In this document: positions 1-64,000 of the stretch, piece after piece
How the letters are laid out: the number at the start of each line of letters is the position of its first letter
How positions within the stretch are numbered: the stretch's first letter is position 1
NCBI GenBank assembly: GCA_041656935.1
Contig: JBBACQ010000001.1
Span: forward strand, 29,459-93,458
DNA: 64,000 nt
Direction: 5' to 3'
Origin: Patescibacteria group bacterium
GTDB lineage: Bacteria; Patescibacteriota; Patescibacteriia; Patescibacteriales; UBA12465
Notes under the pieces: generated by a model
What the model was told of the DNA's origin: nothing
Database searches by the model: none
Seen by the model: the letters and a program-made list of their open reading frames with translations, nothing else
Translations under genes and position numbers: made by a program

Positions 1-104
1 GAAACAGTCGCCAGGGAACTAATTAAGGCAATAATAAAAATAACAACTAACAATTCTGTTAAGCTAAATCCTTCCCCGTTTTTATTCTTTCTTCCTAAAA
101 ACAT
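1..104 (-). CDS. Type IV pilin-like protein, N-terminal fragment (gene runs off the window start)
   Basis: Reverse complement of 1-104 starts ATG and reads MFLGRKNKNGEGFSLTELLVVIFIIALISSLATV. This is a prepilin G|FSLxE cleavage/methylation motif plus a hydrophobic helix. It is truncated by the window edge and so is absent from the ORF track. Confidence 0.6.
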   Translation of the reverse strand, partial: MFLGRKNKNGEGFSLTELLVVIFIIALISSLATV

Positions 105-123
105 AATTACTAATTAGAAATTA

Positions 124-1233
124 TTATAATGGCGGGAGCCCCTGCATTAATCTCACAATATTGGGTTGCGATAAAACTTCCTCAAAAATATATATTTCAT
201 CTAAAATTCCCTTGAAATAACGCGGATCAGCTGGGTCAGATAAAGATCCGATACTTGTAAAATCAGCTCCGAAAGAACCAAAAGTATTATTAGAAGTAGC
301 GACCTCAACCCCATCATAATAAACCTTGGAAACCGAACCACTATGAGTTACAGCCATATGATGCCAACTATTATCATAATAATAAGTAGAGGGAGTATCA
401 TAATAATTTAATCTCCAAGTTGAGCCGTCATTATAACCAAACTGAATTCTTTTAGTTGTTTCTCCTAATATCATTGTGGCTCCCGAAAGTCTAGCCCCAG
501 AATCAGATCGAACCATGGTTATAATTCTACCCTGAGCTGTAAACGCCCCAGTATGATCTTTATCAGTTTTAAACCAAGCTCCAATAGTAAAAGGGGCTCC
601 TGACAACATGGAGTTAGATGATGGTAATTGAATATAATCGCTGGTACCGTTTAAAATATACCCCTGACCATATTTTCCAGTAGTTAAAACTGCTCCATGA
701 ACTGTTCCATCAAAATCGTTCCCTGAGGAATCATCAGCGTTGCCTTCGAAACTATATCTAGCTATTAACCCCTCCCAAGAAAGACAATCTGAATTTAAAA
801 TACCGGTCGGAGTAGCGCATTTAACACCGGCTGTATAGCTCTCAACCGCTTCTTCTAAACAAAAGGCAATACCGTAAGAATCATTAACATCATCGTAAAC
901 ATAATCATAAGCACTATAACTACAGACATAATTATAGTAAGGTGAATTTTCTGGAATTTCATCTAAAAAAGTTATTCCCGTAGTCGGGCCTGTTAAAGAT
1001 TCACCCGCCGTTAAGGTATCAGGATAAACTCCCTCTAAACGATGATAGTTTTCTAAAGCGATCTGAACTTGATTAATATCAGACACCCTTTTAAAATCTC
1101 TGCCTTTTTGACGAGAATTAAAAACCGAAACTACAAATAAAGAACTAATAATAACTATTATAAAAATAGCTACCAATAATTCTGTTAGAGTGAAGGCTGT
1201 TTTTTTAGTTTTTATAAATATCTTTAAAAACAT
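124..1233 (-). CDS. Type IV pilin-like protein with C-terminal LamG/concanavalin-like domain
   Basis: N-terminus KKTAFTLTELLVAIFIIVII is a class III signal. It is followed by the RDxKRxxDxxQxQxALExY pilin core. The C-terminal half (WEGLIARYSFEGNADDSSGN...LDEIYIFEEVLS) resembles a LamG jelly-roll. Confidence 0.75.
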   Translation of the reverse strand: MFLKIFIKTKKTAFTLTELLVAIFIIVIISSLFVVSVFNSRQKGRDFKRVSDINQVQIALENYHRLEGVYPDTLTAGESLTGPTTGITFLDEIPENSPYYNYVCSYSAYDYVYDDVNDSYGIAFCLEEAVESYTAGVKCATPTGILNSDCLSWEGLIARYSFEGNADDSSGNDFDGTVHGAVLTTGKYGQGYILNGTSDYIQLPSSNSMLSGAPFTIGAWFKTDKDHTGAFTAQGRIITMVRSDSGARLSGATMILGETTKRIQFGYNDGSTWRLNYYDTPSTYYYDNSWHHMAVTHSGSVSKVYYDGVEVATSNNTFGSFGADFTSIGSLSDPADPRYFKGILDEIYIFEEVLSQPNIVRLMQGLPPL

Positions 1234-1330
1234 AAGATGATTCTAATATTAAATATTATATCATAAAAAAAAATATTAGAAAATAAAAAAAATAGGCCTA
1301 AGCCTATTTTTATAAAATATAGAAAATAAA

Positions 1331-3409
1331 TTATTTACCACTCTTTTCTTTTATCTGCTCTAAAATATTTCGTGGTACTTCATTATAATGAGAAAATTCC
1401 ATAACATAATTAGCTCGGCCCTGGCTCATAGAACGAAGCGAAGTAGCATAACCAAACATTTCAGCTAAAGGCACCTTAGATAAAACTACCTTGGCATTCC
1501 CTCTTTCAGTCATTTCTTCAATTTGACCTCTCTTAGCATTTAAATCTCCAATAATATTACCCATATATTCTTCCGGAGTAGTAACCTCAACTTTCATAAT
1601 TGGTTCTAATAATACTGGACTTCCCTTTTGACAAGCCTCTTTAAAAGCAAAAATAGCCGCCATTTTAAAGGCAATTTCAGAAGAGTCAACTTCATGGTAA
1701 GATCCATCATAAACTGTTGTTTTAACATCAACCATCGGATAACCAGCCAAAATACCGCTTTGCATAGCCTCTTTAACTCCTTTTTCTACAGCCGGAATAT
1801 ATTCTTTAGGAATAGAACCACCCTTAACTTCATCAACGAACTCATAGCCCTTACCAACCTCTTGGGGCTCAACTCTTAAATAACAATGACCATACTGACC
1901 ACGACCACCAGATTGCTTGGCATATTTATGTTCAGCCTCAGCTTTTTGTTTTATGGTCTCACGATAAGAAACTTGAGGGTTACCAACATTAGCTTCAACA
2001 CCAAATTCTCGTTTCATTCTATCTACAATAATATCTAAATGAAGCTCACCCATTCCTGATATTAGAACTTGACCATTTTCCTCATCAGTTTCTACTCTGA
2101 AAGTTGGATCTTCTTCGGCTAGACGATTTAAAGCTACTCCCATCTTTTCTTGATCAGCCTTAGTTTTCGGTTCTACAGCAATTTTAATAACTGGTTCTGG
2201 GAAGATTATAGATTCTAATAAAATTGGTCTTTTTTCATCACATAAGGTATTACCAGTAGTTGTATCTTTTAATCCAATAACAGCGGCGATATCTCCAGCT
2301 TTAATTTCTTTAATCTCTTCGCGATGATTAGCGTGCATTCGGACCAAACGACCAATTCTTTCTTTATTGCCACTAGAAGAGTTGATAATATAAGAACCAG
2401 AGGCTAAAACTCCGCTATAAACACGAACGAAACAAAGTTTTCCAACAAAAGGATCGGTAGCAATTTTAAAAGCTAAACCAGAAAAAGGTTCTTTAATATC
2501 AGCCTTAACAATTATTTTTTTAGATTCATCTTTTACATCGCTAGCTTCCAATTCCGGAACATCTAAGGGAGATGGTAAATATTCACAAACGGCATCTAAA
2601 ACTAATTGAATACCAATATTTTGTAGAGCTGTCCCACACATTACCGGATAAATACCATTAGCAATAACGCCTTTTCTTAAGGCTTTCTTTAAATCTTCCA
2701 AGCTCATTTCTTCTCCGTTTAAATATTTTTCAGTTAAAATATCATCAAATTCAGCTATTTTTTCTAATAATTCATTATGATATTTATCTACTTCGGCTGT
2801 CATATTTTCTGGAATTGGAATCTCTGTAATTTGTTCACCAAAGTTTCCTTCAAATTTAAAAGCTTTTTTTTCTAAAACATTTATTATTCCAGAAAAACTA
2901 TTTTCAGCTCCAATCGGCAATTGATAAGCTACCGCCTTAGAATTTAATCTCTTTTTAATAGAATTTAAGCTCATGTAAAAATCAGCTCCAGTTTTATCCA
3001 TTTTATTAATAAAACAAATTCTAGGAACGTTATATTTATCAGCTTGGCGCCAAACAGTTTCGGATTGAGGTTCTACTCCTTGAGAAGCATCAAAAACAGC
3101 TATTGCTCCATCTAAAACTCGAAGTGATCTTTCTACTTCTACTGTAAAATCAACGTGACCAGGAGTATCAATAATATTAATTTTATTATCTTTCCAAAAA
3201 CAAGTAGTCGCCGCTGAAGTAATGGTTATGCCTCGCTCTTTTTCCTGTTCCATCCAATCCATATCAGCTGCTCCGTCATGAGTCTCGCCAATCTTATGTT
3301 TTTTTCCAGTGTAAAATAAAACACGCTCAGTAAAAGTAGTTTTACCGGCGTCAATATGAGCCATGATTCCAATATTACGAAATTTATCTAATGTATAATC
3401 TTGCGACAT
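1331..3409 (-). CDS. fusA: Translation elongation factor G
   Basis: 692 aa with GTPase motifs AHIDAGKTT and DTPGHVDF. Full-length EF-G architecture, downstream of rpsL-rpsG. Confidence 0.97.
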
Positions 3410-3494
3410 AATTATTTATTAAGACTTTTAAGAGTATTGAAGATCTTAAGAGTCTTGGGAGTTTATTTTAATTAATTTATTATTTTTTTTACCT

Positions 3495-3634
3495 GCCAGC
3501 TTCGAAAAATTTCAGAATAGATATGAGCGTAAAAAGCGTGTAAAATTTAGCTGTCTGAGGATGAGCGGAGCTCATCCGAGTTCTAAATTTTACTAGCTTT
3601 TATAGCGAATATCCTGAAATTTTGAGTTGCTGGC
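3495..3634. repeat. About 140-nt nested imperfect palindrome in the rpsG-fusA spacer
   Basis: Outer arms are GCCAGC (3495-3500) and GCTGGC (3629-3634). Nested arms are AAAATTTCAG/CTGAAATTTT and GTAAAATTTAG/CTAAATTTTAC. The apex is GGATGAGC-gga-GCTCATCC (3559-3577). Confidence 0.65.
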
Positions 3635-3635
3635 G

Positions 3636-3664
3636 ATTTTTGGGCCACTTTTTCTAAAAAAGTG
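3636..3664. repeat. 28-nt repeated hairpin element, copy 1 (TTTTTGGGCCACTTTTTCTAAAAAAGTG)
   Basis: Hairpin GCCACTTTTT-ct-AAAAAGTGGC. The same 28-mer, with one substitution, recurs at 40602-40629. Confidence 0.7.
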
Positions 3665-3700
3665 GCATGAAAAAAAAATTCACAAAAATTTAAACTTTTA

Positions 3701-4168
3701 CTATCGGGAAAAGTGGGCAAAAGCCTTATTAGACTCGGCCATCTTATGAACAGTCTCTCTTTTCTTAACAGCATTACCTTCACCATTAGAAGCATCCAAA
3801 ATTTCTCCAGCCAACTTTTCTGACATTGACTTCCCTTTTCTAGCCTTAGCCGCATCTATAATCCAATGGCAACCTAAATAAAAACGACGTTCGCCTCTAA
3901 CTTGAAAAGGAACTTGATAATTAGCTCCACCAACTCTTTTACCACGAACCTCTAATAAAGGTGAAACTCTTTTTAAAGCTTTATTAAAAATATGGCGAGG
4001 ATCATGTTTAGTCTCTTGTCTAATAATATCAAAAGTATCATAGACAATATTTTGAGCGACCGATCTCTTACCATCAACCATTAAATAATTTATAAACTTA
4101 GCGACGCTTTTGTCGCCGTATTTCAAATCACTTTCTATATCTCTTTTAGGGGCTTGTTTACCTCTCAT
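3701..4168 (-). CDS. rpsG: 30S ribosomal protein S7
   Basis: 155 aa with typical S7 sequence (VAKFINYLMVDGKRSVAQ...EVRGKRVGGANYQVP). Sits in str operon order. Confidence 0.97.
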   Translation of the reverse strand: MRGKQAPKRDIESDLKYGDKSVAKFINYLMVDGKRSVAQNIVYDTFDIIRQETKHDPRHIFNKALKRVSPLLEVRGKRVGGANYQVPFQVRGERRFYLGCHWIIDAAKARKGKSMSEKLAGEILDASNGEGNAVKKRETVHKMAESNKAFAHFSR

Positions 4169-4227
4169 ATTTTTTAAAATTGCCAGCTATAGCAACTTAT
4201 TATAAATTTATTAAATACTTAACTTAT

Positions 4228-4290
4228 CCCAGCCTTCGCTGGGAAAACAAACAAATGAAAATCTTATTTCTTACTCCAGCTTTCGCCGGA
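4228..4290 (-). promoter_or_regulatory. Twin tetraloop hairpins in the rpsL-rpsG intercistronic spacer (candidate S7 autoregulatory site)
   Basis: On the transcribed minus strand the hairpins are CCCAGC-GAAG-GCUGGG (4243-4228) and UCCGGC-GAAA-GCUGGA (4290-4275). The second needs a G.U pair that would be an A.C mismatch on the other strand. Confidence 0.35.
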
Positions 4291-4311
4291 ATAACAAGCG
4301 AGTAAAAAATC

Positions 4312-4731
4312 CTATTCCTTCGGTTTTTTAGCTCCATAACAACTTCTTCCTTGACGACGTTTTTCAACTCCTTGAGAATCATAAACTCCTCTAACCACCT
4401 TATATCTAACACCTGGTAAATCTTTAGTTTTACCACCTTTTATTAAAATAATAGAGTGCTCTTGCAAATTATGTCCCATTCCCGGAATATAGGCTGTTAC
4501 CTCCATGCCATTAGACAATCGAACACGAGCTATTTTACGTAAGGCTGAGTTCGGCTTTTTAGGAGTCATGGTAGTAACTTTAATACAAACCCCTTGTTTA
4601 AAAGGAGCTCCTTTTTTAGAAACTTTTTTCTTACGATGCAAAGAATCCAAGCTGGTTCTTAGAGCTAAATTTTTCTTTCTTTTAGTAGATGACTTTCGTC
4701 CTTTTCTAACCAATTGATTAATTGTTGGCAT
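4312..4731 (-). CDS. rpsL: 30S ribosomal protein S12
   Basis: [12 protein letters not shown]...[10 protein letters not shown]. The ORF track starts two codons earlier (MFM), and the conserved MPTINQL start is preferred. Confidence 0.97.
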
Positions 4732-4784
4732 AAACAAATATTAATTAAAAACATAAAGACCTATTAAGTCCTTACTATAAAATA

Positions 4785-4813
4785 AATCTAACAAAATTAT
4801 AAAAATAAGTCAA
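4785..4813 (-). promoter_or_regulatory. Candidate sigma70-type promoter of the str operon
   Basis: Minus strand TTGACT (4813-4808), 17-nt spacer, TAGATT (4790-4785), about 50 nt upstream of the rpsL start. Confidence 0.4.
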
Positions 4814-4815
4814 GG

Positions 4816-4847
4816 AAAAAAGGGACAAGTAGAGACTCGCCCCTTTA
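4816..4847 (-). terminator. Rho-independent terminator after the zinc-ribbon ORF
   Basis: Minus-strand RNA GGGGCGAG-ucucua-CUUGUCCC (includes G.U pairs) followed by UUUUUU. Confidence 0.45.
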
Positions 4848-4870
4848 AAACAAAGGAGGGTTGTTTATCT

Positions 4871-5101
4871 TTATTTACTATTACTATTAGTAAATTTTTG
4901 AATATCGTCAAAATGTACCGTACACTTGGCACAAATATAATAATCACAAATAGGAACGAGGTCCGCTGATTTTATTCCCTCTCTATCAATCGGATCGAAA
5001 ACAATTTTCTCATCTTTTCTTTTGTAAATGGGGATATATCGGTTACATCCACAAATTGGGCAACAAAAATTTATCTCAGAAATTGGCCTTTTTTTCGCCA
5101 T
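4871..5101 (-). CDS. Small zinc-ribbon protein (two CxxC pairs)
   Basis: 76 aa with CCPICGC...CDYYICAKC. No recognisable family. Confidence 0.5.
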   Translation of the reverse strand: MAKKRPISEINFCCPICGCNRYIPIYKRKDEKIVFDPIDREGIKSADLVPICDYYICAKCTVHFDDIQKFTNSNSK

Positions 5102-5143
5102 AATTAAATCCTCCCTAATTTAAAAACACATTAAAAGAACAAA

Positions 5144-5575
5144 TTATAATAACACAAACATTGTAAACAAAAATAAACTAAAAATCAACTCCTGCCGAGA
5201 ATAGTATGGAATAAAGCCCCTAATATTGATTTTTTTAAAAGGATAAAAAGGGTAAAAATCAGAATTATCTAGAGCATCTAATAAAAAATGACCTAAATAA
5301 GCCAGTGAAAAAACCAAGCCGAATCTAAAATTAATCAACATTATGACCAAAGAAAAAAAGGCCCAAGAAAAAAAACTATGAAAATAACTACGAGAGCTAT
5401 CTTTAGAACTTTTGCTCTTTAACCAAATTTTCTTAAAATTAAAAATATTATTTTGCCTAATAGCTGGGATTAGATGATCAATATCGATTGCTAACGACCC
5501 AATTAAGGAAGCCGTATAATCACCGGTAATCTCCCCGATTATTAACCCCAGAGCTAAATGAGTAGTGGAATACAT
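5144..5575 (-). CDS. Membrane-bound metal-dependent hydrolase, YdjM/DUF457-like
   Basis: 143 aa, polytopic, with DIDH and HFLLD histidine/aspartate motifs typical of DUF457. Confidence 0.55.
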   Translation of the reverse strand: MYSTTHLALGLIIGEITGDYTASLIGSLAIDIDHLIPAIRQNNIFNFKKIWLKSKSSKDSSRSYFHSFFSWAFFSLVIMLINFRFGLVFSLAYLGHFLLDALDNSDFYPFYPFKKINIRGFIPYYSRQELIFSLFLFTMFVLL

Positions 5576-5603
5576 ATTCTAATAAAGTTAAAATAAAAAA
5601 TAA

Positions 5604-6308
5604 TTAAATACCTGTTAAAAAGTACAAAGAATACAAGATGGGAAAAAACAATAATCTAAAAAAACCAAACACTAAAAGAAATAAGACAATTAAAAGACCA
5701 TAACGCTCGATTGCTAACACCTTGTACTTATATTTATCAGGTAAAAAGTTTAATAGAATTTTAGAGCCATCTAGGGGTGGAACCGGAATTAAATTAAATA
5801 TGGCTAATAGTAAATTCAAAAAACAAAAGATAATGGACATTAAAAAAATCGTTACCCATAAATTACCCGCCATCTGAGACACCAAAAAAGGAAAATCTCC
5901 AGTTAAATAAGCCGACAATAAAGAAACCTTTAATTCTGCTAATATTGGTAAAAATCTGGCCATTAAACCAAAAAAGACAGCTAATATAATATTGGCCCCC
6001 GGTCCAGCAATGGCGACCTTTAGATCTCCGTATTTTTTATCCCTAATATTAAAAGGATTATAAGGTACCGGTTTAGCCCAGGCTAAAATAAAACCAGTTC
6101 CGGAAAAAATAAAAAATAAAGGCAATAAAATAGAACCAAAAAGATCAATGTGAGGAATTGGATTTAAAGTTAATCGACCCAAATCTTTAGCGGTAGAATC
6201 GCCCAATTTATTGGCCATCCAAGCATGACCATACTCATGAACTATTATAGAAAATATTAAAATTATAATAGACAAAATCATTATCGACATAAAAAACAAA
6301 TTAGGCAA
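5604..6308 (-). CDS. Site-2 protease family (peptidase M50) membrane metalloprotease
   Basis: HEYGHAW (HExxH) in the first TM region and a later PLDGS motif. Polytopic. Confidence 0.8.
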   Translation of the reverse strand: MPNLFFMSIMILSIIILIFSIIVHEYGHAWMANKLGDSTAKDLGRLTLNPIPHIDLFGSILLPLFFIFSGTGFILAWAKPVPYNPFNIRDKKYGDLKVAIAGPGANIILAVFFGLMARFLPILAELKVSLLSAYLTGDFPFLVSQMAGNLWVTIFLMSIIFCFLNLLLAIFNLIPVPPLDGSKILLNFLPDKYKYKVLAIERYGLLIVLFLLVFGFFRLLFFPILYSLYFLTGI

Positions 6309-6404
6309 ACTAACTTAAGTTTAGCCTAATAAAATAAAAATTTAATAATTTTAGTATAACAAATTATATTTTTTTTAGCAAAAAAATGTTTTTATCTTTA
6401 AGTA

Positions 6405-6432
6405 TTGATTATTTTAAAAATTATGCTACAAT
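6405..6432 (+). promoter_or_regulatory. Candidate promoter for rpmB
   Basis: TTGATT (6405-6410), 16-nt spacer, extended -10 TGcTACAAT (6424-6432). A leader of about 115 nt containing CTCTAAA...TTTAGAG pairing precedes the ATG. Confidence 0.5.
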
Positions 6433-6555
6433 TAAAGAGAAAAAATAAAAATAAAGCTAACTCTTGTTAAAGTGCCTCTCTAAAAGACCAGTTAATCCTG
6501 AAAATCTCGGGAATTTAGAGAAAAAACAGTTTAATAGAAAAGCTATAAAAAAAAT

Positions 6556-6738
6556 ATGGGAAAGAAATGTGATGTTTGTGGCCGAAGTTCAACTAAGGGT
6601 GTCAGCCGATCTCATTCTAATATTAAAACTTTGAAAAGGCAAAATATAAATTTGCAAAGTAAAAATATTATGGGAATCAAAACCAAAGTTTGTACCAAGT
6701 GTCTAAAAACAATGAAAAAGAACGAAGAAAAAAAATAA
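6556..6738 (+). CDS. rpmB: 50S ribosomal protein L28
   Basis: 60 aa, MGKKCDVCGRSSTKGVSRSHSNIKTLKRQNINLQ, matching the L28 N-terminal pattern. Confidence 0.9.
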   Translation: MGKKCDVCGRSSTKGVSRSHSNIKTLKRQNINLQSKNIMGIKTKVCTKCLKTMKKNEEKK

Positions 6739-6797
6739 AGACAAAAAATGAGAATAAAAAATAGAGATGTTATCCATCTCTGTTTTTTTTATAAAAA

Positions 6798-8345
6798 CTA
6801 TTTTCTTTTTCTATATTTATAAAAAAAATAAAACAACAAAAAATAATAAATAATACTCAAAAACAAAGACCAATTGGCTATATTAATTGAAGCCCCGGGA
6901 ATTTTGATGCTCCAAACAGCAACTAAATAAATATATCTTAGAAACAGTTCAATAAAAAAATATACGAACTGAGCTAAAAAAGGAATAAGAAAAGAGATAA
7001 TCAGGGCGATGATAGATAAGGAAATAATGATTGGTAAAAGAAATAAAACTAGCAAATTAGAAATTGGAGCTATTAAAGAAAATTGTTCGAAATTAGAAAT
7101 TAAAATTGGAGCGGTTATTAATTGAACAGAAATTGTTAAACTTATTATATCAATAATAGATTCCCTAATTTTTATTTTCATATTAATTTTTGACAGAATA
7201 GCATCTTTAACTAGAGGATGAAAATAAATTATTCCTAAAACCGCCAAAAAAGAAAGTTGAAAACCGATGTCAACAAAAACCAAATAAGGATTAACTAATA
7301 ATAAAATCAAAAGAGTTAAAAACAAAGCATTAACTAAGTTCCCAACTCGCCCCATATAAATAGCCAAAAAAGAAAAGAAACCCATAATCGAAGCCCTAAT
7401 AGCCGAAGCCGGAAAACCAATTAAAATTAAATAAAGAAACAAAAACAAAACACTTAAATAAAAAGAACTTTTTCTAGATAAGCCAATAAACAACAATAGG
7501 CTTAATAATAAAGAACATAATAGGCTAATATGCAAACCAGAAATAGCAATAATATGACTGAGTCCCGCCCGAGAAAAGATTTCTCGATTTTCAGTTGTTA
7601 AATCGCTCTTATCACCTAAAATCATCCCTTTTAAAATAGCCGAAGAATCAACACTTAAGAAGAGATTAAATTTCTCAGCTGTTTTAGATTTAAAATCATA
7701 AATATAATTTAAAAAATAAATTCTTAACTTAGTAAAAAAATTGTTGCTAAAACAAATGGAAGGCAGACTATCGTTAGAAAAATTTTGGAGTTCAAGCAAA
7801 TCAATCTTCTTAATTTTAGGATAATAAGCAACGGCTGTAATTTTATATCTTTTTAAATACAAAGAATAATTAAAATCATCAATAAGTCCTGGTTCTAAAT
7901 ATTGTCCCTCAACTTCTAAATAATCACCATAGCTATAAGTTGGATAAAGAAAGCTACTCAATAAAATATTACCTTCCAATTTAAAAAAATTAGCCAAATT
8001 ATCCTGGCCACAAATAATTTTTAGCTTTATTTTTTGTTTATCATTTTTTATCTCTGGGTCATTAATAACTCCGCCAAATATCTTAAATTCATAATCATAA
8101 TAATTCTCAATTTTACCGGAAAGATCGTCCCCTAACAAAAAAGAATAACGCCAAATAGCTAAAAATATAAAAAATAAGATTAAATAAATTTTAGAATTAA
8201 ATTTTATTAAAAAAAATAGAAAAATTAATAAAAAAGAAAAATAAAATAAACTAGGAAGATTTTGAATAAAAAATAAATAGTGGGCTAAAAATAAACCCAC
8301 CACGAAAGATACCCCAGCTATTAAAAAGAAATTATTTTTACTCAT
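6798..8345 (-). CDS. comEC: ComEC/Rec2 DNA internalisation channel (no beta-lactamase-fold domain)
   Basis: 515 aa, polytopic, with the competence-domain motif FSRAGLSHIIAISGLHISLL. Confidence 0.85.
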   Translation of the reverse strand: MSKNNFFLIAGVSFVVGLFLAHYLFFIQNLPSLFYFSFLLIFLFFLIKFNSKIYLILFFIFLAIWRYSFLLGDDLSGKIENYYDYEFKIFGGVINDPEIKNDKQKIKLKIICGQDNLANFFKLEGNILLSSFLYPTYSYGDYLEVEGQYLEPGLIDDFNYSLYLKRYKITAVAYYPKIKKIDLLELQNFSNDSLPSICFSNNFFTKLRIYFLNYIYDFKSKTAEKFNLFLSVDSSAILKGMILGDKSDLTTENREIFSRAGLSHIIAISGLHISLLCSLLLSLLLFIGLSRKSSFYLSVLFLFLYLILIGFPASAIRASIMGFFSFLAIYMGRVGNLVNALFLTLLILLLVNPYLVFVDIGFQLSFLAVLGIIYFHPLVKDAILSKINMKIKIRESIIDIISLTISVQLITAPILISNFEQFSLIAPISNLLVLFLLPIIISLSIIALIISFLIPFLAQFVYFFIELFLRYIYLVAVWSIKIPGASINIANWSLFLSIIYYFLLFYFFYKYRKRK

Positions 8346-8424
8346 AAAAACTAATAAATTAATATTAGTATTTTATAAAAAGTAAAATAAATTCTAACTT
8401 AAAAGATAATTAAATAAAAATAAA

Positions 8425-9531
8425 TTAATTATTCTTATTTTTTAATAAATATTTTAGGTAAGACTCAATAAATTCATCTAAATCACCATTAATTACCTCA
8501 TCTAACTTATTAGAGGAAAAACCGGTGCGATGGTCTTTAACCATTTGATAAGGTTGAAAAACATAAGATCTAATTTGTTTTCCCCAAGTCCCCTGCCCAG
8601 CACTACCCTTTATTTTTTGGAGATCAGCTTGATTTTTTTCTTCTTGTAATTGATAAAGTTTAGCCCGTAAAATTTGAAAAGCTTTTTCCTTATTTTGATG
8701 TTGTGATCTCTCACTTTGGCAACTTACACTAACGTTAGTTGGTAGATGAACAATCCTAACAGCTGAATCTGTGGTGTTTACTCCCTGTCCCCCCGGACCC
8801 GAAGATTTATAGACATCAATCCTAATATCTTTTTCTTCAATTTTTATCGCCCCGTCATCTTCAATCTGTGGAATAACCTCTACCCCCGCAAAAGAAGTAT
8901 GACGTAAATCCTCCGAATCAAAAGGAGAAATCCTGACTAAACGATGAACTCCATTTTCACTTCTCAAATTTCCATAAACATACAACCCATTAACTTTTAA
9001 AATTGAGTTTTTAATACCAGCCTCATTGGCTGGGACTCTATCTAAAATTTCCACTTGGAATCCTTTTTTCTCAAAATATCTTAAATACATTCTTTCTAAA
9101 ATCTCAGCCCAATCTTGAGCATCAACTCCACCACTACCAGCATGAATAGATAAAATAGCCCCCTTGTCATCATCTTTCCCAGAAAATAATAAAAAGAATT
9201 CTAATTTTTCAAACTCTTTTTCTAAATCAATTAATTTAATTTCAATATCATTATAAATATTGTCTCCCTCGTTTTCACCTGACAAAACCGCCAACTCTTC
9301 TAAATTTCTAATTTCTTTCTCTAAATTTTCAAAACGATCTATTTCTGTTTTAAAAAATTCAGCCTCTTGGCTAACTTTAACAGCTTGGTCATTATTTTTC
9401 CAAAAATCATCTTTAGCCATTAAAAAATTAAGTTCATTTAACTGAACTTTTTTTCTCTCAATTCCTAAAACCTCTTTAGTCTTTACCACCTTTTCTCGTA
9501 AATCATTTATTTTTTTGATTAAATTTTCCAT
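8425..9531 (-). CDS. prfB: Peptide chain release factor 2
   Basis: SPF tripeptide (RISPFDS) and GGQ (SGPGGQGVNTTDSAVR) motifs. It is a single uninterrupted frame with no +1 frameshift site. The start is placed at MENLIKK (ATG 9531) rather than the GTG at 9561 that overlaps murF. Confidence 0.93.
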   Translation of the reverse strand: MENLIKKINDLREKVVKTKEVLGIERKKVQLNELNFLMAKDDFWKNNDQAVKVSQEAEFFKTEIDRFENLEKEIRNLEELAVLSGENEGDNIYNDIEIKLIDLEKEFEKLEFFLLFSGKDDDKGAILSIHAGSGGVDAQDWAEILERMYLRYFEKKGFQVEILDRVPANEAGIKNSILKVNGLYVYGNLRSENGVHRLVRISPFDSEDLRHTSFAGVEVIPQIEDDGAIKIEEKDIRIDVYKSSGPGGQGVNTTDSAVRIVHLPTNVSVSCQSERSQHQNKEKAFQILRAKLYQLQEEKNQADLQKIKGSAGQGTWGKQIRSYVFQPYQMVKDHRTGFSSNKLDEVINGDLDEFIESYLKYLLKNKNN

Positions 9532-9551
9532 TATATTTTTAGTTTTAAAAA

Positions 9552-10835
9552 TTAACTCCACTGAGAATCTTGTCGCACTAATAATTCTTCGGCTTGACTC
9601 GAATTATTCATAATTTCTTTTACTAATTTCTCTAAACGCACCCCTTGAGAAGCTTTTAATAAAACAATGTCATTAGAAGAGATTCTGTCTTTAACAAAAT
9701 CTTTAGAGGACGAGACATTAGGAAAGACAAAAATATTATCGGGATTAAATCCTTTTTCTTTGGCTCCTCGGCCAATATCTCTGGCCCGTTCTCCAATTAA
9801 AACTAAGAGATCAGCTTTAATTTCGGCTACTTTTTGACCCACCAATTGATGCCCCTCTTCCGTGTAGTGGCCCAACTCTAACATATCACCTAATATAACT
9901 ATTTTCCTATTTTTGGTAGAAATGTTTTTTAAGGTCTCTAGAGCACTTAAAGCTGATTCCGGCGAAGAATTATAAGTATCATCTATCAAAACACTATTTT
10001 TCAGACCCAATAAGATATTCATCCTACCTGGAAGAGGATATATTTTATTTAAATATCCAGCCATTTCAATAAGGTTCAAGCCCAAATGAAACCCAACAAC
10101 TAAGGCTGCTAAAGATGAATAAATTGAAGAAAAACTAATAGCTCGAGGCAAAATAATAGGCACCACCGATCCTCCATGTTCTAATTTAAAATTAATTCCG
10201 CAAAAACTATCAGACAACAAATCACCTGACAGAGAAAAAGAAATATCTTTAGCTAAAAAATCGGCTCCGTCATTTGTCCCGTAATAAAAAGCCTTACTTT
10301 TCAATTCTGGAGAGGCATCTTTTAAATATTTATTATCAAAGTTTAAAACTGCCAAGCCATCTTTTTTCAAATTTTTAACCAATTTTATTTTTTCTTTTTT
10401 TATCTTTTCTAAACTACCGAAATATTCAACATGAGAATGAGAAATATTGGTGATTACTCCAATATCTGGTTTAACAATAGATAATAAATAATCCATATCA
10501 CCACTACGATCAATCCCCATTTCTAAAACTAGAATTTCGGGATAATTTCTATCCTTAAAAAGTAATAGTCTTTTAGCTTCATAAAAAACCTTCAACCAAC
10601 CCCAAAAATTCTTCCCAGGAGACTCTCGGCCAATAATAGATAAGGGCAAACCAAACTCATTATTATAATTTTTAATACTAGATCTAACCCTAAATCTATT
10701 CGACAAAACTAAGGTAATAAATTCTTTAGTACCAGTTTTACCAACACTACCAGTAATACCTACTATTTTAGGTTTATATTTTTTAATAATGGCTCTAGCA
10801 AAAATAGCCAATATTTTTAAGATTATTTTCTTCAT
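9552..10835 (-). CDS. murF: UDP-N-acetylmuramoyl-tripeptide--D-alanyl-D-alanine ligase
   Basis: Mur ligase P-loop GITGSVGKTGTKE and the MurF-type DDTYNSSPES motif. dcw cluster context. Confidence 0.85.
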   Translation of the reverse strand: MKKIILKILAIFARAIIKKYKPKIVGITGSVGKTGTKEFITLVLSNRFRVRSSIKNYNNEFGLPLSIIGRESPGKNFWGWLKVFYEAKRLLLFKDRNYPEILVLEMGIDRSGDMDYLLSIVKPDIGVITNISHSHVEYFGSLEKIKKEKIKLVKNLKKDGLAVLNFDNKYLKDASPELKSKAFYYGTNDGADFLAKDISFSLSGDLLSDSFCGINFKLEHGGSVVPIILPRAISFSSIYSSLAALVVGFHLGLNLIEMAGYLNKIYPLPGRMNILLGLKNSVLIDDTYNSSPESALSALETLKNISTKNRKIVILGDMLELGHYTEEGHQLVGQKVAEIKADLLVLIGERARDIGRGAKEKGFNPDNIFVFPNVSSSKDFVKDRISSNDIVLLKASQGVRLEKLVKEIMNNSSQAEELLVRQDSQWS

Positions 10836-10844
10836 ATTTTTAGA

Positions 10845-12932
10845 TTATTTCCTCTCTTTAGGAATCTGATAATATTTTAGCAGAAAATCAGTAATTTCGC
10901 CAAAGACCGGCACAACTGTCCCCTCGGCAAAAACCGAAGTTTTAGGTTTATCAAATTTTACCAACATTACAAATTTAGGATCATTGATTGGACCATAACC
11001 AACAAAGTTATGAATATATTGATTGGCTAGATAAGCTCCAGAAGGAGATGGAATTTGAGCCGTACCGGTTTTACCCCCAATATAATATCCCTCAATTTTA
11101 GATTTTTTAGCATGCCCCTCTTCAACGACATTAACTAACATGGCTGAGACCGCTTCAGCCGTCTCGGCTGATATCACCTGTCTAACTACTTGAGGCTCAA
11201 CCTTTTTTATTAATTCTCCTTGTTCATCTCTAATTTCATCAACTAAATAGGGTTTCATTAATACTCCTTTATTTGCTATAACCGCATAAGAAGCTAACAT
11301 TTGCAAAGGAGTCACCGCTATCCCCTGGCCGAAAGAAGCCGTAGAAAAATCGATCTCCTTAACTTTATCAGATAATAGGGTTTGTATATTCCCCGGACTC
11401 TCGGAGCTAAGTTCAATCCCGGTTTTTTCTCCGAAACCAAATTTTTGTAAATATTCAGAAAAAACTTTTGCCCCCACCTGATTAGCCGCGAAGATAGCTC
11501 CGGTATTTAAAGAATTTTCTAAAACATAATTCATATCTACCCAACCATGACCGCCACCCTTAGTAGAAAAATCAGAGTTTTTAATCGGCTTAGGCCAGCC
11601 CTTAATATTAACTTGTCCTCGATCTTCATAGTAAGTATTAGGAGTAATCTTCCCTTGGTCAATAGAAATGGCCATAGTGATAGTTTTAAAAACCGATCCC
11701 GGCTCATACTGATAAGAAACAACTTGATTATCAAAAATATTAGGGTCTTCAATAGCTTGATAATTATTAGGATCAAAATTAGGCCAAGTACACATAGCTA
11801 TTATTTTTCCAGTTTGAGGCTCCATAATAGTTATACTCCCACTCTCAAACTTATGTTTATTATAGGCCTCCTCTAGTTTTTGACAAACATACAGTTGAAC
11901 GGCGTAATCAATGGTCAAAACCAAGCTCTGACCTTCTGTCGGAGCTTGATACTCTCTTTTATCAATTACTATTTTAGTGCCACGATAGCTTCCTTTATCG
12001 CCTAGTAAAAAACCATCATCGCCCTTAAGCTCATAATCAAAAAAACCTTCTAAACCATAATTTCCAACATTTTCTAAATTAGAGAAACCTAGGACATTTG
12101 ATAAAAAATTTTTCTCAGGATAATATCGTAAAGACTCCCATTCATAATAGAACCCTGTTATTTCGTTAGAAACATCGCGATCATCAGATAATAATATTTT
12201 TTTATTCTTTATAAGTAAATCAGAAGAAGTACTTAAGGAAAAATCGTCTTTTAAAATATTAAAATAAAGTTCTATTAAATCGTCTTTTTCTATTTTTCTT
12301 CGAACCAAACGGGAATATTTATCAGATACATTAACCTTAAGAAAATATTCATTAATAATATTTTGCTCCCGCTCTTTTATTTCTAAATCCCTTTTCATAT
12401 TACGAAATTCCAACCATTCGGGGTTAAGTTTTAAATCATTATACTTATTCAAAACTTCTTGTTTTCGAATGACCTTATCTTCTTCACCTAAGGACAAAGA
12501 ATCAATATAACCTAAATCATTTTCTATTTCTTTTTTCTCTTCTTCCTCTAAAAATTTATCTACCTCGGCTATGACTGTTTCTCGGTGAAAGACATTAAAA
12601 ACCTCGCCTAAAATAGATAAAATATCCTCTTCACTCAAAGCTCGAGGATTAATATAGATCGAAGCATAGTCTTTGTTCAGGGCTACTGGATAAAGATCAG
12701 AACTATTTTGTTTTAAATAAATTTCTCCTCGGCTCGCCTTTAACTCATTAAAGATTCTATGCTGAGAATCAGCTTTAGCTAAATACTTATCATGATTAGT
12801 AATTTGAACTGAATATAATTTTCCAATCATTGATAAAAAAAATAAAAAAATAATCGCTATTAAGGTATAAAGGCGATTATTTTTAAATTTTATCTCTGAT
12901 GGTTCTTTTCTTTTTGGAATAATCGAAGCCAT
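10845..12932 (-). CDS. ftsI: Penicillin-binding protein 2 / FtsI-type transpeptidase
   Basis: SVFK (SxxK), SLN (SxN) and KTGT motifs with an N-terminal TM anchor. Located between ftsL-like and murF. Confidence 0.88.
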   Translation of the reverse strand: MASIIPKRKEPSEIKFKNNRLYTLIAIIFLFFLSMIGKLYSVQITNHDKYLAKADSQHRIFNELKASRGEIYLKQNSSDLYPVALNKDYASIYINPRALSEEDILSILGEVFNVFHRETVIAEVDKFLEEEEKKEIENDLGYIDSLSLGEEDKVIRKQEVLNKYNDLKLNPEWLEFRNMKRDLEIKEREQNIINEYFLKVNVSDKYSRLVRRKIEKDDLIELYFNILKDDFSLSTSSDLLIKNKKILLSDDRDVSNEITGFYYEWESLRYYPEKNFLSNVLGFSNLENVGNYGLEGFFDYELKGDDGFLLGDKGSYRGTKIVIDKREYQAPTEGQSLVLTIDYAVQLYVCQKLEEAYNKHKFESGSITIMEPQTGKIIAMCTWPNFDPNNYQAIEDPNIFDNQVVSYQYEPGSVFKTITMAISIDQGKITPNTYYEDRGQVNIKGWPKPIKNSDFSTKGGGHGWVDMNYVLENSLNTGAIFAANQVGAKVFSEYLQKFGFGEKTGIELSSESPGNIQTLLSDKVKEIDFSTASFGQGIAVTPLQMLASYAVIANKGVLMKPYLVDEIRDEQGELIKKVEPQVVRQVISAETAEAVSAMLVNVVEEGHAKKSKIEGYYIGGKTGTAQIPSPSGAYLANQYIHNFVGYGPINDPKFVMLVKFDKPKTSVFAEGTVVPVFGEITDFLLKYYQIPKERK

Positions 12933-12959
12933 GGTAATTTTTTATTTAATCTAATCTAA

Positions 12960-13268
12960 TTATTTTTTAGCTAAAGAATCTTCACCGATATTAATATAAT
13001 CAACACTGGCAATTTTAACCATATTTAATTTGTCTAACCTAGCACTAATATTTTCATAAGATTCTAAGGTATTCTTCTTTAATTCCATTTCCGCTTTTTC
13101 TTCTTGTAATAAATTTAAATCAGCTTTTAATTGTTCTAACTCTATATTTTTAATCATCACGTCATCCATGCTTTTCAAAAAATAAAGTCCCCCTAGAATA
13201 AATAAGGTTATTAAACATAAGTTAAAGGCCCCCCATATTTTGCTTTTTCTATTTTTTTCAGCTGACAT
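12960..13268 (-). CDS. FtsL-like cell division protein
   Basis: 102 aa with a single TM followed by a coiled coil. Position between rsmH and ftsI is canonical for ftsL. Confidence 0.5.
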   Translation of the reverse strand: MSAEKNRKSKIWGAFNLCLITLFILGGLYFLKSMDDVMIKNIELEQLKADLNLLQEEKAEMELKKNTLESYENISARLDKLNMVKIASVDYINIGEDSLAKK

Positions 13269-13286
13269 AATTTTATTTTTAATTTA

Positions 13287-14219
13287 TTATAATTTTTCAA
13301 TGGCTCTTAATTTGGCGCTACGAGATCTGAAATTTTCTTCTATTTCCTTAGCTTGAGGAACGAGCGGCTTAGGAGTTAAAATTTTTATAATTCCTTCTTT
13401 CTTCGGACCTAATTCTTTAAAAAAATTCTTTACTATCCGGTCCTCTAAACTATGGAAAGACACTATTACTAAACGCCCTCCTGGTTTCAAATATTTTATC
13501 GCTACTGGTAAAAATTTCTTTAAATTATTTAATTCATCATTGGTTTCTATTCTTAAAGCTTGGAAAGTTTTAGTGGCTGGATGAATCTTTCTTGACCAAA
13601 ATTTTCTAGGAATCGCTTGGGCAATTATTTCGGCCAATTGTTCACTTTTTTCAATCTTCTTTTTCTTTCTCTCCAAAACTATCGCTTGCGCTATTTTTCT
13701 AGCCCAAGACTCTTCTCCGTAGTTTTTAATGATATCCTCTAGGTCTCTCTGAGAATAACTATTAACTATATAATAAGTAGTTTCTGAGATATTAGGACCG
13801 AAAGACATATCTAATGGTCCAGGTTTATGGAAAGAAAACCCCCGATCGCTATCATCTAATTGAGCTGATGATAAACCAAGGTCTAAAACCATACCGGAAA
13901 AAAGGGCTTCTCCTTTTTTATAGTTTTTCTTTTTACAAAATTCAGAAATGATTTTATTTTCAAGAACAATATTTTCTAAATTGGAAAAATTATCATTAAC
14001 AACTACTATATTTTTAAATTTCTTTAAAGCAAAATTATCTATCGCCCAAGGATCTAAATCAACTGATAACAGTAAACCGGACTTCCCTATTTTTTCAAGA
14101 ATTTTTTGGGAATAACTTCCCCCGCCTAAAGTTCCGTCAAAATATAACTCCCCTTCTTTTATATTTAAAAAATCTATCGCTTCTGAGAGCATTACTGGAA
14201 AATGAGAATATTTTTTCAT
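13287..14219 (-). CDS. rsmH: 16S rRNA (cytosine1402-N4)-methyltransferase
   Basis: HFPVMLSE...DGTLGGGSYS...DLGLSSAQLD...SFHSLEDR, the characteristic MraW/RsmH motifs. Confidence 0.93.
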   Translation of the reverse strand: MKKYSHFPVMLSEAIDFLNIKEGELYFDGTLGGGSYSQKILEKIGKSGLLLSVDLDPWAIDNFALKKFKNIVVVNDNFSNLENIVLENKIISEFCKKKNYKKGEALFSGMVLDLGLSSAQLDDSDRGFSFHKPGPLDMSFGPNISETTYYIVNSYSQRDLEDIIKNYGEESWARKIAQAIVLERKKKKIEKSEQLAEIIAQAIPRKFWSRKIHPATKTFQALRIETNDELNNLKKFLPVAIKYLKPGGRLVIVSFHSLEDRIVKNFFKELGPKKEGIIKILTPKPLVPQAKEIEENFRSRSAKLRAIEKL

Positions 14220-14231
14220 ATTATCAAAAAA

Positions 14232-14663
14232 CTAAATTCCTAAATCACCTAATTCTTCGGCAATAGCATTAGTATTCTTTTCTGATTCTTTTTTATAATT
14301 ATCCCAAGAATTTTTATCCCAAATTTCTAAATGATTATACAAGCCCGCAATAATCACACTCTTATTCAAATTAGAAAATTGTCTTAAATATTCTGGTAAT
14401 GTTACCCTCCCCTGATTATCAAATTCTAAATCCATCGCTCCAGCTAATAAGTGCCGGGCAAAAGCTCTGGCTTTAGCTTGGCTTATTGGTAAGGTTGATA
14501 ATTTTTGAGCAATTTTTGTCCACTGATCTTTTGTATATAAAAACAAGCAGTTATCTAGTCCCTTAGTAACAACCCCGCCCCTCTTTAATAAAGAGCGGAA
14601 TTTAGCTGGAATAGCTAATCTGCCTTTGTCGTCTAAATTATGATTATATTCTCCAATAAACAT
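14232..14663 (-). CDS. mraZ: Transcriptional regulator MraZ
   Basis: 143 aa with duplicated SpoVT-AbrB-like halves (DDKGRLAIPAKFR and DNQGRVTLPEYLR). Confidence 0.93.
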   Translation of the reverse strand: MFIGEYNHNLDDKGRLAIPAKFRSLLKRGGVVTKGLDNCLFLYTKDQWTKIAQKLSTLPISQAKARAFARHLLAGAMDLEFDNQGRVTLPEYLRQFSNLNKSVIIAGLYNHLEIWDKNSWDNYKKESEKNTNAIAEELGDLGI

Positions 14664-14711
14664 ATATTCGATAATTAATAAATTGGGGTTAAGAGATTAA
14701 TCACCTCTGTT

Positions 14712-14756
14712 CCCCACTTTTCACCTTATAACTACAATTATACACCACTTTTCCCC
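14712..14756 (-). promoter_or_regulatory. Candidate MraZ operator repeats upstream of mraZ
   Basis: CCCCACTTTTCACC (14712-14725) and CACCACTTTTCCCC (14743-14756). On the minus strand both contain AAAAGTGG(G/T)G, resembling the GTGGG-type MraZ boxes described in other bacteria. Confidence 0.3.
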
Positions 14757-14813
14757 TAAGGTCAATAATAACAAAAGCCTTATAAAATAAGGCTTAGAGT
14801 AAAAACATAAAAT

Positions 14814-14844
14814 AAAGACCTGAGTTATACACACTCAGGTCTTT
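14814..14844 (-). terminator. Terminator hairpin downstream of the superoxide dismutase gene
   Basis: AAAGACCTGAGT-N7-ACTCAGGTCTTT, a 12-bp stem with a U-rich tail on the minus strand. A second hairpin, AAGCCTTA-N-TAAGGCTT, lies at 14775-14797. Confidence 0.55.
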
Positions 14845-14904
14845 ATTTAGGAGAAAATTACTTCTTTTCTATCAACAATCTGTTAACAGTTAATCCCCAG
14901 ATAG

Positions 14905-15501
14905 CTATATATTTTCTTTTAAGTTTTCTTCGAAAAAATTCCAATTTATAGAATTATTTATTAACATCTCTAGATATTCGGCTCTGTTATTACGATAATC
15001 AATATAATAAGCGTGCTCCCAAACATCAATACATAAAAGAGGTTTCTGATTATTAATAAGTGGAGAATCAGCATTAGGAAGAGAAGTTATTTTTATTTTA
15101 TCATCTTCCAGAATCACCCACACCCAACCACTGCCAAATTGGCTTAGGCCGGTACTTTTTAAATTTAATTTAAATTCATCTAAAGATGAAAAGCTCTCAA
15201 TTATCTTTTCTTTTAAAAAATTAGAGATTTCTAGTTTATCGGGTGATAAACTCTGCCAATAAAAATCATGATTAAAAACCTGGGCGGAATTATTATAAAT
15301 ACTTTTCAATTGGGGGTTATTATACGAAGCTTTTATTATTTCTACTAGACTCTTCCCTTCGAGCTCGGTCCCTGAAATTAATTTTATTAAATTATCGAAA
15401 TAGGTTTTATGATGTTTATCATAGTGATAAGAAAAAGTTTCAGCCGAAATAAAACCGTTAAAGCTACTAGGATTGTAAGGTAATTTGAAAAAATCTAACA
15501 T
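14905..15501 (-). CDS. Fe/Mn superoxide dismutase
   Basis: 198 aa with HHxKHHxxY near the N-terminus and the C-terminal DVWEHAYYIDYRN metal-ligand motif. Confidence 0.92.
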   Translation of the reverse strand: MLDFFKLPYNPSSFNGFISAETFSYHYDKHHKTYFDNLIKLISGTELEGKSLVEIIKASYNNPQLKSIYNNSAQVFNHDFYWQSLSPDKLEISNFLKEKIIESFSSLDEFKLNLKSTGLSQFGSGWVWVILEDDKIKITSLPNADSPLINNQKPLLCIDVWEHAYYIDYRNNRAEYLEMLINNSINWNFFEENLKENI

Positions 15502-15511
15502 CTAATTAAAA

Positions 15512-16411
15512 TTATTGATATTTAATATAATTATCATTATCTAAAATATTTAAGTTGGGCACTATTTCAGCTTGATCAACCGATCTAACTGAGTTAGACC
15601 AAAAAAGCTCAATGTTCTTATCGGTTAAAGACATAAATTCCGAAACAAGATATTTATTAACTCCAACAATAGAACCCTGACTATACAGAATTATTGATAG
15701 GGGGACCTCCCAATAATTATAAGGGCTGTTATTTTTAATATTAAAGGATAAATTATTAACGCTCTTCATATATATGTCAGTTGATTGAGAAATATTAAAA
15801 ACAATATTAGAAACGTCAAAATTAACTCTTTCTGAATAATAATTTTTCCAGTTAGAATATTTTTTAGCATCAACCCTCTCCCAACTAAGGTTTTTAATCA
15901 TAAATCTAAGATTATTCGGAGCAGAATCTAATTCCACCGATAAAACTACTAGATATTTGTTTTCCTCAGGAAAGACGATATCATTTTGACATAGTAATTC
16001 TTCATCGCCATCAAGAAAACAATAATTAATGCTAGCAAAAAAGTTGAGATTAGGATTTTTTACCCGAGCAACAAAATCATAGCTATCATTATGAAAGAAA
16101 ACAAGCGGTCGTTCATTTTGTAAGGGTTCAGCTACCCGAGAAGATCCTAAATTTACTCCAATAATTGACAACTCTTCTAGGGCCATTTTATCATCAGGCG
16201 AATATTTTAAATAATCATAAACATTATAAAAAAGGTAGATATACAAAATAATTAAAGAAAGAAACAAAAGAGAGATTAGGCTAATAAAAAAATTACGGCG
16301 GTTTTTTAAAAACCACAAACCAAAAATAAACTTTTTCAAAGCCCCCTTTTCTTTCTCATTATAATTGGCTAAATTTATATTAGTATCTCTTTTTTCTTTT
16401 TTATTGTCCAT
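15512..16411 (-). CDS. Hypothetical membrane-anchored protein
   Basis: 299 aa with one N-terminal TM (FFISLISLLFLSLIILYIYLF). No recognisable domain. Confidence 0.5.
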   Translation of the reverse strand: MDNKKEKRDTNINLANYNEKEKGALKKFIFGLWFLKNRRNFFISLISLLFLSLIILYIYLFYNVYDYLKYSPDDKMALEELSIIGVNLGSSRVAEPLQNERPLVFFHNDSYDFVARVKNPNLNFFASINYCFLDGDEELLCQNDIVFPEENKYLVVLSVELDSAPNNLRFMIKNLSWERVDAKKYSNWKNYYSERVNFDVSNIVFNISQSTDIYMKSVNNLSFNIKNNSPYNYWEVPLSIILYSQGSIVGVNKYLVSEFMSLTDKNIELFWSNSVRSVDQAEIVPNLNILDNDNYIKYQ

Positions 16412-16477
16412 ATTCTTTAAAAATGTTATAATTTAGATGTCCTTAATATTATAACATAATTTAATAATAAAAAAAAT

Positions 16478-17329
16478 ATGACAATTAATGTTCCCTTGGC
16501 CGTGCCTAAGAAATATTATAAGACCTACAAAAAGAACTTTAAAAAAGCTACTCACAATACGGGTAATTTATTTCTTTTCGCCGGTGATCAAAAAATAGAA
16601 CATCTTAATGAAGATTTTGCTGTTAAATCTAAAAACAACAATAGCGACCCGGAGCATCTTTTCCAAATTGCTCTAAAATCCCCCATCGGAGTTTTTGCCG
16701 TTCATTTGGGATTAGTTTCTCGTTATGGAAAAAAATATAAAAAGATACCTTACTTAATAAAATTAAATGGTAAAAGTAATCTAGTAAAAACATCGGATCC
16801 CTTGAGTAAAGCTTTGTGGACGGTTGAAGATGTGGTTAAATTTAAAAAGGACTCGGGCTTAGATATTTTAGGTGTTGGTTATACTCTTTATCTAGGTAGC
16901 GAATATGAAGCAAAAATGATGAAAGAGGCCAGTCAAATAATTTGGCAAGCTCATCAAAACGGACTACTCGCAGTTTTATGGATTTACCCTCGAGGAAAAA
17001 ATGTTAAAAACGAAAAATCGTTGGAAATTTTGAGTGGGTCGGCTGGAGTTGGTTTATGTTTAGGAGCTGATTTTATAAAACTAAACTATCCTTTCGGAGA
17101 AAAAGAAGAAGATGCTAAAAAATTTAAAGAAGTAATTATCGCTGGAGGAAATAGCGGGATAATTTGTTCAGGCGGAAAAAAAATTGACTCTAAAAAATTA
17201 TTAAAAATTATTAAAAATCAAATTAAGATAACCGGAGCTCGAGGTTGTGCTATTGGCCGAAATCTTCATCAAAAAGATTTAAGTTCGGCTATTAAATTGG
17301 CTACGGAAATAAATAAGAACTTAAAATAG
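16478..17329 (+). CDS. Class I fructose-bisphosphate aldolase, DhnA/FbaB (archaeal-type) family
   Basis: 283 aa TIM-barrel-like sequence with DFIKLNYP (Schiff-base Lys context) and a GRNLHQ C-terminal motif, as in DhnA-type aldolases. Confidence 0.72.
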   Translation: MTINVPLAVPKKYYKTYKKNFKKATHNTGNLFLFAGDQKIEHLNEDFAVKSKNNNSDPEHLFQIALKSPIGVFAVHLGLVSRYGKKYKKIPYLIKLNGKSNLVKTSDPLSKALWTVEDVVKFKKDSGLDILGVGYTLYLGSEYEAKMMKEASQIIWQAHQNGLLAVLWIYPRGKNVKNEKSLEILSGSAGVGLCLGADFIKLNYPFGEKEEDAKKFKEVIIAGGNSGIICSGGKKIDSKKLLKIIKNQIKITGARGCAIGRNLHQKDLSSAIKLATEINKNLK

Positions 17330-17341
17330 AAACTATAACAA

Positions 17342-17371
17342 AAAAGAGCTAATAAATTTAGCTCTTTTTTG
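17342..17371. terminator. Bidirectional terminator between the aldolase and pilin genes
   Basis: AAGAGCTAA-taaat-TTAGCTCTT with T-runs on both strands. The flanking genes are convergent. Confidence 0.6.
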
Positions 17372-17398
17372 TTTTTATAGAAAATATTTTGAATAAAA

Positions 17399-19120
17399 TT
17401 ATTGACCTAGCAAATATAACTCCTCTATTTCTTCCTGCGATAATATTCTATTATAAACACGGAAGTCAGCCATAGACCCATCTAAAAATAAGCTATACAG
17501 ATTAGGATCATTCGAATCATTTCTGGCACCAATAATAAAAGGAAATGAATTAGTATAAGAACCAATACTATCGTTACCGGCAGTTATCGATTGTAATTCA
17601 GTGTTAATATATAATTTTAAACCACTTGTCGCTGCCGGGATTGTTAATGTATAAAAAAACCAGCCTTCACCTAAATAATTAGAAACCGAATATTGAGCTG
17701 ACGATCCCCCAACTTGAACAACTATTTCCGATAAACTAAAGGCAAATCTGTATTGTGAGTTCGCTTGTAGGTTATTTGCGGTTTTGGCCCATAAATAAGA
17801 AACCCCTGAATCCACCCTAGACCACCAAGTAAAAGTCATATTATCCACTCTTGGTACTAAATTTATATTATTGCTAAAGTCTATCACATCATCTATATTA
17901 TCAAAGCTAGTTGCTCTACCACTTCTCCCTAAATAATCAGTTGCTCCGCCAATAGTTATTCCACCTTTGGCGGTCCCGTTATTACCATTACCACTCTTGT
18001 CATTTAGACCATCAACATTATCTAAAGCCCACCAAGCAACAAGACCATCAGTAAGCGTTGGCTTAGAGCTTTCGTATAATAGTGCTACTTCATCTGAAGA
18101 TAAGGTACGATTGTAAATACGAACATCGGAAATTTCCCCGCTAACATAATTTAAAACGGTCCAAGACCTAGCACCTATTCTGATAATTGGATTTGCAACA
18201 ACATTACTGGCGCTAATGTTCTGACTCTCGACTACCCCATTAACATATAATTTTTGAGTAGCAGTGTCATAACTCATGACAATATGCCTCCAGCTATTAA
18301 TATAATCAGTATCAGTAAATAATAAATCATGCCCTTCTAGTCTAAATGTAAAACCAGATGAAGATTGGAATAATGTGAAACCAGAAGAAACACCATCTCT
18401 AGCGTCAATAATATTATCAGATCCTACTGAATCTAATCTAACCCATAAAGAAATAGTGAAATTATTTACTCCATTCAAAGACATTGGAACATCAATATAA
18501 TCATTGCTTCCGTCAAAACTCGTAGCTCCACCAGCCTGTATATATCTATCTATAGAACTACCAATAGTAATACCACCAAAACCTGTTCCGTCATTACCAC
18601 TTGAAGATTTATCTTTTAGACCATCAATGTTATCCAAAGCCCAATGACCCACTAGCCCCCTTTGTAAGCCTACTAAGGGACCATGCTCAATTCCCGTTGG
18701 ATTAGCAATGGCTAAGCCAGCAGATAAATTAGAATTTTCTTCTCCTAAACAAAAATAAATTGAATATGATTCATTATTTTCTCCTAGCTCGCTATAAACA
18801 TATTGATTATCACTAACCGTGCAATCTCCATCCGGCGGAGTCGGAGCTTGGGGTAATCTATCCATATAAACGGTGTCGCCAAAATATATTGAGCTAGTAA
18901 CCGTGCTGGAGGACGGATAATATCCCTGATCACTAAAATACAATCTTAGAGCAACCTGCATTTGTTTGATATCAGATATTCTTTGAGAATCCCTAGCTTT
19001 GGCTCGAGTATCCCCTAAAGAAACAACAACCAAAGTTGCTAAAATTCCAATAATAGCAACCACAACCAAAATCTCTACCAAAGTAAAACCAGATTTTTTA
19101 AGCCTTGTGCTTTTAAACAT
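17399..19120 (-). CDS. Type IV pilin-like protein with two LamG-like domains
   Basis: The KKSGFTLVEILVVVAIIGILATL prepilin motif is followed by two repeats of the LVxxWALDNxDGLxDKSxxGNxGT...SFD LamG-like module, each ending in RxYNRxLSxxE. Confidence 0.8.
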   Translation of the reverse strand: MFKSTRLKKSGFTLVEILVVVAIIGILATLVVVSLGDTRAKARDSQRISDIKQMQVALRLYFSDQGYYPSSSTVTSSIYFGDTVYMDRLPQAPTPPDGDCTVSDNQYVYSELGENNESYSIYFCLGEENSNLSAGLAIANPTGIEHGPLVGLQRGLVGHWALDNIDGLKDKSSSGNDGTGFGGITIGSSIDRYIQAGGATSFDGSNDYIDVPMSLNGVNNFTISLWVRLDSVGSDNIIDARDGVSSGFTLFQSSSGFTFRLEGHDLLFTDTDYINSWRHIVMSYDTATQKLYVNGVVESQNISASNVVANPIIRIGARSWTVLNYVSGEISDVRIYNRTLSSDEVALLYESSKPTLTDGLVAWWALDNVDGLNDKSGNGNNGTAKGGITIGGATDYLGRSGRATSFDNIDDVIDFSNNINLVPRVDNMTFTWWSRVDSGVSYLWAKTANNLQANSQYRFAFSLSEIVVQVGGSSAQYSVSNYLGEGWFFYTLTIPAATSGLKLYINTELQSITAGNDSIGSYTNSFPFIIGARNDSNDPNLYSLFLDGSMADFRVYNRILSQEEIEELYLLGQ

Positions 19121-19189
19121 AGCTTTTATTTTTTATAATTATTTAAAACTTAGCAGAAATATGCTTAATAATTAAAGAATGATATAAAA

Positions 19190-20941
19190 TTATTTTTTAG
19201 CAAAAATTTCTTTTTGTAAATTCTTGAAAAAAATATCTTTCTTAACTTCTTCAATTTTTTGTTCACCTCTTTTTCTAACAGCTAAAATCTTACCCTTAGC
19301 TTCTTTATCTCCAACAACAATAATATAGGGGACCCTTTCTCCAACCGCTTTTCTAATTTTATTAGCTACAGTTTCATTATCAATATCTAATTCTGATCTT
19401 AAGTCTAAATCTAAAAATTCTTTTTTCAATTCTTGACAATAATCAATATGCTTTTCTCCGACCGAAATTATTTTAACCTGAACTGGGGCCATCCAAACTG
19501 GGAAAGCTCCACCATAATGTTCAATTAAAACTCCAAAAAATCTTTCTAACGATCCTAATAAGGCTCGATGAATCATAATGGGACGCTCTTCTTTTTCTGG
19601 CCCTTGATAAGTCATATTAAATTTCTCTGGTAAATTAAAATCTAATTGGATGGTTGTTAATTGCCATTCTCGACCAATAGAGTCTTTGGCTTTAATATCT
19701 AATGATGGACCATAAAATTTAGCTCCACCCTCTTCTACTTCGTAAGGCATATTAAATTCACTCACTAACTCTTTAATAGTTTTCTCAGCTAAATCCCAAA
19801 TTTTATTATCCCCCATATAGTTCTTAATGTTCTTAGGATCACGCACCGCTACATATCCCTTTAAATCAGTAAAACCAAAAACTTTAAACATATCAAAGCT
19901 GAACTTTAGAACTTCACGATATTCATCAACAAATTGATCAGGCCGACAGATAACATGGGCATCGTCTTGAGTAAGACCTCTAACTCTTAACATCCCATTT
20001 AATTCCCCACTCTTTTCATAACGATAAACTGCCCCTAATTCATTCCATCTAAAAGGAAAATCTCGCCACGAACGTGGTTTGGATTTATAAATTTCAACAT
20101 GAAAAGGGCAATTCATTGGTTTAACAAAATATTTATCACCATCAACTTCTATCGGTGAATACATAGAATCTTTAAAAAATCCTAAATGACCACTAGTCTC
20201 CCATAATAAAGACCGACCAATATGTGGAGTATAGACAGTGTCGTAACCTCTTTGGCGATGAAATTGACGCCAAAAAGATTCAACCGCTTCCCTAACTTTA
20301 GCCAACTTAGGATGCCATAATATTAAACCAGGGCCAACTTTTTCACTAATAGAAAAAAGATCTAACTCCTTCCCCAAACGACGATGATCTCTTTTTTCAG
20401 CTTCTTTTAATAAATTTAAATAATCTTTTAAATCTTCGGCCTCAGGAAAAGCAAAGCCATAAATACGAGTTAACATCTTATTCTTTTCATCTCCCCGCCA
20501 ATAAGCTCCGGCAATTTTATTTAACTTAAAAGATCCCTCTTTTACCTTTCCCGAAGATTCTATATGAGGACCACGACATAAATCAGAAAACTCCCCTAAC
20601 TCATAATAGCTCACTTTAGTTTCTCCCTTCTCTTGGAGTTCTTCTAAAATTTCTAATTTATAAACATCTTGCCCAGACCGAGCTTCTTTAATGGCCTCAA
20701 CAATGTCTTTTTCTTTTCTAACAAATTTTAAATTTTGTTTAATAATGTGCTTCATCTTTTTTTCGATAATTAACAAATCAGCTTCGCTGATTTTTTTATC
20801 AAAAAAATCGATGTCATAATAGAAACCATTATCAACATCAGGCCCAATAGCAAACTTAACATCAGGATATGTTCTTAAAACTGCTAAAGCTAAAATATGA
20901 GCTAAAGAATGACGAACCATAATTAAATTTTCTTTTTCCAT
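19190..20941 (-). CDS. thrS: Threonyl-tRNA synthetase (no TGS domain)
   Basis: 583 aa. It begins in the editing domain (RHSLAHILA) and has a class II core and anticodon-binding domain. It is preceded by a Thr-specific T-box leader. Confidence 0.95.
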   Translation of the reverse strand: MEKENLIMVRHSLAHILALAVLRTYPDVKFAIGPDVDNGFYYDIDFFDKKISEADLLIIEKKMKHIIKQNLKFVRKEKDIVEAIKEARSGQDVYKLEILEELQEKGETKVSYYELGEFSDLCRGPHIESSGKVKEGSFKLNKIAGAYWRGDEKNKMLTRIYGFAFPEAEDLKDYLNLLKEAEKRDHRRLGKELDLFSISEKVGPGLILWHPKLAKVREAVESFWRQFHRQRGYDTVYTPHIGRSLLWETSGHLGFFKDSMYSPIEVDGDKYFVKPMNCPFHVEIYKSKPRSWRDFPFRWNELGAVYRYEKSGELNGMLRVRGLTQDDAHVICRPDQFVDEYREVLKFSFDMFKVFGFTDLKGYVAVRDPKNIKNYMGDNKIWDLAEKTIKELVSEFNMPYEVEEGGAKFYGPSLDIKAKDSIGREWQLTTIQLDFNLPEKFNMTYQGPEKEERPIMIHRALLGSLERFFGVLIEHYGGAFPVWMAPVQVKIISVGEKHIDYCQELKKEFLDLDLRSELDIDNETVANKIRKAVGERVPYIIVVGDKEAKGKILAVRKRGEQKIEEVKKDIFFKNLQKEIFAKK

Positions 20942-21165
20942 AGTTTTATTTTAATATATTTATATTATAAAAAATCCCGTTCCAATAATTCAAAGATTAC
21001 AAAAAAGTAAAAAATTGAATTACTAGAACGGGATTTCCCGCGGTTCCATCTAGTTTTCTCTTAACAAAAAGAGACTCCTTGATTATACTAATAAAAACTT
21101 AGTTTCTAATGAAATTGCCCTAAGGCAACTATAGTTGGTGACTACAGCAATCATTTTTAATTAGT
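20942..21165 (-). promoter_or_regulatory. T-box riboswitch leader (Thr specifier) with terminator/antiterminator
   Basis: The minus-strand antiterminator is CUAGA-[UGGAACC]-GCGGG-AAAU-CCCGU-UCUAG (21053-21023), with the canonical 7-nt UGGNACC bulge. The competing terminator pairs AAAUCCCGUUC (21037-21027) with GGAACGGGAUUU (20983-20972), followed by a U-run. The candidate specifier is GAA-ACU-A (ACU at 21103-21101). Confidence 0.8.
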
Positions 21166-21171
21166 ATTTAT

Positions 21172-21200
21172 ATTATACTATTATTTTTTAGAGAGGTCAA
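21172..21200 (-). promoter_or_regulatory. Promoter of the thrS leader
   Basis: Minus strand TTGACC (21200-21195), 17-nt spacer, TATAAT (21177-21172). Confidence 0.65.
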
Positions 21201-21214
21201 ATAGAAAGGTTAAA

Positions 21215-21786
21215 ATACGACGAACGAGCGTCGCAGTTTTTGACGAAAAAATTTCCTAAAATTTAGATCTCAAGAGTAAAAGCTTAAATTTTGGAGAAAG
21301 TTTGAGGAAAAAACGAGAAGCGAAGTGAGTCGTATTGAAAATACGACGAACGAGCATCGCAGTTTTTGACGAAAAAATTTCCTAAAATTTATTTTAGACC
21401 AAAGAGTAAAAGCTTAAATTTTGGAGAAAGTTTGAGGAAAAAACGAGAAGCGAAGTGAGTCGTATTAAAAATACGACGAACGAGCATCGCAGTTTTTGAC
21501 GAAAAAATTTCCTAAAATTTATTTTAGACCAAAGAGTAAAAGCTTAAATTTTGGAGAAAGTTTGAGGAAAAAACGAGAAGCGAAGTGAGTCGTATTAAAA
21601 ATACGACGAACGAGCATCGCAGTTTTTGACGAAAAAATTTCCCAAAATTTATTTTAGACCAAAGAGTAAAAGCTTAAATTTTGGAGAAAGTTTGAGGAAA
21701 AAACGAGAAGCGAAGTGAGTCGTATTGAAAATACGACGAACGAGCATCGCAGTTTTTGACGAAAAAATTTCCCAAAATTTAAGCTT
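21215..21786. repeat. Tandem repeat array, about 130-bp unit x 4.4 copies
   Basis: Unit starts (ATACGACGAA) lie at 21215, 21341, 21471, 21601 and 21731, giving periods of 126, 130, 130 and 130. Units 2-4 are near-identical. Each junction is the palindrome GTCGTATT-N4-AATACGAC. No ORF is present. Confidence 0.95.
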
Positions 21787-22800
21787 TTACATAGTGCGCA
21801 TTTGATTGGTGGCCTGTAAATCCAAAATAGTTTTCTTTAAACCATTTTCTAAAGTAACTACTGGCATCCAATCTAAATCATTCCGAATCTTATAAGTATC
21901 AGGGATATTTAATTGAGTCATAAAAATCTTATTAGGTTGAAAAACTATTTTCGATTTAGAAGAACTTAATTCAATAACTTTTTGGGCGACATCATAAAGT
22001 TTGATATCCTCTTCTGAACCAACATTAAAGGGGCCAGAAAAATCTGATCTAATAACTTTAACGGCCGCATCAATAACATCATCAACATAACAAAGAGAAG
22101 ACGAAAAATTCTCATCACCAAAAATAACGATATCTTCATTATTCAAAGCACTATTAATAAAATCTGGCAACATCTGATCATCTTTCAAGGCCATTCTAGG
22201 TCCATAAGTTCTAAATAATCGGATAATTTTAGCATCTATATTAAAAACCTGGCGATAATTACTAACTAAGGTTTCAGCAAAACGCTTTCCCTCATCATAG
22301 CAACTTCTTTCATTTAAAAAATCAACTTCTCCATTATAATCCTCTTTAGTTTTTAAATTTGGCGACGATTCCTTTCTTAAGCCATAAACCACTGAAGAAG
22401 AAAATTGCAAAAATTTAGACTTATATTTAACGGCTATGTCTAAGGCATTTTTTACCACATAAGAATTAGCTAAAAGAATCTTTTCTTTATTATCAATAAA
22501 ACTTCGCGCCGACATTGGACAGGCTAAATTATAAATCTCCTGGATGCCCTGAAAAGAAATTTTAAATTTATTTAACTCTACCAATTCCTCTAAATCTAAA
22601 GGAGAGCTTAAATCATGATTAATAAAAACAAAATTAGGATTTGATAATAAATGATCGATATTTTTGTGATTGCTACTAGAAAAATTATCAATACAAATAA
22701 CCTTATTTTCTTTAATAAGTTCATCACATAAATTAGAACCGATAAAACCAGCTCCTCCAATTACTAAAATGTTTTTTTTATCAAAAATTACTGGAGACAT
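21787..22800 (-). CDS. NAD-dependent epimerase/dehydratase, UDP-glucuronate decarboxylase (UXS)-like
   Basis: GGAGFIGSNL Rossmann motif and YDEGKRFAETL (YxxxK context typical of UXS). Confidence 0.82.
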   Translation of the reverse strand: MSPVIFDKKNILVIGGAGFIGSNLCDELIKENKVICIDNFSSSNHKNIDHLLSNPNFVFINHDLSSPLDLEELVELNKFKISFQGIQEIYNLACPMSARSFIDNKEKILLANSYVVKNALDIAVKYKSKFLQFSSSVVYGLRKESSPNLKTKEDYNGEVDFLNERSCYDEGKRFAETLVSNYRQVFNIDAKIIRLFRTYGPRMALKDDQMLPDFINSALNNEDIVIFGDENFSSSLCYVDDVIDAAVKVIRSDFSGPFNVGSEEDIKLYDVAQKVIELSSSKSKIVFQPNKIFMTQLNIPDTYKIRNDLDWMPVVTLENGLKKTILDLQATNQMRTM

Positions 22801-22936
22801 ATGTTTAATAAGATTCCTAAGATATTTATAATTCTTGAAACCTTCTAAATTATTTAAAGTTTATAAATAAATATTAATTTTCTTAATATATATTAACACA
22901 AAAATCAATTCTCTCCAATATCGGTTATTTTTTCGA

Positions 22937-24991
22937 CTACTCTTTGATTTCAATAAAATCAACCACTACTCCTCCGGTATAAGAACTTTCTAAACCATAA
23001 AAAGAATCTACCAATTCACCTTTTCCGTTAAAAGCCCTAACATGAGGGGCTCCTCCGGGGCCAGCTCCGGTAATTACTTCATCTAAACCATCTTTATCTA
23101 AATCACCGACGGACAAATTAACCCCATTTCTGAAATTACTGGAATAAGCCAAAAAGCTTTTTATTTTTTGCCCATAAATATCAAAAATTCTTATTTCTGG
23201 TTCCCTATTAGCACCGGGAGAAACTACAATGTCTTTGTTCCCCTTGTTATCCTTGCCATAAATATTAGCCGTTTTAATTTTAACACCACCAAAATAATCC
23301 TCTTCATAAGCGAAAAAATGCCCAGTTAAATTACCCTGCCCGTCAAAAATTTTAACATGAGGTCCACCATTAGAAGCTGGTACCGTTATAATTTCACTTT
23401 TATTATCGCCGTTTAAATCACCAACGGCCAGATTAACTCCCCCATTAAATTTAGCATCATAGGCAAAAAATTGCCCCTGTAAAATTCCCTGATTATCAAA
23501 AATTCTAATATGAGGTCCACCGCTAGGACCAGGCGAGGTAATTATTTCTGTTTTTCCATCACCATTAATATCTCCTAAGGCAACATTAACTCCGCCTCTA
23601 AATTTAGCATCATAAGCAAAAAATTGACCAATTAATTCTCCTTGGTTATTAAAAATTCTAACATGAGGACCACCACCTTCACCCGCTCCAACAACTATCT
23701 CTTCGGAACCATCATTATCTAAATCTCCGCTGGTAATACTTATTGTCCCATTAAAGTCCGGACTATAGGCAAAAAAGCGCCCGGCCTCCTTACCTTTTTT
23801 TCTAACAAAACGAATGGTATTAAAAAGTTCAAACTCATTTTTATATTTTTGAATATTAGATTGAGGGAAAAGTAAAAAATAACCACCCAAGTTTTCCCAT
23901 TTTTCCAAAGCCCAATTAACTGAATTTAACAAATTCACTCGACCACTGCCCAAAGAGGAACCATAATCAGGATTTAAAGAATTAATATTATCAGAACTTT
24001 TTAAAAGCACCTCTAAAACTTGGTCATTATTTAGTTTAGGATTGACTCCTTTAATAACAGCTAAAGATCCACTAACCACCGCCGTTGACATAGAAGTTCC
24101 CGACCAATAGCCATCATAATATTTATTTCTTTGATTATCAATATCGTAAAAATAAGTGGAAAAAAAACTTATTCCTGGGGCTGAAATATCTACACATTTT
24201 TGCCCATAAGATGAAAAAGTAGCTTTCTGATCTAAAGTGTCAGTTCCGGCTACCCCTAAAACAATATTTTTATCTCCTGAACCGGTAAAACAAGCTGGGT
24301 ATAAAGGATTAGTGTCTAAGTTTCCCCCATTATTACCAGCGGCCGCCACTACAATAACACCGGCCCGATGAGCCCTTTCAATCGCCTCTTTAAATCCTTG
24401 ATTATAGCTTAAACCTGAAAAACTAAGATTAATAATGTCTGCTCCATTATTTATAGCATAATCCATAGCTCTAATAACATCATTTATTTTACCCTCACCC
24501 CATTCATTTAAGGCTCGTAGAGGCATTATTCTGGCATTAGAAGCAATTCCGCTAACTCCAATCCCATTATTACTTTTAGCGGAAATTATTCCAGCAATAA
24601 TAGTTCCATGATTTAAACCATCAGAACTACTAAGAGCTCCCTTCTTAGGACTAGGATCAAAATCATTAAGAACAAAATCCCAACCATTAACATCATCAAT
24701 AAAACCATTATTATCATCGTCAATACCATTATCTGAAATTTCAAACTTATTAAGCCAAATTCTTTCTTCTAAATCAGGGTGGTTTATATTTACCCCCGAA
24801 TCAATAACGGCCACAACAATTTTTTCGCCTAATAAAACCTTATCCCAAACAAAATTATAACCAATTTTATTTAGATACCATTGATTATTATAATACTGAT
24901 CGTTAGGCTTATTTTGAGCATTAACATTATTAGCTAAATATAAATTTACCAATAAAAAAAATGCTAAAATTAAAACAGTTTTCTTGTTCAT
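22937..24991 (-). CDS. Secreted subtilisin-like serine protease (S8) with C-terminal FG-GAP/VCBS-like repeats
   Basis: Catalytic triad contexts are VAVIDSGV (D), HGTIIAG (H) and GTSMSTAVVSG (S). There are about five repeats of FFAYDxxFxGGVNxAxGDxNGDGxxEII...GGPHxRIF. The start is set at the MNKKTVLILAFF signal peptide. Confidence 0.85.
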   Translation of the reverse strand: MNKKTVLILAFFLLVNLYLANNVNAQNKPNDQYYNNQWYLNKIGYNFVWDKVLLGEKIVVAVIDSGVNINHPDLEERIWLNKFEISDNGIDDDNNGFIDDVNGWDFVLNDFDPSPKKGALSSSDGLNHGTIIAGIISAKSNNGIGVSGIASNARIMPLRALNEWGEGKINDVIRAMDYAINNGADIINLSFSGLSYNQGFKEAIERAHRAGVIVVAAAGNNGGNLDTNPLYPACFTGSGDKNIVLGVAGTDTLDQKATFSSYGQKCVDISAPGISFFSTYFYDIDNQRNKYYDGYWSGTSMSTAVVSGSLAVIKGVNPKLNNDQVLEVLLKSSDNINSLNPDYGSSLGSGRVNLLNSVNWALEKWENLGGYFLLFPQSNIQKYKNEFELFNTIRFVRKKGKEAGRFFAYSPDFNGTISITSGDLDNDGSEEIVVGAGEGGGPHVRIFNNQGELIGQFFAYDAKFRGGVNVALGDINGDGKTEIITSPGPSGGPHIRIFDNQGILQGQFFAYDAKFNGGVNLAVGDLNGDNKSEIITVPASNGGPHVKIFDGQGNLTGHFFAYEEDYFGGVKIKTANIYGKDNKGNKDIVVSPGANREPEIRIFDIYGQKIKSFLAYSSNFRNGVNLSVGDLDKDGLDEVITGAGPGGAPHVRAFNGKGELVDSFYGLESSYTGGVVVDFIEIKE

Positions 24992-25032
24992 ACTGGTAAA
25001 TTTTAGCATAATTTTATAAAAAGGCAAAATGA

Positions 25033-25677
25033 TTAAGCTTTGTTTTCTTTAGTGTTTTTAGAATCGTCACTATCTTTATTTTTGTTAACTTCTTCACTGA
25101 TCGGTAGCTCTTCAACTTTAACTTCAGGCGCTTCTTCTTTTTGTTGTTCTATAATAGTCGCCACTGAATCTTCTAGATTATTTAAAACCTTCATACCCTT
25201 AGGTAAGTTGATATCACTAATTTTAATAATATCTCCAACTTCTTCTAAGACAGAAATATTAATATCAATATGATCAACTAAATCACTTGGTAAACATTCC
25301 ACCAAAATTTCGTTTATATTCTTAACTAACATCGCTCCTGACTCTTTAACAGCCTTAGACTCTCCTATAAACTCAAGTGGAATTTCAGTAGTTATCTCTT
25401 TATCCATATCAACTTTATAAAAATCAACATGGTTAATAAAATCCTTAATTGGATTCCTCTGGACCTCTTTAACTAAAACATTTATTTTACCTTTATCACC
25501 AAGTTCTAATTCAATTAAATTAGACTCACCAGCCAAATCATAAACTTTTATGAAATCATTTAATTTTAAAGACAAAGAAGTACTCTCCAAGCCTGATCCA
25601 TAAACGACAGCCGGAATAAAATCTTTCTCTAATTTTTCTTTCTGGTCTCTGATTTGAGACTTTAAATTAATAGTCAT
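25033..25677 (-). CDS. rplY: 50S ribosomal protein L25/general stress protein Ctc
   Basis: The N-terminal RDQKEKLEKDFIPAVVYG pattern, a two-domain Ctc-type length and an acidic/lysine tail. The start is placed at MTINLK, although the ORF track begins 6 codons earlier. Confidence 0.82.
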   Translation of the reverse strand: MTINLKSQIRDQKEKLEKDFIPAVVYGSGLESTSLSLKLNDFIKVYDLAGESNLIELELGDKGKINVLVKEVQRNPIKDFINHVDFYKVDMDKEITTEIPLEFIGESKAVKESGAMLVKNINEILVECLPSDLVDHIDINISVLEEVGDIIKISDINLPKGMKVLNNLEDSVATIIEQQKEEAPEVKVEELPISEEVNKNKDSDDSKNTKENKA

Positions 25678-25705
25678 AGTTTTAAAATATATCAAAAATT
25701 ATAGA

Positions 25706-26806
25706 TTATATTTTTGATTTAATTATAATATTTTGAATAATTCCAATTAAGGTAAACTTAGCTAAAAGAGCACTTCCTCCATAACTAATAAAAGGTAGGG
25801 ATATTCCTACCACTGGAATTATTCCGACGTTCATACCAATATTAATAAACATTTCAATAAAAATCAAGACCATGGCCCCTAAGACGAAGAATATAGCGAA
25901 ATCATCCTTCATTTTGCTAACATTTGATAATAAGCGCCAAAAAAGAACAAAATAAATAAACAATAAAAGAGACACCCCCAGAAATCCCAATTCTTCAGAA
26001 ATAACTGAAAAAATAAAGTCATTTTGCGCTTCCGGCAAGAATTTTAATTGTGATTGCGAACCAAATCCGACTCCCCGCCCCATTATTCCACCCGAACCAA
26101 CGGCGATTAAAGCTTGATTGACATTATAACTACCGCTTAAAGAATTCTGCCCCGGATTTAACAAGGTTGAAATTCTGGTTTTTTGGTAAGGTTCAAAATA
26201 AAAATTCCAAACTAAGAAGGCTCCTAAAATTAAAGGTATTATAATCAATAAAAAATAACGACGCTCAAAACCAACTAAAATTAATATAACAAACCAAATT
26301 GAAAATAAAATAATAGCTGGACCAAAATCGGGTTGGAGCAAAACTAAAAAGACAAAACCAAAGGTCCCTAAAAAAGATAAAATTAATGATTTTAAAGGTC
26401 GCATTTTAACAGCCGAGTTAGAAAAGAAACGAGCTAAAAATATTATTAAAATTATTTTAACAAATTCTACCGGTTGAAAACTAAATCCAAAAATTTCAAA
26501 CCAACCAGTTGTTCCCCGAACAGTCTTACCTAAAAATAAAACTAAAATTAATAAAAAAATACCAAAACCATAAATAATTCTATTAAAACTTTTAAAAAAA
26601 TTATAATCGATAAAAGAAAAAGTAAAAAAAGAAATCAAGGCTAGAACAATAGCAATAATTTGTTTTCTGAAATTTAATAAACTAACAGTCTCCTGCCCTA
26701 AAGCAATACTATATATTTCAATCAAACCAAAAAGCGACAATAATAAAATTGCGGAAAAAATAATCCAGTCAAAATTAAGAAAATAATATTTAAGTTTGTT
26801 TAACAT
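25706..26806 (-). CDS. FtsW/RodA/SpoVE (SEDS) family peptidoglycan polymerase
   Basis: 366 aa with about 10 TM segments and conserved QPxEFxK (FQPVEFVKI) and SQLKFLPEAQNDFIF motifs. Confidence 0.88.
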   Translation of the reverse strand: MLNKLKYYFLNFDWIIFSAILLLSLFGLIEIYSIALGQETVSLLNFRKQIIAIVLALISFFTFSFIDYNFFKSFNRIIYGFGIFLLILVLFLGKTVRGTTGWFEIFGFSFQPVEFVKIILIIFLARFFSNSAVKMRPLKSLILSFLGTFGFVFLVLLQPDFGPAIILFSIWFVILILVGFERRYFLLIIIPLILGAFLVWNFYFEPYQKTRISTLLNPGQNSLSGSYNVNQALIAVGSGGIMGRGVGFGSQSQLKFLPEAQNDFIFSVISEELGFLGVSLLLFIYFVLFWRLLSNVSKMKDDFAIFFVLGAMVLIFIEMFINIGMNVGIIPVVGISLPFISYGGSALLAKFTLIGIIQNIIIKSKI

Positions 26807-26853
26807 TTTTTATTTCTAATTTTATTAATTGAATATTACCAAGGTTTTGTCCT

Positions 26854-27615
26854 TTAATTGGAATGAAAAAATAAATTAAGAAAGATCATTAAACTTAAGC
26901 CAATAAAAATTCCTAATAATTGTTTTAGCGACTCCTTTATTTTATAATCCTTTTTCAACTCCGGAATTAAATCAGAGGAAGCAATGTAAATAAAGCCTCC
27001 AGCGGTTATAGGAATGATAATTTCGATAAAACCATCTAGATAACTACCTAAAACCATCATAACGATAGCTCCCAAGATTGAAAAAGAGGCTGAAATAAAA
27101 TTATAAAATAAAGCTTTTTTAACTTTATAGCCAGCATGTATTAAAACACCGAAATCTCCAATCTCTTGCGGAACCTCATGACTGATAACGGCAATAGTGG
27201 TAAAAACTCCTAACCGAACATCAATTAAAAATGCTCCGGCAATAACCATACCATCAATTAAATTATGCAAACCATCACCGACTAAGTTCATCGGACCAAT
27301 AGGATGAGGATGATCGTCGCAAGTAGGGACATGACAATGTCGCCAATGAATTATTTTTTCTAATATAAAAAATAAAACAATTCCTCCTAACACTCCAAGC
27401 CAAACCCCATTATCATGGTGATCTGACATCTCAACGGCTTCTGGAATTAAATGTAAAAAAGCATTCCCTAACAAGGCTCCAGTCGACAAACTAACTAAAA
27501 ACATTATAATCTTTTTTAATCTCTTGATGGAAAAACTTAAGAAAAAAACACCCACTAGAGAAATTAGTGAAGTTAAGAGTGAAGCCAATAAAATATAAAG
27601 ATAAACTTTAGGCAT
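26854..27615 (-). CDS. ZIP family divalent metal (zinc) transporter
   Basis: Polytopic with His-rich loops (HWRHCHVPTCDDHPHP) and HEVPQEIGDF, the ZupT/ZIP signature. Confidence 0.8.
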   Translation of the reverse strand: MPKVYLYILLASLLTSLISLVGVFFLSFSIKRLKKIIMFLVSLSTGALLGNAFLHLIPEAVEMSDHHDNGVWLGVLGGIVLFFILEKIIHWRHCHVPTCDDHPHPIGPMNLVGDGLHNLIDGMVIAGAFLIDVRLGVFTTIAVISHEVPQEIGDFGVLIHAGYKVKKALFYNFISASFSILGAIVMMVLGSYLDGFIEIIIPITAGGFIYIASSDLIPELKKDYKIKESLKQLLGIFIGLSLMIFLNLFFHSN

Positions 27616-27653
27616 ATTATTTAATTTTAGATACTAGCTAAATTATTTGGGAA

Positions 27654-28037
27654 TTATTTTTCATCTTTTTTCTTCTCGTATTCGGAAATTACTTTTTTTA
27701 ACCCTTCTACTGCTAAAACCGAACAATGAACTTTCTGCTGAGGCAGACCATCAAGTTTTTTAACTATTTTATTCCAATCAAATTTTTTGGCCTCTTCTAG
27801 AGTCATCCCCTTAACCATTTCGGTCATAACTGAAGCGGTGGCAATATTAGAAGCACAACCAAATGATAAAAATTTAATATCTTTAACTTTATCATCTTTA
27901 ACTTTAAGAGTAAAAGATAATTGATCTCCACAAACCATGTTCCCTACTTCGGCTCGAGCATCGGGTTTTTTTATTTCTCCGATATTTTTAGGATAACGGA
28001 AATGTTGCATGGTTTTTTTGCTATAATTTAAGGCCAT
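27654..28037 (-). CDS. iscU: Fe-S cluster scaffold protein, IscU/NifU N-terminal type
   Basis: 127 aa with three conserved Cys contexts: VCGDQL, GCASNIAT and VHCSVLA. Confidence 0.88.
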   Translation of the reverse strand: MALNYSKKTMQHFRYPKNIGEIKKPDARAEVGNMVCGDQLSFTLKVKDDKVKDIKFLSFGCASNIATASVMTEMVKGMTLEEAKKFDWNKIVKKLDGLPQQKVHCSVLAVEGLKKVISEYEKKKDEK

Positions 28038-28047
28038 ATATTTTAGA

Positions 28048-28935
28048 TTAATTCTTAAAAAAATTATTTGTTATTTTCCGAGCTTGTAAGGCACTCCGCT
28101 CCTTATCTTTTATTTCTAACATGATATCGAAATCTATTCCTCGAGTTTCCTCTAAATACCGTCTGAAATCACTCACTACTAAGCTTTGGGTGTGTTTCCC
28201 CTCTTTAGCCCCTTTTTCTTGGCTACTATAATCAGACATGATTATTCCATCCTTTTTACTCCAAGTTTTTTGAACAAGTTTTAAGGATTGATAAAAGCTC
28301 TCTCCATTATTTAAACAAAAATGATGAAAAGAGTCAAAAATAACTGGAATAGCTATTTTCTTAGAAATTGCTAAACAGTCTTTCAACGAATAGGATCGAT
28401 CGTCGTTTTCAATGACCAATCTTTTTTTTATTGACGACGGTAATTTTAAATAATTTTTAATAAACCGATCTATGGCTGAAACTTTATCTCCGTACACTCC
28501 CCCCACATGAATTTGAACTTTATGCTCAGGGTTTAAATTCATTAAATCTAGAACCTGACAATGCCACTTTAATTCAGCAATACTATTTCTCACAATTTCC
28601 TCTTGTGGAGAATTAATTACAGTAAATTGGCTAGGATGCATGGAAATCCTAAAATTATTATCCTTAATAAATTTTCCTAATTTCTGAAATCTTTTTTTAA
28701 AAAAAGACGGCCAATCGAAAGTGCAAATTGGATGGCTAGCAAAAGGAACTAGATTAGATCCAATTCTAAAAAATAAGAGATCGTTTTGGAGATTAAACTT
28801 TAAAATTTTCTCTAAACAATCTAAATTGTCATTAACTTTTTTTATTAAATTTTCCTCCGAATAATTAGCTAGTCTAAAAGTAGTATTAGAAGTGCAATTT
28901 ATTCTGGTGTTAATACAGGGATAACCTATTTTCAT
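28048..28935 (-). CDS. uvdE: UV damage endonuclease UvdE/UvsE
   Basis: MKIGYPCIN...TFRLANY N-terminus, with HPSQF and IHVGG motifs of the UvdE TIM-barrel family. Confidence 0.85.
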   Translation of the reverse strand: MKIGYPCINTRINCTSNTTFRLANYSEENLIKKVNDNLDCLEKILKFNLQNDLLFFRIGSNLVPFASHPICTFDWPSFFKKRFQKLGKFIKDNNFRISMHPSQFTVINSPQEEIVRNSIAELKWHCQVLDLMNLNPEHKVQIHVGGVYGDKVSAIDRFIKNYLKLPSSIKKRLVIENDDRSYSLKDCLAISKKIAIPVIFDSFHHFCLNNGESFYQSLKLVQKTWSKKDGIIMSDYSSQEKGAKEGKHTQSLVVSDFRRYLEETRGIDFDIMLEIKDKERSALQARKITNNFFKN

Positions 28936-29031
28936 TTTTGTAAATAAAAAATAATACTCTTATTATATACTTTTTTTCATAAAAAAACAAAGCCAAAGAT
29001 TTAGCTTTTTTAAAAAATACTTTAAAGATTA

Positions 29032-29772
29032 TTAGCGTAAAGTCCAGCCACCATCTACTACTAATACTTGGCCGGTAATATAATTAGCTTTATCAGAAGC
29101 TAAAAAAACAACCGCTTGAGCAATATCATCAGGAGTGCCCATTTTTTTCCAAGGGATAAGGGCTAAAAATCCTTTTTTAGCTTCTTCTGTCATTGTTTTA
29201 GTTGCTCCGGGGGTTTCAATAGCTCCGGGGGCTACAACATTTACATTTATTTTTTTATCAGCTAATTCTAAAGCCAAAGCTCTAGTTAATCCGTTTACCC
29301 CGCCCTTAGAAGCACAATAATGGACCAATCCTTCGAAACCAACTATTGAGGCAATTGATGAAATATTCACAATTTTGCCACCAGCCTTCATTTTTTTAAC
29401 CGCCGTTTGAGAACATAAAAAGATACTCTTTAAGTTGACATTAATTACTTCTTCCCAATTAGCTTCAGTCATCTCTGAAAAAGGGGTAAATGGAAAAATA
29501 CCAGCATTATTTACTAAGATGTCTAGCTTACCAAATTTTTTTATTGTTTTGGCTATCAAATTGTCGACCTCACCTTTTTTGGCGACATCACAGGCCACGG
29601 CTAATACTTTTACACCAAATTTTTTTAATTTTTCAGCTGTTTTTTCACAGTCCTTCTGTGTGATATCACTTACAACAACATTACAGCCCTCTTTAGCAAA
29701 AGCTAAGGCAATTCCTAGACCAATTCCCTGTTTGGCACCGGTTACTATAGCGACTTTATTTTTAAATTGCAT
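29032..29772 (-). CDS. Short-chain dehydrogenase/reductase (FabG-like)
   Basis: TGAKQGIGLG cofactor motif, NNAG, and the catalytic YCASK (YxxxK). Confidence 0.85.
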   Translation of the reverse strand: MQFKNKVAIVTGAKQGIGLGIALAFAKEGCNVVVSDITQKDCEKTAEKLKKFGVKVLAVACDVAKKGEVDNLIAKTIKKFGKLDILVNNAGIFPFTPFSEMTEANWEEVINVNLKSIFLCSQTAVKKMKAGGKIVNISSIASIVGFEGLVHYCASKGGVNGLTRALALELADKKINVNVVAPGAIETPGATKTMTEEAKKGFLALIPWKKMGTPDDIAQAVVFLASDKANYITGQVLVVDGGWTLR

Positions 29773-29845
29773 ATTTTTATTGTTAATTATGAGATTTAAT
29801 TAGATAGAATAACGAATTCCAAAAAAGTTAAAAAAAGAAGAATAT

Positions 29846-30319
29846 TTAACTTAATGTCGCTAGCCAAACTCCGATATAATGAGTTAAGATAATTACTATA
29901 ATAGTGATTAATAAATGTTCTAATACTACTGGATAAGGATTTATTTTTTGTTTTTTGGCCAGATAATAACTAAATATTATTATTAAAAATAAGCCCCAGA
30001 CAACACAAAAAATAATGGCTGTAGAAAGTTCTAAAAATAAAATAGGGATAACAAACATTAAAGCAAAAACAAATTTAGATAAAAAAGTGGCAATTGTTGA
30101 CTCCCAAACTTCTTTGGTTGTATTTTTGTTATCAACTTCTTCTGACATATGAATTCCTAACGCATCTGACATGGCATCAGCTATTGCTATTACCAGTATG
30201 CCACTAATAATAACAATATCAGAGCTAGTACTAGAATGTAACCCGATGATCAAACCTAAGGTTGTTATTACACCGGATGTTAAGCCGAAACTAAAGCCTT
30301 TTTTTATTGAAATTTTCAT
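29846..30319 (-). CDS. Small VIT1/CCC1-like membrane protein (possible Fe/Mn transporter)
   Basis: 157 aa, polytopic, with an AIADAMSDALGIHMSEE acidic motif reminiscent of short VIT-family proteins. Weak assignment. Confidence 0.5.
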   Translation of the reverse strand: MKISIKKGFSFGLTSGVITTLGLIIGLHSSTSSDIVIISGILVIAIADAMSDALGIHMSEEVDNKNTTKEVWESTIATFLSKFVFALMFVIPILFLELSTAIIFCVVWGLFLIIIFSYYLAKKQKINPYPVVLEHLLITIIVIILTHYIGVWLATLS

Positions 30320-30426
30320 AAATAATAGTCAAAGTTAATTTATTTGGTCTAAAATTTATTTTAGCTAACATCCACCGATATCTGATATTTTGTTGAAATA
30401 CCAATTAGCCGACGGACAAATAGAAA

Positions 30427-31182
30427 TTATTTGGTTGCTTCAATCTTTAAACTTTCAAGGGGAATGCCTTGGTATTGTCTTTTACTGATATCTTTATCTT
30501 CTGACAAAATTTTTATTTTAAATCCAGCATCTTCAATAATTTTTAAATATTCATCTTTTAATAAAGCTCCACCTACACATCCAGCAATTAATTCATCGTT
30601 ACTTTTCTGTTCGTCAGAGATGTCTCCTAGTAAAACAATATCTGAATTATAAATTTTACCACCTTTTTTAAGTACCCGGAATGCTTCTTTGAAGACTTTA
30701 GACTTATCTGGTGCTAGATTAATAACACAGTTACTTATAATCACATCAATAGAATCACTTTCCACGGGTAGTTTTTCTATATCTCCCAATCGAAATTCAA
30801 CATTATTATAATTAAATTTTTCAGCATTTTTCTTTGCTTTAGCAATCATCTCTGGCGTTATATCTATTCCGATTACTCGTCCAAGTTTACCTACTTTTTT
30901 AACAGCAAGAAAACAATCGAAACCAGCTCCTGAGCCTAAATCTAAGACAACATCGCCCTCCTTGATATTTCCCATCCCCGTTGGATTACCACAACCAAGA
31001 CCAAGATTAGATTCGGAAATAGCTTCTATTTCCTGATCAGAATAGCCAATACTTTTGGCAATTTGTTTATTGACATTTTTATCGTTACAACCACAACTAT
31101 TACTACAACATCCAGCACCGTTTTGAGTTGCAATTTTGCTATAATGCTTTTTAACGATTTGTTTAATATTATTTTTTTTCAT
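30427..31182 (-). CDS. arsM: Arsenite S-adenosylmethionine methyltransferase-like (ArsM family)
   Basis: Cys-rich N-terminus (GCCSNSCGC), the LGLGCGNP motif, and the SAM-binding VLDLGSGAGFD. Confidence 0.78.
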   Translation of the reverse strand: MKKNNIKQIVKKHYSKIATQNGAGCCSNSCGCNDKNVNKQIAKSIGYSDQEIEAISESNLGLGCGNPTGMGNIKEGDVVLDLGSGAGFDCFLAVKKVGKLGRVIGIDITPEMIAKAKKNAEKFNYNNVEFRLGDIEKLPVESDSIDVIISNCVINLAPDKSKVFKEAFRVLKKGGKIYNSDIVLLGDISDEQKSNDELIAGCVGGALLKDEYLKIIEDAGFKIKILSEDKDISKRQYQGIPLESLKIEATK

Positions 31183-31195
31183 AAGTTTGTTTGAT

Positions 31196-32143
31196 TTAAA
31201 ATTTTCGTTGTCTGGTTCGGTTTTCTAGATATCTCTCAATGGCTTCTTTGGAGGTTAACCAATCCCGGCCCTCTTTATACGCCTCCAGCTTTCCTTGTCT
31301 GGCAAGTAAATTAAGATATTTGGCAGAAAAAGGAGCGGTTTTAGCTATTTCCGCAAGCCTCAAAAATTTTTCCTGTTTTTGTGTTGACGGAGTTAATGTC
31401 TTTAGATAAATATCCAATGAACGCTCGATGGACTGAGCAATAAATTTTACCAGTGGTTCAAACTTACCCTTATCCGATTTATCCAAAACATCATAATATT
31501 TTTTTCGGTCAGTTTTCATGATCGTGACCAATGGATATCCAGCTTGCATCAAAAATAGATTCATCGTTAAGCGTGCCGTTCTACCATTGCCGTCAAAAAA
31601 CGGATGAATATAGACTAATTTATGATGCAATAAAGCAGAAAGTTCAATAATATTCAGTTTGTTTTTTTGTGAGTTTAACCAAATAATTAATTCTCTCATT
31701 TTATTTGGTACTTGTAGCGCATTTGGTGGAATATGGTCTGCGCCACCAATAATTACATTAGCATTTCTATATCGGCCGGCCCATTCCTTATCCGTTTCCT
31801 GCAAAATAATTTGATGTAAGTTTTTAATAAGCATTTCGGAAACAGTGTGTTTTTTGTCTTTATCTATTAAGTCATACAAATATTCTAGTGCGGCATGGTG
31901 GTCTTTCGCTTCCAAATGGTCTTTCAAAGGCTTACCTTTCACTGTCAGGCCTTCATTAATAACTAAAAAGGTCTCTTTTAAAGTTAAAGAGTTGCCTTCA
32001 ATAGCATTTGAGTTATAGGTCATTTCAATTTGGAATTTTTCTCGAAGTTTTTGCACTGCAGACTTAGGTAAGGGGCGCAGTTTGTTGAGTTTGGACAGTT
32101 TTTCTTCCAAACGATTTTTTACGATTGATGATAAGTAAGTCAT
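31196..32143 (-). CDS. fic: Fic family protein (class II, autoinhibited) with C-terminal HTH-like domain
   Basis: Canonical Fic motif HPFFDGNGRTARL. N-terminal inhibitory motif S-N-A-I-E-G ([S/T]xxxE[G/N]). The C-terminus (AKYLNLLARQGKLEAYKEGRDWL) looks like a DNA-binding fold. Confidence 0.9.
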   Translation of the reverse strand: MTYLSSIVKNRLEEKLSKLNKLRPLPKSAVQKLREKFQIEMTYNSNAIEGNSLTLKETFLVINEGLTVKGKPLKDHLEAKDHHAALEYLYDLIDKDKKHTVSEMLIKNLHQIILQETDKEWAGRYRNANVIIGGADHIPPNALQVPNKMRELIIWLNSQKNKLNIIELSALLHHKLVYIHPFFDGNGRTARLTMNLFLMQAGYPLVTIMKTDRKKYYDVLDKSDKGKFEPLVKFIAQSIERSLDIYLKTLTPSTQKQEKFLRLAEIAKTAPFSAKYLNLLARQGKLEAYKEGRDWLTSKEAIERYLENRTRQRKF

Positions 32144-32176
32144 AAAATGCTTAATATGGTTTAGTTAATTATTTAC

Positions 32177-32204
32177 ATTATACCATATTAAGGAATTTGG
32201 TCAA
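32177..32204 (-). promoter_or_regulatory. Strong sigma70-type promoter for fic
   Basis: Minus strand TTGACC (32204-32199), 16-nt spacer, extended -10 TGgTATAAT (32185-32177), about 30 nt upstream of the fic ATG. Confidence 0.65.
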
Positions 32205-32295
32205 GACTGTATATTCAGCTTAGTTTTTGAATAATTCAATGCTTCAAGCGCCGTTTGATCTCTTGCCAGATTAAACAATTTTTTACTCACGCTCA

Positions 32296-32378
32296 GATCA
32301 ACGTTTGCGTATATCTGATGTGCGAAGCATGTGGGCGGAATGACCGCAGGGAGTGGAGCCAGATATACGCTGTTAGGC
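32296..32378 (-). other. attC-like recombination site C (3' end of cassette C)
   Basis: The minus strand reads GCCTAAC-a-GCGTATATCTGG...loop...CAGATATACGC-aaac-GTTGATC. It begins 10 nt after the stop codon of the 264-aa ORF. Confidence 0.65.
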
Positions 32379-32404
32379 GATGTAAATTTTAGACTTTTTT
32401 AAAT
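32372..32404. repeat. Terminal inverted repeat of cassette C, distal arm
   Basis: GTTAGGCGATGTAAATTTTAGACTTTTTTAAAT matches the reverse complement of 33190-33222 at 31 of 33 positions. It overlaps the last 5 codons and the stop of the ORF. Confidence 0.85.
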
Positions 32405-33183
32405 CTCGCGACAAATTCATCTCTTGTCATCACAACTTGTCTTACTTCCGGCTTCTCTCCCGTTGTTAGATATTTTTCCAGAGATCTCTTGTTGTATTGC
32501 AATGCTAAATGTTGAACGGCGGTAACGTCACTATCTTCAGGTGAAATGTCCTGTATTGAAATTTCATCACCCAATAGCATTCTAGCTTTCGCCTCCATTT
32601 TTTGATTAAGTAACCAAGATTTCATAACAATTTTATCTGCTGTGATTTCACCCGCTTCTAATTTAGCCCCTATGGACTGAAAGCCATCTATGATTTTAGA
32701 AATTAGTTCTGCGCTTTCCACGCCCGTTGGCCTGATGTGTAATGAAATTTCATTATTGTTGTCTTTTTTATATGCGATAACATCATTGACATGCACCATG
32801 CCAGACCCTTCTTCCACCTCATCTCTTTTTCTATTCCATTCAGTGAGTAATAGATTGGCGATCGGTGAAGTAGCTAATCTGTCGGCAAAGCTATCTCTGG
32901 AAAAATTATTTTCTTGACATTCCTGTAAAGAGGAATTAATTATTTGATACAATTCTTGTTTTGCTTTGGACTGTTGAGTTTCTTCGCTGGAGCCACTTAA
33001 TCTAGAAACGTAAAGATCAACCATTCTTTCTGTAATTGCATTCGTATCTTCAGCACCTTCGGTATGGAGTAAATTTTGATATAGTTCAAATCCACCAACA
33101 AATCTAATAAACGCAGGATTTGTTAAGATCATATCCCTTGTTCCTTCTTGATGAATTTGTCGCGATTGTTCACCTTCTATCAT
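32389..33183 (-). CDS. Hypothetical protein (cassette C ORF)
   Basis: 264 aa with no recognisable motif. By eye it is richer in G+C and poorer in Lys/Asn/Ile than its neighbours. Confidence 0.6.
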   Translation of the reverse strand: MIEGEQSRQIHQEGTRDMILTNPAFIRFVGGFELYQNLLHTEGAEDTNAITERMVDLYVSRLSGSSEETQQSKAKQELYQIINSSLQECQENNFSRDSFADRLATSPIANLLLTEWNRKRDEVEEGSGMVHVNDVIAYKKDNNNEISLHIRPTGVESAELISKIIDGFQSIGAKLEAGEITADKIVMKSWLLNQKMEAKARMLLGDEISIQDISPEDSDVTAVQHLALQYNKRSLEKYLTTGEKPEVRQVVMTRDEFVARFKKV

Positions 33184-33189
33184 ATTGGT

Positions 33190-33222
33190 ATTTAAAAAAG
33201 TCTAAAATTTATTTCGCCTAAC
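33190..33222. repeat. Terminal inverted repeat of cassette C, proximal arm
   Basis: ATTTAAAAAAGTCTAAAATTTATTTCGCCTAAC, the partner of 32372-32404. It ends 6 nt upstream of the ORF ATG. Confidence 0.85.
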
Positions 33223-33367
33223 ATCGGGCTTAAGGGAAGTTTGATTTTTTCAGAGCTGGAACGCAGATTTTTTGAGGCAACCCACAAAAAATCAAGTGAC
33301 CTCGAAAAAATCAAATTTGGGTCGGAGAAACCTGCAAGGTTTCGGAGCCCTTTAAGCCCTGTTCTAT
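33216..33367 (-). other. attC-like recombination site B (3' end of cassette B)
   Basis: The minus strand reads ATAGAAC-a-GGGCTTAAAGGG...about 110-nt structured loop...CCCTTAAGCCC-gat-GTTAGGC. There is one extra A in the 5' arm. The loop contains nested TTTGATTTTTTC/GAAAAAATCAAA and GATTTTTTG/CAAAAAATC pairings. Confidence 0.65.
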
Positions 33368-33516
33368 TCGTCCGTTAGGACTTGATTTTTAGTGCAACGA
33401 TGCCGAAGGCAAAAAATCAAAGTAATTTCAGGGGCGTATTCAATCAAGCGAACACAGTGAGCCATCAAGAATAAGTATCAAGGGGCAATTTTCAGTCCGT
33501 CGTAGGGGGAATTCCG
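33361..33516. repeat. Terminal inverted repeat of cassette B, distal arm (with inserted hairpins)
   Basis: Its blocks GTTCTATTC, GTAATTTCAGGGG, GGGGCAATTTTC and GGGGGAATTC are the complement of blocks in 34106-34175, in the same order. Confidence 0.7.
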
Positions 33517-33557
33517 TTTATTTTTTGCTTTTTTTTCTCTAAAAAAGAAGATTTGTT

Positions 33558-34049
33558 TTAAATTTCTATTTGAAATATTGCAATAATTAACATAAGAACA
33601 CATGTCAAGGCAAGCGTATAATAATAAAGCCAAGATTGTTTTTTATTATACAGATAATAAATAATTCCAAGAGTCAACATTGTAATTATTATTCCAGCAA
33701 TCCAAGGTGTTTGATATAAAAATAGACCTATTGTAATGAACAAGGTCATTAATGGAACTGTCATAAAAGTTGACTTGTAAATATCCTTTAATTTTAATCG
33801 AAAGAAAAAATAAGAGATTGCCATAATAATAACAAGAAATGAAATATGTAACAATGGTGGAAGCCAGAATAATTGCGAATCAGGATTAAAAGGCATAAAT
33901 AACCCAATAATCCTTCGAATTGTATTTTGATAAAGAGCATCAAAAAGGAATGTTAGAATTAGCAAAATATATCCGAAAACCGCTATGGCTAAAGCTGATA
34001 AAAAACCTTTAATCAAAGGATTCCTAAAAAAGTGCTTTAATTTTCTCAT
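33558..34049 (-). CDS. Hypothetical polytopic membrane protein (cassette B ORF)
   Basis: 163 aa with 4-5 predicted TM helices. No family recognised. Confidence 0.6.
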   Translation of the reverse strand: MRKLKHFFRNPLIKGFLSALAIAVFGYILLILTFLFDALYQNTIRRIIGLFMPFNPDSQLFWLPPLLHISFLVIIMAISYFFFRLKLKDIYKSTFMTVPLMTLFITIGLFLYQTPWIAGIIITMLTLGIIYYLYNKKQSWLYYYTLALTCVLMLIIAIFQIEI

Positions 34050-34105
34050 ATATTGAATGGTTTAGTATAAATAATTTCCTATCTATATTTTTTATTATAT
34101 TTTGA

Positions 34106-34175
34106 ATTCTCCCCAGTCGTTTTTGTTTTTAGAAAATTGCCCCCGTCGTTAGCCCCTGAAATTATTGAATAGAAC
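34106..34175. repeat. Terminal inverted repeat of cassette B, proximal arm
   Basis: GAATTCTCCCC...GAAAATTGCCCC...CCCCTGAAATTATTGAATAGAAC, the partner of 33361-33516. Confidence 0.7.
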
Positions 34176-34270
34176 GTTTCGGCATATCTGATGTTTGCCG
34201 TAGCGTAGCGGAGGCAAATATGGGTGGAGGCTTTTGTATAAAAGCCGTAACCAGATATGCCGTGTTATGT
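34169..34270 (-). other. attC-like recombination site A (3' end of cassette A)
   Basis: The minus strand reads ACATAAC-ac-GGCATATCTGG...loop with TTTGCC/GGCAAA and GGCTTTT/AAAAGCC sub-hairpins...CAGATATGCC-gaaac-GTTCTAT. Confidence 0.65.
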
Positions 34271-34385
34271 GATGTGCATGTTTTACTTTAATCCCGATAG
34301 CAATCGGGATTGCTCTAAAAAAGAATTTTAATTTTGTTTTTTTGTTTTGAAAAAATGAAAGAGGGGTTAGGGGTGAATTTCATTT
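34262..34385. repeat. Terminal inverted repeat of cassette A, distal arm (about 120 nt)
   Basis: GTTATGTGATGTGCATGTTTTACTTT, then a hairpin, then CTCTAAAAAAGAATTTTAATTTTGTTTTTT and AAAGAGGGGTTAGGGGTG. These match the reverse complement of 37265-37390 block by block. The internal hairpin is replaced by a different hairpin of similar form. Confidence 0.8.
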
Positions 34386-34411
34386 TTTCAAAACTCCTTA
34401 TTTTTTAATGA

Positions 34412-34849
34412 TTATCTATCAGCATCCTTTGCTGCTTTTTCGATCCAGTTTCCCATATTATTATATCCGTCATCATTATTCCATAAATAAAAATCATATC
34501 CGCTTGGGATTCTTCCACATCTTTCAGAAGTATTGCCTTGGAGATCTTTTATTTTGCTTACATCTATTCCTAAAAGTCCATTTCCTATTTCTTTGCTTTT
34601 TTCTATTTCATATTTTACCCACCTGCTGCTACAAGTTTTTTCTCCCACAAGCACAACCGTAACAGATGTTCCTTTTAATTGATTATCAATCCAATTTTTA
34701 ATTGCTTGATCACCTTGTTTTTTTATCTTTTCAAAATCAGCTGCGTCTATAAAGCCCGCAGCTTCTTTTCCTTGTGTTACCCAGCTGTTTCTAACGACCA
34801 TAGCTCGAGAGACATCTTTATATTTGAAACTAAAAAATACTTTTCTCAT
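34412..34849 (-). CDS. TIR-like domain protein (DUF1863 / ThsB-like)
   Basis: 145 aa. The N-terminal KVFFSFKYKDV strand, VVLVGEKTCSSRWVKYEIEKS (SxWVxxEI) and GNGLLGIDVSKIKD match the MTH538/DUF1863 TIR-like pattern as I know it. Confidence 0.78.
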   Translation of the reverse strand: MRKVFFSFKYKDVSRAMVVRNSWVTQGKEAAGFIDAADFEKIKKQGDQAIKNWIDNQLKGTSVTVVLVGEKTCSSRWVKYEIEKSKEIGNGLLGIDVSKIKDLQGNTSERCGRIPSGYDFYLWNNDDGYNNMGNWIEKAAKDADR

Positions 34850-34859
34850 AATTTTAAAT

Positions 34860-35264
34860 TTAATTTATTAAATATATTATAAATAGGGCGGCACTGATTA
34901 AAGGTAAATAAAAAATTAAAAGAGTTGGTGAAAACATAGAGTAGATTTGAGTATTTTTCTTTAATTTTTTATATTCTTCTACATCCATAGAAAAATCTAT
35001 TTCTTCCTCTTTTAGTTTTCTAACATGATTATATAAATCTCTAAACAATCTTTCTTGCGAAAGAAAGTATCCGTCCAAAATCCAAAAAACCAAGGTAATA
35101 ACTATAAGAAAATAAATGACATAATCAGAATTATTTGCCTTTGAAAACAAAGCAAGAAGTGCGCCAATCAAAGTAATAGTCCATCCTCTTAGAAAAAACA
35201 AATTTCCAGCCATTCGGCTAATTATATTTTGTATAAATTCAAGATGTTTGCGTTTATTTTCCAT
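34860..35264 (-). CDS. Small multi-TM protein, candidate membrane effector partner of the TIR-like protein
   Basis: 134 aa. Two adjacent TM helices (WTITLIGALLALF and VIYFLIVITLVFWILDGYF), a charged helix (ERLFRDLYNHVRKLKEEE) and a C-terminal TM. A 10-nt gap separates it from the TIR-like gene. Confidence 0.6.
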   Translation of the reverse strand: MENKRKHLEFIQNIISRMAGNLFFLRGWTITLIGALLALFSKANNSDYVIYFLIVITLVFWILDGYFLSQERLFRDLYNHVRKLKEEEIDFSMDVEEYKKLKKNTQIYSMFSPTLLIFYLPLISAALFIIYLIN

Positions 35265-35267
35265 AGT

Positions 35268-36245
35268 TTATTTTAAATCAGCCATTATTTTTTTTGCTAA
35301 ATGATGAGCAAAATTTACAGCAACAGCATTTCCGATCATTTTATATCCGTCAGCGATATCACGATATTTGAAAATAAAATCATCAGGGAATGTTTGAATC
35401 CTTGCACATTCACGAACAGACAAGCGACGATATAAATGTTCTTTTCCGGGAACAAAAATTCTTTTATTTTGACTGATGAATTTCATTTTCGGAGCTTGCG
35501 GATGAATTGGGGCGTGGCGACCACCAGCTTGAATAGTAAAAGAAGGTTCATCCCATGAGCGGACACGATTTCGTGACATATAAATTGAAGAAAAACCGCC
35601 ATTCATGTATTCGTGATTTGGAATTTTTAACATATCACCATTTGTTTTATTTTTATCTAACGCAGGTTTTGCTAAACGCAAATCATAAATAGCGTCTTTT
35701 AATACGGGTTTATATTTTTGCGGTTCTGGAAATTCAAATTTTTTCTTTAGTTTTTTATTATATCCCACAATAATGACACGCAATCTATCTTCAGGAACAT
35801 CATAATCATTTGCATTCAATAATTTGCAAGAAATATTATATCCAGCATTTTCAAATTCCTTTATTATATTTTCAAAAGCTTCCTTATGTTTTGGATGAAG
35901 GATTCCCGACACATTTTCTGCAAGAAAAAATTTAGGTTGTTTTTCTTTTAACAAACGAATATAATCATAAAATAATTTTCCTCGCTTGTCATTTATCCCA
36001 CGCCCAGCTCCAGCTTCACTCCAACTTTGGCAAGGTGGTCCGCCAATAATTCCGTCAACATCAGGAATTTCAGAAGCGGGAACATCAACAATACTTCTTT
36101 TATCAAGTTTTGTTTTTGGAAAATTATGTTCAAAAGTTTCCCAAATTGTGGGGTCATATTCATTTGCCCAGACGACATGAAAACCAGCTTTTTCAAAGCC
36201 TAGATCAAGTCCTCCTGCACCTGTAAACAATGAAGCTATTTTCAT
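35268..36245 (-). CDS. DNA (cytosine-5)-methyltransferase, M.HaeIII-like (probably GGCC-specific)
   Basis: C5-MTase motifs are FTGAGGLDLGF (I), GGPPCQSWS (IV), ENV (VI) and GNAV (X). The variable region (ALDKNKTNG, PNHEY, MSRNRVR, EHLYRRLSVRECARIQ) is collinear with M.HaeIII as I recall that sequence. Confidence 0.92.
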   Translation of the reverse strand: MKIASLFTGAGGLDLGFEKAGFHVVWANEYDPTIWETFEHNFPKTKLDKRSIVDVPASEIPDVDGIIGGPPCQSWSEAGAGRGINDKRGKLFYDYIRLLKEKQPKFFLAENVSGILHPKHKEAFENIIKEFENAGYNISCKLLNANDYDVPEDRLRVIIVGYNKKLKKKFEFPEPQKYKPVLKDAIYDLRLAKPALDKNKTNGDMLKIPNHEYMNGGFSSIYMSRNRVRSWDEPSFTIQAGGRHAPIHPQAPKMKFISQNKRIFVPGKEHLYRRLSVRECARIQTFPDDFIFKYRDIADGYKMIGNAVAVNFAHHLAKKIMADLK

Positions 36246-36247
36246 AA

Positions 36248-37228
36248 TTATTCGTGACTAATATTTAGTGTATTTTTAAATAATTTTTTCGGCGATTTCA
36301 AAAGGTTTATATCAAATTTCAATGACGATTCAACCCTTGAACTTGCATTATGAATACGAAAAGAAAGAGTCCAATCATTATTCATGGTTACTATCGCAGT
36401 TGTTTGGCTATCGGTTTTGAAACAAATATCAATAATTTCTGTTGGTAGTGGTACTTTGGGGGTTTTATATTTCGGAAGAATGTCGTCAAAAGGCAAATTT
36501 AATGTTCCATTCAAATTGTAGGCGTGTATTTCTACACTATTTTTGCCTTTAATAACTTTGTAAAAATCTTTATTTCCAACGAGGTATGCGACTAAATTGG
36601 ACGCTACTTTTTTAGAATCTTTTTTATATAGATTTTTCAGTTCTTTAATAAAGGCTTTTAAAATTGGAATGTAGATTGATGAATGATAATCACCAAGCTC
36701 ACTCCACTTTTTCTTTGCACCACTTTCTTTTCTAATTTTTTCCAAATTGTTAAAAATAGGTGTAACTGTTTCAAAATATTCTTTTGATGTTTTTATTCCA
36801 AGCCACTTTTCGCCAAAATCAATATTTGAAGATAGTCGGGAATGTTTTACTGCATGATGATTATTTTTTGCAGATACTCCAATTTCCCATTTTTGCAATA
36901 AACGAATTGCTAAAACGTCTCTGACATCGCCTGATTTTCCATGTTGATCTGATAAAATTTCAAGTTGCAGAATATCATCTTTGCCAATATCGTTTGTGAG
37001 GCGTGGCTCTATATCCATTAAAAAATTAACCGCAAAACTAGCGGTGAGCAAATAATCGCTCTTTTCTGTTTCGCTAACATTTTCAAAACAACCTTTTGCA
37101 ATTTCAAAAGAAGAATTTTTGATAACTTCAAGATTTGTTTTGTCTTTCAATTTTTCTTCAAATTGAACAAGCAAAGCATACTCAAAAGATTTTCCAGTTG
37201 TCATTTGTCTTGATGCAGTAGTAGTCAT
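36248..37228 (-). CDS. Putative type II restriction endonuclease cognate to the M.HaeIII-like methylase
   Basis: 326 aa, co-oriented, with a 2-nt gap to the methylase gene. The assignment rests on context and size, and no catalytic motif was identified with confidence. Confidence 0.6.
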   Translation of the reverse strand: MTTTASRQMTTGKSFEYALLVQFEEKLKDKTNLEVIKNSSFEIAKGCFENVSETEKSDYLLTASFAVNFLMDIEPRLTNDIGKDDILQLEILSDQHGKSGDVRDVLAIRLLQKWEIGVSAKNNHHAVKHSRLSSNIDFGEKWLGIKTSKEYFETVTPIFNNLEKIRKESGAKKKWSELGDYHSSIYIPILKAFIKELKNLYKKDSKKVASNLVAYLVGNKDFYKVIKGKNSVEIHAYNLNGTLNLPFDDILPKYKTPKVPLPTEIIDICFKTDSQTTAIVTMNNDWTLSFRIHNASSRVESSLKFDINLLKSPKKLFKNTLNISHE

Positions 37229-37264
37229 ATTTTTATTATTACATTTTTCCCCTTATAAATAAAT

Positions 37265-37390
37265 CGTTTTCGTAGCGGAGCGGAGAAAACACCTTATACC
37301 CCCTTTTAATAAATAAAAAACAAAATTCAAATTCTTTTTTAAAGCTGGGCGATAGCCCAAAAGTAAAACATGCATTTCACATAACTGGTT
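37265..37390. repeat. Terminal inverted repeat of cassette A, proximal arm
   Basis: Partner of 34262-34385. It starts at the attI crossover (ACATAAC, 37379-37385). Confidence 0.8.
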
Positions 37391-37500
37391 ATTATACGAA
37401 CAATACTTAAAAAATACATTAATTTAAGCATTGTTTATTTAAGATATGCTATAATAATCAAAGTTAAAACTATTAATATTTTAATATAATTCAAATAAAT
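37379..37500 (-). other. attI-like region with crossover site GTTATGT
   Basis: Minus-strand GTTATGT (37385-37379) forms the first G|TT junction. A TATAAT (37396-37391, minus) lies 5 nt upstream of it and points into the cassettes. The motif ATTTAAG occurs twice (37422-37428 and 37436-37442). Confidence 0.5.
37447..37455 (+). promoter_or_regulatory. Extended -10 element for the recombinase gene
   Basis: TGcTATAAT lies about 45 nt upstream of the ATG at 37501. No good -35 is present. Confidence 0.4.
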
Positions 37501-38310
37501 ATGCAAACTCAATTAAATCTCCTTGAAAGAGAGTTAAAAATTAGAAATTATAGCCCTAAAACCATTAAGGCCTATCTTTATGGTTTAAAAGAGTATCTAA
37601 TATTTAAAAAGGTAAATTTAGATAATTTTGATGAAAATATCATTAAGAATTTTCTTTTAACTTCTCGAATCAAAGCTTCTCCTCAAAGCCAAAATATATA
37701 TCTCGGAGGGATAAAATTTTATTATTACAATATCATTAAAATTAATAAAAAAATAGACATAAAATCAATCAAAAAGACCAAAAAGCTCCCCGTTGTTCTA
37801 TCTCGCCAAGAAATTAAAGAAATATTAAATTCAATTTCAAATGAAAAACATAAATTATTAATAGCAGTATCTTATGGAGCTGGATTAAGAGTAAGTGAAG
37901 CTATTTCTCTGAAAGTCAAAGATATTGATCTAGAGGAGCTGACTATACACATTAAAAACGCTAAGGGGCAAAAAGATCGCATCAGCGTATTACCAGAAAA
38001 ATTAATAAAAAATTTAGAAAAAATAATTAAATTTAAATCTTTAAATGAATATGTTTTTGAGAGTGAGAGAGGCGGGAAATTAACCTCTCGAACTGCTCAA
38101 AAAATTTTTGAAAATAACTTAAAAAAGGCCAAAATAAAAAAAGACGCCACCTTCCATAGCTTACGTCATAGCTTTGCCACTCATCTATTAGAAAACGGCG
38201 TTGATGTTCGTTATGTTCAAGAATTACTTGGTCACCAAAATATCAGAACAACACAAATTTATACTCAAGTCACTAATCCTAAATTAAAAAACATTAAAAG
38301 CCCCTTATAA
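37501..38310 (+). CDS. IntI-like tyrosine recombinase lacking the integron-integrase-specific insertion
   Basis: 269 aa. Catalytic residues are R (GLRVSE), K (KGQKDR), HxxR (HSLRHSF), H (LLGHQN) and Y (IYTQV). It has a SAM-like N-domain (IRNYSPKTIKAY). The blocks KLPVVLSRQEI...GLRVSEAISLKVKDID...KGQKDRISVLPEKL and the C-terminal ..IKSPL are collinear with IntI1 as recalled. Confidence 0.88.
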   Translation: MQTQLNLLERELKIRNYSPKTIKAYLYGLKEYLIFKKVNLDNFDENIIKNFLLTSRIKASPQSQNIYLGGIKFYYYNIIKINKKIDIKSIKKTKKLPVVLSRQEIKEILNSISNEKHKLLIAVSYGAGLRVSEAISLKVKDIDLEELTIHIKNAKGQKDRISVLPEKLIKNLEKIIKFKSLNEYVFESERGGKLTSRTAQKIFENNLKKAKIKKDATFHSLRHSFATHLLENGVDVRYVQELLGHQNIRTTQIYTQVTNPKLKNIKSPL

Positions 38311-38313
38311 CGA

Positions 38314-39465
38314 CTATCTAATCACACTAAACTTCCTCAACCGCTCCACCGTCTTAACTAATTTATTAATCACATAATCAATTTCTTTCTTATTATTATA
38401 TCTCCCCCAAGAAAACCGAACATTACTGTTCATATATTTCGGATCAATCCCCATAGCAGTGATAACCGAAGAAACTTTTAAATTTTGAGCTGAACAAGCC
38501 GAACCCGTAGAAACACAAATACCATTTAATGATAAATCAATTAAAATCGCCTCTCCCTCTATTCCCTTAAACATAATATTCAAATTATTAGGTGCTCTAT
38601 TTTTAAAATCTCCATTAAGACGAATATTTTTTATTTTTTTCTGTACCTCCTGCCAAAAATAATCACGCAGTCCTTTAACTTTTTTTAAATAATCATTTCT
38701 CTCTAGATAAGATAATTTTAAAGCCTCAGTTAAACCAACAATCCCAGCCAAATTATGAGTCCCGGCCCGTAATCCCTTTTCCTGTCCCCCACCAACAATT
38801 AATGGTTTTACCTTTATCTCCTTGTTTATATAAGCCAAACCAACACCCTGTGGCCCATAGAACTTATGAGCTGATAATGACAAAAAATCAATCCCCCATT
38901 TTTTGATATCAATTTTTAAATACGGCACCGCTTGGACAGCATCAGTATGAAAAAATATCTTCTTGGCCCGAGCAATTTTCCCAATTTCCTCTATCGGCTG
39001 AATACTACCAATTTCGTTATTTATTGCCATAACTGAAATCAAAACTGTGTCTGGTCGAATCTTTTTCTTTAACTCCTCTAAAATTACTACACCATTTTTA
39101 TCTACTGGAATATAATCAAATTCAAAACCTTCATCTAATAACTCTCGAGCCGATGATAAAATACAAGGGTGCTCAATAGCCGAAACTAAAAAATGCTTGC
39201 CCTTATCAGAGTTAGCCCGCAGTACCCCTTTGATAATCAAATTATTAGCTTCCGTAGCCGAAGAGGTAAAAATAATATTATCAGCTTGACCACCTAAAAC
39301 TTTGGCAATATCTTTTCTACACTGGGCAACTTTAATATCATTTTCCTGCCCCATAAAATGAATAGAAGAGGCATTACCATATTTAACAGCAAAATATGGC
39401 ATCATTTTTTTTAATACCCTTTTATCAATTTTAGTAGTAGCTGAATTATCTAAATATACTTGCAT
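38314..39465 (-). CDS. nifS: Cysteine desulfurase NifS/IscS
   Basis: Class V aminotransferase with the PLP lysine context SLSAHKFYGPQG and the active-site loop STGSACS. Confidence 0.92.
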   Translation of the reverse strand: MQVYLDNSATTKIDKRVLKKMMPYFAVKYGNASSIHFMGQENDIKVAQCRKDIAKVLGGQADNIIFTSSATEANNLIIKGVLRANSDKGKHFLVSAIEHPCILSSARELLDEGFEFDYIPVDKNGVVILEELKKKIRPDTVLISVMAINNEIGSIQPIEEIGKIARAKKIFFHTDAVQAVPYLKIDIKKWGIDFLSLSAHKFYGPQGVGLAYINKEIKVKPLIVGGGQEKGLRAGTHNLAGIVGLTEALKLSYLERNDYLKKVKGLRDYFWQEVQKKIKNIRLNGDFKNRAPNNLNIMFKGIEGEAILIDLSLNGICVSTGSACSAQNLKVSSVITAMGIDPKYMNSNVRFSWGRYNNKKEIDYVINKLVKTVERLRKFSVIR

Positions 39466-39527
39466 AAATTATTAAATTAAAACTTCTTTTATTTTTTAAC
39501 AACCATCTTGAGACGAAACCTCTAGAC

Positions 39528-40232
39528 TTATTTTAAACTTATTTTATTAATTACCACTGGAGTCTCGGGCCGATCATTTAATTCCGTTTTAACTTTAGAA
39601 ATTTTATCAACCACATCCATTCCACTAACAACTCTACCAAAAACTGGGTGCTTGCTAGATAAAGGTTCTTTGTCAAAATCTAAATAAATATTATCAGCTA
39701 GATTAATAAAAAACTGAGAACCACCAGTATTAGGACCAGAATTAGCCATAGAGATTGTTCCGGAAACATTACTTAAGCCCTCAGTAAACTCATCTTGAAT
39801 CTTATAACCTGGGCCTCCCATTCCCCAAATGTCTTTCATGGAATTATCCTTACTTAATGGATCTCCCGCCTGAATCATAAAGCCTTTTATAACTCGATGA
39901 AATTTAATTCCATCATAAAAGCCACTATCAGCTAGATTTAAAAAATTAGCCACCGTAATTGGCATTTTTTCATTATAAAATTCAATAGTAAAGTTTCCTA
40001 AACTAGTTTGAAATTCAGCTTTGGAATATTTTTTTAAAATTTCTTGATTCATATTTTTTTCTAAATTATTTTCTAAATTATTAGTATCAACCACTAAATC
40101 ACTAGGGTCTTCGGTCGAAAAACCATAACCCAAGCCATTAGAATGATCAAAAGATATTTGTTTTTTAGTACAACCCGACAAAGTAATTATTAAAAAAGAA
40201 ATTGAAATTAAAAATAATATTTTTTTATTCAT
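39528..40232 (-). CDS. Peptidyl-prolyl cis-trans isomerase (cyclophilin type), lipoprotein
   Basis: Lipobox LSGC after a signal peptide. Cyclophilin motifs FHRVIKGFMIQAGDP and GSQFFI. The start is placed at MNKKILFL. Confidence 0.88.
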   Translation of the reverse strand: MNKKILFLISISFLIITLSGCTKKQISFDHSNGLGYGFSTEDPSDLVVDTNNLENNLEKNMNQEILKKYSKAEFQTSLGNFTIEFYNEKMPITVANFLNLADSGFYDGIKFHRVIKGFMIQAGDPLSKDNSMKDIWGMGGPGYKIQDEFTEGLSNVSGTISMANSGPNTGGSQFFINLADNIYLDFDKEPLSSKHPVFGRVVSGMDVVDKISKVKTELNDRPETPVVINKISLK

Positions 40233-40286
40233 AAGCTTTATATTCTGTAACACCATTAAAAATTGGCTTCCAGATAATTAATTATT

Positions 40287-40577
40287 TTATTCTTTAATAT
40301 AAATAAGAATTCTGCTCCAAGAATGCCCCTTTATTTTTTCTCCATTTTCATCTTGATCGGTATGATAAATATCACATTTTTTACCATCCAAAGTAATATC
40401 ATTTAGAACTAAATGATAACCTGACCCAGGATGAGGTGGTATTTTTTCGGTCACAACATCATTGAAAAATACTAACCTTTCAAAAACTCCAGCTTTTTTA
40501 ATTTCTGCTTGCCAAAAAGAAAGGCCTTTCCAAATCGCTTCTTTATTGTCTTCTAATTTAAAATTATCACTTTTCAT
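40287..40577 (-). CDS. Hypothetical protein
   Basis: 96-aa ORF in the operon direction. No recognisable motif. Confidence 0.45.
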   Translation of the reverse strand: MKSDNFKLEDNKEAIWKGLSFWQAEIKKAGVFERLVFFNDVVTEKIPPHPGSGYHLVLNDITLDGKKCDIYHTDQDENGEKIKGHSWSRILIYIKE

Positions 40578-40601
40578 ATTTTTTGATTTAAATACTAGTA
40601 A

Positions 40602-40629
40602 TTTTTAGGCCACTTTTTCTAAAAAAGTG
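40602..40629. repeat. 28-nt repeated hairpin element, copy 2 (TTTTTAGGCCACTTTTTCTAAAAAAGTG)
   Basis: Matches 3636-3664 apart from one G/A change. Both copies lie in intergenic spacers of minus-strand operons. Confidence 0.7.
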
Positions 40630-40639
40630 TTTTAATAGT

Positions 40640-42124
40640 CTATACTTTAAACTTCCTCTTAATATCCTTATCCTCCTCTTCCCGCTTTTCTTCAATAACC
40701 TCCTTGGCCTTAAATCGAAGTTCTTCTATATTTAGTTTATCTAATTCCTTCACTCTTTTCAAGAGTGTTTTTTTGTCATTTAATTGAGGCTCCTCTAACA
40801 CCTCCGCCAACAAAACATCTAAAATAGCCCCCATTTTAGGACCAGCCGTCATTTTTAATTCCGAAATTAAAATATCACCATTAACTTTTAACATTTTAAC
40901 TGAAACCGGATCATTTTGCACCTTCTCCATCATATATTGCAAATGACGTAATTTATATGGCATGGCCTTGGGCGTACCCGAACCCAAACGATCAGCCACC
41001 CGCAAATCAATCAAATCTTTTAAATTTTCTCGACCAGTTTTGGCAATCAAACGTCGAACCGAGGAAGCCGTCACCTCGCCGACATTATAATAAAACATGT
41101 GATTTCGAACCAAATTAACCACCATATCAATATCTTGATTTGAAAATTTCAACCGCGTCATTATTTTTCTGGTAATTTTAGCCCCAATATATTCATGATT
41201 ATAAAAAGTAGTTTGGCTGTCAATAATTTTCATTGATTGCGGTTTTCCAATATCATGCAAGAGCGAAGCTAAGCGTACCTGCCATTTAGGACTGGGGCAA
41301 TATTTTAAAGATAATAAATTATGCTTTAAAACCGTATAAATATGATGATGATTCTGCTTCATGTCAGAGCCAATTAATAATTCTGGTAAAATATATTGCA
41401 ATAATTTAGTTTTCTGTAAAAGAACAAACCCCTCATAGGCCTTATCTGATTTTAAAATTTTTACCAATTCATCTTTAATTCTTTCTTTGGCGATAAATTT
41501 CAGACTGCCGGCCATTTTAGAAATTGCTCGTTCAGTTTTAGGTTCTAAACTAAAACCTAACTGAGATAAAAACCGAATAGCTCGCATCATTCGTAAGGCA
41601 TCCTCCTTGAAACGATCAATCGGCTCCCCAACCGCCCTAATTACTTTTAAATTCAAATCTTTCAATCCACCAAATAAATCAACTAAATAGAAATCCATCT
41701 TAGCTACCTCAATCTTTTCAGAATTGTATTTTTCTCTATTTTTACTACTAGCCAAACATAAGGCCATGGCATTAACCGTAAAATCACGTCGCCTTAAATC
41801 TTTTTCTAATTCCTTCTCAAAAACAACTTCATCGGGACGACGATGGTCATGATAACCACTTTCACTACGATAAGTAGTAATCTCTAAAACTAACAAAACA
41901 TTATCAAACTCATCTTTCACTGGAAAAATAACCGTACCAAAATCATTTTCATATTTGGCATCAGGAAAAATTTTTAAAATTTGCTCTGGCAAAGCTGTCG
42001 TAGTAATATCAAAATCAATTGGTGTCTTCCCCATTAATAAATCTCTAACGCACCCGCCAACCAAATAAGCTTCAAAGCCATTTTTCTCTATTTCTTTAAT
42101 CTTGTCTAACGCTATTTTTAACAT
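40640..42124 (-). CDS. cca: CCA-adding tRNA nucleotidyltransferase with HD domain
   Basis: Pol-beta NTase motif GGCVRDLL...DFDITT, RRDFTVNA, and the HD motif LLHDIGK. Confidence 0.88.
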   Translation of the reverse strand: MLKIALDKIKEIEKNGFEAYLVGGCVRDLLMGKTPIDFDITTTALPEQILKIFPDAKYENDFGTVIFPVKDEFDNVLLVLEITTYRSESGYHDHRRPDEVVFEKELEKDLRRRDFTVNAMALCLASSKNREKYNSEKIEVAKMDFYLVDLFGGLKDLNLKVIRAVGEPIDRFKEDALRMMRAIRFLSQLGFSLEPKTERAISKMAGSLKFIAKERIKDELVKILKSDKAYEGFVLLQKTKLLQYILPELLIGSDMKQNHHHIYTVLKHNLLSLKYCPSPKWQVRLASLLHDIGKPQSMKIIDSQTTFYNHEYIGAKITRKIMTRLKFSNQDIDMVVNLVRNHMFYYNVGEVTASSVRRLIAKTGRENLKDLIDLRVADRLGSGTPKAMPYKLRHLQYMMEKVQNDPVSVKMLKVNGDILISELKMTAGPKMGAILDVLLAEVLEEPQLNDKKTLLKRVKELDKLNIEELRFKAKEVIEEKREEEDKDIKRKFKV

Positions 42125-42199
42125 ATTTAATTCGATAAAAATTTTAAAAATTAAGAAGCTCTGGGGCTCCTTGATTAATACTAAATTTTTTCTAAAAAA

Positions 42200-43078
42200 C
42201 TAGTTCTCATTATTCATTAAATTAATTTTATCTTCAATAATCTTAAATGATTCTTTAAATTTATCTAAATTATCAAGCAACTTCCGATACTTAATATTCT
42301 GATCTGATTTTTCTAATAAATCTTCAGCTGTTCTCTGCTGTTTTTTTATAGAAATTAAAATCTGATTTAAAATTTTCTTAGTCACTCCGCTAGAATCAGA
42401 ATTATTCTTTAAATCTAACAATAAATCCGATAAATCTTTTTTAGTTATTGCCAGAAAAAAAGCCGGGATATTACCTATTCTACCTCTCTTAATTTTTTTA
42501 TCTTCATCTAAAATAACACCATATTCTAATATAGCTCCACCCCGCAAAAGCATCTTCTCCATTTTCTCTTTCTTCTTATTATCCTCCTCGTCTTGCCCCA
42601 TCACTAAAACTTGGTCAAAACCACAAATAACCGAACCAGTCTCCTTATCTAATAAGACATTATCCATCCCATATTCATAATCATCATAGGCCGAAGCTCG
42701 AGCGACTAAAAATCGATCCTTTAAAAATCTATGTAATAAAGTTACTACTGCCATTTCAGCAATTATAGAAGGATTTTTCTCTCTTTTTCTTTTCCATTCC
42801 TCCACTCCTAAGCCAATATTGCTCGCCCAGTTTTTTTCTTTATCTCTGATTATATTCTGATGACTTTCAGCTTCTGGTCCCTCCATAGTTAATAACCCTT
42901 CAGAATCCAAAATATTTCCATAGAGAAGATTAGTTTCTTTGCTCATAGAAGAAAGTTCCTCCCCTAAAAAACCAAGATATTTTTCCGGAAGAATAGCTTC
43001 TTTTTTAAGATCAAATTTAGATAAATCAATTTTACCTACTATTTTAAATTCAGCCATAAAAATATTAAAAAGTTTCAT
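42200..43078 (-). CDS. Hypothetical protein
   Basis: 292 aa with no recognisable domain. Overlaps the upstream gene by 14 nt. Confidence 0.5.
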   Translation of the reverse strand: MKLFNIFMAEFKIVGKIDLSKFDLKKEAILPEKYLGFLGEELSSMSKETNLLYGNILDSEGLLTMEGPEAESHQNIIRDKEKNWASNIGLGVEEWKRKREKNPSIIAEMAVVTLLHRFLKDRFLVARASAYDDYEYGMDNVLLDKETGSVICGFDQVLVMGQDEEDNKKKEKMEKMLLRGGAILEYGVILDEDKKIKRGRIGNIPAFFLAITKKDLSDLLLDLKNNSDSSGVTKKILNQILISIKKQQRTAEDLLEKSDQNIKYRKLLDNLDKFKESFKIIEDKINLMNNEN

Positions 43079-43328
43079 TAAAGAAACAAATTTTAACGCT
43101 TGTTTCTGAAATCTTTTCTAATTCAGTAAATAACCCCTTTATTTTTTCTTCTTCCCCTTTTAAAGATAACAAAATCATTCCGGGACAATTTTCTGAACAA
43201 TTTTTTTGTACATTAACTCCCATTCGAGCCATAATTAAACTTCCATTTTGAGTTAACAGATTATTTATTTCACTAGAAACCTTTTGTCTATTGGTGGTTA
43301 AAATTGTAATACTAGCTAATTTTTCCAT
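43065..43328 (-). CDS. Putative iron-only hydrogenase system regulator (TM1266-like)
   Basis: 87 aa ACT/NikR-C-like sequence (ITILTTNRQKVSSEINNLLTQNGSLIMARMGV) immediately downstream of hydA. Confidence 0.62.
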   Translation of the reverse strand: MEKLASITILTTNRQKVSSEINNLLTQNGSLIMARMGVNVQKNCSENCPGMILLSLKGEEEKIKGLFTELEKISETSVKICFFNETF

Positions 43329-43353
43329 ATTTTTAAAATTAATAATTTTATTT

Positions 43354-45075
43354 TTATTTTCTTGTTTTTCGAGAAAATTTAGTATGTAAAACCCCGGAAG
43401 CTAATTTATTATCCTTAATCCACTTCACTGCTTCTACTGCCCCCTTATTATCATGGGCGGTTCTTATTTTACCCTTTTTATCCTCTTTATACAAGCCTTT
43501 AGTTCTTTGGGCGACAATTTCCATAGAACTAGGGATAGGTTGGCCTCCTCCGCCAATACAACCCCCTGGACAAGCCATTACCTCAACATAGTCATATTTA
43601 TCTAAATTTTTTAATAACTCACCAATATTACCAATCCCATTAACCACTGCAATATTTAACTTTTTACCAGACAGATTAATCCGAGCCTCTTTAATTCCCT
43701 CTTTTCCTCTGACCTCCCGAAATTCTATTCGAGAATTACAAATTTTAGCTTGAGGAGAATTACAAATAGAATAATGAGCGGTTCTCAAAGCTGACTCCAT
43801 AACCCCACCGCTAGCCCCATAAATCAAACCAGCACTACTACCATCATTTATTAAATCGTTAGACTTGGTCGGCTTTAAATTCTTAAAATCAATATTATTC
43901 TTCTTTATTAAAAAAGCCAATTCTCTGACCGTTAAAACTTCATCAACCGGATAATTTTTACCAATTTTTAATTCTGTTTTTTTAGCCTCTACTTTTTTAG
44001 CCGTACAAGGCATAATAGAAACTACTACGATATTTTCTGGCTTAATCTTTTTCTTTTGGGCCCAATAGGTTTTAATTATTCCACCCAAATGAATCTGAGG
44101 AGATCTCGAGGTTGTTAAATTAGGGATTAAATCTGGTCGATAAAACTCGACATATTTTACCCAGGCCGGACAACAAGAGGTCAGCATTGGTAATTTAGGT
44201 TTTTTTTCACCTAATCTTTCTAATAATTCCTCAGCCTCTACTAAAGTAGTAATATCGGCTCCAAAAACCACATCAATCACCTGATCAAACCCGAGTTTCT
44301 TTAAAGCTGAAACCATTTTACCACTATTATTCTGTCCGTAGGGTAAACCAAACTCCTCTCCAATAGTTATTCTAGAAGATGGTGCTATTATGGCTACTAA
44401 AGTTTTATTTTTTTTATCTCTGAGAATTCTCTCAATTTTAGACCAATCATATTGTTCTTGAGCTGAAGCTACCGGACATTTGAGCGTACACTGACCACAA
44501 TAAATACAATCAATCTTTTTATTTTCGGTTGGGACTATCTCTTGTTTAGCTCCCTTACCTTTTATCTCTAAATAATTTATTTTCTGAACATTAGAACAAA
44601 CATCTACACAATTCTGACAATCAATACATTGAGTTCCATCGATTTCTACTGAATTAGAAAATTTATATGTCTTCCTATCTCCCTTTCTATCCTTAAAATT
44701 GGTTATTTTAATATTATATCGTTTAGCTAAATTTAATAACGTACAATTATATTTAAGAGTACAATCAAAACACTTTTCAATATGTTCTGCAAAAATTAAT
44801 TTCAAATTAGTATCTCGGGCTATTTTAACTTTTTTAGAATTAGTAAAAACCTCAATACCATTCTCAGCTATAACTGAACAAGATGTCATTAATTTATTGC
44901 AACCCTTAACCTCAACCACACAAACACGACAATTGGCTTTAGTTTTTAAATCGGGATGATGACATAATGCGGGAATAAAAATTTTATTTTTCTGAGCAAT
45001 CTCTAAAATAGTTTGACCACTTTGACCAAAATATTCTTTTCCATCTATTTTTATTTTTATTTTTTTATTTAACAT
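43354..45075 (-). CDS. hydA: [FeFe] hydrogenase catalytic subunit (group A)
   Basis: H-cluster motifs are TSCCPAW (L1), MPCTAKK (L2) and EVMACPGGCIGGGGQP (L3). It has an N-terminal 2Fe-2S domain and two 4Fe-4S ferredoxin motifs. Confidence 0.92.
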   Translation of the reverse strand: MLNKKIKIKIDGKEYFGQSGQTILEIAQKNKIFIPALCHHPDLKTKANCRVCVVEVKGCNKLMTSCSVIAENGIEVFTNSKKVKIARDTNLKLIFAEHIEKCFDCTLKYNCTLLNLAKRYNIKITNFKDRKGDRKTYKFSNSVEIDGTQCIDCQNCVDVCSNVQKINYLEIKGKGAKQEIVPTENKKIDCIYCGQCTLKCPVASAQEQYDWSKIERILRDKKNKTLVAIIAPSSRITIGEEFGLPYGQNNSGKMVSALKKLGFDQVIDVVFGADITTLVEAEELLERLGEKKPKLPMLTSCCPAWVKYVEFYRPDLIPNLTTSRSPQIHLGGIIKTYWAQKKKIKPENIVVVSIMPCTAKKVEAKKTELKIGKNYPVDEVLTVRELAFLIKKNNIDFKNLKPTKSNDLINDGSSAGLIYGASGGVMESALRTAHYSICNSPQAKICNSRIEFREVRGKEGIKEARINLSGKKLNIAVVNGIGNIGELLKNLDKYDYVEVMACPGGCIGGGGQPIPSSMEIVAQRTKGLYKEDKKGKIRTAHDNKGAVEAVKWIKDNKLASGVLHTKFSRKTRK

Positions 45076-46090
45076 AAATATTTTTTAAATAACTAGAAAC
45101 CGCAATTGGAGCCGAAGCGCCCAAAGCACAAAAGGACGACAGGGTTAAATTAGCGCAAATCTCCAAAAATTGTTTATTTTTTTCCAAAGAACGAAGCGAA
45201 TTATTTTTTTTAGAAACATAATTATTTTGAAAAAGTTCTAATAATCGATAAGTTCCCTCTCGACAAGGAGTACATTGCCCACAGGTATGATCAACAAAAA
45301 AACTTAACCAGTATCGGATTAATTCTATGGGTTTATGTTTGGCTAGATTATAAATAGTGATAGAACCAGCGCCTGATACTTTTTTCCCTAACTGTTTTTC
45401 ATTTAGAACCTCACCCGAAGCATCGCCACCGATCTGAACGAAAAATTTATATTTAGGATAATTACCAGATTTTTGTAAAACCTCTCTAATGCTCAAATTG
45501 TCAGCTAAACAATAGACTCCGATATTTTTCCGTTCTAAGTTTATAGAATAAAACCGTTCCCTTTTAAATTTATTTTCGCTAACCAAATAAACATTATACA
45601 GGGTCTCAATATTATTTATAAGCGTCGGGAAACCAAATAATCCTTCCTCGGTTGGAAAAGGTGGTTTTAAACGAGGCTCAATCCTATTACCCTCAATAAT
45701 ATTTAAAATGGTACTTTCCTCTCCCCCAATATACCCAGCTTCTCGAGGTTTTTCTATTAAAATAAATTTCCCTTTAAGACCAACCGAATCGAAGGCCCTA
45801 ATAATATTTTTTTTATAAGCTTGAAAATATTTACTATTCAAATAAAAATATATTTTTTCGGCTTTAATAAAATCAGAGGCTATCTTTACGCCTCCAGAAA
45901 ATTCCTTTAAAAAATTCTTAATAATAAAACCATCTTTAAAAACCCCCGGTTCGCCTTCGGCCCCATTTATTACTAAATATTTCTTTTGGGATGATTTTTT
46001 TTTGACCGCCTGCCATTTAACATGGGTTGGAAAATTAGCTCCACCACGACCAACCAAACAAAAATCTTCTATTTTTTTTATTATTGACAT
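45065..46090 (-). CDS. NuoF/HydB-like flavoprotein subunit (short form)
   Basis: GRGGANFPT and GAEGEPG (FMN/NADH site) and the CGQCTPCREG cluster motif. It is only 341 aa and overlaps hydA by 11 nt. Confidence 0.78.
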   Translation of the reverse strand: MSIIKKIEDFCLVGRGGANFPTHVKWQAVKKKSSQKKYLVINGAEGEPGVFKDGFIIKNFLKEFSGGVKIASDFIKAEKIYFYLNSKYFQAYKKNIIRAFDSVGLKGKFILIEKPREAGYIGGEESTILNIIEGNRIEPRLKPPFPTEEGLFGFPTLINNIETLYNVYLVSENKFKRERFYSINLERKNIGVYCLADNLSIREVLQKSGNYPKYKFFVQIGGDASGEVLNEKQLGKKVSGAGSITIYNLAKHKPIELIRYWLSFFVDHTCGQCTPCREGTYRLLELFQNNYVSKKNNSLRSLEKNKQFLEICANLTLSSFCALGASAPIAVSSYLKNIYVK

Positions 46091-46138
46091 GTTGTGTAAT
46101 TAATAATATTTTTATCCCTCGCCGACCGCATGAATCTT

Positions 46139-46333
46139 TTATTTATCTCCTTTGTTCCCTTTATGCTTCTCCTTGCGACTATACTTTTTTTTATTCTTAT
46201 GTGGTCCGCCCTTAACGGTAAAAGCTCCGACTCCAGTTTCAATATCATTTTCTCGGCTCCCCTTCTTTAATCCCTTAGCTAAAGCTTTTTTCTTCTCTTC
46301 CTCTGACAAATTAAAAAAGATTTTTTCCTTCAT
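46139..46333 (-). CDS. Small lysine-rich hypothetical protein
   Basis: 64-aa ORF, co-oriented. Coding status is uncertain. Confidence 0.3.
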   Translation of the reverse strand: MKEKIFFNLSEEEKKKALAKGLKKGSRENDIETGVGAFTVKGGPHKNKKKYSRKEKHKGNKGDK

Positions 46334-46342
46334 ATAAAAAAA

Positions 46343-47353
46343 TTAAAATAAATATTTAATTAAATCAGCTAAACGGCAAGAATAACCCCATTCGTTATCA
46401 TACCAAGAGATAACCTTAATCATATTGCCACCGACTACTTTAGTTAAAGATAAGTCCACGATAGCGCTATGACTGTTCTTAATAATATCCGAAGAAACTA
46501 AAGGCTCATAAGAAGCCTCAACTAAGTTTTTGTACTTAGTTGTCTTAGTAATTTTTATAAAATGATTATTAATTTCTTCTATACTAGTTTTTTTCTTTGT
46601 TAAAAAAACAATATCACACATTGAGCCAACAACAACTGGAACACGAACCGCCAAACCATCAAAAACTCCCTTAAGAGACGGAATAGTCTGATTAATAGCA
46701 ATAGCGGCTCCGGTAGTAGTTGGAATCATATTAACTCCAGCCGAACGAGCTCGACGTAAATCCTTATGTGGACCATCAACTAAATTTTGATCAGCCGTGT
46801 AAGCATGAATTGTGGTCATTAAAGCATTTTTTATACCAAACTTCTGTCTAATAATATCAGTAACCGGAGCTAAACAATTAGTAGTGCAGGAAGCACAAGA
46901 TAGAACTTGGTCTTTCTTGCCTATCTTATTTTCATTTACTCCCAAAACAATAGTTTTCACTTCAGACTCACCCTTAACTGGGGCCGACAATATCACTTTT
47001 TTAGCACCAGCTTTAATATGCATCAATAAGCCCTCTTTAGTAGTAAATCTGCCAGTACATTCTAAGACTAAGTCAACCTTCATTTTCCCCCAAGGAAGAA
47101 GGCTCGGGTCTTTTTCCGACAACACTGGAATTTTTTTGTTTCCAATGATTAAATTTTTGCTATCACTGGAAATTTTTTTATCATAAATTCCATAAGCCGA
47201 ATCATACTTCAAAAGATGCGCTAAGGTCTTAGTATCAGTTAAATCATTAATAGCGATAATCTCATAAGAAGGATATTTTTCTAAAATAACTTTTAGAACT
47301 GCTCGGCCAATTCGGCCAAAGCCATTAATAGCAATGTTTATTTTTTTTGACAT
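46343..47353 (-). CDS. gap: Glyceraldehyde-3-phosphate dehydrogenase
   Basis: INGFGRIGR NAD motif, active site SCTTNCLAP, and WYDNEWGYS. The start is placed at MSKKINIAING. Confidence 0.95.
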   Translation of the reverse strand: MSKKINIAINGFGRIGRAVLKVILEKYPSYEIIAINDLTDTKTLAHLLKYDSAYGIYDKKISSDSKNLIIGNKKIPVLSEKDPSLLPWGKMKVDLVLECTGRFTTKEGLLMHIKAGAKKVILSAPVKGESEVKTIVLGVNENKIGKKDQVLSCASCTTNCLAPVTDIIRQKFGIKNALMTTIHAYTADQNLVDGPHKDLRRARSAGVNMIPTTTGAAIAINQTIPSLKGVFDGLAVRVPVVVGSMCDIVFLTKKKTSIEEINNHFIKITKTTKYKNLVEASYEPLVSSDIIKNSHSAIVDLSLTKVVGGNMIKVISWYDNEWGYSCRLADLIKYLF

Positions 47354-47443
47354 AATTTTAATTTTTAGTTTCTCTAAAAACAAAACTAAAAAATAATTAA
47401 TAAATAATTAATATAGATAAATTATACCATAATTTTTAAAAAA

Positions 47444-47470
47444 CAAAAAATCGCCCCAAACGGCGATTTT
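47444..47470 (-). terminator. Rho-independent terminator after the PSP1-domain gene
   Basis: Minus-strand AAAATCGCC-guuugg-GGCGAUUUUUUGUUUUUU. Confidence 0.6.
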
Positions 47471-47500
47471 ATAATATTTAAATCTAAAAAGGTTGAAAAA

Positions 47501-48322
47501 TTACCCCTTTTTTTTATGTCGATTAAGATCTACTTCTATTACCACGTTGTTTTCTCCCTCCTTCTCTCCTCTAAATAAAACATCAACCGATTGTTTTAAA
47601 ACATGATGACCCAGCACTTCGCCTCTTCGACCATCAACATTAACCTTAGCTCCAATAGCTGGAAGTTTTTTGTATAATTCTAAATAACCTTCATATTCAT
47701 AAGATAAGCAACACATCAATTTACCACACATTCCCGAAACTCTATCACTACCACGATGAACAACCTGTTGTACTTCGGCCATTTCTGAAGTAATAGAAGA
47801 AAAATCTTTAATAGAACCACGACAACATAAACCTCGGCCACAATGACCAAAATCTCCATCCAATCGAGCCTCATCTCGGCTACCAATCTGAGTTAAACGG
47901 ATAATCCCCTTAAAATGGCCAGTTAAATCCTTAACTAAAACTCTAAAATCTACTCGATTATCAGAATAAAAAGCAAAATTAATTCTGTTTTTATCTAAGG
48001 AAAAATGCACATCAACCAACTTCATGGGGAGATCATATTTTTTTATAATTTCCCGACAATAATCTAAGGCCTCTTTTTTCTCGTCATTACTAATTACTTT
48101 TTTTAAATCACTATCATTAGCCAAACGAATAACCGGTTTAATACTTTTGCGATCTTCCTCATCTTTGATATCAGACAAATCTTTAAAAGAAGAAATCTGC
48201 CCAATCTCTTGACCAAACTCTGTTTCCACTATAACAACATCACCAACGCTTAAATTAAGATCATTGATGCTAAAATTATATTTTTTATCCCAAGAAGCAA
48301 ATTGTATTTGAGCAATTTTCAT
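47501..48322 (-). CDS. PSP1 domain protein (RicT/YaaT-like)
   Basis: 273 aa with a PSP1 C-terminal-type Cys cluster (HCGRGLCCRG...GMCGKLMCCLSYE). Confidence 0.8.
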   Translation of the reverse strand: MKIAQIQFASWDKKYNFSINDLNLSVGDVVIVETEFGQEIGQISSFKDLSDIKDEEDRKSIKPVIRLANDSDLKKVISNDEKKEALDYCREIIKKYDLPMKLVDVHFSLDKNRINFAFYSDNRVDFRVLVKDLTGHFKGIIRLTQIGSRDEARLDGDFGHCGRGLCCRGSIKDFSSITSEMAEVQQVVHRGSDRVSGMCGKLMCCLSYEYEGYLELYKKLPAIGAKVNVDGRRGEVLGHHVLKQSVDVLFRGEKEGENNVVIEVDLNRHKKKG

Positions 48323-48324
48323 TT

Positions 48325-49119
48325 TTATAAAGAGAATCTAATGAATTTTAAAATGTTTGTTCCACCTAAAATATCCTTAACTGTTTTTTTATCGTCCTTA
48401 ATATATTCTTGATCAACTAAGCAAACCTCGGAATAATACTTTTTAACCTTACCTTGCATAATATTATCAATAATATTTTCTGGTTTTCCTTCTTTCGAAA
48501 GTTGAGCTCGATAAACCTCTTTTTCTTTTTCTAGCTCTTCCGCTGGAACCTCAGAACTTTCTAAATAACGAGGATTAGAAGCGGTAATCTGCATAGCAAT
48601 TTCTCCAGCTATTTCTTCTTGATTAGATTGATCTAAAGAGACCAAAACTCCAATTTTACCACCTAAATGTGAGTAAGCTGAAACTGTTTGACCAGAAACA
48701 AAAGCTATTCTCCCTAAGGCCAATTTTTCACCAATAACACCACTTAAACCATTTATTTGGTCTTCAACAGTTGATCCATTTAATTCGGCGGATAATAAAT
48801 CATCCCTATTATCTGATTTTACCTTTTTAAGTGTTTCTAAAATTTTTTGGGCTAATTCTTGAAATTTTTCATTTCGAGCAACAAAGTCAGTTTCTGAATT
48901 CAACTCGACAAGATAACCCTCATTTTTATCACCATTAACGCCAACTAGAATAAGCCCCTCGCTAGCTTCGCGCTCGCTTCTCTTAGCCGCCTTAGCGATT
49001 CCTTTTTTTCTTAGAATCTCGATGGCTTTTTCTATATCACCACTAGCTTCATCTAAGGCCTTTTTGCAATCAACCATTCCAGCCCCAGTTCTCTCTCTTA
49101 ATTTTTTTATCTCTTCCAT
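48325..49119 (-). CDS. tsf: Translation elongation factor Ts
   Basis: N-terminal UBA-like IKKLRERTGAGMVDCKKAL, downstream of rpsB. Confidence 0.95.
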   Translation of the reverse strand: MEEIKKLRERTGAGMVDCKKALDEASGDIEKAIEILRKKGIAKAAKRSEREASEGLILVGVNGDKNEGYLVELNSETDFVARNEKFQELAQKILETLKKVKSDNRDDLLSAELNGSTVEDQINGLSGVIGEKLALGRIAFVSGQTVSAYSHLGGKIGVLVSLDQSNQEEIAGEIAMQITASNPRYLESSEVPAEELEKEKEVYRAQLSKEGKPENIIDNIMQGKVKKYYSEVCLVDQEYIKDDKKTVKDILGGTNILKFIRFSL

Positions 49120-49201
49120 ATTTTTAAAACACTAGGCCATCCTATTTAATCTAAAACTAATTTAAATAATATTAAGATGACCGAGAGCAAATAATTAATA
49201 A

Positions 49202-49894
49202 TTACTTTAAAACGATATTTTTAGCATCTAATAAGTTTTCTTTAATTGACCCTAAAATTAATTCTACTGTCTTACTAGCATCATCATTTCCAGGAATAGG
49301 ATAATCAGCCAAACTTGGATCAACGTTGGTATCGCAGATAGCAATTATCGGGATATTTTTTTTCTGAGCTTCAGCAACAGCTGTTTTCTCTTCTTTTAAA
49401 TCCCAAATGAAAATGGCATCGGGCAACTTTATTAACCCCACCAATCCCCCAACTCTTTCTTCTAGTCTTTTTATCTCTCTATCAAAATCTAATTTTTCTT
49501 TTTTGGTATATTTATTTAATTTTCCAGTTTCTCGGTCAGTTAACAAATCCTGATATTTTTTGATTGATTTTTTAATAATCGCAAAATTAGTTAATAAACC
49601 ACCCAACCATTTACCAGTGATATAGGGCATTTTTATTTCTTGCGCCATGCTCTTCATTATTTCTTTAACCTGTTTCTTGGTACCAACAAAAAGAATATTT
49701 TTGTCTTCTTTTTTTAATCGGATCATAAAATCCAAAGCTTCTTTAAGCTTTTCCTGAGATTTTTCTAGATTAATAACATAAACACCATTTTTTTTAGTAA
49801 AAATAAATGGTTCCATTTTAGGATGCCAACGATTGGTACGATGACCAAAGTGCATTCCCGCCTTCATCATTTCCTCTAATTTAGGAATGTTCAT
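49202..49894 (-). CDS. rpsB: 30S ribosomal protein S2
   Basis: LMKAGMHFGHRTNRWHPKM N-terminus, typical S2 length, in an rpsB-tsf pair. Confidence 0.96.
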   Translation of the reverse strand: MNIPKLEEMMKAGMHFGHRTNRWHPKMEPFIFTKKNGVYVINLEKSQEKLKEALDFMIRLKKEDKNILFVGTKKQVKEIMKSMAQEIKMPYITGKWLGGLLTNFAIIKKSIKKYQDLLTDRETGKLNKYTKKEKLDFDREIKRLEERVGGLVGLIKLPDAIFIWDLKEEKTAVAEAQKKNIPIIAICDTNVDPSLADYPIPGNDDASKTVELILGSIKENLLDAKNIVLK

Positions 49895-50077
49895 AGTTTT
49901 CTTTTTTATCTCATTTTATTTAAAAATGAGCGACTGCTTACAAAATTTATATTTGTTTTAATATAAACAAGAAAATTGGAGTAAGCATGTTTTATGATTA
50001 ATAAAAAGCTTAAATAGCTGAGTTATTTAAGCTTTTCATATAATACCGATATTTTGTGAAAAAGTCAATATTAAAAA

Positions 50078-51562
50078 CTAATTCTGATAAAAATCCTTAA
50101 CCATTTTATTCAATAAGGCCAAATTATCATTATAAACCCTAGTTTTTAGATTATATTCATCTAAAGTGCTATTATATTCAGCTACTTTAATATTGTATTG
50201 AGCGACACTTAAATTATAATTATAATAATCTTTATTCTGATTATACTCATTTATTTTAACTAGCAATTGATCTAATTCATCGCTTAGAGCGTCTAATCTT
50301 TGTTGGACAAGATTTAATTCCGTCTCTTTTTGATCAACAGCCGTTTCCATTTTAGAAATAGCACTTACCATATTAACAACATCGGTCATACCCCCATAAA
50401 TTCTTCCATTTCCTTGTTGGTAAACTTCTAACAAACCTAAATATTGACCATCAAAAACATCTTCCCAAGAGAAATCACCTAATCTAGCCTGACCGCCAGA
50501 TAATTCTCCCGGAAAAACTCCAACTGGAAAATAATTAGTTGTTTCTATAAAACAATAACCAGAATTATAAGAAGATTGCCCCGAGCAAGCTACGGCCACC
50601 GCCGAATGTTTAGAGTTAGGATAATCAAAAATAGCTCCACCATAACCCATTTTTCTGAGCATTAGGAGAGCCAAGAAAGCCTTATCAGAACAGATACCCG
50701 AATTTTTATAAAGAGTTTCATAAGGAAAATTTTGCGGACTGGTTTCTAACTTAGAGGAATCGTAAGGAATATATTGAACAAAAGACATAACAAATTCTAA
50801 AAACTCATCATCATCGAAACCATCTCGATCAGCTATTTTTTTTAAACTTATTAATAATTTCTCAACATAATCATCACTACTCTTTAAAGTTAAAAAAATA
50901 CCATAATAACTATCTCTTAAATTTTCCGGTGGATTATCACCTGAATAATAAAAAGTTTTACTCGAATTTTTATATTCATTATAAATATTAGTATTTAAAA
51001 CCTGATCTAAAGTATATTGTTTGTTTTTATATTTCCAAGAGAATTTAACCAATTTTTCTTCTGGCCCAACTTTTATCGTTTCTGGAATATCTAAATCATA
51101 ACCCGCTAAATATCCCAAAGGTATTTGGCTTAGATCAGAGTTACTTATTCCTAACCCCAACTGACGCATGATATTAAAAGCATCGGCTGGTCGGCCTAAA
51201 TAATAAAGGTTAAGATTTGTCGGATTAATATAATAAGCCTGCCCCTTGTCCTCTACCTGAAGAAGTATTCTCCCAGCTAAATTAGGCCGAGCTTTATTTT
51301 TAATAAAATTTAATAAATCACTGTTAGAAACTCCCAAACCGAAAGAGCGCATGATGTTGAAAGCATCATTAGGTCTTCCTAGATAATACTTTTTCTTATC
51401 AATCGGATTAATATAATAAGCCTCACCATAACTTTCTACCTGAAGCAATATTCTACCTGAAAGTCGATCTGATATGGCCGAAGCCTCTACTCTAAAAATA
51501 GGTAGTAAACAGAAAAACAATAAACTTACTAAAAATAACTTTTTCTTCTGACTAATAAACAT
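50078..51562 (-). CDS. Secreted hypothetical protein with duplicated N-terminal module and C-terminal coiled coil
   Basis: It has a signal peptide and two copies of GRILLQVExxGxAYYINPxxxxxYYLGRPxDAFNIMRxxGLGxSNSDL. The central region has a Cys context (NSGICSDKAFLAL) that could be transglutaminase-like. Confidence 0.55.
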   Translation of the reverse strand: MFISQKKKLFLVSLLFFCLLPIFRVEASAISDRLSGRILLQVESYGEAYYINPIDKKKYYLGRPNDAFNIMRSFGLGVSNSDLLNFIKNKARPNLAGRILLQVEDKGQAYYINPTNLNLYYLGRPADAFNIMRQLGLGISNSDLSQIPLGYLAGYDLDIPETIKVGPEEKLVKFSWKYKNKQYTLDQVLNTNIYNEYKNSSKTFYYSGDNPPENLRDSYYGIFLTLKSSDDYVEKLLISLKKIADRDGFDDDEFLEFVMSFVQYIPYDSSKLETSPQNFPYETLYKNSGICSDKAFLALLMLRKMGYGGAIFDYPNSKHSAVAVACSGQSSYNSGYCFIETTNYFPVGVFPGELSGGQARLGDFSWEDVFDGQYLGLLEVYQQGNGRIYGGMTDVVNMVSAISKMETAVDQKETELNLVQQRLDALSDELDQLLVKINEYNQNKDYYNYNLSVAQYNIKVAEYNSTLDEYNLKTRVYNDNLALLNKMVKDFYQN

Positions 51563-51569
51563 TTTTTTA

Positions 51570-51941
51570 TTATGAATTATATTTTATATCTAAATCTCTA
51601 TTGTAATCAGGAATTACAATGTTAAAATTTTTAAAAGATTTAATTTTCTTCTGATCTTTTTCAATCGTCTCTACTGGAATTTTCAAAGCATAAGCTAAGG
51701 CATTGGCCGTTAAGATACCAATGCGCAAAGCGGTAAAACTACCACCTCGATGAGCCACCTTTATTTTCTTGATACCACTAAATTTAATTTTAGAAACTTT
51801 AACTAGAGCTTCAATAGCCGGTAAAAGTTTTTCCGCCTGAGAACGATAAGCTCTTATTCTCTTAGATTTAAAAATAGAACCATCCTTTTCTAGCGCTAAT
51901 TTTATCTCTTCATTATTAGAAGTATCAATTATTAAAATCAT
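51570..51941 (-). CDS. Short TsaB/YeaZ-like protein (N-terminal domain only)
   Basis: 123 aa. MILIIDTSNNE...GSFTALRIGILTANALA resembles the first ASKHA half of TsaB. The second half is absent. Confidence 0.5.
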   Translation of the reverse strand: MILIIDTSNNEEIKLALEKDGSIFKSKRIRAYRSQAEKLLPAIEALVKVSKIKFSGIKKIKVAHRGGSFTALRIGILTANALAYALKIPVETIEKDQKKIKSFKNFNIVIPDYNRDLDIKYNS

Positions 51942-52054
51942 AAAAAAATTAAGAAATTATAATAATCATTATATCATATTTCTATATTTTAAAAAGTGTT
52001 GACAAAAAGATGTTTTTGTACTTAAATATTAAGAAGTACCTAAAAAATTAGATT

Positions 52055-52390
52055 ATGAAATATGTAACGATATTGTTTTTTTCAATAATTATGATTATTT
52101 CTTGTCGTCCCGTTAGAGAATTAACTCTAAGCAAAAAAAGTTTCTTCCTAGAGATTGAAAATCGCAGTAAATACGATTTAATTATAACAATCAACGAAAA
52201 GGAAAAAACAAAACTTGGAGCTCGAAAAAAAATGGTGCTATCGGAAAAATATTTTGACCAAGGAGATGAAGTTCGTTTCGAAATTTATTATAACAAAAGG
52301 AAAAAAATTGAAAGACAATATTTTGTTATAATATTTTCCTCCCAGGCCAATAGGAAAAATAAGGTTGTAATAAGAAATCGAAACCTCTAA
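52055..52390 (+). CDS. Hypothetical small lipoprotein
   Basis: Signal peptide ending IISC (lipobox-like). 111 aa, and one of the few plus-strand genes. Confidence 0.45.
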   Translation: MKYVTILFFSIIMIISCRPVRELTLSKKSFFLEIENRSKYDLIITINEKEKTKLGARKKMVLSEKYFDQGDEVRFEIYYNKRKKIERQYFVIIFSSQANRKNKVVIRNRNL

Positions 52391-52429
52391 ATTAAAAGCG
52401 TTTTAAACGCTTTTTTTATTTATAGAAGA

Positions 52430-53380
52430 TTAATTTATTTTTTTTAATAATTTAATAATTTCTGAATAGGTTTTTGCTAACATAACTTCATTTCTCAAAA
52501 CTGAGGCCTCGGGAAAATTTTTTAAGTAATGCGCTAAATGACCTTTTAACTCTCCCAGTCCTAATTTCCCTTTGTTAATCTGGACTAATTTTAAATGCTC
52601 TAAACTAGTTTCCCTTATTAATATTTTTCTATCGTCTAAATCTAAATTATCTAATTTTTCTGAAAAGATCCACGGCCTACCCAAGGCTCCGCGACCAATA
52701 CCGACACCATCAACTCCAGTCGCTTGGATAATCTTATTAACCTCAGATAAATTATTTATCCCACCATTAGCTAAAATGATACCAGAAAAATATTTTTTAC
52801 TCTCTTTTATTAATTTTAAATCAATCGGACCGGAAAATAATTGTTTAAGAGTTCTTCCATGAATCATTAAGGCTGAAATTGGCAAATCAGAAATATTTTT
52901 TAAAAAAGGAATTAAACCAACTGAAAAAGCAGAAGTTCGAACCTTTATTGATAAGGGTAATTTAGTATTGTTTAGTATAGTTTCAATAATTTCGCGACTT
53001 AATTTTAAATCGCTCATTAATTTAGCACCAGCTCCTTGTTTTAAGACTTTTCTAACTGGACACCCAAGATTTAAATCAAAACCGTCTGGTTTTATTTCTT
53101 CAGAAATTATTTTTATAGCTTTAGCGAAGTGATCTTTATTTTGACCAAAAATTTGTACAACATAAGGTCGCTCTCGAGAACTAAACTTTAACAACTCCAA
53201 AGTTTTTTTAGGGTTAAAATTTAAAGCTGACACTGAAGCCATCTCACTATAAACAACGTCAGCCCCAAACTTTTTACATAATAAACGAAAAGCCGAATCT
53301 GTATATCCGGCTAATGGAGCTAAGGCCAAAATTGGTTTCCCATTCTTTTCTTTTTTTAATTTTTGCCAAAAATTAGTCAT
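52430..53380 (-). CDS. dus: tRNA dihydrouridine synthase
   Basis: LAPLAGYTDSAFR, LNLGCP (catalytic Cys) and HGRT motifs of the Dus family. Confidence 0.88.
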   Translation of the reverse strand: MTNFWQKLKKEKNGKPILALAPLAGYTDSAFRLLCKKFGADVVYSEMASVSALNFNPKKTLELLKFSSRERPYVVQIFGQNKDHFAKAIKIISEEIKPDGFDLNLGCPVRKVLKQGAGAKLMSDLKLSREIIETILNNTKLPLSIKVRTSAFSVGLIPFLKNISDLPISALMIHGRTLKQLFSGPIDLKLIKESKKYFSGIILANGGINNLSEVNKIIQATGVDGVGIGRGALGRPWIFSEKLDNLDLDDRKILIRETSLEHLKLVQINKGKLGLGELKGHLAHYLKNFPEASVLRNEVMLAKTYSEIIKLLKKIN

Positions 53381-53444
53381 AAATCTTATCGGAATAATTT
53401 TAAAAAATTATTAATTACAATCAACCATAGATAAATTACAAAAA

Positions 53445-54512
53445 TTAATCTTCAATACACCTAATAGAACTACCATAAATACGATAATGGCTGTAGATAT
53501 CGGCTCCACTGGACCACCAACCTAAATATTTAGTATTAGTACTATCAACGGTAGATGACCAAACGTAGGCACCAACCCCCACATTAGATAAATTGGCATT
53601 ATTAATTCTAACCCCGGCCACCGGCCACTTAAGAGCTGAACCAAAAGCACCAGCAGTGTTTTGCGACGCCCAACTTAATCTTTCGTTATTAAGTTCAGTA
53701 TAGGTAGGAATCCTGAAACCAGTCGGACAAGGATTATTAGTTCCACTAATTCCCTGCCAAAGATTAGCACTTTGAGGGTTCCTCCAATCATAAGGGGCTG
53801 AAGCATAAGTAATAAAATTACTATGACCAGGTGTATCAGTAGAGCTTCTAGTAACGGTAGTACCGCTAGTCCTTACTTGATGGCCATCGTCATCTCTTCC
53901 CCATTGGAATAAATGACCATAACAATTAGTATCAACGGCTGAAGCGCAAACTTGAGTTGCCCCTAAATTACGATCCAACCAACAATCACCGGTAGTCTCA
54001 TTTATCACCGTTTCATAAATTACTGGAGCCCCATTATAAATAAATGGAACAGTATATCCAGCATCACCACACTGCAGTGGAGGATTGGTTATCCCTATTG
54101 GACTAGCCTCTTTAACCCCTGAAGATAAACTAGCCACTGAGCCACCTAGACAAAAAGAAAGTACATAAGAACCATTATCTGTTCCTGTCTCACTATAAAC
54201 ATATTGATTACTATTTTCATCGCAACTACCGTCAGGGGGAGTCGGAGCTTGAGGAAATATTTCCATGTAAGCCCTAGCTCCAGAACGAATAGAACTGGTA
54301 ACCGAAGAAGAGACCGGATAAAAACCATTATCATTGAAATACCACTCTAAAGAAGTTTGAATTTGTCTAACATCGGCTATTCTCTTAGTATCTCGAGCGC
54401 TTTTTCGAGCATTTTGTAGGGCTACTACGGCTAAAGTAGCTAATATTCCAATAATAGCGATTACGACTAATAACTCTACTAGAGTAAAAGCTTTTTCTTT
54501 TAATTTAAACAT
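53445..54512 (-). CDS. Type IV pilin-like protein with C-terminal Fib_succ_major-type domain
   Basis: EKAFTLVELLVVIAIIGILATL prepilin motif. The N-terminal about 140 aa is paralogous to 17399-19120. The C-terminus has YGHLFQWGR, CPTGFRIPT and SIRC, typical of the Fibrobacter succinogenes major paralogous domain. Confidence 0.8.
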   Translation of the reverse strand: MFKLKEKAFTLVELLVVIAIIGILATLAVVALQNARKSARDTKRIADVRQIQTSLEWYFNDNGFYPVSSSVTSSIRSGARAYMEIFPQAPTPPDGSCDENSNQYVYSETGTDNGSYVLSFCLGGSVASLSSGVKEASPIGITNPPLQCGDAGYTVPFIYNGAPVIYETVINETTGDCWLDRNLGATQVCASAVDTNCYGHLFQWGRDDDGHQVRTSGTTVTRSSTDTPGHSNFITYASAPYDWRNPQSANLWQGISGTNNPCPTGFRIPTYTELNNERLSWASQNTAGAFGSALKWPVAGVRINNANLSNVGVGAYVWSSTVDSTNTKYLGWWSSGADIYSHYRIYGSSIRCIED

Positions 54513-55937
54513 TTATTTTTTCTTTAAGTTAATCTTTCCATTAATTAAATCTTCGACACTATAACCTAAGCTATCTAATTTCTCTCTTAACTCATCTGAC
54601 TTAGAAAAATTTTTATTTTTTCTCGCCTCAATCCGCTCTTCTAAAATTTTTTTAACTTTGTCTGGCAAAACAACCAAGTCCTCCGCCTCTTCTTCTGCTT
54701 TTTTATCTAACCTAAGGCCCCAAACTAAATCAAAATCTAAAATCGTAGCTAATTTATCTCTATTGGATAAATCAGATTTAAATATTTCTGAAATTAAAGA
54801 TAAGGTTTTCGGAATATTAAAATCATCTAATAAATACTCTAAAAATTTGTCTTTAAATTTTTTATCAACCACCCCAATATCTTCACCAAGTTTTTCCATT
54901 TTACTAACCAAAGAACTCAAACCTTTTTGCGACGCCTTTAAAGACTCAAAAGTGAAGTTTTGTTTTGATCTATAATGCGCCTGAGAGAAGAAAAATCTCA
55001 AGGACATTGCTGAAAAACCCTTACCTAAAATATCTGCTAAACTAAAACTGGTTCCCTCTGATTTAGCCATTTTACCATCGTTTACTAATAAATGTTCATT
55101 ATGTACCCAATAATTAGCCAGCTGGACCCCAGTAACGGCCTCACTCTGAGCTATCTCGTTGCTGTGATGGACACTAACATGCTCTATTCCACCCATGTGA
55201 ATATCAATCGTATCACCCAAGAATCTCCGAATCATAGCGGAACACTCTAGATGCCAACCAGGAAATCCCTGGCCATCTTTAACCAAGGGAGAAAAGAAAG
55301 GTGATGACCAAAACTGTAAAGCATTTTTATGAGTTCCAGCTTTAAAAAACCATAGAGCAAAATCATTTTGATTTTTCTTTTGCGAATCATTAACGCTTCC
55401 CTGCCCAGCTCCACTTTTATTTTTTTCTAACTTACGACGGGAAAGTTTATTATAATTTTTAAATTTATCTATTTCAAAATAAATAGCCAAATCGGTAACA
55501 TAAGCATATCCTTTAGCAATTAATAATTGTATAATATCAATCATTTCATCGATATTTTCCGTAGCTCGAGGCTTAAAATTAGGCTCTAAAATATTAATCG
55601 CCGAAACATCAGTTTCATAAATTTCAATAAATTTATCAGCCACACTATTAGGTTTTAAATTCTCCTTTTTAGCTGTTATTTCTATTTTGTCTTCACCATC
55701 ATCTTCATCTGACACCAAATGACCAACATCGGTATAATTTCTCACCATAGAAACATCATAATTTAAATATTTAAAAGTTCGGTGAATAATATCAGCACAA
55801 TAAGAACCCCTTAAATTACCAATATGTTGCGTCCAATAAACAGTCGGACCACAGTAATAAAAAGACAACCGGCCGGCTTTAATGGGCTTAAATTCCTCTT
55901 TTTTCCTGGTTAAAGTATTATACAAAAATATCTTCAT
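54513..55937 (-). CDS. cysS: Cysteinyl-tRNA synthetase
   Basis: HIGNLR (HIGH) and KMAKS (KMSKS) motifs with Zn-site Cys contexts (CGPTVY, HLECS). Confidence 0.95.
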   Translation of the reverse strand: MKIFLYNTLTRKKEEFKPIKAGRLSFYYCGPTVYWTQHIGNLRGSYCADIIHRTFKYLNYDVSMVRNYTDVGHLVSDEDDGEDKIEITAKKENLKPNSVADKFIEIYETDVSAINILEPNFKPRATENIDEMIDIIQLLIAKGYAYVTDLAIYFEIDKFKNYNKLSRRKLEKNKSGAGQGSVNDSQKKNQNDFALWFFKAGTHKNALQFWSSPFFSPLVKDGQGFPGWHLECSAMIRRFLGDTIDIHMGGIEHVSVHHSNEIAQSEAVTGVQLANYWVHNEHLLVNDGKMAKSEGTSFSLADILGKGFSAMSLRFFFSQAHYRSKQNFTFESLKASQKGLSSLVSKMEKLGEDIGVVDKKFKDKFLEYLLDDFNIPKTLSLISEIFKSDLSNRDKLATILDFDLVWGLRLDKKAEEEAEDLVVLPDKVKKILEERIEARKNKNFSKSDELREKLDSLGYSVEDLINGKINLKKK

Positions 55938-55938
55938 A

Positions 55939-57048
55939 TTATGATTTATTTAGCTTTTTCATTAATTTAGCATAAAATTCCAAATTATTCAAAGTGGCTA
56001 ACTTTTGTCCTAAACCCTCATTCACTTTGAAAAGATAATTTAAAAAAGCCAAAGAATATTCTTTTAAATCATCTAGGTCAGACTTTGGATTAATTTTACC
56101 TAAATTTTTGCTCCAAACAAAATTTTTAATATTGGTTTCTTTATAAAAATTAACTGAATTAATTTTATCATTTTTAAAATTATAAAGTTTTCCATGCCGA
56201 CCTTCACGTGTCGGGATGACACAATCGAACATATTCCAGCCCATCTTATAGCACCGATAAATGTCCGCTGGAGTCCCAATGCCTAAAGCGAACTTTATTT
56301 TATCATCGGGAATAATTTTAGCTGTATAATCTAAAATATCAAATAAAAAATCTCCTTTTTCATCTACCGGTCGAGCTCCGAATCCATAACCAGCAAAAGG
56401 AATTTTCATCCCCAAAAACTCACTTTCGGAAATTTCCAATAAACCATCTAAACATTTTTTTCTTAAATTTTTATTCTCTCCCCCCTGAATAACTGCAATT
56501 AACTTCGGAATTTGGTTTTCTTTTAATTTTCTTTTTTTAATTTGCCGTATATATTCCTGATGACAACGCTTGGCCCAAGAAATTGTTCTATCAACTGCCA
56601 AAGATATCTTCTGGTCAGAAAAACTATTCGGCGGGCAATCATCAAAACAAACCATAAAATCAACGCCTAAATCAAATTGAATTTTAATCGATTTTTCTGG
56701 AGTAATTTCATGCCGGGATCCATCTAGGGGAGATTTGAAAATAACTCCATTATCATCAATTTTCCCCATTTTAGGATTATTATGAACTAAAGAAAAAATT
56801 TGAAAACCACCACTATCTGATAATAAGGGACCATCCCAATTCATAAATTTATGAATGCCCCCCGCTTTTTTAATAACATCAATCCCCGGTTGTAAATATA
56901 AATGAAAGGTATTAACAACTAGAGCCGAAATGCCAGTTGAGAGGATATCATTATTACTGCACATCTTTATAAATCCCCGAGTAGCATCGGGCATAAAAAT
57001 AGGCAATTTTAAATCTCCATGAATTGTTTTTATCTTTTTTATTTTCAT
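55939..57048 (-). CDS. tgt: tRNA-guanine transglycosylase (queuine tRNA-ribosyltransferase) lacking the zinc site
   Basis: LSDSGGFQ, FDDCPP, VIQGG, LGIGTPADI and FDCVIPTREGRHG are conserved. The CxCxxC...H zinc ligands are replaced (region KSDLDDLKEYSLAFLNYL...TLNN). Confidence 0.9.
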   Translation of the reverse strand: MKIKKIKTIHGDLKLPIFMPDATRGFIKMCSNNDILSTGISALVVNTFHLYLQPGIDVIKKAGGIHKFMNWDGPLLSDSGGFQIFSLVHNNPKMGKIDDNGVIFKSPLDGSRHEITPEKSIKIQFDLGVDFMVCFDDCPPNSFSDQKISLAVDRTISWAKRCHQEYIRQIKKRKLKENQIPKLIAVIQGGENKNLRKKCLDGLLEISESEFLGMKIPFAGYGFGARPVDEKGDFLFDILDYTAKIIPDDKIKFALGIGTPADIYRCYKMGWNMFDCVIPTREGRHGKLYNFKNDKINSVNFYKETNIKNFVWSKNLGKINPKSDLDDLKEYSLAFLNYLFKVNEGLGQKLATLNNLEFYAKLMKKLNKS

Positions 57049-57054
57049 AAAAAA

Positions 57055-59085
57055 TTATCTTACTCGACCATCATTACTAAAAACAGCAATATCGTCATCT
57101 TCTAGCTTGCTAGTTTTAGCCCCAGTTTTTTTAACAATTCGATCTTCAGTTTCAACATCAACTGCTTCTAAAGTAGAGCCCGAAGATAAGATGATAATTT
57201 TATTATATTCTGAATCTCCAGGAACTATACCAATAGCAAAATTAGCTTCAATTTTATCAATCCCTAAGGGCCAACGACTAATAGTCCAAACAACTCGATT
57301 CTCTAGGGGGTCAAAACTAAGATTTCCGGCACTAACCAAGAAATCATTTTCCCAAAAAATATAATCAGGCAAATCCAACTCCACCTTAACATCTCTTAAC
57401 TCATGCAAGGAATTTTTTAAAGTCCAATAGTATTTAAAAGTGGTCTTTTCACCAACGACTGGAGGCAAGGGTCCTGAGCCAACCGGAATATTATCCTCAT
57501 TAAAATAAAGAACCGCTTCATCTATAGATAAATTGCTGTTTATTTTATTAGAGATTGTATTACTACGATTATCGGTTAATCTTTCCGACTCATCTGAAAA
57601 GTCCTCTAAATTACCAATACTAAACTGGGCATAACTTTTTACCTCTAAATTTTGACCAAATTCTATTTTTTTAAAATCAGCCACATTAATAGAAAACCTT
57701 ATCTCTCCACTTTGGCCCGGATCTAGCTCTTTCAACTCCGATAATTCTCTAAAAGACCAACTAATAGTTTTACGACCAACATTCCCGCCAAAAGGATCGT
57801 CTACTTTGTTCCAATCCAAGAAAGCACTATCCAAGACAGCCATAATTACTAAATCTTTCATCTTCTTATCGCCTTTATTAGAATAACTGATGACATAATT
57901 TAATTTATCGCCAAAATTTACCGGCTTATCATTAGAAGAATCGTTAACCGAAATATTTAAATGTAAATCACTTTTAATAATTTCTAATTGATACTCTTTT
58001 TCAAAAAACGAAAATTCTTTTTCATTTTCATCAACATACTTTAAGCGCCAAGAAAAAGACTCTTGATCTGATGTTTTTTGAGAAATCTTATATTTAAAAA
58101 TAATATTGTCTATATTATTAGAAAGTAATTTTATTTTAAAATTGACATCATCAATTTTTTCGATTTCAAAATTAGCCGGTTCTTCACTAACAACCGGATC
58201 GGCTAATATTGAGAAAACATCGCTTGAGGTATTAAAAGAAATAATAACTTCATCTATTTCTTCAAATGGAAAATCTTTAAAAGATAATTTCAAAGGATAT
58301 TCTTCGCCCGCTAAAATTGTGGAAAAATATTCATCATTAATTTGAAAAGGTAAACTTCCAACCACCACCGAACATAAGGATTCTTTACTAAAATGAGAGG
58401 ACAAACCGCTAATCTCATAACTACTCTTAACTGAAAGCAGATTATTAGACCCCTCTTTATTTATTATCTTCCCTCTAATTTTTATTTTTCCACTAATTTT
58501 AGCCCCCAAGCTCTCTAATTCCCATACTTTATTATCAGAAAAAGAATCAATCGAATAAATCTCTGCTAAAACAAAATTCTCTGGATAGCTCACCTCTAAT
58601 TTTATATTATTCAAAGTGTAATTACTAGAATTACGATACTCAATTTCATAGACAAAGTCTTCTCCCCAAACAACCCGAGAAGGAGCTGAAACTTTTATTT
58701 CTAAAACCGAAGAAACATTCCTATTATTTTTTATATAATTAAAAACAAAATAAAAAAGTGAGCCGAGAAAAACAGAAAAGATTAAAAAATAAACAAAAAA
58801 GTGAAGAAAGCCTCTTTTCTTCTTTATTTGAATCGTCTTAAAATCGGGCATATTGCCTTCATCACTATAAATCTCTAATAAATTACTCTCTATTTCTTTT
58901 TCCGTTAACTCTGATTTCAACTTTTCCTCATAATCTAACCCAATATTATCTTCCTCTAGTTTTTCAACCTTAATTTCTTCTTTTTTGAGATTTTTCAAAG
59001 AATTTTTCTTTTCCTCTTCAGTTTTTTTAATCTTATGCTTTTTAAAAACCAAATCACTCTCCTTTTTATTCTTTTTTATTTTCAT
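57055..59085 (-). CDS. Large membrane-anchored hypothetical protein (beta-rich repeats)
   Basis: 676 aa with a charged N-terminus, one TM (FLHFFVYFLIFSVFLGSLFYFVF) and a long extracytoplasmic region with DUF11-like repeat character. Confidence 0.55.
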   Translation of the reverse strand: MKIKKNKKESDLVFKKHKIKKTEEEKKNSLKNLKKEEIKVEKLEEDNIGLDYEEKLKSELTEKEIESNLLEIYSDEGNMPDFKTIQIKKKRGFLHFFVYFLIFSVFLGSLFYFVFNYIKNNRNVSSVLEIKVSAPSRVVWGEDFVYEIEYRNSSNYTLNNIKLEVSYPENFVLAEIYSIDSFSDNKVWELESLGAKISGKIKIRGKIINKEGSNNLLSVKSSYEISGLSSHFSKESLCSVVVGSLPFQINDEYFSTILAGEEYPLKLSFKDFPFEEIDEVIISFNTSSDVFSILADPVVSEEPANFEIEKIDDVNFKIKLLSNNIDNIIFKYKISQKTSDQESFSWRLKYVDENEKEFSFFEKEYQLEIIKSDLHLNISVNDSSNDKPVNFGDKLNYVISYSNKGDKKMKDLVIMAVLDSAFLDWNKVDDPFGGNVGRKTISWSFRELSELKELDPGQSGEIRFSINVADFKKIEFGQNLEVKSYAQFSIGNLEDFSDESERLTDNRSNTISNKINSNLSIDEAVLYFNEDNIPVGSGPLPPVVGEKTTFKYYWTLKNSLHELRDVKVELDLPDYIFWENDFLVSAGNLSFDPLENRVVWTISRWPLGIDKIEANFAIGIVPGDSEYNKIIILSSGSTLEAVDVETEDRIVKKTGAKTSKLEDDDIAVFSNDGRVR

Positions 59086-59218
59086 ATTTTTATATTTTCA
59101 TATAATTAATAGTGCTACTTTGTTTTTTAGCTAAATGCAAGAAACAAGAAAGCCTAAACAAATTTAGATTTAATCTAATTTGTCCCAATTAATTTTATAT
59201 GAATTTAATTTATATTAA

Positions 59219-61939
59219 TTATTCTAAAATAGTGACCAAATATCTGTCTATATCTAAAATTTCAGAGAAAATAACGCTGTCCGAAGAATTACTAATATTT
59301 TCTGGATGAGACCAACTAGAAATTAAATTTAAATTATTCGTTATTTTTAAATCTAAATTGGAATCCAAGGCCCCCGGTTGTTTCTGCCATAGCAAAGAAT
59401 AATTTTTCTTTTTTTCTTTTCTAAATATGTCTAATAGCGAAAAGGGATTACTAGCTTGAAAACGATAATTAAAATTAAAAGGCAATTTATACTCTAACTC
59501 TAAAATTACTTCCTGCCCGGGATCAACCATGGTCCAATTAGCAAAGACTGTTTTATTTAGCTCTTGATATATTTTTGTCCCGCTTTCTAAATTAATCTCA
59601 GCTCGATTCTCACCACTCTCTAACAGACTATTTTTTTCATAAAAATCTTCAGTTTTTTTAAAATAAGAACTATCCGGCTGAGAAAATCCTGTCGAAGAGA
59701 TTAAGGTGCTACCCAAAGGAACATAAATTCGAAGCCAGTCGACATTTCTAACACCTGAAAATAGATCTCCTTTGGTTCCTAAATGTTTTCTTTTTATCGT
59801 CAATTTATTAATAATATTACCATCTTCATCTATTTTTACTTCTAAATCAAATTTATTCTCAATATAGAGATCGGTTTTTCCGCCGGCAATATTAGAATTA
59901 ACTATCATTAAATAATCAAAGGAAGAACCCTTAACCCGACCAGCCCAAGAACGATTTTCGACCTCAGTCTGTAAATTAGAATTATCGAAGTATAATAATA
60001 TATTTTTCTTATTTAAATTATTTTCTAAAATTTTAGAAGTTTTAACTAATAAATCTTTATCGAAATTATTAGAAAAATAACCTATAACCTCTGACATCAA
60101 ATCACCAATTATTTTTTTAGGTTCATTTTTTAAAAACCCATTCTCTTCTAAAAGATCAGACGAATCATTTTTTTCTTTCTCCGTTTCTTCAAGCAAGAGA
60201 TCAGCCGAATCACTCTCAACAGCTATATTATTTTCCAAATTATCAGCCAATTCTTTTTCTAACTCTACCCTACTTAGAATATCAGTTTTTAAAACTTTGT
60301 CCTGATAGACTTCTGGTTGGCCGACAACCTCAACAATTTCCTGAATTATCTCCCAAAAATTATTGGAATCAATAATCACTCCGTATTTATCAGTCATATT
60401 AATTGGACCAGTTATTTCTAAAATATCTCCCAAAACATCAGGGGTTATACCAATAACTCCATCAACACTGGAACCACCACTTTTATCATAAAACCAAGCT
60501 AAGTTTTGCGCCGACACCTTCCAATCTGGCCACCAATTAGCATCCCAAAAATGCCATAATGGTCGAACTAGATGAAGCGGTTTAGGAGATTGAACTAAAA
60601 CCTGCATTCCACCCTCAGTATCATAAGAGCCCCCTGCTGGAACCTCAATTTTTTTTATTTTTCCTCTACTCAAATCAACCAAGGCATAACTGCCTATAAA
60701 GCCACCAGTCGCTCTAATTTCATTATTATTTTGAAAAACCACCAAGTACCTTTTATCATTCTTGAATCCTAAAAAATTTTCCAAACCAGCTATAATTCGG
60801 GGTAAATTATCTAAATTTTTATTTAAAATATTAATCTTCTTCTCAATATCTAAAAATTGTTCTTGATATTCATCTGGAACAGAGCTTAATTTTATTTTTT
60901 TAAAATATTTACTAACCTTCTTAAAATCAGCTTCCGTTTTTTGAATATAAGTTATTAAATCAGTTAAATCATCTTCAGTTGAAGAATCAGAAAATGTTTT
61001 TATTAAACTGTTTAAAGCTAAACTAAAATTATCACCCGCTGAAGATAAATAGATTCCAACTTTGGCAATATTTTTAGACTCTGAGGCTAATTTCAAATCT
61101 TCCTTGCTAGAAAAAGAAGCTAAAAAGATAACAAATTGATCTATATTCTTAAGCTCCTCTTCAAATAATAGAAAATTCTGCCCAGCTTGAAAAAAATTAT
61201 TTTGGGCATTACTAAGATCTAAATTAGATACTCCCTCCGAGGCTAAAATAAAATTTTCTAAACCCTGCTGAGAATATTTTTCTAGATTACTTTTGATACT
61301 ATTGTTTTTAGCTAATTTATAATAACTAAAAACCTTGAAAGGAATTATTAATAAGAATAATAACAAAATAAATAGCCCGATAGTCTTTTTCCCTGACGGA
61401 ACCTTATAATCTAATACTTTAAAACTAATTTTAGGAGGATTAATTTTTGCTATTATTTTTTCTGGTTTTAATTCTAATAATGGTTTCTTCTTTTTTTTAC
61501 TAAAAACATTTTTTTTAACAAAGATAAAAAGGTTAAGAAAAATTTTCTTCAGAACTCTAGTTGAAAAAATTAAAAAAACAAAAAACAAATGAAATACTCT
61601 TCTAACAACTCCAAACTTTTGGAAGAATTTAAATATATCGATAATCCAATCAAGAAAAAAATAAAAAATTACTTTTATAATTTTAAAAAAGAATAAAAAC
61701 ACCTGAAAAATAAAAATTTGTTTTAATCTGGAAAAATTTAAATTATCTCCGTAATCTCTTATTTTCTGAAAAAAATTAAATCTTTTTTTATTTTTTTTTA
61801 CAAAAGGAAGTGGCAATGGTTTTATTCTAGATGATTCACTAATCTCTGGTTTAATTTCTGCCGGAGAACTTAAATCAACCACAAATTCAGAGGATTGATC
61901 ATTATCCGATATATCAATTCTATATTTTTTTATATTCAT
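59219..61939 (-). CDS. DUF4012 domain membrane protein
   Basis: 906 aa. RYLVVFQNNNEIRATGGFIGSYALVDL is the DUF4012 signature. N-terminal TMs. A 4-nt overlap with the upstream GT4 gene. Confidence 0.75.
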   Translation of the reverse strand: MNIKKYRIDISDNDQSSEFVVDLSSPAEIKPEISESSRIKPLPLPFVKKNKKRFNFFQKIRDYGDNLNFSRLKQIFIFQVFLFFFKIIKVIFYFFLDWIIDIFKFFQKFGVVRRVFHLFFVFLIFSTRVLKKIFLNLFIFVKKNVFSKKKKKPLLELKPEKIIAKINPPKISFKVLDYKVPSGKKTIGLFILLLFLLIIPFKVFSYYKLAKNNSIKSNLEKYSQQGLENFILASEGVSNLDLSNAQNNFFQAGQNFLLFEEELKNIDQFVIFLASFSSKEDLKLASESKNIAKVGIYLSSAGDNFSLALNSLIKTFSDSSTEDDLTDLITYIQKTEADFKKVSKYFKKIKLSSVPDEYQEQFLDIEKKINILNKNLDNLPRIIAGLENFLGFKNDKRYLVVFQNNNEIRATGGFIGSYALVDLSRGKIKKIEVPAGGSYDTEGGMQVLVQSPKPLHLVRPLWHFWDANWWPDWKVSAQNLAWFYDKSGGSSVDGVIGITPDVLGDILEITGPINMTDKYGVIIDSNNFWEIIQEIVEVVGQPEVYQDKVLKTDILSRVELEKELADNLENNIAVESDSADLLLEETEKEKNDSSDLLEENGFLKNEPKKIIGDLMSEVIGYFSNNFDKDLLVKTSKILENNLNKKNILLYFDNSNLQTEVENRSWAGRVKGSSFDYLMIVNSNIAGGKTDLYIENKFDLEVKIDEDGNIINKLTIKRKHLGTKGDLFSGVRNVDWLRIYVPLGSTLISSTGFSQPDSSYFKKTEDFYEKNSLLESGENRAEINLESGTKIYQELNKTVFANWTMVDPGQEVILELEYKLPFNFNYRFQASNPFSLLDIFRKEKKKNYSLLWQKQPGALDSNLDLKITNNLNLISSWSHPENISNSSDSVIFSEILDIDRYLVTILE

Positions 61940-63111
61940 AAAACGCTATCTAAATAAATTTTCCAAGTTTGAAAAGCACATTCCCACCAATTATATTTTT
62001 TTTGATGTTCCTTCCCCATTTTTATCATCTTAGAACGCAAATCAACATCACTAATAATAAGGTTAAATTTATCGAGGAAATCTTGTTTATCTCGAGGATC
62101 GAAATACAAAGCTGATTCTCCAAGAATTTCTGGCATACTACTCTCATTAGAACTTAATACTGGACAACCCTTAGCCATAGCTTCAAGCGGAGGCAAACCA
62201 AAGCCCTCATATAAAGAAGGAAAAACATAGACCAAGGCCTTTTGATAAAAAATTTCTAATTTCTCATCAGGGACATATCCGGCGAAAATAACTGGATTAT
62301 CTTTAAAATTAGAAAAAATTTTATTAGATAGATCTTTTAAATTTTTATAAAAATAGTCTTCTCGACCAACTAAAACCAACCTTAAACTATTATCTTTTTT
62401 ATAAATATCCAAAAAACAATCTAATAAAAAATCTAAATTTTTATGAGGATAAGCATTACCAACATATAATAAAAATTTATTATTAATATTATAGTCAACC
62501 AAAACTTCCCGATTGTCTAATTTGGAAACAAATAAAGAATCTCTTCCCTTAGCCAAATTGGCTACCCCCTCATAAATAACCTCTATTTTTTCTGGCTTAA
62601 TTTTAAATTGCTCAATAATATCGTCTTTAGTAAAATTAGAAACTGTTATTATTTTTCGAGCCGATTGAAGACCTTTTCTAATTATAATTCGATAGGCTAG
62701 GTTTTTTAATTGATAAATAAATGGATGCAAGGTAGTAGCTCGAATAGTTTTAAATTTTGTTAAGATCAAATCGTGAATAGTTATAACAAACTTTGTTGGA
62801 ACAAAAAAAGGAATATTAAAATGAGGAAAATGAATTAAATCTAATTTCTCTCGCCAAATATAAAAAGGGAAAAATATCTGTTCCTCCCAAGTATACCATC
62901 TAATATTAACTAAAACTTTCTTAACATTAGGATAATCGCTGATAATTAATTCATCAAAATTTTCCTTTACCAAAAAAATAACATAATCATTAGATTGATC
63001 TAGCTTAATAACATTATCTACTATTTCTTGTATATAACGCCCTAGCCCCTTACCAGTTGGACCATAAAAACGAGCATCAATGCCTATTCTTTTTTTCTTT
63101 ATATTTTTCAT
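61936..63111 (-). CDS. Glycosyltransferase family 4 (GT-B fold)
   Basis: C-terminal EGFGLPPLEAMAKGCPV (E-x7-E context) typical of GT4. Confidence 0.88.
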   Translation of the reverse strand: MKNIKKKRIGIDARFYGPTGKGLGRYIQEIVDNVIKLDQSNDYVIFLVKENFDELIISDYPNVKKVLVNIRWYTWEEQIFFPFYIWREKLDLIHFPHFNIPFFVPTKFVITIHDLILTKFKTIRATTLHPFIYQLKNLAYRIIIRKGLQSARKIITVSNFTKDDIIEQFKIKPEKIEVIYEGVANLAKGRDSLFVSKLDNREVLVDYNINNKFLLYVGNAYPHKNLDFLLDCFLDIYKKDNSLRLVLVGREDYFYKNLKDLSNKIFSNFKDNPVIFAGYVPDEKLEIFYQKALVYVFPSLYEGFGLPPLEAMAKGCPVLSSNESSMPEILGESALYFDPRDKQDFLDKFNLIISDVDLRSKMIKMGKEHQKKYNWWECAFQTWKIYLDSVL

Positions 63112-63126
63112 TTAGTTTTTAAGCTC

Positions 63127-64000
63127 TTAGGAAAAAGGCAGATTTCCAGGAGGAGAACCTTTGCCTGACCTTACATTTAGATTATTTTTGTCTTTTTCAA
63201 ACAAATTATCGTCTTCCTTATCTTCGGAAAAAATATTCTCATTGCCGTCACTAAAAGATTCTAGAGAATCTTCTTCGAGACTAACATTGTTTCGTTTTTT
63301 ACTCTTCTTCTTATTAGTATAGTCACCTTGCAATAACTCATCTTTCAAAGAATCAGAGCTTAAGACAGTATCTTCTAAAGATAGATTAGCTGGTGGTTTA
63401 TATTTTTTAGTAGTAGTTTTCTGAACCAAGGGAGCATTGGCAGTTATTTCAATTGGGAAATGCCAAATAGTGGCCAATTCCTCAATATTTAATAAAAAAG
63501 GAGTTCGGCCTGCCCAATCATCTCGCTCAATATAATTATTAATCATCTTATTCTTTTTATCGATTAATCTTTTATCTTTGTTAAAGTAAGCTGTTTTGGT
63601 AGCTGTTACATCTAAATCCGGTTTAAAACTATTTAAATCTAAGGCGGAAAATTGTTTTATAAAACCAATAAAACCACCGACGGCTTTAGATCTATTCATA
63701 ACCTCTTTTTTAGCTAGATAAACAACCCGAATCTTACATAGAAAACCAAGTTTAGAAGATTTTTTATCAATCCCTTCTATCCTCTTCATCTGTTTGGGTG
63801 TTAAGTCCATCATTGATGTTTTTTTGAAATCATCTTTAGAAGTATCTTTAACATCACCCCATAATGAATAAATAATTTCACTTAAATCAGAAATAATATC
63901 AACCACTAAATCAATAATTTTATTTATAAAAGTAGTCTCTTTCTTTCTTCCTAATATTTTATCAATCTCATCTTTTCCATCATTCATCCAATCAAAACCA
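63127..64000 (-). CDS. Hypothetical protein, probably 5'-truncated by the window end
   Basis: The reading frame stays open upstream of the listed Met (..GFDW-MNDGK), so the true start may lie beyond 64000. Low-complexity acidic C-terminus. Confidence 0.5.
   Translation of the reverse strand, partial: GFDWMNDGKDEIDKILGRKKETTFINKIIDLVVDIISDLSEIIYSLWGDVKDTSKDDFKKTSMMDLTPKQMKRIEGIDKKSSKLGFLCKIRVVYLAKKEVMNRSKAVGGFIGFIKQFSALDLNSFKPDLDVTATKTAYFNKDKRLIDKKNKMINNYIERDDWAGRTPFLLNIEELATIWHFPIEITANAPLVQKTTTKKYKPPANLSLEDTVLSSDSLKDELLQGDYTNKKKSKKRNNVSLEEDSLESFSDGNENIFSEDKEDDNLFEKDKNNLNVRSGKGSPPGNLPFS

Follow-up and report, generated by a model that had tools for sequence, protein, structure and literature searches.

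A tandem array of 130-bp foldback units, predicted to be non-coding, between an epimerase gene and the T-box leader of thrS in a Patescibacteria group bacterium

Introduction

Bacterial intergenic minisatellites and VNTRs, such as the mycobacterial MIRUs, are head-to-tail, non-coding repeats with units of tens to ca. 100 bp, located between co-directional genes; their inner copies are homogenized, their edge copies are diverged, and their presence or absence differs between close lineages. MIRUs are found at many loci of a genome and do not form long palindromes. The REP sequences and BIMEs of enterobacterial 3' UTRs are hairpin repeats that lie directly past a stop codon, between co-transcribed genes, and REPs function as 3'-end hairpins or partial terminators. 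BIMEs are mosaics of ca. 35-nt REPs in alternating orientation and form a genome-wide family. Elements of the ERIC, REPIN and MITE type are extragenic imperfect palindromes of ca. 100-130 nt, predicted to form hairpins in single-stranded DNA or in mRNA, and are dispersed in many copies. REPINs exist as many dispersed extragenic copies linked to RAYT, a Y1 transposase, although ordered clusters also occur (PMC3116915). Tandem small-RNA arrays, exemplified by cyanobacterial NsiR1, consist of short units, each provided with a promoter-like site and with a hairpin that precedes a U-run. Repeats that contain a short inverted repeat are also arranged in tandem in sopC-type centromeres, where the unit is 43 bp long, and similarly in iterons, where it measures 17-22 bp.

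Here, we describe an array of 130-bp direct repeats in a 64,000-nt stretch of chromosomal DNA (the window) from a Patescibacteria group bacterium. The array shares all the listed properties of intergenic minisatellites; unlike MIRUs, it has a 127-nt foldback as its unit and one known locus. Its position directly past a stop codon recalls REPs, whose function offers a plausible parallel, but the array repeats a 130-bp foldback in direct orientation, at a solitary locus, instead of being an alternating REP mosaic of a genome-wide family. In size and form, the unit resembles ERIC, REPIN and MITE elements; unlike them, it is not dispersed, and, unlike REPINs, it is not accompanied by a RAYT gene. 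Compared with sopC-type centromeres and iterons, the unit is much longer, there are no adjoining par or rep genes, and the array lies in a conserved chromosomal housekeeping block and is absent in relatives. Unlike NsiR1 arrays, its promoter- and terminator-like elements are weak and absent in two of five units, and any conservation is limited to one relative.

Results

Analysis with Tandem Repeats Finder revealed a single long-period array in the window, with a period of 130 bp and 4.4 copies as assembled (97% matches, score 1049; about 21212/21214-21781). The tandem array is real, and its period and copy number agree with the preliminary description, which had also placed it correctly between the epimerase stop codon (21787) and the thrS leader promoter; it starts right past the stop codon (Table 1). 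The further claim that units 2-4 are almost identical and that unit 1 is a diverged copy of 126 bp was likewise borne out: pairwise identity is 98.5-100% among units 2-4, versus 92.4% between unit 1 and units 2-4. Unit 4 differs from units 2 and 3 at unit positions 44 (T/C) and 128 (A/G). The divergence of unit 1 is almost wholly confined to the apical loop, which in this copy has lost 5 nt, gained 1 nt and undergone two substitutions; there are further changes at positions 17 and 128, and the G at position 17 abolishes a minus-strand ATG. The units abut head-to-tail, without the unique spacers of a CRISPR array, and are direct repeats of an apparently non-coding unit in the size range of minisatellites and VNTRs (10 to >100 bp).

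Table 1. Coordinates of the array, its internal elements and the flanking genes (positions within the 64,000-nt window)
Feature	Position	Strand	Remarks
thrS (threonyl-tRNA synthetase), 583 aa	19190..20941	-	flanking gene
thrS T-box leader	20972..21171	-	Rfam T-box match 21021-21171, 42.8 bits, E 7e-8
thrS leader terminator hairpin	20972-21036		-35.3 kcal/mol
thrS promoter TTGACC-N17-TATAAT	21172..21200	-	11/12; homology to relatives starts here
13-bp direct duplication at array/promoter boundary	21189..21214		minus strand reads TTTTAACCTTTCT ATTTGACCTCTCT
Unit 1	21214..21339	+	126 bp; diverged copy adjoining the thrS promoter; apical loop remodelled
Unit 2	21340..21469	+	130 bp; reference unit, from AATACGAC to GTCGTATT plus an AAA spacer; one long imperfect hairpin
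Unit 3	21470..21599	+	130 bp; 100% identical to unit 2
Unit 4	21600..21729	+	130 bp; two substitutions relative to units 2 and 3, T>C at 21643 and A>G at 21727
Partial unit 5	21730..21781	+	52 bp; same sequence as the beginning of unit 4; stops 5 nt short of the epimerase stop codon
Junction palindrome GTCGTATT-GAA-AATACGAC	21329..21347		8-bp arms, 3-nt spacer
Further junction palindromes	21459-21477, 21589-21607 (AAA spacer); 21719-21737 (GAA spacer)		as the first
Central hairpin arms in unit 2	about 21378-21429
Exact 14-mer TAATACGACTCACT, T7 promoter -17 to -4	21454..21467; second exact copy 21584-21597	-
CAATACGACTCACT, 13/14 against the T7 core	21324-21337, 21714-21727	-	remaining two full junctions
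Promoter-like TTGACG-N18-TATTTT	21366..21395; copies 21496-21525, 21626-21655	+	9/12
Small hairpin UGCGAUG-CUCGUU-CGUCGUA, then UUUU(C/U)	21732..21751	-	-6.5 kcal/mol; starts 36 nt past the epimerase stop codon
Copies of the small hairpin	21602-21621, 21472-21491, 21342-21361	-
NAD-dependent epimerase/dehydratase, 337 aa	21787..22800	-	annotated by the sources as UDP-glucuronate decarboxylase-like; stop codon 21787-21789

The epimerase gene and thrS are both on the minus strand and are thus co-directional across the array site. The thrS -10 boxes of the clade follow TAnnAT with an N17 spacer, and the ACC specifier and T-box motif of the leader are invariant across seven genomes. The minus-strand reading of the 13-bp duplication at the array/promoter boundary indicates that the -35 region has been duplicated. 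Tandem T-box leaders of the thrZ type were considered as an identity for the units and rejected: the sole T-box match lies in the thrS leader, outside the array, and the units lack the invariant AGATGGAACCGCGGG (alignment A1).

Palindromic junctions, a second hairpin and an internal direct repeat had been listed as separate features of each unit. The unit proved to be a single 127-nt imperfect inverted repeat, in which 88 of 127 self-alignment columns are Watson-Crick, and the junction palindromes (consensus GTCGTATT-RAA-AATACGAC, four copies) are its outer arms. When inverted-repeat units are joined in tandem, palindromes necessarily form at each junction and each centre, so the "palindromic junctions" and "second hairpin" reflect a single property. 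The 8-bp arms of the junctions are perfect, as was claimed, but the spacer is 3 nt rather than N4; the central hairpin exists, but AAGCTT, taken for its centre, abuts its 3' arm. The internal direct repeat is present, as AACGAGCATCGCAGT and AACGAGAAGCGAAGT, which are identical at 12 of 15 positions.

The predicted minimum free energy of a unit is about -32.4 to -33.1 kcal/mol for the plus strand and about -19.5 to -19.7 kcal/mol for the minus strand (z -5.1 and -2.6, respectively, against shuffles). A fold better than that of shuffled sequences follows from the DNA palindrome itself. The two polymorphisms among units favour opposite strands. A strand bias due to G.U pairing was tried as an RNA signature and discarded, as the unit fold contains only one G.U pair and the asymmetry arises from purine-purine internal loops.

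Searches with blastn (word size 7) and nhmmer, covering the masked 64-kb window and 94 related loci (0.92 Mb), returned noise only and no other copy of the unit; a unit edge was found in one relative (L095, see below). The palindrome arm 8-mer does not occur outside the array in the 64 kb. The junction motif had no match in GTDB species genomes, one match in IMG/VR, in an unrelated phage intrinsic terminator, and two in JGI metagenomes, both solitary hairpins in unrelated contexts and approximately the number expected by chance. Two further unit segments had no matches among viral contigs. The search of phages and plasmids that had been proposed, conducted by blastn with two units, gave no match in either collection, and the proposed Rfam search (Rfam 15) gave no gathering-threshold match in the window and, with E values up to 10 allowed, only miRNA-type noise with E of at least 0.76 in the array.

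The array appears to be non-coding. Its open frames reach at most 49 codons, and peptides from three units, translated in six frames, had no matches among 5.8 billion proteins, a search meant also to capture genes called on contigs of relatives that consist of repeats only. A 32-aa minus-strand open reading frame, MLVRRIFNTTHFASRFFLKLSPKFKLLLFGLK (units 2-5), was considered as a type I toxin-like peptide and rejected; it lacks a Shine-Dalgarno sequence and homologues, and its ATG is lost in unit 1. We judge this frame to be a chance occurrence.

The genes flanking the array are syntenic in relatives, and the content of the slot between them varies. In three relatives (L097, L099 and L100) the slot is empty: the epimerase stop codon is followed, within ca. 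2-30 nt, by a TTGACT promoter and a homologous T-box leader. In four or five relatives (L085, L088, L091, L096) the slot is filled by pilin-like genes, and the contig of another (L101) ends 12 nt after its stop codon. In an alignment of seven genomes, homology begins at the -35 box. The presence of the array thus differs among relatives, and a homologous unit edge occupies the slot only in the closest one, L095. That contig ends 33 nt past its epimerase stop codon, within the edge; the 29 nt that are visible are identical to the window at 26 positions, versus 81% identity in the adjoining coding DNA and 63% at third-codon positions (P about 0.0015 against the third-position rate, for a sample of 29 AT-rich bases). 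Such identity hints at constraint, or at a more recent shared ancestry than a neutral repeat suggests. Derivation of the array from the decayed 5' end of the slot's pilin-like gene was rejected: local alignments were compared with dinucleotide shuffles, and the best p was 0.02 in 16 tests.

A 14-nt match to the T7 promoter at the unit junctions, read on the minus strand, had also been reported. We confirmed it: positions -17 to -4 are matched exactly (14/14) at two junctions and at 13 of 14 positions at the two others. The match stops before the initiation region, as the preliminary description had stated. When compared with a 23-nt consensus (-17 to +6) that included the TATA melting element at -4 to -1 and the +1 GGG/GGA initiation region, the site matches 0 of 9 positions from -3 to +6, giving 14/23 overall. 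Dinucleotide shuffles contain a mean of 0.01 matches to the 14-mer at one mismatch or fewer. The four sites are copies of one event, and the palindrome arm supplies 8 of the 14 matching bases.

Discussion

As a whole, the preliminary description was accurate in what it described, and its interpretation is partly supported. The explanation that we prefer, and to which we give about half of our credence, is that the array is a young non-coding foldback minisatellite of this lineage and its closest relative. A hairpin-forming segment would have arisen or landed in the slot bounded by the epimerase stop codon and the -35 box of thrS, apparently the one variable place of an otherwise conserved gene block, and would then have been multiplied and homogenized by slipped-strand mispairing or unequal recombination. 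Such processes would account for the near-uniformity of the inner units (98.5-100% identity) and the drift of the edge unit. Against this reading, the L095 edge hints at constraint, and long-period arrays in 0.95 Mb of related loci are almost all coding, so non-coding minisatellites are not a routine by-product in these genomes. With both flanking genes read from the minus strand, RNA that runs on past the epimerase gene should include the array, with four to five long hairpins, each of about -19.5 kcal/mol and each also holding a weak hairpin ahead of a U-run. The array would then, at most incidentally, act as stacked 3'-UTR hairpins or leaky terminators and so keep epimerase transcription apart from the promoter and T-box leader of thrS. 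The small minus-strand hairpin, as predicted, resembles a weak terminator, and with a hairpin and T-run in each of units 2-5, five terminator-like sites were counted, versus 0.6 +/- 0.8 in shuffles. A strong terminator effect is argued against by the hairpin energies, which are -6.5 kcal/mol with 4-5 U, compared to -35.3 kcal/mol for the genuine thrS terminator. Nor is insulation a necessity, as relatives with an empty site lack any terminator in this interval.

The direct importance of such a repeat is small. If the preferred reading is right, reduced CPR/Patescibacteria genomes can carry, at a hot-spot within a syntenic housekeeping block, a non-coding foldback minisatellite whose copies are highly identical. 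The array is also a likely assembly breakpoint, and may serve as a strain-typing (VNTR) marker for the lineage.

A non-autonomous mobile foldback element of the MITE, ERIC or REPIN type, inserted once and amplified in place, with the 8-bp ends AATACGAC/GTCGTATT serving as transposase recognition ends, would account for a 127-nt imperfect palindrome with perfect 8-bp termini, conserved inverted ends, a predicted hairpin and no coding capacity. The size and form resemble those of ERIC and REPIN elements, and the slot gains and loses DNA among relatives. We nevertheless consider this origin unlikely. A mobile family should be dispersed, and no second copy, solitary or partial, was found in the 64 kb, which is estimated to represent several percent of a typical CPR genome, or in the 0.92 Mb of related loci. 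Neither a Y1/RAYT nor any other transposase is encoded among the window ORFs, and the sole recombinase of the window belongs to an unrelated island 16 kb away. A target-site duplication would be unreadable here, as the array terminates on one side in a truncated unit. The only mobile element of the window is a small defence island with an integrase.

It is also conceivable, though doubtful, that the array is a selectively maintained lineage-specific cis element (tandem hairpin RNAs, as small RNAs or as a structured 3' UTR or insulator, or else a multi-operator array) that modulates thrS or the epimerase gene. This reading draws on the L095 edge, with 26 of 29 positions conserved against 63% at third-codon positions; if this conservation extends over whole units, the array would be a rare lineage-specific regulatory repeat in CPR bacteria, beside a T-box-controlled thrS.

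Another reading, that the units are tandem small-RNA genes of the plus strand, running antisense to their neighbours, each with its own promoter and an RNA product of ca. 95 nt that ends at the junction hairpin and U5, appears improbable. The promoter-like sites TTGACG-N18-TATTTT lie at an equal offset in units 2-4, but neither unit 1 nor the partial unit has one, so that they are present in three of five units; with TATTTT and an 18-nt spacer, they are weaker than the TAnnAT/N17 promoters of the clade, and such matches are common in DNA of 31% GC. The plus strand folds much more strongly than the minus strand (z -5.1) and is 63% purine, compared to about 45% in the flanks, but the asymmetry of folding comes from purine-purine internal loops and not from G.U pairs. 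Similarly, when the A6 and U5 runs on either side are included, the junction hairpin has a folding energy of -19 kcal/mol, but the hairpin immediately before the U-run has only -1.9 kcal/mol in units 2-5. The unit edge kept in L095 would fit conserved RNA genes, and the Rfam search, which gave no match, does not.

Slightly less probable again is a multi-site protein-binding array, in which a dimeric protein would occupy an 8-3-8 palindrome every 130 bp and regulate thrS or the epimerase gene, or organize local DNA. Four perfect 19-bp palindromes, regularly spaced and directly upstream of a strong promoter, have the general form of sopC-type centromeres. The palindromes are, however, a geometric consequence of tandem foldback units, the nearest complete one lies some 140 bp upstream of the -35 box, no further instance of the motif exists in the 64 kb, and T-box control of thrS is kept without the array in at least six relatives. 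The preliminary description had suggested partition-, origin- or regulator-type iterons. For an origin, we found no DnaA-box cluster near the array, no rep gene and no skew switch (GC skew is negative across the 64 kb); for partition, there was no parS site at two mismatches or fewer and no ParA or ParB among the ca. 50 window ORFs, which also include no nearby regulator gene. The absence of the array at the syntenic site in most relatives counts against all iteron, origin and partition readings.

That the array is an assembly artefact, with a single unit or a strain mixture mis-assembled in tandem, is very improbable. Units 2 and 3 are identical, so the copy number cannot be fixed by a short-read assembler, but spelling the sequence takes at least three distinct unit variants and a truncated unit. 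Independent evidence comes from a Logan unitig (L001, run SRR18595299), which has an identical epimerase gene and stops exactly 30 nt into the sequence common to units 4 and 5, i.e., k-1 nt at k=31, where a break is expected at a repeat. In the diverged relative L095, the contig likewise breaks at this site, and it carries the same unit edge.

Finally, the reading of the junctions as T7-type promoters, from which a phage single-subunit RNA polymerase would transcribe the minus strand towards thrS, is effectively refuted despite an expectation per window of 8e-4 for the 14-mer in question (4.8e-3 if every 14-mer of the consensus is allowed), its two exact copies and the 13/14 copies at the two other junctions: a T7 class III promoter shares -17 to -4 with the array, but not the melting and initiation region, the window has no gene for a single-subunit RNA polymerase and no prophage-like gene set among its ca. 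50 ORFs (Pfam), the array has no match in the phage collection, and a probability of ca. 0.005 per window is unremarkable when many windows are scanned. Even T7 and T3 differ in promoter specificity, so identity to the T7 recognition core has no biological rationale in Patescibacteria. The match is a coincidence, as the preliminary description had allowed, and illustrates that chance can place 14 nt identical to the T7 promoter, a striking match, inside a palindrome.

Structure of the array and its units

Tandem Repeats Finder and direct reading of the units both confirmed the 130-bp x 4.4 tandem array of the preliminary description. With 97% matches, it is the only long-period array in the window. 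Units 2 and 3 do not differ, unit 4 departs from them by two transitions, and unit 1 (92.4% identity) carries nearly all of its changes in the apical loop. A 13-bp direct duplication (TTTTAACCTTTCT and ATTTGACCTCTCT on the minus strand), located exactly where the array meets the promoter, copies the thrS -35 region and may be a trace left by the slippage or recombination events behind the array.

Coordinates of the array, its neighbours and related features (units numbered from the thrS side)
Feature	Source	Position	Strand
Array (Tandem Repeats Finder)	window	21212-21781	
Unit 1, 126 bp (direct reading)	window	21214-21339	
Unit 2, 130 bp (direct reading)	window	21340-21469	
Unit 3, 130 bp (direct reading)	window	21470-21599	
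Unit 4, 130 bp (direct reading)	window	21600-21729	
Partial unit 5, ending 5 nt short of the minus-strand epimerase stop codon	window	21730-21781	
13-bp duplication	window	21189-21214	
32-codon ORFs, one in each of units 2-5	window	21340-21781	minus
thrS promoter, near-consensus TTGACC-N17-TATAAT	window	21200-21172	minus
thrS T-box leader	window	20972-21200	minus
thrS T-box leader	L097	1255-1508	
thrS	window	19190-20941	minus
NAD-dependent epimerase/dehydratase	window	21787-22800	minus
S8 peptidase	window	22937-25027	
FG-GAP-type repeats	window	~23000-23700	
FG-GAP-type repeats	L001	1031-1401	
FG-GAP-type repeats	L085	5052-5548	
Pilin-like genes	window	17399-19120; 53445-54512	
Pilin-like genes in slot	L085	7206-8327	
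Pilin-like genes in slot	L088	7048-9084	
Pilin-like genes in slot	L091	7017-8459	
Pilin-like genes in slot	L096	1325-1405	
Solitary hairpin	L004 (JACCEE010115156.1)	2100-2170	
nifU	window	27654-28037	
Island	window	28048-38310	
Thoeris ThsB-TIR protein, in island	window	34412-34849	
C5 DNA methylase with HaeIII-type endonuclease, in island	window	35268-37228	
Tyrosine integrase, in island	window	37501-38310	plus
iscS	window	38314-39465	

When the unit was compared with its own reverse complement, 88/127 columns were Watson-Crick, and its predicted fold is one long hairpin (MFE in kcal/mol, plus and minus strand: -32.4 and -19.5 for the 127-nt core, and -33.1 and -19.7 for the full 130-nt unit, the latter with z of -5.1 and -2.6 versus shuffles). 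A foldback unit in tandem has a symmetry centre at every unit centre and every junction; thus, the junction palindromes and second hairpin described previously are a single property, not two. Both are present, but the junction palindrome, GTCGTATT-RAA-AATACGAC, has a 3-nt spacer rather than the 4 nt claimed, and AAGCTT, placed earlier at the centre of the second hairpin, lies directly against the 3' arm of this central hairpin. The internal direct repeat was also recovered, within purine-rich mismatched stretches of the unit.

Searches for further copies

No second copy or half-site of the unit was found in the 64-kb window, where the 8-mer arm occurs in the array alone. The unit was absent from 94 related loci (0.92 Mb) and unmatched in phage and plasmid collections, while GTDB genomes, JGI metagenomes and IMG/VR yielded chance single hairpins only. 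The search of phages, plasmids and relatives suggested previously matched only a unit edge in L095, the closest relative. A solitary long hairpin between two genes of an AT-rich metagenome contig (L004) contains GAGTCGTATT-TGA-AATACGACGA, identical to the array junction core, enclosed by a larger stem, AAGCGAATTC...GAATCGCTT, in the same hairpin style. It was judged a chance match, since ~2 hits are expected in that metagenome collection.

Six-frame peptides of the unit had no match among 5.8 billion proteins, and open frames in the array do not exceed 49 codons. The 32-codon ORF of units 2-5 (MLVRRIFNTTHFASRFFLKLSPKFKLLLFGLK) was rejected as a gene, as it lacks a Shine-Dalgarno sequence, its ATG is gone in unit 1, and the protein database contains no homologue; the ORF is probably due to chance. 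Long-period arrays in 0.95 Mb of fetched loci were almost all coding, notably the 153-bp FG-GAP repeats of the neighbouring S8 peptidase gene. These repeats (51 aa) occupy the C-terminal half of the gene, are conserved in L001 (a Logan unitig) and in relatives L085, L088, L091 and L094, and are likely another short-read assembly breakpoint.

In its workings, the array is most like a bacterial intergenic minisatellite, while its unit resembles ERIC, REPIN or MITE foldbacks. Such mobile families are defined by many-copy dispersal and a linked RAYT transposase (PMC3116915), and the array shows neither within the available sequence. A MITE/REPIN-like element amplified in place is therefore unlikely.

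Tests of RNA, binding-site and promoter functions

The units may encode a repeated structured RNA; however, the significance of the fold is a consequence of the DNA palindrome, and the Rfam check proposed previously returned no family for the array. The unit fold contains one G.U pair, plus-strand arm mismatches are almost all purine-purine, and the array plus strand is 63% purine versus ~45% in the flanks; the difference in fold energy between the strands does not reflect G.U pairing of the RNA type. Of the two polymorphisms that distinguish units 2-5 and unit 1, the one at unit position 44 (T/C) keeps pairing on the plus strand only, and that at position 17 (A/G) keeps a small hairpin on the minus strand only. 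They favour opposite strands and thus jointly give no strand signal. Tandem small RNAs transcribed from the plus strand, where the fold is stronger, are quite doubtful.

Neither a DnaA-box cluster nor parS was found, GC skew is uniformly negative, genes are co-directional across the array site, and rep and par genes are missing from the ~50 Pfam-annotated window ORFs. The iteron, origin or partition function proposed earlier was therefore not borne out. The array likewise gave negative results when tested as centromere, CRISPR array, tandem T-boxes and T7 promoters. We consider a multi-operator array, with its repeated palindromes as operators, improbable.

The array in relatives

The window is part of a 177.7-kb Patescibacteria MAG contig, and its epimerase is 79-83% identical to proteins of Falkowbacteria-like genomes. 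The NifU-ZIP-FtsW-L25-S8 peptidase-epimerase-X-thrS block is syntenic in relatives, with a variable X slot: it holds 1-2 pilin-like genes in L085, L088, L091 and L096, a short unnamed ORF in L094, and nothing in L097, L099 and L100, where ~2-30 nt separate the stop codon from the thrS promoter. Among the relatives examined, L095 alone, whose epimerase is the closest homologue (83% identity), resembles the window in this slot. Past its epimerase stop it reads AAGTTTAAATTTTGGCAAATTTTTTTGTC, 26/29 identical to the window unit edge, and the contig then ends; contig look-ups for its thrS-side end gave empty sites or uninformative contig ends. L001, a unitig of the same organism as the window but from an independent run (SRR18595299), breaks off after exactly 30 nt of sequence common to units 4 and 5, an overhang of k-1 for k=31. 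From this break in shared repeat and the L095 unit edge, we conclude that the array is genuine; the assembly artefact considered in the preliminary description is very improbable. As far as the compared sequences reach, the array is limited to the window's lineage and its nearest relative, and its slot gains and loses DNA. The 29-nt L095 edge is 90% identical, versus 63% at third-codon positions (P ~0.0015), which would be the main observation favouring more than a neutral repeat, though so small a sample carries no weight.

Pilin-like genes, with an N-terminal methylation motif and Fib_succ_major or LamG domains, shift in and out of the epimerase-thrS slot in 0, 1 or 2 copies; the LamG pilin-like gene of the window lies downstream of thrS. 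The array was also tested as a pilin-gene remnant, and this was rejected.

The T7 promoter core noted earlier is real as a 14-mer, TAATACGACTCACT, on the minus strand (exact at two junctions, 13/14 at the other two), and the palindrome arm supplies eight of its bases. With 4.8e-3 such 14-mers from the T7 consensus expected per window, it is unremarkable when many windows are scanned. T7-type promoters are extremely improbable, because the 14/14 match over -17 to -4 gives way to 0/9 over -3 to +6 and Pfam annotation of the ~50 window ORFs, which are ordinary chromosomal genes, revealed no single-subunit RNA polymerase.

Proposed origin and effect

According to the best-supported explanation, the array is a foldback minisatellite of recent origin. 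Within a slot prone to recombination, a hairpin-forming segment would have been multiplied and homogenised via slippage or unequal recombination, which would explain the identical inner units and the drifted edge unit with loop-clustered changes. Both neighbours are on the minus strand, with no terminator between them in empty-site relatives, so epimerase read-through RNA would carry four to five long hairpins from the array. Each unit also contains a small hairpin (-6.5 kcal/mol in units 2-5) with a U-run behind it, the first starting 36 nt past the epimerase stop codon, and there are five terminator-like sites versus 0.6 expected. Any effect of the array would most plausibly be that of stacked 3'-UTR hairpins or of leaky terminators preceding the thrS promoter; the hairpins are weak.

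Neighbouring regions

The array extends from 12 bp upstream of the -35 box to the epimerase stop codon. Homology in a seven-genome alignment upstream of thrS starts exactly at the -35 box and extends through the specifier hairpin of the leader, and the array is thus not part of the conserved thrS control region. After the promoter come a T-box leader, which scores 42.8 bits (E 7e-8) with the Rfam T-box model and so falls short of its gathering score of 93, and a terminator hairpin of -35 kcal/mol. The leader is conserved in seven clade genomes (the window, L097, L099, L100, L085, L088 and L091), with an invariant ACC (Thr) codon in the specifier hairpin, an invariant T-box motif, AGATGGAACCGCGGGAAANCCCGTTCTAG, and compensatory changes in the specifier stem. 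The leader is apparently a T-box variant whose Stem I is short and which the Rfam threshold fails to catch.

Between nifU and iscS, which are adjacent in L085 and L088, the window contains a ~10-kb island. In addition to the tabulated genes, it encodes UvdE, SDR, VIT1, a SAM methyltransferase and Fic+HTH, and the whole has the appearance of a defence island integrated into a CPR genome.

Follow-up and report, generated by a model that had tools for sequence, protein, structure and literature searches.

The 64,000-nt window analysed here carries what is most probably a Xer-type integron, that is, a chromosomal cassette-capture platform that is integron-like in its working and Xer-type in its build. 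The sites, junctions and footprints reported by a first-pass annotation are real and far above chance. The anatomy of the locus, the exact crossover point, base-pair covariation and identical cassettes in different arrays were observed directly, as were turnover at a syntenic locus and a family-wide association. Exact sites and footprints, the presence of cassettes A and B elsewhere with G|TT-bounded homology, and the turnover in the relative L089 support the integron-like reading. From the platform originally proposed, the divergent recombinase, the G|TT insertion point and the co-oriented attC cassettes stand, whereas IntI identity, the type of attI and canonical extrahelical bases do not. 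A CPR bacterium with a tiny genome would thus store swappable cassettes, mostly anti-phage defence genes, beside a recombinase and docking site of Xer/dif appearance. Descent of integrons from a Xer/dif-like ancestor has long been proposed. No description of such a system was found in the searchable literature.

Table 1. Features of the cassette array and its recombinase gene (positions in the window)
Feature	Position	Strand	Basis or remark
Decayed unit E	29780..30368	-	start motif; synteny boundary
Unit E, 157-aa membrane protein	29846-30319	-	
Decayed unit D	30369..32301	-	Fic DNA homology; remnant site
Unit D, remnant half-attC, TCAGATAT-cggtggatG|TTAGCTAAAAT	30385-30358	-	read in sequence
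Unit D, SAM methyltransferase	30427-31182	-	
Unit D, Fic/SoFic protein with HTH domain	31196-32143	-	SoFic match
Unit D, own promoter-like site	32204-32177	-	
Cassette C, 920 nt	32302..33221	-	architecture and footprint
attC-C, end of cassette C	32380-32302	-	
Cassette C, 264-aa protein	32389-33183	-	no family match
Cassette B, 953 nt	33222..34174	-	nucleotide copies on other contigs
attC-B, end of cassette B	33369-33222	-	
Cassette B, 163-aa membrane protein	33558-34049	-	
Cassette A, 3210 nt	34175..37384	-	Pfam and PADLOC matches; DNA copies in L198, L199, L200
attC-A, end of cassette A	34272-34175	-	
Cassette A, trailer	34406-34275	-	
Cassette A, PDC-M50B / ThsB-like TIR protein	34412-34849	-	Pfam/PADLOC
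Cassette A, PDC-M50A membrane protein	34860-35264	-	Pfam/PADLOC
Cassette A, C5 DNA methyltransferase	35268-36245	-	Pfam/PADLOC
Cassette A, HaeIII-type restriction enzyme	36248-37228	-	Pfam/PADLOC
Cassette A, leader	about 37367-37237	-	
attI core, dif-like	37374..37403	-	weight matrix; crossover at 37385/37384
attI right arm, TTATGTGAAAT	37384-37374	-	supplied by cassette A
attI central region, 7 nt, TAACCAG	37391-37385	-	
attI left arm, TTCGTATAA	37400-37392	-	part of dif-like core
Intergenic region, attI to recombinase gene	37404..37500	.	arm-like repeats in relatives; presumably holds the recombinase promoter
Xer-like tyrosine recombinase, 269 aa	37501..38310	+	closest to IntI and XerA; lacks IntI-specific insertion

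Insertion point, attC sites and footprints

On the minus strand the first junction reads AACCAG|TTATGTGA (37385|37384). It lies 116 nt upstream of the recombinase ATG at 37501 and divergent from the gene, exactly as annotated. What had been taken for an integron attI is instead a dif-like palindromic core, a feature named beforehand as speaking against an integron, and real cassettes nevertheless coexist with it. A weight matrix from 64 CPR loci gave the consensus TTCGyATAA-aAAcgAG|TTAtgcGAAAT, generalised as TTCGYATAA-N7-TTRNNNGAAAT. In about 60 CPR loci this core occurs once per locus beside the gene, as the sole top match with a score of 20-40 bits, at a distance of 60-166 nt upstream of the recombinase gene. 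Its arms agree with published Xer-site oligonucleotides, and five contigs from different assemblies stop 3-7 nt past its G. In relatives, the stretch separating attI from the gene carries accessory arm-like repeats; in this window the repeats are degenerate. The motif TTCGYATAAnATRCAA keeps a constant spacing of 56-57 nt before the G in relatives, and TTATACGAAAAC directly adjoins the core in many loci.

The three hairpin sites and their G|TT junctions were correctly placed. Read on the minus strand, they are TCACATAAC-ac-GGCATATCTGG...CAGATATGCC-gaaac-G|TTCTATTC (attC-A), GAATAGAAC-a-GGGCTTAAAGGG...CCCTTAAGCCC-gat-G|TTAGGCGA (attC-B) and TCGCCTAAC-a-GCGTATATCTGG...CAGATATACGC-aaac-G|TTGATCTG (attC-C). 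AAC and GTT are the invariant parts of the reported RYYYAAC...GTTRRRY architecture, and the full consensus fits literally only attC-C. The 8-nt unit starts (TTATGTGA, TTCTATTC and TTAGGCGA) were each tested against the distal AAC of their own unit, and in 3/3 units the 8 nt preceding its C are their exact reverse complement, which bears out the reported "own inverse core" footprint. With about 32% G+C, a match probability of about 0.28 per position and eighteen free positions, the probability of this footprint by chance is about 1e-10. Crossover at G|TT makes every cassette begin with the complement of its own R''. The sites are also G+C-rich islands as described, with local peaks of 0.41-0.435 against 0.25-0.35 in the surroundings.

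As single-stranded DNA, attC-A and attC-B fold with z-scores of -4.3 to -5.1, but attC-C in isolation folds weakly (z -1.7 and -2.3), with the 11-bp arm left unused at minimum energy, which counts against cassette capture. Classical extrahelical bases are absent from a 38-site alignment, which also counts against an integron-like reading. In this alignment the L box is fully paired without a bulged G or T. Irregularities are conserved at just two points, a terminal G.T (C.A as read on the opposite strand) and the spacer, which bulges by 1 versus 3-5 nt. The R box has 9 bp and the loop length varies. Across the 38 sites, which were picked by scanners demanding pairing so that the signal is partly present by construction, 98.7% of cells are paired, compensatory changes occur at 14/21 pairs, and the covariation score is 0.639 versus 0.139 for shuffled and ≤0.093 for slid alignments. 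One G.T pair is kept in 35/37 sites. Each attC is composed of two inverted imperfect copies of the attI core, and the folded attC mimics this core with its central region bulged. The 3' half of attC as double-stranded DNA also resembles a complete core, but with a 9-nt central region, so the recombination substrate may be double-stranded. The terminal R' of the array (GTTGATCTGAGC) does not look functional as an arm, a further point against the reading.

Cassette content, sharing and turnover

All six ORFs of cassettes A to C are encoded on the minus strand, as had been stated. Cassettes A and B are mobile units. Alternative cassette orders, a decisive check that the first-pass annotation had proposed, were found for both, at 95-100% DNA identity beside other neighbours and with breaks exactly at G|TT. 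Cassette A is 100% identical at the DNA level in L198, L199 and L200, with identity stopping at 34173, and is followed in L198 and L199 by a different cassette than in the window. L198 also shows a deletion endpoint at a secondary G|TTTTGAAAAT site within the restriction enzyme gene. The leader and trailer of cassette A are common to other large cassettes (e.g., L010_c3 and L101_c3), and most large cassettes of this type encode restriction-modification genes. The 163-aa protein of cassette B is identical on 15 contigs. Nucleotide homology (95-98%) begins exactly at G|TTCTATTC, with four different attC sequences upstream of the copies and four different cassettes after the junction. This homology spans the entire attC in L192, L194, L196 and L197; in L193 and L195 the BLAST match stops in the attC loop, where the length differs, and beyond the loop the arm, spacer and junction are those of attC-B (CCCTTAAGCCC-gat-G|). 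The 264-aa protein of cassette C matched no Pfam, NCBIfam or PADLOC family, and the arrangement of this cassette is seen again in Logan contig L191.

The array does not end at the reported 32296; it runs through decayed units D and E to about 29780. The Fic gene of unit D shares 79-80% DNA identity with genes in the first cassette of L114 and the L195 array, the start of unit E (TTAGCTAAAATAAATTTTAGAC) is the start motif of cassette C, and synteny with L089 picks up again at 29779. Classical integron cassettes are promoterless. Several cassettes here are multi-gene and at least one decayed unit, the Fic unit, has a promoter-like site, unlike classical cassettes, which counts against the integron-like reading. 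The relative L089 shares synteny on either side of the locus (NifS, PPIase and CCA-adding enzyme on one; SDR, UvdE, NifU, FtsW and L25 on the other) and holds three other, perfectly chained cassettes (Peptidase_S51, Cellulase and HD) at the same locus. Cassettes turn over between syntenic relatives.

Among independent CPR loci with at least 1.5 kb of upstream sequence, 1-3 chained cassettes follow attI in about 24 of about 36, and looser scans detected sites in most of the remaining loci. On the cassette side and strand, 259 kb contain 50 strict sites, versus 13 in 1068 kb of controls (19.3 versus 1.0-1.9 per 100 kb), an enrichment of about 16-fold that is confined to one side and one strand beside the recombinase. 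Homology from the very first nucleotide links L010_c1, the first cassette of its array, with L102_c2, the second of its own. Cassette ORFs are mostly co-oriented (69/80). Restriction-modification and other defence genes are abundant in the cargo, as has also been described for chromosomal integrons (10.1101/2024.07.02.601686). CPR is a phylum missing from published lists of integron hosts (PMC8618304). In Bacteroidota and Spirochaetota relatives, the same core lies downstream of insertion-less recombinases and is followed at several loci by attC arrays.

The recombinase and a proposed mechanism

Among NCBIfam models, XerA scores highest against the recombinase; NF040815 reaches 215 bits (cut-off 220), TIGR02249 (integron integrase) 213 bits in two stretches (cut-off 265), XerC 181 bits and XerD 178 bits. 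A PDB sequence search returned 2a3v (142 bits, two stretches) followed by XerA (139 and 133), and Foldseek with the AlphaFold2 model (pLDDT 88.8) gave the same order. The integron integrase VchIntIA is the nearest solved structure by sequence and fold alike and has the C-terminal ...SPL motif in common. Alignment to VchIntIA showed that the IntI-specific (I2) insertion of about 45 residues is absent, with residues 178-195 opposite VchIntIA residues 183-243. In IntI this domain is needed for attC recombination (PMC9668308, PMC8138268), and its absence counts against cassette capture. Homologues are 66-86% identical across CPR phyla, and the protein is a member of a CPR-wide conserved Xer-like family. 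With the insertion missing and TIGR02249 under its cut-off, the "IntI-like recombinase" of the annotation is not IntI.

In the mechanism we propose, the recombinase would bind the dif-like core that precedes its gene by 116 nt and is made up of two inverted arms of 9-11 nt on either side of 7 central nt. Cassettes, 0.5-6 kb in size, are discrete units whose genes share one orientation, and each is closed by an attC. One attC strand would fold so that the L box (TCGYATAT paired with ATATRCGG) imitates the left arm and the R box (TTRNNNGA paired with TCNNNYAA from the cassette itself) the right arm, and four covarying base pairs plus a conserved bulge (a / aaac) would take the place of the central region. 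Strand exchange would take place solely where the right arm meets the central region, at G|TT in the cassette strand or, seen from the bottom strand, at AA^C, in the manner of integrons and CTX-phi integration, and the junction would then be resolved by replication. Incoming cassettes would enter at attI, and older ones would shift distally and decay. This recombinase would presumably be the catalyst. We infer both that a folded single strand is the substrate and which strand is exchanged.

Comparison with known systems

The best-surviving alternative, albeit an unlikely one, is that a housekeeping dimer-resolution system without a dedicated platform is parasitised by selfish CTX-phi-like elements piling up at dif, as in IMEX. 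The recombinase is extremely conserved across CPR phyla, the core arms are canonical dif arms, and a "Cand" Xer-related subgroup is presumed to substitute for Xer (PMC8138268). As in CTX-phi-type IMEX (dif, host XerCD), the units encode no recombinase, tandem integration is possible, and the attachment site consists of two inverted dif-like sequences whose hairpin mimics dif with an imperfect central region (PMC4792948). Single-strand exchange followed by replicative resolution is established for CTX-phi (PMC3442271, PMC4792948) and would be shared by the cassettes. The units here, however, are not phages or plasmids and lack replication, morphogenesis, packaging and transfer genes; one recombinase would act in place of XerC plus XerD; and the site is beside the recombinase gene, not at the terminus. 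It lies away from any GC-skew switch, both in the window and in a complete Wolfebacteria genome fragment, and the genes on either side run in the same direction. The attI region contains four conserved arm-like elements, which suggests that the site is specialised, and arrays are the rule, being present in most of the examinable CPR loci across the phylum. This alternative overlaps with a Xer-type integron, the main difference being who benefits.

Single-recombinase Xer systems (archaeal XerA/dif, XerH/difH, XerS/difSL) likewise have one Xer-like enzyme of about 270 aa and a palindromic core whose arms measure about 11 nt, and in XerS/difSL the site adjoins the recombinase gene, as here. Their known role is to resolve dimers at a dif close to the terminus, whereas the site here is off the skew switch and has a 7-nt central region. 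None of them is known to gather attC-bounded cassettes.

It is very unlikely that the cassettes are modules of the Acinetobacter plasmid pdif type, moved by double-stranded Xer recombination between inverted or direct dif-like flanking sites without a folded strand. Those gene modules also lie between XerC/D-type sites of alternating orientation with nearly identical arms (ATTTCGCATAA / TTATGCGAAAT; PMC7399989, Table 1), and the arms here equal Acinetobacter Xer-site oligonucleotides. Formally, an attC consists of a D/C site followed by a C/D site with a short spacer between them, so that each cassette is flanked by a C/D and a D/C site. However, the two halves have central regions of 6 and 9 nt instead of equal ones of 6-8 nt, and because these differ from site to site within one array the homology for a complete two-strand exchange is missing. 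Base-pair covariation extends to the four central nucleotides that adjoin the L arms, the bulge asymmetry (a versus aaac) is conserved, and breakpoints always fall at one boundary. The pdif modules reside on plasmids, their sites measure 28 bp with spacers of 6 nt, and they have neither a hairpin of covarying stems nor a fixed platform beside a recombinase gene.

Less likely still is a canonical integron, with a true IntI and ordinary attC sites recognised through extrahelical bases. The match to VchIntIA, the ...SPL motif and the intI-attI-cassette layout agree with it. Common to integrons are also the insertion site adjoining the recombinase gene, co-oriented arrays whose cassettes are closed by an imperfect palindrome (R''-L''...L'-R') in which AAC and GTT never vary, the G|TT crossover, variable loop length, cassette turnover and sharing between genomes, and defence-rich cargo. 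This alternative is already contradicted on its defining domain, the I2 insertion, as well as by the TIGR02249 score, the entirely paired L box and the symmetric, dif-like attI with 11-nt arms. The R box of 9 bp (7 bp in integrons), the large multi-gene cassettes, some with conserved leader and trailer, the promoter-like site in one decayed unit and the CPR host differ as well.

That there is no recombination system, only terminators or REP/MITE-like repeats with complementarity from chance or local duplication, is practically out of the question: post-gene hairpins could serve as terminators, and loose scans of an AT-rich genome yield many spurious AAC...GTT hairpins, but T-tract terminators are absent from the sites, and the footprint probability, the one-sided site enrichment and, already in contradiction, the exact homology breakpoints in independent contigs speak against it.

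Recombinase and its dif-like attI core

A tyrosine recombinase gene, described in the first-pass annotation as IntI-like (IntI being the integron integrase), was read from the sequence (see the table). Among NCBIfam models, its product scores highest with NF040815, 'XerA / integron integrase' (215 bits, cut-off 220). The integron integrase model TIGR02249 reaches 213 bits, below its cut-off of 265, with the match split into two stretches, and the XerC and XerD models reach approximately 180 bits each, with cut-offs of approximately 330. The best sequence match among solved structures is the integron integrase VchIntIA (2a3v; 142 bits, two stretches), followed by archaeal XerA with single stretches of 139 and 133 bits. 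Residues 183–243 of VchIntIA, the IntI-specific insertion, are unmatched, and recombinase residues 178–195 occupy that place. With an AlphaFold2 model (pLDDT 88.8), Foldseek ranks the structures as the sequence search did (VchIntIA, then XerA), its alignment spanning 316 columns for the 269-aa query. NCBIfam, the structure–sequence alignment and Foldseek all indicate that the IntI-specific I2 domain (around patch III) is absent. With this insertion missing and TIGR02249 below its cut-off, the protein is Xer-like instead of an IntI.

Homologues with 66–86% identity occur in Falkowbacteria, Pacebacteria, Portnoybacteria, Gottesmanbacteria, Gracilibacteria and others. Conservation at this level across CPR (Patescibacteria) phyla is what a housekeeping gene typically shows. 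Among Xer-related recombinases, Smyshlyaev et al. distinguished a 'Cand' subgroup of candidate-phylum enzymes, presumed to substitute for Xer, with cassettes unmentioned (PMC8138268). The window recombinase is a putative member of this published subgroup.

The first-pass annotation had also placed a G|TT crossover near the divergent recombinase gene. This crossover is present at 37385|37384, 116 nt upstream of the ATG, where the strand opposite the recombinase reads ..TTCGTATAATAACCAG|TTATGTGAAAT..; it is kept in approximately 60 loci, and breakpoints are exact in alternative arrays. Genome and metagenome collections yielded 160 homologous loci, and looking up exact proteins added several more. 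When metagenome contigs were scanned for exact copies of the attI left half TTGTTCGTATAATAACCAGTT, the search gave zero matches, missing the source contig as well, and was replaced by a protein-guided locus scan. The weight matrix built on 64 CPR-type loci has the consensus TTCGyATAA-aAAcgAG|TTAtgcGAAAT, i.e. TTCGCATAA-AAACGAG-TTATGCGAAAT, whose two arms, perfectly inverted, enclose a 7-nt central region and whose crossover is at the boundary of central region and right arm. In every CPR-type locus with upstream DNA, the matrix finds a single best match of 20–40 bits within 10–20 kb, on the divergent strand and 60–166 nt upstream of the recombinase start codon, while the other strand never exceeds approximately 12 bits. 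The core has the dif format (approximately 28 bp, inverted arms of approximately 11 nt, a central region within 6–8 nt), and its arms match those of Acinetobacter Xer-site oligonucleotides, ATTTCGCATAA-GGCGTA-TTATGCGAAAT (PMC7399989, Table 1). The attI is dif-like and palindromic. A reading as the terminus dif is not supported, since the GC skew has the same sign on either side of the site both in the window and in L005, a fragment of a complete Wolfebacteria genome. The flanking genes are co-oriented on both sides of attI, with no orientation switch.

Two extra arm-like accessory repeats lie at fixed distances between the attI core and the gene, approximately 57 to 19 nt ahead of the crossover G. 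TTCGYATAAnATRCAA begins 56–57 nt before this G in many CPR loci, and TTATACGAAAAC abuts the left arm of the core. The repeats are seen in, for example, L082, L094, L096 and L198 (3060–3100), and are degenerate in the window. Because they hold a cassette-facing TATAAT in relatives, they may double as an outward promoter. In L085–L088, a lone 5' half-attC (TTCATCTAAC-a-AGGAATATCCTG) without partner arm lies approximately 31 nt after attI.

Features of the recombinase and cassette region (window positions)
Feature	Position	Strand	Remark
Tyrosine recombinase gene	37501-38310	+	269 aa; read from sequence
attI core	37374-37403	-	recombinase-adjacent insertion core
Cassette A	34175-37384	-	ends in attC-A
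Leader	37367-37237		cassette A end
Trailer	34406-34275		cassette A end; approximately 130 nt beside attC
Inverted repeat in trailer	34344-34394		perfect, 17 nt
attC-A	34272-34175	-	structured site
Cassette B	33222-34174	-	ends in attC-B
attC-B	33369-33222	-	structured site
Cassette C	32302-33221	-	ends in attC-C
attC-C	32380-32302	-	structured site
Unit D	30369-32301		decayed
Promoter-like site	32204-32177	-	best sigma-70-like promoter in the region; TTGACC-16-TATAAT with upstream TG, 11/12 positions
Fic gene	31196-32143		in unit D
Remnant half-site	30385-30358		TCAGATAT-cggtggatG|TTAGCTAAAAT; next sequence shares the cassette C start motif
Unit E	29780-30368		decayed

Structure and distribution of the attC sites

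The three hairpin sites of the first-pass annotation, with their own-inverse-core footprints, were all found on the minus strand as described, and each is a local G+C peak, as had been stated. All share the form N6-AAC, 1–2 nt, a 10–12-nt arm, a loop, the complementary arm, 3–5 nt and G|TT. In all three units, the opening 8 nt match exactly, in reverse complement, the 8 nt that precede the C of the unit's own distal AAC, the start/distal pairs being TTATGTGA/TCACATAA, TTCTATTC/GAATAGAA and TTAGGCGA/TCGCCTAA for cassettes A, B and C. By our arithmetic for approximately 32% G+C, the chance of the 18 free footprint positions matching is approximately 1e-10. The single-stranded folding suggested as a check holds for attC-A and attC-B (z of -4.3 to -5.1 relative to shuffled sequences) but not for attC-C (z of -1.7 and -2.3), whose minimum-energy fold leaves the long arm unused.

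Lining up 40 attC sites gave a 5' half of TC-NNNN-AAC-A-NNNN-ATAT-NNGG and a 3' half of TC-NN-ATAT-NNNN-(A/G)AAC-G|TT-NNNN-GAAAT. Of the two attI arms, the left is copied by the L' arm (TCGYATAT or TCAGATAT) and the right by the R' arm. The L' and R' arms are separated by 4 variable, complementary nt and a conserved asymmetric spacer, 'a' versus 'aaac' on opposite strands. The folded attC is a mimic of the attI core. Covariation was scored on an alignment of a 9-bp R box and a 12-bp L box, with loops trimmed and spacers padded with N. In this alignment 98.7% of cells are paired, 14 of the 21 pairs show compensatory changes, and the score is 0.639, versus 0.139 for shuffled alignments and at most 0.093 with the structure slid. 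The scanners demanded pairing, so part of this covariation is built in; they did not require full-length pairing, the wobble or the spacer asymmetry. A G.T pair occupies one position in 35 of 37 sites, with a C.A mismatch at the same position on the opposite strand. The L box is paired at 12/12 positions, this conserved G.T and the asymmetric spacer bulge being the sole irregularities, and the extrahelical (bulged) bases of IntI-type sites are absent from the folded L box. Loops range from approximately 30 to approximately 150 nt. An Rfam scan of the sites returned no relevant match, and no terminators were found at them by a promoter/terminator scan. The design is that of the attachment hairpin of CTX-phi, an element that integrates at dif through host Xer, and also that of the two 'simple sites' in the classical 59-base element.

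A second site class consists of near-perfect palindromes of 151–166 nt (AAC-g-arm...arm-c-GTT) with symmetric 1-nt spacers. These occur twice per locus in L024 (7972–8137 and 9635–9800) and L005 (8517–8667 and 9713–9863), interleaved with normal asymmetric attC. In L103, an attC-like arm pair lies 647 nt apart (offsets 40–687).

The association of sites with the recombinase was assessed with our own scanners, using strand and side controls; an initial loose hairpin scan (9-bp stem) was discarded for its excess noise in AT-rich DNA. Across 57 non-redundant CPR loci, the cassette side and strand (259 kb) contain 50 strict sites, versus 13 in the three control compartments combined (1068 kb). Walking from attI, from the 8-nt start to its reverse complement plus C, then through the hairpin to GTT, gives 1–3 chained cassettes in approximately 24 of the approximately 36 independent loci whose upstream DNA reaches 1.5 kb or more. 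In most loci where the chained walk failed, looser scans detect sites. Of 80 ORFs, 69 are oriented as the sites are. Viral contigs searched with IUPAC patterns gave 15 attC 3'-half and 5 attI matches, all without a partner arm or nearby recombinase. Most of these are a few sequences repeated in related contigs, and two attI matches inspected by eye are apparently within coding sequence. Lacking partners and being mostly recurrent, they were treated as chance matches, and thus give no evidence of phage-borne sites. Five loci (L002, L016, L018, L026 and L028) carry a CPR-type recombinase (46–70% identical) and an attI core in bins labelled Pseudomonadales/Gammaproteobacteria, probably through mis-binning.

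Cassette exchange and cargo

Cassette movement is the decisive evidence for the system. The alternative orders and turnover for which the first-pass annotation had proposed a search were found: cassettes are shared, reordered and replaced among contigs and at the syntenic locus L089. The exact 163-aa cassette B protein is encoded on 15 other contigs, in DNA 95–98% identical to the window. The homology starts exactly at G|TTCTATTCAATAA.., with four different sequences upstream (..gatatgccgaaacG|, ..tctcttaatcgcgatG|, ..cgttgaatgccgatG| and ..cgtatatccctaacG|). It extends to ..CCCTTAAGCCCgatG| in L192, L194, L196 and L197, and four distinct cassette starts come after the junction. In L193 and L195, the alignment halts in a length-variant attC loop, beyond which arm, spacer and junction are again the same. 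L198, L199 and L200 contain cassette A at 100% identity; there it ends at the same G|TT, before a different cassette. In L198 (3690–3770), the attC of a Glyoxalase cassette is fused to window-identical DNA that begins within the HaeIII restriction enzyme gene, the joint being a secondary G|TTTTGAAAAT site (window 37089|37088). Cassette A is truncated as a result, a pattern resembling secondary-site recombination of integrons. The first cassette of L010 and the second of L102 are homologous from nucleotide 1. L089, whose recombinase is 75% identical to that of the window and whose two flanks are both syntenic with it, carries Peptidase_S51, Cellulase and HD cassettes instead, with perfect chaining. 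Distally, its array is interrupted by an IS element (HTH_Tnp_1 and rve transposase) at 5280–6343.

Five contigs from different assemblies terminate 3–7 nt past the crossover G, which is how an assembler behaves where the population is polymorphic from that point on. Two contigs of the Logan collection (k=31), L001 (window 37357–38496) and L090, come from different samples and genomes and both stop 28 nt past the crossover G. The shared stop suggests an assembly-graph branch at the junction; its length differs by one nt from what an attC context would give, and does not fit the expected k-1 overhang exactly. In circular form, cassettes A and B would have the predicted junctions ..GATATGCCGAAACG|TTATGTGAAAT and ..CCCTTAAGCCCGATG|TTCTATTCAAT.

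Six co-oriented ORFs run from attI, interrupted by attC-A, attC-B and attC-C. The array reported earlier was too short: it runs farther, and synteny with L089 resumes only at 29779. The Fic gene shares 79–80% DNA identity with a gene in the first L114 cassette and with one in the L195 array. This homology and the remnant half-site point to two decayed units past cassette C, one with Fic and methyltransferase genes and the next with a membrane protein gene. Cassette A encodes a HaeIII-type restriction-modification system and a candidate defence pair, PDC-M50A/B, with a ThsB-like TIR protein as its B component. The Fic protein has a match to SoFic. Elsewhere, large cassettes encode restriction-modification functions of the HpaII, ThaI, BglII, ApaLI and D12 types, as well as an AAA_21/SMC protein. 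The annotated cassette genes, namely all of those in the window and ten ORFs of five other cassettes, comprise restriction-modification, TIR, Fic, membrane and enzyme genes; they include no recombinase and no replication or structural genes.

Eight larger cassettes, mostly with restriction-modification genes, are alike only at their ends, which consist of a leader (approximately 140 nt) and of a trailer with attC (approximately 100–250 nt; cassette A, L010_c3, L101_c3, L082_c1, L107_c1, L120_c1, L114_c1 and L089_c1, suffixes giving the cassette number). In a circular cassette, leader and trailer would form one contiguous conserved module of approximately 400 nt; no Rfam match to this module was found. 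Promoter-like sites were not enriched in the promoter scan, and the best one lies just upstream of Fic, precisely where the L114 cassette homology begins. GC skew is -0.04 to -0.09 over the cassettes (window 30000–38000) versus -0.15 to -0.32 elsewhere in the window, a weakening consistent with foreign DNA.

Mechanism, known systems and relatives beyond CPR

Read on the bottom strand, the G|TT crossover of the cassette strand becomes AA^C, at the boundary of right arm and central region. The established chemistry of tyrosine recombinases has the right-arm-bound monomer cut the bottom strand at the arm/central boundary. AA^C is also the cleavage position used by integrons. Central regions of 7 nt in attI and of 6 and 9 nt in the attC halves, variable within an array, argue that complete two-strand exchange would lack the needed homology. 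Single-strand exchange followed by resolution through replication would fit the data; integrons and CTX-phi both proceed in this way.

In operation the system is integron-like. It shares with integrons an adjacent attI with a G|TT crossover, attC sites of the form R''-L''...L'-R', cassette starts complementary to their own R'' and mobile cassettes, but differs in having neither the I2 domain in its recombinase nor extrahelical L-box bases. With Xer/dif it shares the site and, given its Xer-like recombinase, probably the enzyme type, but not the terminus location. Like elements of the CTX-phi type (IMEX), the cassettes have no recombinase of their own and carry a foldable site of two inverted dif-like copies; unlike them, they are not autonomous phages or plasmids with replication functions.

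Escudero et al. speculated that a Xer-like ancestor acting on CTX-phi-like single-stranded substrates gave rise to IntI by gain of I2 (PMC4792948). The window locus and approximately 60 relatives look like a living version of this intermediate, combining a Xer-type enzyme without I2, a dif-like attI, hairpins without extrahelical bases and clear cassette exchange. We tentatively propose, at somewhat less than even likelihood, that the housekeeping-type Xer recombinase of Patescibacteria is also the integrase of unrecognised, widespread 'Xer-integrons' with a dif-like attI and CTX-phi-like hairpin attC. Insertion-less systems of Bacteroidota, of Spirochaetota and possibly of DPANN archaea would be included. 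The class would stand as ancestor or sister to IntI-type integrons, before I2 was gained, and would explain many CALINs (attC clusters without integrase).

The locus makes the Xer-ancestor hypothesis of integron origin directly testable using cloned components. The proposal would bring integron-like gene capture to CPR, which are ultra-small, largely uncultured symbionts. The dependence of CPR bacteria on DNA uptake would provide a source of single strands. The proposal would also show that CPR defence repertoires (restriction-modification, TIR, Fic) are arranged as exchangeable cassettes, and suggest that integron finders demanding the IntI-specific domain overlook a whole class of such elements. 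No description of integrons or attC-type cassettes in CPR/Patescibacteria, or of Xer-type integron integrases, was found in the literature covered, which is incomplete, so that an earlier description is possible. CPR are missing from the list of integron-hosting phyla in a 2021 review (PMC8618304).

Insertion-less recombinases 38–47% identical to that of the window lie beside long attC arrays in Flavobacterium and related Bacteroidota (L050, L052, L062, L064 and L070–L072) and in Spirochaetota (L065, L038 and L033). Many of them carry N-terminal extensions of 100–290 aa, and the arrays are downstream of the recombinase gene on the same strand. The best match of the CPR-derived attI matrix lies 80–170 nt past the gene end, on the same strand, in several loci (for example L050, L052, L064 and L033), and outside this interval in L062 and L071. 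L050 has at least 10 attC sites of approximately 135 nt with perfect R'-to-R'' chaining; its attI match reads GATTGCGTATATAAACAAG|TTAGCAACAAT, and the first attC there begins GTTGCTAAC.

Follow-up and report, generated by a model that had tools for sequence, protein, structure and literature searches.

The window analysed here, a 64-kb stretch of a Patescibacteria genome, contains an integron-like mobile gene cassette array that adjoins a Xer-like recombinase without the integron-specific domain. A hairpin scan of the whole window found exactly three sites. The features of the locus are as follows.

30340–30395, plus strand: remnant comprising an arm, an R box and the left half of a hairpin site, GGTCTAAAATTTATTTTAGCTAAC-ATC-CACCGATATCTGAT (read from the sequence and compared with the cassette C arms)
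31195–32301, minus strand: Fic/DOC cassette, after cassette C (Pfam), with its own promoter at 32177–32204
32300–32374, minus strand: cassette C hairpin site (hairpin scan)
32302–33221, minus strand: cassette C, with an ORF at 32389–33183(−)
33220–33363, minus strand: cassette B hairpin site (hairpin scan, fold)
33222–34174, minus strand: cassette B, with an ORF at 33558–34049
34173–34266, minus strand: cassette A attC-like core hairpin recombination site, AAC-4 nt-GGCATATCT...AGATATGCC-1 nt-GTT (fold)
34175–37384, minus strand: cassette A, 3210 nt, limits set by R-box logic and the hairpin scan
34264–34400, minus strand: cassette A 3′ arm/trailer, with mini-hairpin AATCCCGAT-AGCA-ATCGGGATT and a 17-bp hairpin at 34344–34394
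34412–34849, minus strand: ThsB-like TIR protein (cassette A cargo, Pfam)
34860–35264, minus strand: membrane protein (cassette A cargo, Pfam)
35268–36245, minus strand: C5 methylase (cassette A cargo, Pfam)
36248–37228, minus strand: HaeIII-type endonuclease (cassette A cargo, Pfam)
37230–37384, minus strand: cassette A 5′ arm/leader, which pairs with 34264–34385 and holds mini-hairpin TGGGC-TATC-GCCCA
37374–37402, plus strand: attI/dif-like site, ATTTCACATAA (37374–37384), CTGGTTA, TTATACGAACA
37501–38310, plus strand: tyrosine recombinase, 269 aa (Pfam Phage_integrase, 1.1e-43)

The recombinase scored 215.2 bits against NCBIfam XerA_Arch (cut-off 220), XerA being its best NCBIfam hit, and 213.2 bits, in two stretches, against the integron integrase model TIGR02249 (cut-off 265). 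Its alignment with VchIntIA (2a3v) fell into two pieces with about 43 aa absent, and IntI1 showed about 42 extra residues when aligned with it. The enzyme is a member of the Xer-like/IntI-like family without the additional (I2) domain of IntI, and stands equally near Xer and IntI. The attI/dif-like site upstream of the recombinase gene is conserved in 63 of 81 loci. Read in the cassette sense it is TGTTCGTATAA-TAACCAG-TTATGTGAAAT, its two arms matching dif at 10/11 and 10/11 positions; the dif of Nitrosococcus oceani is TGTTCGCATAA-TACATA-TTATGTTAAAT (PMC2731167). The crossover would fall between 37384 and 37385. A single Xer-type recombinase linked to a site with 11-nt arms and a short centre is also known from XerS/difSL, XerH/difH and archaeal XerA (PMC2731167), enzymes of about 270–360 aa. 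Those sites lie at the replication terminus and resolve chromosome dimers, whereas here the GC skew did not switch within 30 kb to either side of the dif-like site, which is flanked by a variable cassette array.

In several respects the array resembles canonical integrons. The recombinase gene is divergent from a set of compact, mostly promoterless cassettes with defence- and toxin-rich cargo; each cassette ends in an imperfect R″-L″-loop-L′-R′ hairpin with AAC...GTT and starts with a sequence complementary to its own R″; the crossover is predicted at G|TT; and folding is more favourable on the bottom strand than on the top. The bottom strand lies on the leading-strand template in this array, as has been reported for sedentary chromosomal integrons. 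The platform is nevertheless not a canonical integron: its recombinase is missing the insert that defines IntI (the additional/I2 domain, about 35–40 aa), and the integration site is dif-like. In addition, the R box, 7 nt in canonical integrons, is here an 11–14-nt dif-like arm with two fixed mismatches, and spacers that are roughly equal in the three class 1 sites we read are 4 versus 1 nt here. Those three class 1 control cassettes paired over 9, 9 and 12 nt, not over about 7 nt as had been assumed for canonical cassettes, and the arms described below reach 22–120 nt.

At the ends of all three cassettes, A, B and C, complementarity extended well past the R box. Arm pairing was far above that of shuffled sequences and was specific to cognate arms: past nt 14, duplex energies were −44.5 (A/A), −27.1 (B/B) and −17.8 kcal/mol (C/C), and every non-cognate combination gave −4 to −12.5. 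For cassette C (5′ arm 33190–33221, 3′ arm 32372–32404), we recovered the match of 31/33 positions first noticed between 33190–33222 and 32372–32404, with a local alignment score of 56 versus 15.8 ± 2.2 in shuffles (z = 18); the inverted repeat covers 37 nt at 92% (32368–32404/33190–33226). Given the ORF at 32389–33183(−), the 3′ arm overlaps the stop and the final 4–5 codons, and the 5′ arm halts 6 nt short of the ATG. The block-wise conservation reported for cassette A resolved into two paired blocks, one of 26 nt at 92% (34264–34289/37360–37385) and one of 42 nt at 86% (34312–34353/37304–37345). Block-wise pairing in A extends over about 95–120 nt in all, and a gapped alignment of about 90 nt scored 67 versus 19.0 ± 2.7 in shuffles (z = 17.6). 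Embedded in the two arms, at nt 26 of each, are the mini-hairpins of different sequence that had also been described. Cassette B, whose ORF matched no family, has arms at 34106–34174 (5′) and 33361–33516 (3′), the latter interrupted by extra hairpins. The ordered blocks proposed for it were weak by local alignment alone (score 27; best shuffle 31) but held up energetically: past the first 14 nt the arm–arm duplex reached −27.1 kcal/mol versus −14.6 ± 2.7 (z = −4.6), the cofold gain had a z of −6.2, and the blocks take part in the minimum-energy fold predicted for the circle junction. Because the ends pair so far past the R box, an excised circle would bear a long, imperfectly paired hairpin, close to whose tip the R and L boxes would lie. 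Alignment scores and junction folding uphold this part of the initial annotation, with bottom/top strand energies of −92.4/−87.1, −78.7/−77.0 and −41.8/−38.2 kcal/mol, the bottom strand being the more stable in all three cassettes. We found no description in the literature of cassettes with long matching inverted terminal arms.

Beyond cassette C, the Fic/DOC cassette has a promoter with an 11/12 match and a TG, and also occurs in a related locus, L082 (79.6%). The remnant at 30340–30395 is the trace of an older section of the array that has decayed.

We then surveyed 80 related loci together with the window; the conserved recombinase of these loci has 270 aa. Hairpin sites numbered 67 upstream and 7 downstream of the recombinase (2.08 versus 0.11 per 10 kb), and family-like sites 53 and 1. 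In keeping with cassette logic, the sequence flanking site n on the right returns in related arrays, reverse-complemented, as the left flank of site n+1. Of the 80 contigs, 25 stop at most 330 nt upstream of the recombinase gene, several of them within the R box. The survey gave 58 bounded cassettes, delimited with a strict, home-made site detector; some with 3–4 nt of pairing are probably mis-chained. Ungapped terminal repeats of at least 20 nt were present in 20 of these 58, compared with 2.4% of non-cognate pairs, and 22/58 scored above the 99th percentile of non-cognate pairs past nt 14. Long arms, found in A, B and C alike, are thus a feature of only about a third of the family's cassettes, and the remainder pair over only 9 nt. 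In the long-armed cassettes the R stem runs on into almost perfect arms, 22–49 nt long without gaps and as much as about 120 nt with them. The extension is cassette-specific only in part: its first 11–14 nt are a family-wide recombinase arm, the R box being a full 11-nt arm that resembles the XerD arm of dif, plus a flank (bottom strand ATTTC-NNNN-AA). In 20 of the 21 long arms, positions 10 and 11 of this stretch are mismatched: the bottom strand has T.T and G.T there, and the top strand A.A and C.A. Only 12 further mismatches occur in all the long arms together. The spacer asymmetry, originally given as a constant 3-nt excess, was present in all three, with spacers by our definition of 4/1 (A), 3/1 (B) and 4/1 (C) and hence an excess of 2–3 nt; it is a family-wide trait (4 versus 1 in 33/66 sites, 3 versus 1 in 12).

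Hairpin recombination without I2 is known from CTX phage attP(+) and other IMEX elements that use Xer at dif, in which two inverted dif-like halves in a single-stranded hairpin mimic duplex dif and are recombined by a Xer enzyme without I2 through a single strand exchange; it has been proposed that single-stranded hairpin elements relied on a Xer-like ancestor before the gain of I2 (PMC7790495). The present array shares with IMEX the hairpin of inverted dif-like halves, a recombinase without I2 and the tandem accumulation of elements beside the target site. It differs in that its elements are small cassettes without phage or replication genes, its target adjoins the recombinase gene and not the replication terminus, one recombinase replaces XerC plus XerD, and integron logic governs the cassette boundaries. 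We lean somewhat towards a scheme along integron/IMEX lines in which the long arms let the folded site pass for duplex DNA, a function that we infer for the arms. Excision would bring both arms together and the long stem would zip up, and the folded bottom strand would then display its R and L boxes in a duplex-like form that mimics dif. A recombinase without I2 could bind this as it would any Xer site and swap a single strand with the dif-like site beside its gene; the short partner-strand spacer would prevent a second exchange, and replication would resolve the junction. Arm complementarity would be maintained by a templated process or by selection, in line with the mirrored coding sequence and compensatory changes of the cassette C family described below. 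Two observations constrain this model. Only about a third of cassettes are long-armed and the others pair like canonical ones, which means that mobility cannot depend on long arms. Because each site's flank in the array is a non-cognate 5′ arm, the arms cannot aid excision in a simple hairpin model. Outer positions were non-cognate in L069, L086 and L090.

Other genomes carry the arms of cassettes A and C, and we considered whether the arms act mainly on RNA or expression, as a 5′ leader and 3′ trailer, with continuity into the R box being secondary. A panhandle might close the transcript or mask the start region, affecting mRNA stability, insulation or translation control. Cassette C matched L082 at 84% over 936 nt, from 33222 to 32300, crossover to crossover; the flanking cassettes differ, and homology breaks exactly at both crossovers, which speaks for cassette mobility. 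In the L084/L085 orthologs (79% aa identity), the recombination sites have decayed and the 5′ arm is nonetheless conserved at 25/25 nt. Three double changes in the L090 ortholog are compensatory; its arms pair at 20/20, with no intact hairpin site detected beside them. That hairpin cores have decayed in L084 and L090 while the arms are still perfect points to a function beyond recombination. The arm of C also ends 0–6 nt before the ATG. The search of related genomes for the same arm pair around different cargo succeeded for cassette A: its 5′ arm has counterparts ahead of other defence genes in L069 (95% identity over 143 nt; Shedu plus helicase) and L047 (89% over 121 nt; EcoRI-type methylase plus GmrSD), although the recombinases are only 56–60% identical, and the 3′ arms are homologous, their stem covarying and their G-rich loop conserved. 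This A-type leader of 150 nt extends nearly to the start codon of unrelated cargo, and in L060 it lacks a matching 3′ arm. Against an RNA role, promoters and terminators in the arms were at chance counts with none convincing, no Rfam family matched the arms, and the arms always start exactly at the crossover. Of the two strands, it is the bottom (antisense) one and not the mRNA strand that the two fixed mismatches favour, and the extra conserved modules are specific for the antisense strand. We regard a primarily RNA-level role as unlikely.

It is doubtful, too, that the arms are a mere footprint of cassette making or repair that decays with age, left by hairpin-primed fold-back synthesis downstream of the gene (the 3′ end being copied as its reverse complement before circularisation) or by gene conversion between paired arms. 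In the cassette C family the 3′ arm belongs to the gene's own coding sequence (...ARFKKV*) and the 5′ arm is its reverse complement; the non-cassette homologs L091–L093 conserve that coding sequence and have no arm. Arms are nearly perfect or absent with few intermediates, and L090 carries double changes in place of single wobble changes. A-type arms, however, are non-coding and common to different cargo, and so were not copied from it; mismatches fixed at positions 10 and 11 in 20/21 cassettes indicate selection, not copying; and no polymerase or reverse transcriptase was linked to the arrays in the loci read.

We consider it very improbable that the cassettes are bounded by double-stranded dif-like sites in alternating orientation, as in Acinetobacter plasmid pdif modules, with no role for single-strand folding. 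Both systems chain cargo modules between inverted Xer-type sites; here inverted R-arm copies flank each cassette, both boxes, R and L, are similar to Xer arms, and the gene-adjoining site is dif-like. The pdif modules, however, have complete 28-bp duplex sites and genes in every module. The unequal spacers of the hairpin halves would leave one would-be duplex site with a centre about 3 nt too short, genes occur only in the alternate, R-flanked modules, the L-flanked ‘modules’ being gene-free loops inside sites (46–187 nt), and the R″ side, with its fixed mismatches, reproduces the conserved ATTTC arm only poorly as a duplex. That the arms are MITE or transposon terminal inverted repeats present by accident, or chance AT-rich matches, is scarcely credible: their high AT content and the presence of arm family A in several genomes would fit, but pairing is cognate-specific with absolute z values between 10 and 18 for A and C, the 64-kb window contains neither further copies of the arms nor a transposase or another recombinase, and in other genomes the homologs sit at the boundaries of cassettes, in the same orientation. 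The arms always start at the crossover.

The region is an integron-type cassette array of a recombinase family widespread in Patescibacteria. Under the duplex-mimicry model that we favour, the arms may serve as a reusable chassis holding varied cargo. They are not peculiar to the window, and recur across related loci at 20 nt or more in 20/58 bounded cassettes.

The window (64 kb, GC content 31%) was scanned for two complementary 10-nt GC-containing stems separated by a loop and flanked, each across a short spacer, by AAC on one side and GTT on the other. Exactly three hairpin sites fitted this pattern. These sites are imperfect hairpins of the form R''-L''...L'-R' with RYYYAAC...GTTRRRY, by which attC arrays are recognized in the IntegronFinder/Messier-Roy definition of integrons (PMC4889954, PMC9668308). 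Together with the junction at 37384/37385, the crossover of a dif-like site, they delimit three cassettes to the left of a tyrosine recombinase gene, where all genes are on the minus strand. The features of the region are as follows.

30340-30395, decayed half-site (arm, R box AGCTAAC and left stem only), beyond the Fic and methyltransferase-like genes
31195-32301, Fic/DOC and HTH cassette with its own promoter at 32177-32204
32300-32374, 33220-33363 and 34173-34266, hairpin sites from the site scan
32302-33221, minus strand, cassette C: 264-aa ORF, no family match
33222-34174, minus strand, cassette B: 163-aa ORF, no family match
34175-37384, minus strand, cassette A: HaeIII-type endonuclease, C5 methylase, small membrane protein and ThsB-like TIR protein (Pfam)
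37374-37402, plus strand, dif-like site
37501-38310, plus strand, tyrosine recombinase of 269 aa

The decayed half-site indicates that the array formerly reached about 29.8 kb. The Fic cassette, whose promoter is near consensus (TTGACC, 16 nt, TATAAT with TG), may be an anchored, toxin-like cassette. A cassette 79.6% alike occurs in L082 (L numbers denote genomic loci with relatives of the window recombinase), there too at the distal end of the array and before a methyltransferase. In cassette A, the ThsB-like TIR protein (34412-34849), a component of Thoeris, shares its cassette with the HaeIII-type restriction-modification pair and the small membrane protein; no ThsA-like partner was found among the nine ORFs between 31196 and 39465 scanned against Pfam. 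GC skew is weakest within the array, at 30-38 kb. Skew is uniformly negative and the minus strand carries nearly all genes, which places the bottom strands of the sites, antisense to the cassette genes, on the leading-strand template. The 64-kb window holds no second recombinase, and no known RNA family scored above threshold in 29500-38000.

The initial annotation had proposed that pairing between the ends of each cassette runs far beyond the R box, into terminal inverted repeats (here called arms) of 33 to about 150 nt. For cassettes A and C, comparison with shuffled sequences bore this out: the ends of cassette C match at 31/33 positions (local alignment score 56 versus 15.8 ± 2.2 in shuffles), and those of cassette A give a gapped alignment of about 90 nt (67 versus 19.0 ± 2.7). 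For cassette B, local alignment alone was unconvincing, but the arm-arm duplex past the first 14 nt had an energy of -27.1 kcal/mol versus -14.6 ± 2.7 in dinucleotide shuffles, and its arms were specific for each other. Cognate arm energies were -44.5, -27.1 and -17.8 for A, B and C, respectively, versus -4 to -12.5 for every non-cognate combination. When the reconstituted circle junctions were folded as DNA, all three cassettes gave the predicted single long, branched hairpin with the R/L boxes near its apex, slightly more stable on the bottom strand than on the top strand. As a canonical control, we counted pairing from the G of GTT in three class 1 cassettes on pTROUS1 (IMP-63, aac(6')-Ib and OXA-19). 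These paired over 9, 9 and 12 nt, which is somewhat more than the baseline of about 7 nt assumed initially but far under the 33-120 nt found here.

Some of these arms carry further structure. At the inner end of the cassette A 3' arm lies a 17-bp perfect hairpin (34344-34394), with counterparts in L047 (~2260-2320), L069 (~205-265), L037 (1346-1382), L024 (5926-5962) and L015 (5181-5217); its G-rich loop GAGGGGTYAGGGGTGAA is kept, and the stem shows covariation from one genome to another (GAAAAAATGAAA/TTTCATTTTTTC versus GGATTTTGGGCA/TGCCCAAAATCC). A second structured module adjoins R'' at some cassette 3' ends. Its window copy (33382-33430) is the 'extra hairpin' noted in the cassette B arm, and other copies are found in L024 (~7230-7290 and ~8285-8345), L039 (~8325-8385), L060 (~8270-8330), L030, L046 and L054. 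In this module, a 9-bp outer stem surrounds AGTGCAACG, which is unpaired, together with a small GAA-loop hairpin; the outer stem covaries, with TTGATTTTT/AAAAATCAA for the window copy and CTGAAATTT/AAATTTCAG for other copies. All 11 occurrences of its 9-mer in 1.14 Mb were on the recombinase-sense strand and, going by their coordinates, fell within the arrays, on the upstream side of the recombinase gene.

To place the window in its family, we surveyed 80 genomic loci with relatives of its recombinase. Hairpin sites were concentrated on the upstream side of the recombinase gene, with 2.08 per 10 kb there versus 0.11 per 10 kb downstream (53 sites versus 1 with a flank filter), and 25 of the 39 loci having at least 2 kb of upstream sequence contained at least one. 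In total, 66 sites of the same layout were found in related loci, 46-187 nt long (median 107), with the consensus TATTTC-NNNN-AAC, 4 nt, stem, loop, stem, 1 nt, GTT-NNNN-GATGTAA on the recombinase-sense strand; the spacer pair was 4/1 in 33 of them and 3/1 in 12. A pdif-type chain of complete duplex Xer sites is ruled out by the 4 versus 1 spacers, which leave one half with a centre about 3 nt short. Within an array, the right-hand variable NNNN of each site reappears in reverse complement as the left-hand NNNN of the following site, as in the flanks of the L078 sites (GTTATGCG/CGCATAAC and GTTAAGTG/CACTTAAC, for example). Homology between the window and L082 (84% over 936 nt) runs from 33222 to 32300, both inferred crossovers of cassette C. 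With the pairing over at least 9 nt described below, these observations indicate that a cassette start complements its own R'' and that crossover occurs at G|TT, so that the R' box is split, as it likewise is in integron cassettes.

Long arms are frequent across this family. Among 58 cassettes bounded on both sides, pairing extended over at least 9 nt in 36, and 20 had ungapped arms of at least 20 nt, versus 2.4% of non-cognate pairs; the longest, in L006, was 49 nt. Beyond nt 14, 22/58 exceeded the 99th percentile of non-cognate scores. Mismatches at positions 10/11 of the R arm were present in 20 of 21 long-armed cassettes, reading T.T and G.T on the bottom strand and A.A and C.A on the top strand. 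All other mismatches totalled only 12, the sample in which wobble bias was considered as a sign of which strand folds. Another class of cassettes, paired over just 9 nt, has GC-rich modules beside R'' instead. Mini-hairpins at nt 25-27 were found in 14/40 long arms versus 6.4% in controls; they mark a subclass, which rules out the idea that the first arm segment always closes with one. After folding of the circle, they would create a four-way junction. Just upstream of the recombinase gene, L033, L042, L045, L046, L048 and L072 have 'empty' cassettes, in which two R arms surround a short GC-rich loop; one example, GTTATTCAAAAT-GGAGCGGAGCGG-AATTTTGAATAAC, directly abuts the dif-like site.

Comparison between genomes suggested that cassettes are mobile and arms reusable. 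The cassettes adjoining cassette C differ between the window and L082, and 25 of the 80 contigs stop within 330 nt of the recombinase gene on its upstream side, in some cases in the R box itself, as assemblers break where strains differ. These observations suggest that the cassettes are discrete mobile modules. Their putative route is integrase-dependent excision and integration through the folded bottom strand, of which the module-sized homology, the contig ends and the greater stability of bottom-strand folds are indirect signs; for cassette C, the predicted circle junction is ...CAGATATACGCAAAC|GTTAGGCGAAATAAATTTTAGAC. A search for the same arms around other cargo, as the initial annotation had advised, was positive for cassette A. 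Its 5' leader recurs in L069 (95% identity over 143 nt) and L047 (89% over 121 nt), in front of different defence genes. L069 has a helicase and Shedu there; L047 has an EcoRI-type methylase, GmrSD/HNH and a Dam-like methylase. Both loci encode recombinases only 56-60% identical to that of the window. The L047 arms are built as in the window, with 28 paired nt, a different mini-hairpin in each arm and then 33 nt of perfect pairing. In a cassette of L069 (126-4502) and in the cassette C orthologs of L086 and L090, the outer positions are non-cognate (either the 4 variable nt or nt 1-26) and the deeper arms are cognate or homologous, which suggests exchange within arms, by homologous recombination or alternative crossover.

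Two other explanations of the arms were ruled out. If they were promoters or terminators, consensus scans should have picked them out; counts were at chance level, and the sole strong promoter was that of the Fic cassette. A genome-wide MITE or transposon unrelated to cassette boundaries, the possibility that the initial annotation had itself raised against its proposal, would show copies elsewhere. We found no extra copies in the window and homologs of the arms solely at cassette boundaries; target-site duplications were absent, the flanks of the arms being hairpin halves.

The cassette C family offers a view of how arms may be formed and kept. The C-terminal tail of its protein (...ARFKKV) is also found in distant homologs outside arrays (L091-L093), which have no arms. 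The 3' arm of cassette C thus consists of native coding sequence, of which the 5' arm is the reverse complement; the family exists in two forms, an ordinary armless gene and a cassette in which the last codons of the gene are mirrored by the 5' arm. In the L090 ortholog (66% amino-acid identity), the end AGATTTAAAAAGATTTAA pairs with the 5' arm TAAATTTTAAATCTTTTTAA at 20/20 positions, and three changes distinguish these arms from those of the window, each present on both sides. Arm complementarity thus appears to be actively kept or templated. Arms are also retained in cassette C orthologs with decayed hairpin cores, which hints at a further function in expression or at the level of RNA.

We then considered the recombinase. 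It has thousands of relatives of about 270 aa (55-86% identity) across many Patescibacteria lineages. Profile scores were 215.2 bits for XerA_Arch (cut-off 220) and practically the same, 213 bits over two stretches, for TIGR02249, which models integron integrases (cut-off 265); XerC and XerD gave 180 and 178 (cut-offs ~330). Among proteins of solved structure it is closest to VchIntIA and XerA. It keeps the catalytic Arg, His, Arg, His and Tyr, and the alignment to VchIntIA passes over chain residues 183-243. Relative to VchIntIA and IntI1, about 42 residues are missing, exactly at the IntI additional domain, and the same residues are absent from the array-adjoining recombinases of L082 and L078. 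This domain (about 35 residues near patch III, including the I2 helix) is part of the definition of integrons (PMC4889954, PMC9668308); judged by its sequence, the window recombinase lacks it. The arrays are thus like integrons, and like hairpin IMEX elements, in how they would work, but differ from integrons in their integrase.

The likely target is the dif-like site. A junction ATTTC-NNNN-AAC|T(G/C)GTT(A/T)TTAT(A/G)CGAA is common to 63 loci, about 115 nt upstream of the recombinase gene, and in most of them a second copy of TTATACGAAC follows it; as with attI, this is a conserved site beside a divergently transcribed recombinase gene. In cassette sense, the window site reads TGTTCGTATAA-TAACCAG-TTATGTGAAAT, two 11-nt arms around a 7-nt centre (6-8 nt being the range for such sites). 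It matches the dif site of Nitrosococcus oceani (TGTTCGCATAA-TACATA-TTATGTTAAAT; PMC2731167), which has a 6-nt centre, at 10/11 and 10/11 arm positions. This match indicates that the extended R box amounts to a complete arm resembling the XerD arm of dif. The two-arm target is shared with Xer/dif dimer resolution, but its position is away from the replication terminus: skew is negative across all 64 kb, with no switch at the site. The possibility that it is the chromosomal dif, with the cassettes as classical IMEX elements at the terminus, is ruled out for this genome by the lack of any change in skew or gene orientation within 30 kb on each side.

The anatomy of sites and cassettes, the association of sites with the recombinase, the modular homology between genomes, the strand asymmetry and the missing I2 domain are direct observations, alongside which we propose the following mechanism. 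After excision the arms would zip up, and the R/L boxes would become a duplex-like dif mimic on the folded bottom strand, which the recombinase would bind as an ordinary Xer site. One strand would be exchanged with the dif-like site beside the recombinase gene, the short spacer of the partner strand would prevent a second exchange, and replication would resolve the junction. This agrees with a published scenario in which an Xer-like ancestor was used by single-stranded hairpin elements before I2 was gained (PMC7790495), and it gives a reason why long arms may be useful to an enzyme without I2. Two thirds of the 58 bounded cassettes have no long arms, and in excision from an array the arms would be no help because neighbouring arms are non-cognate there.

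It is possible, if rather unlikely, that these arrays are a living example or close analogue of the postulated Xer/dif-integron stage, enabled by long arms that also record the birth of cassettes. The I2-less recombinase would capture single-stranded hairpin cassettes at a dif-like site since their arms mimic a duplex, and the 5' arm would be a reverse-complement copy of the 3' end of the captured gene, made by fold-back synthesis at a downstream hairpin. If true, this would be the first sequence-level handle on cassette genesis. Full-text searches of a literature set with few subscription journals returned no account of inverted arms flanking cassettes, nor of CPR/Patescibacteria with integron-like arrays; within this set, arrays with long inverted arms are apparently undescribed.

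Spread over a whole bacterial radiation, this natural system appears to match the published Xer-like-ancestor scenario. It would make two old questions testable. One is how single-strand recombination arose from Xer-type recombination, for which the length and complementarity of the arms are simple to vary by experiment; the other is the origin of gene cassettes. Detection tools that require the IntI-specific domain, as in the IntegronFinder definition, should reject this recombinase. The arrays contain multi-gene anti-phage systems, and this in bacteria whose genomes are very small.
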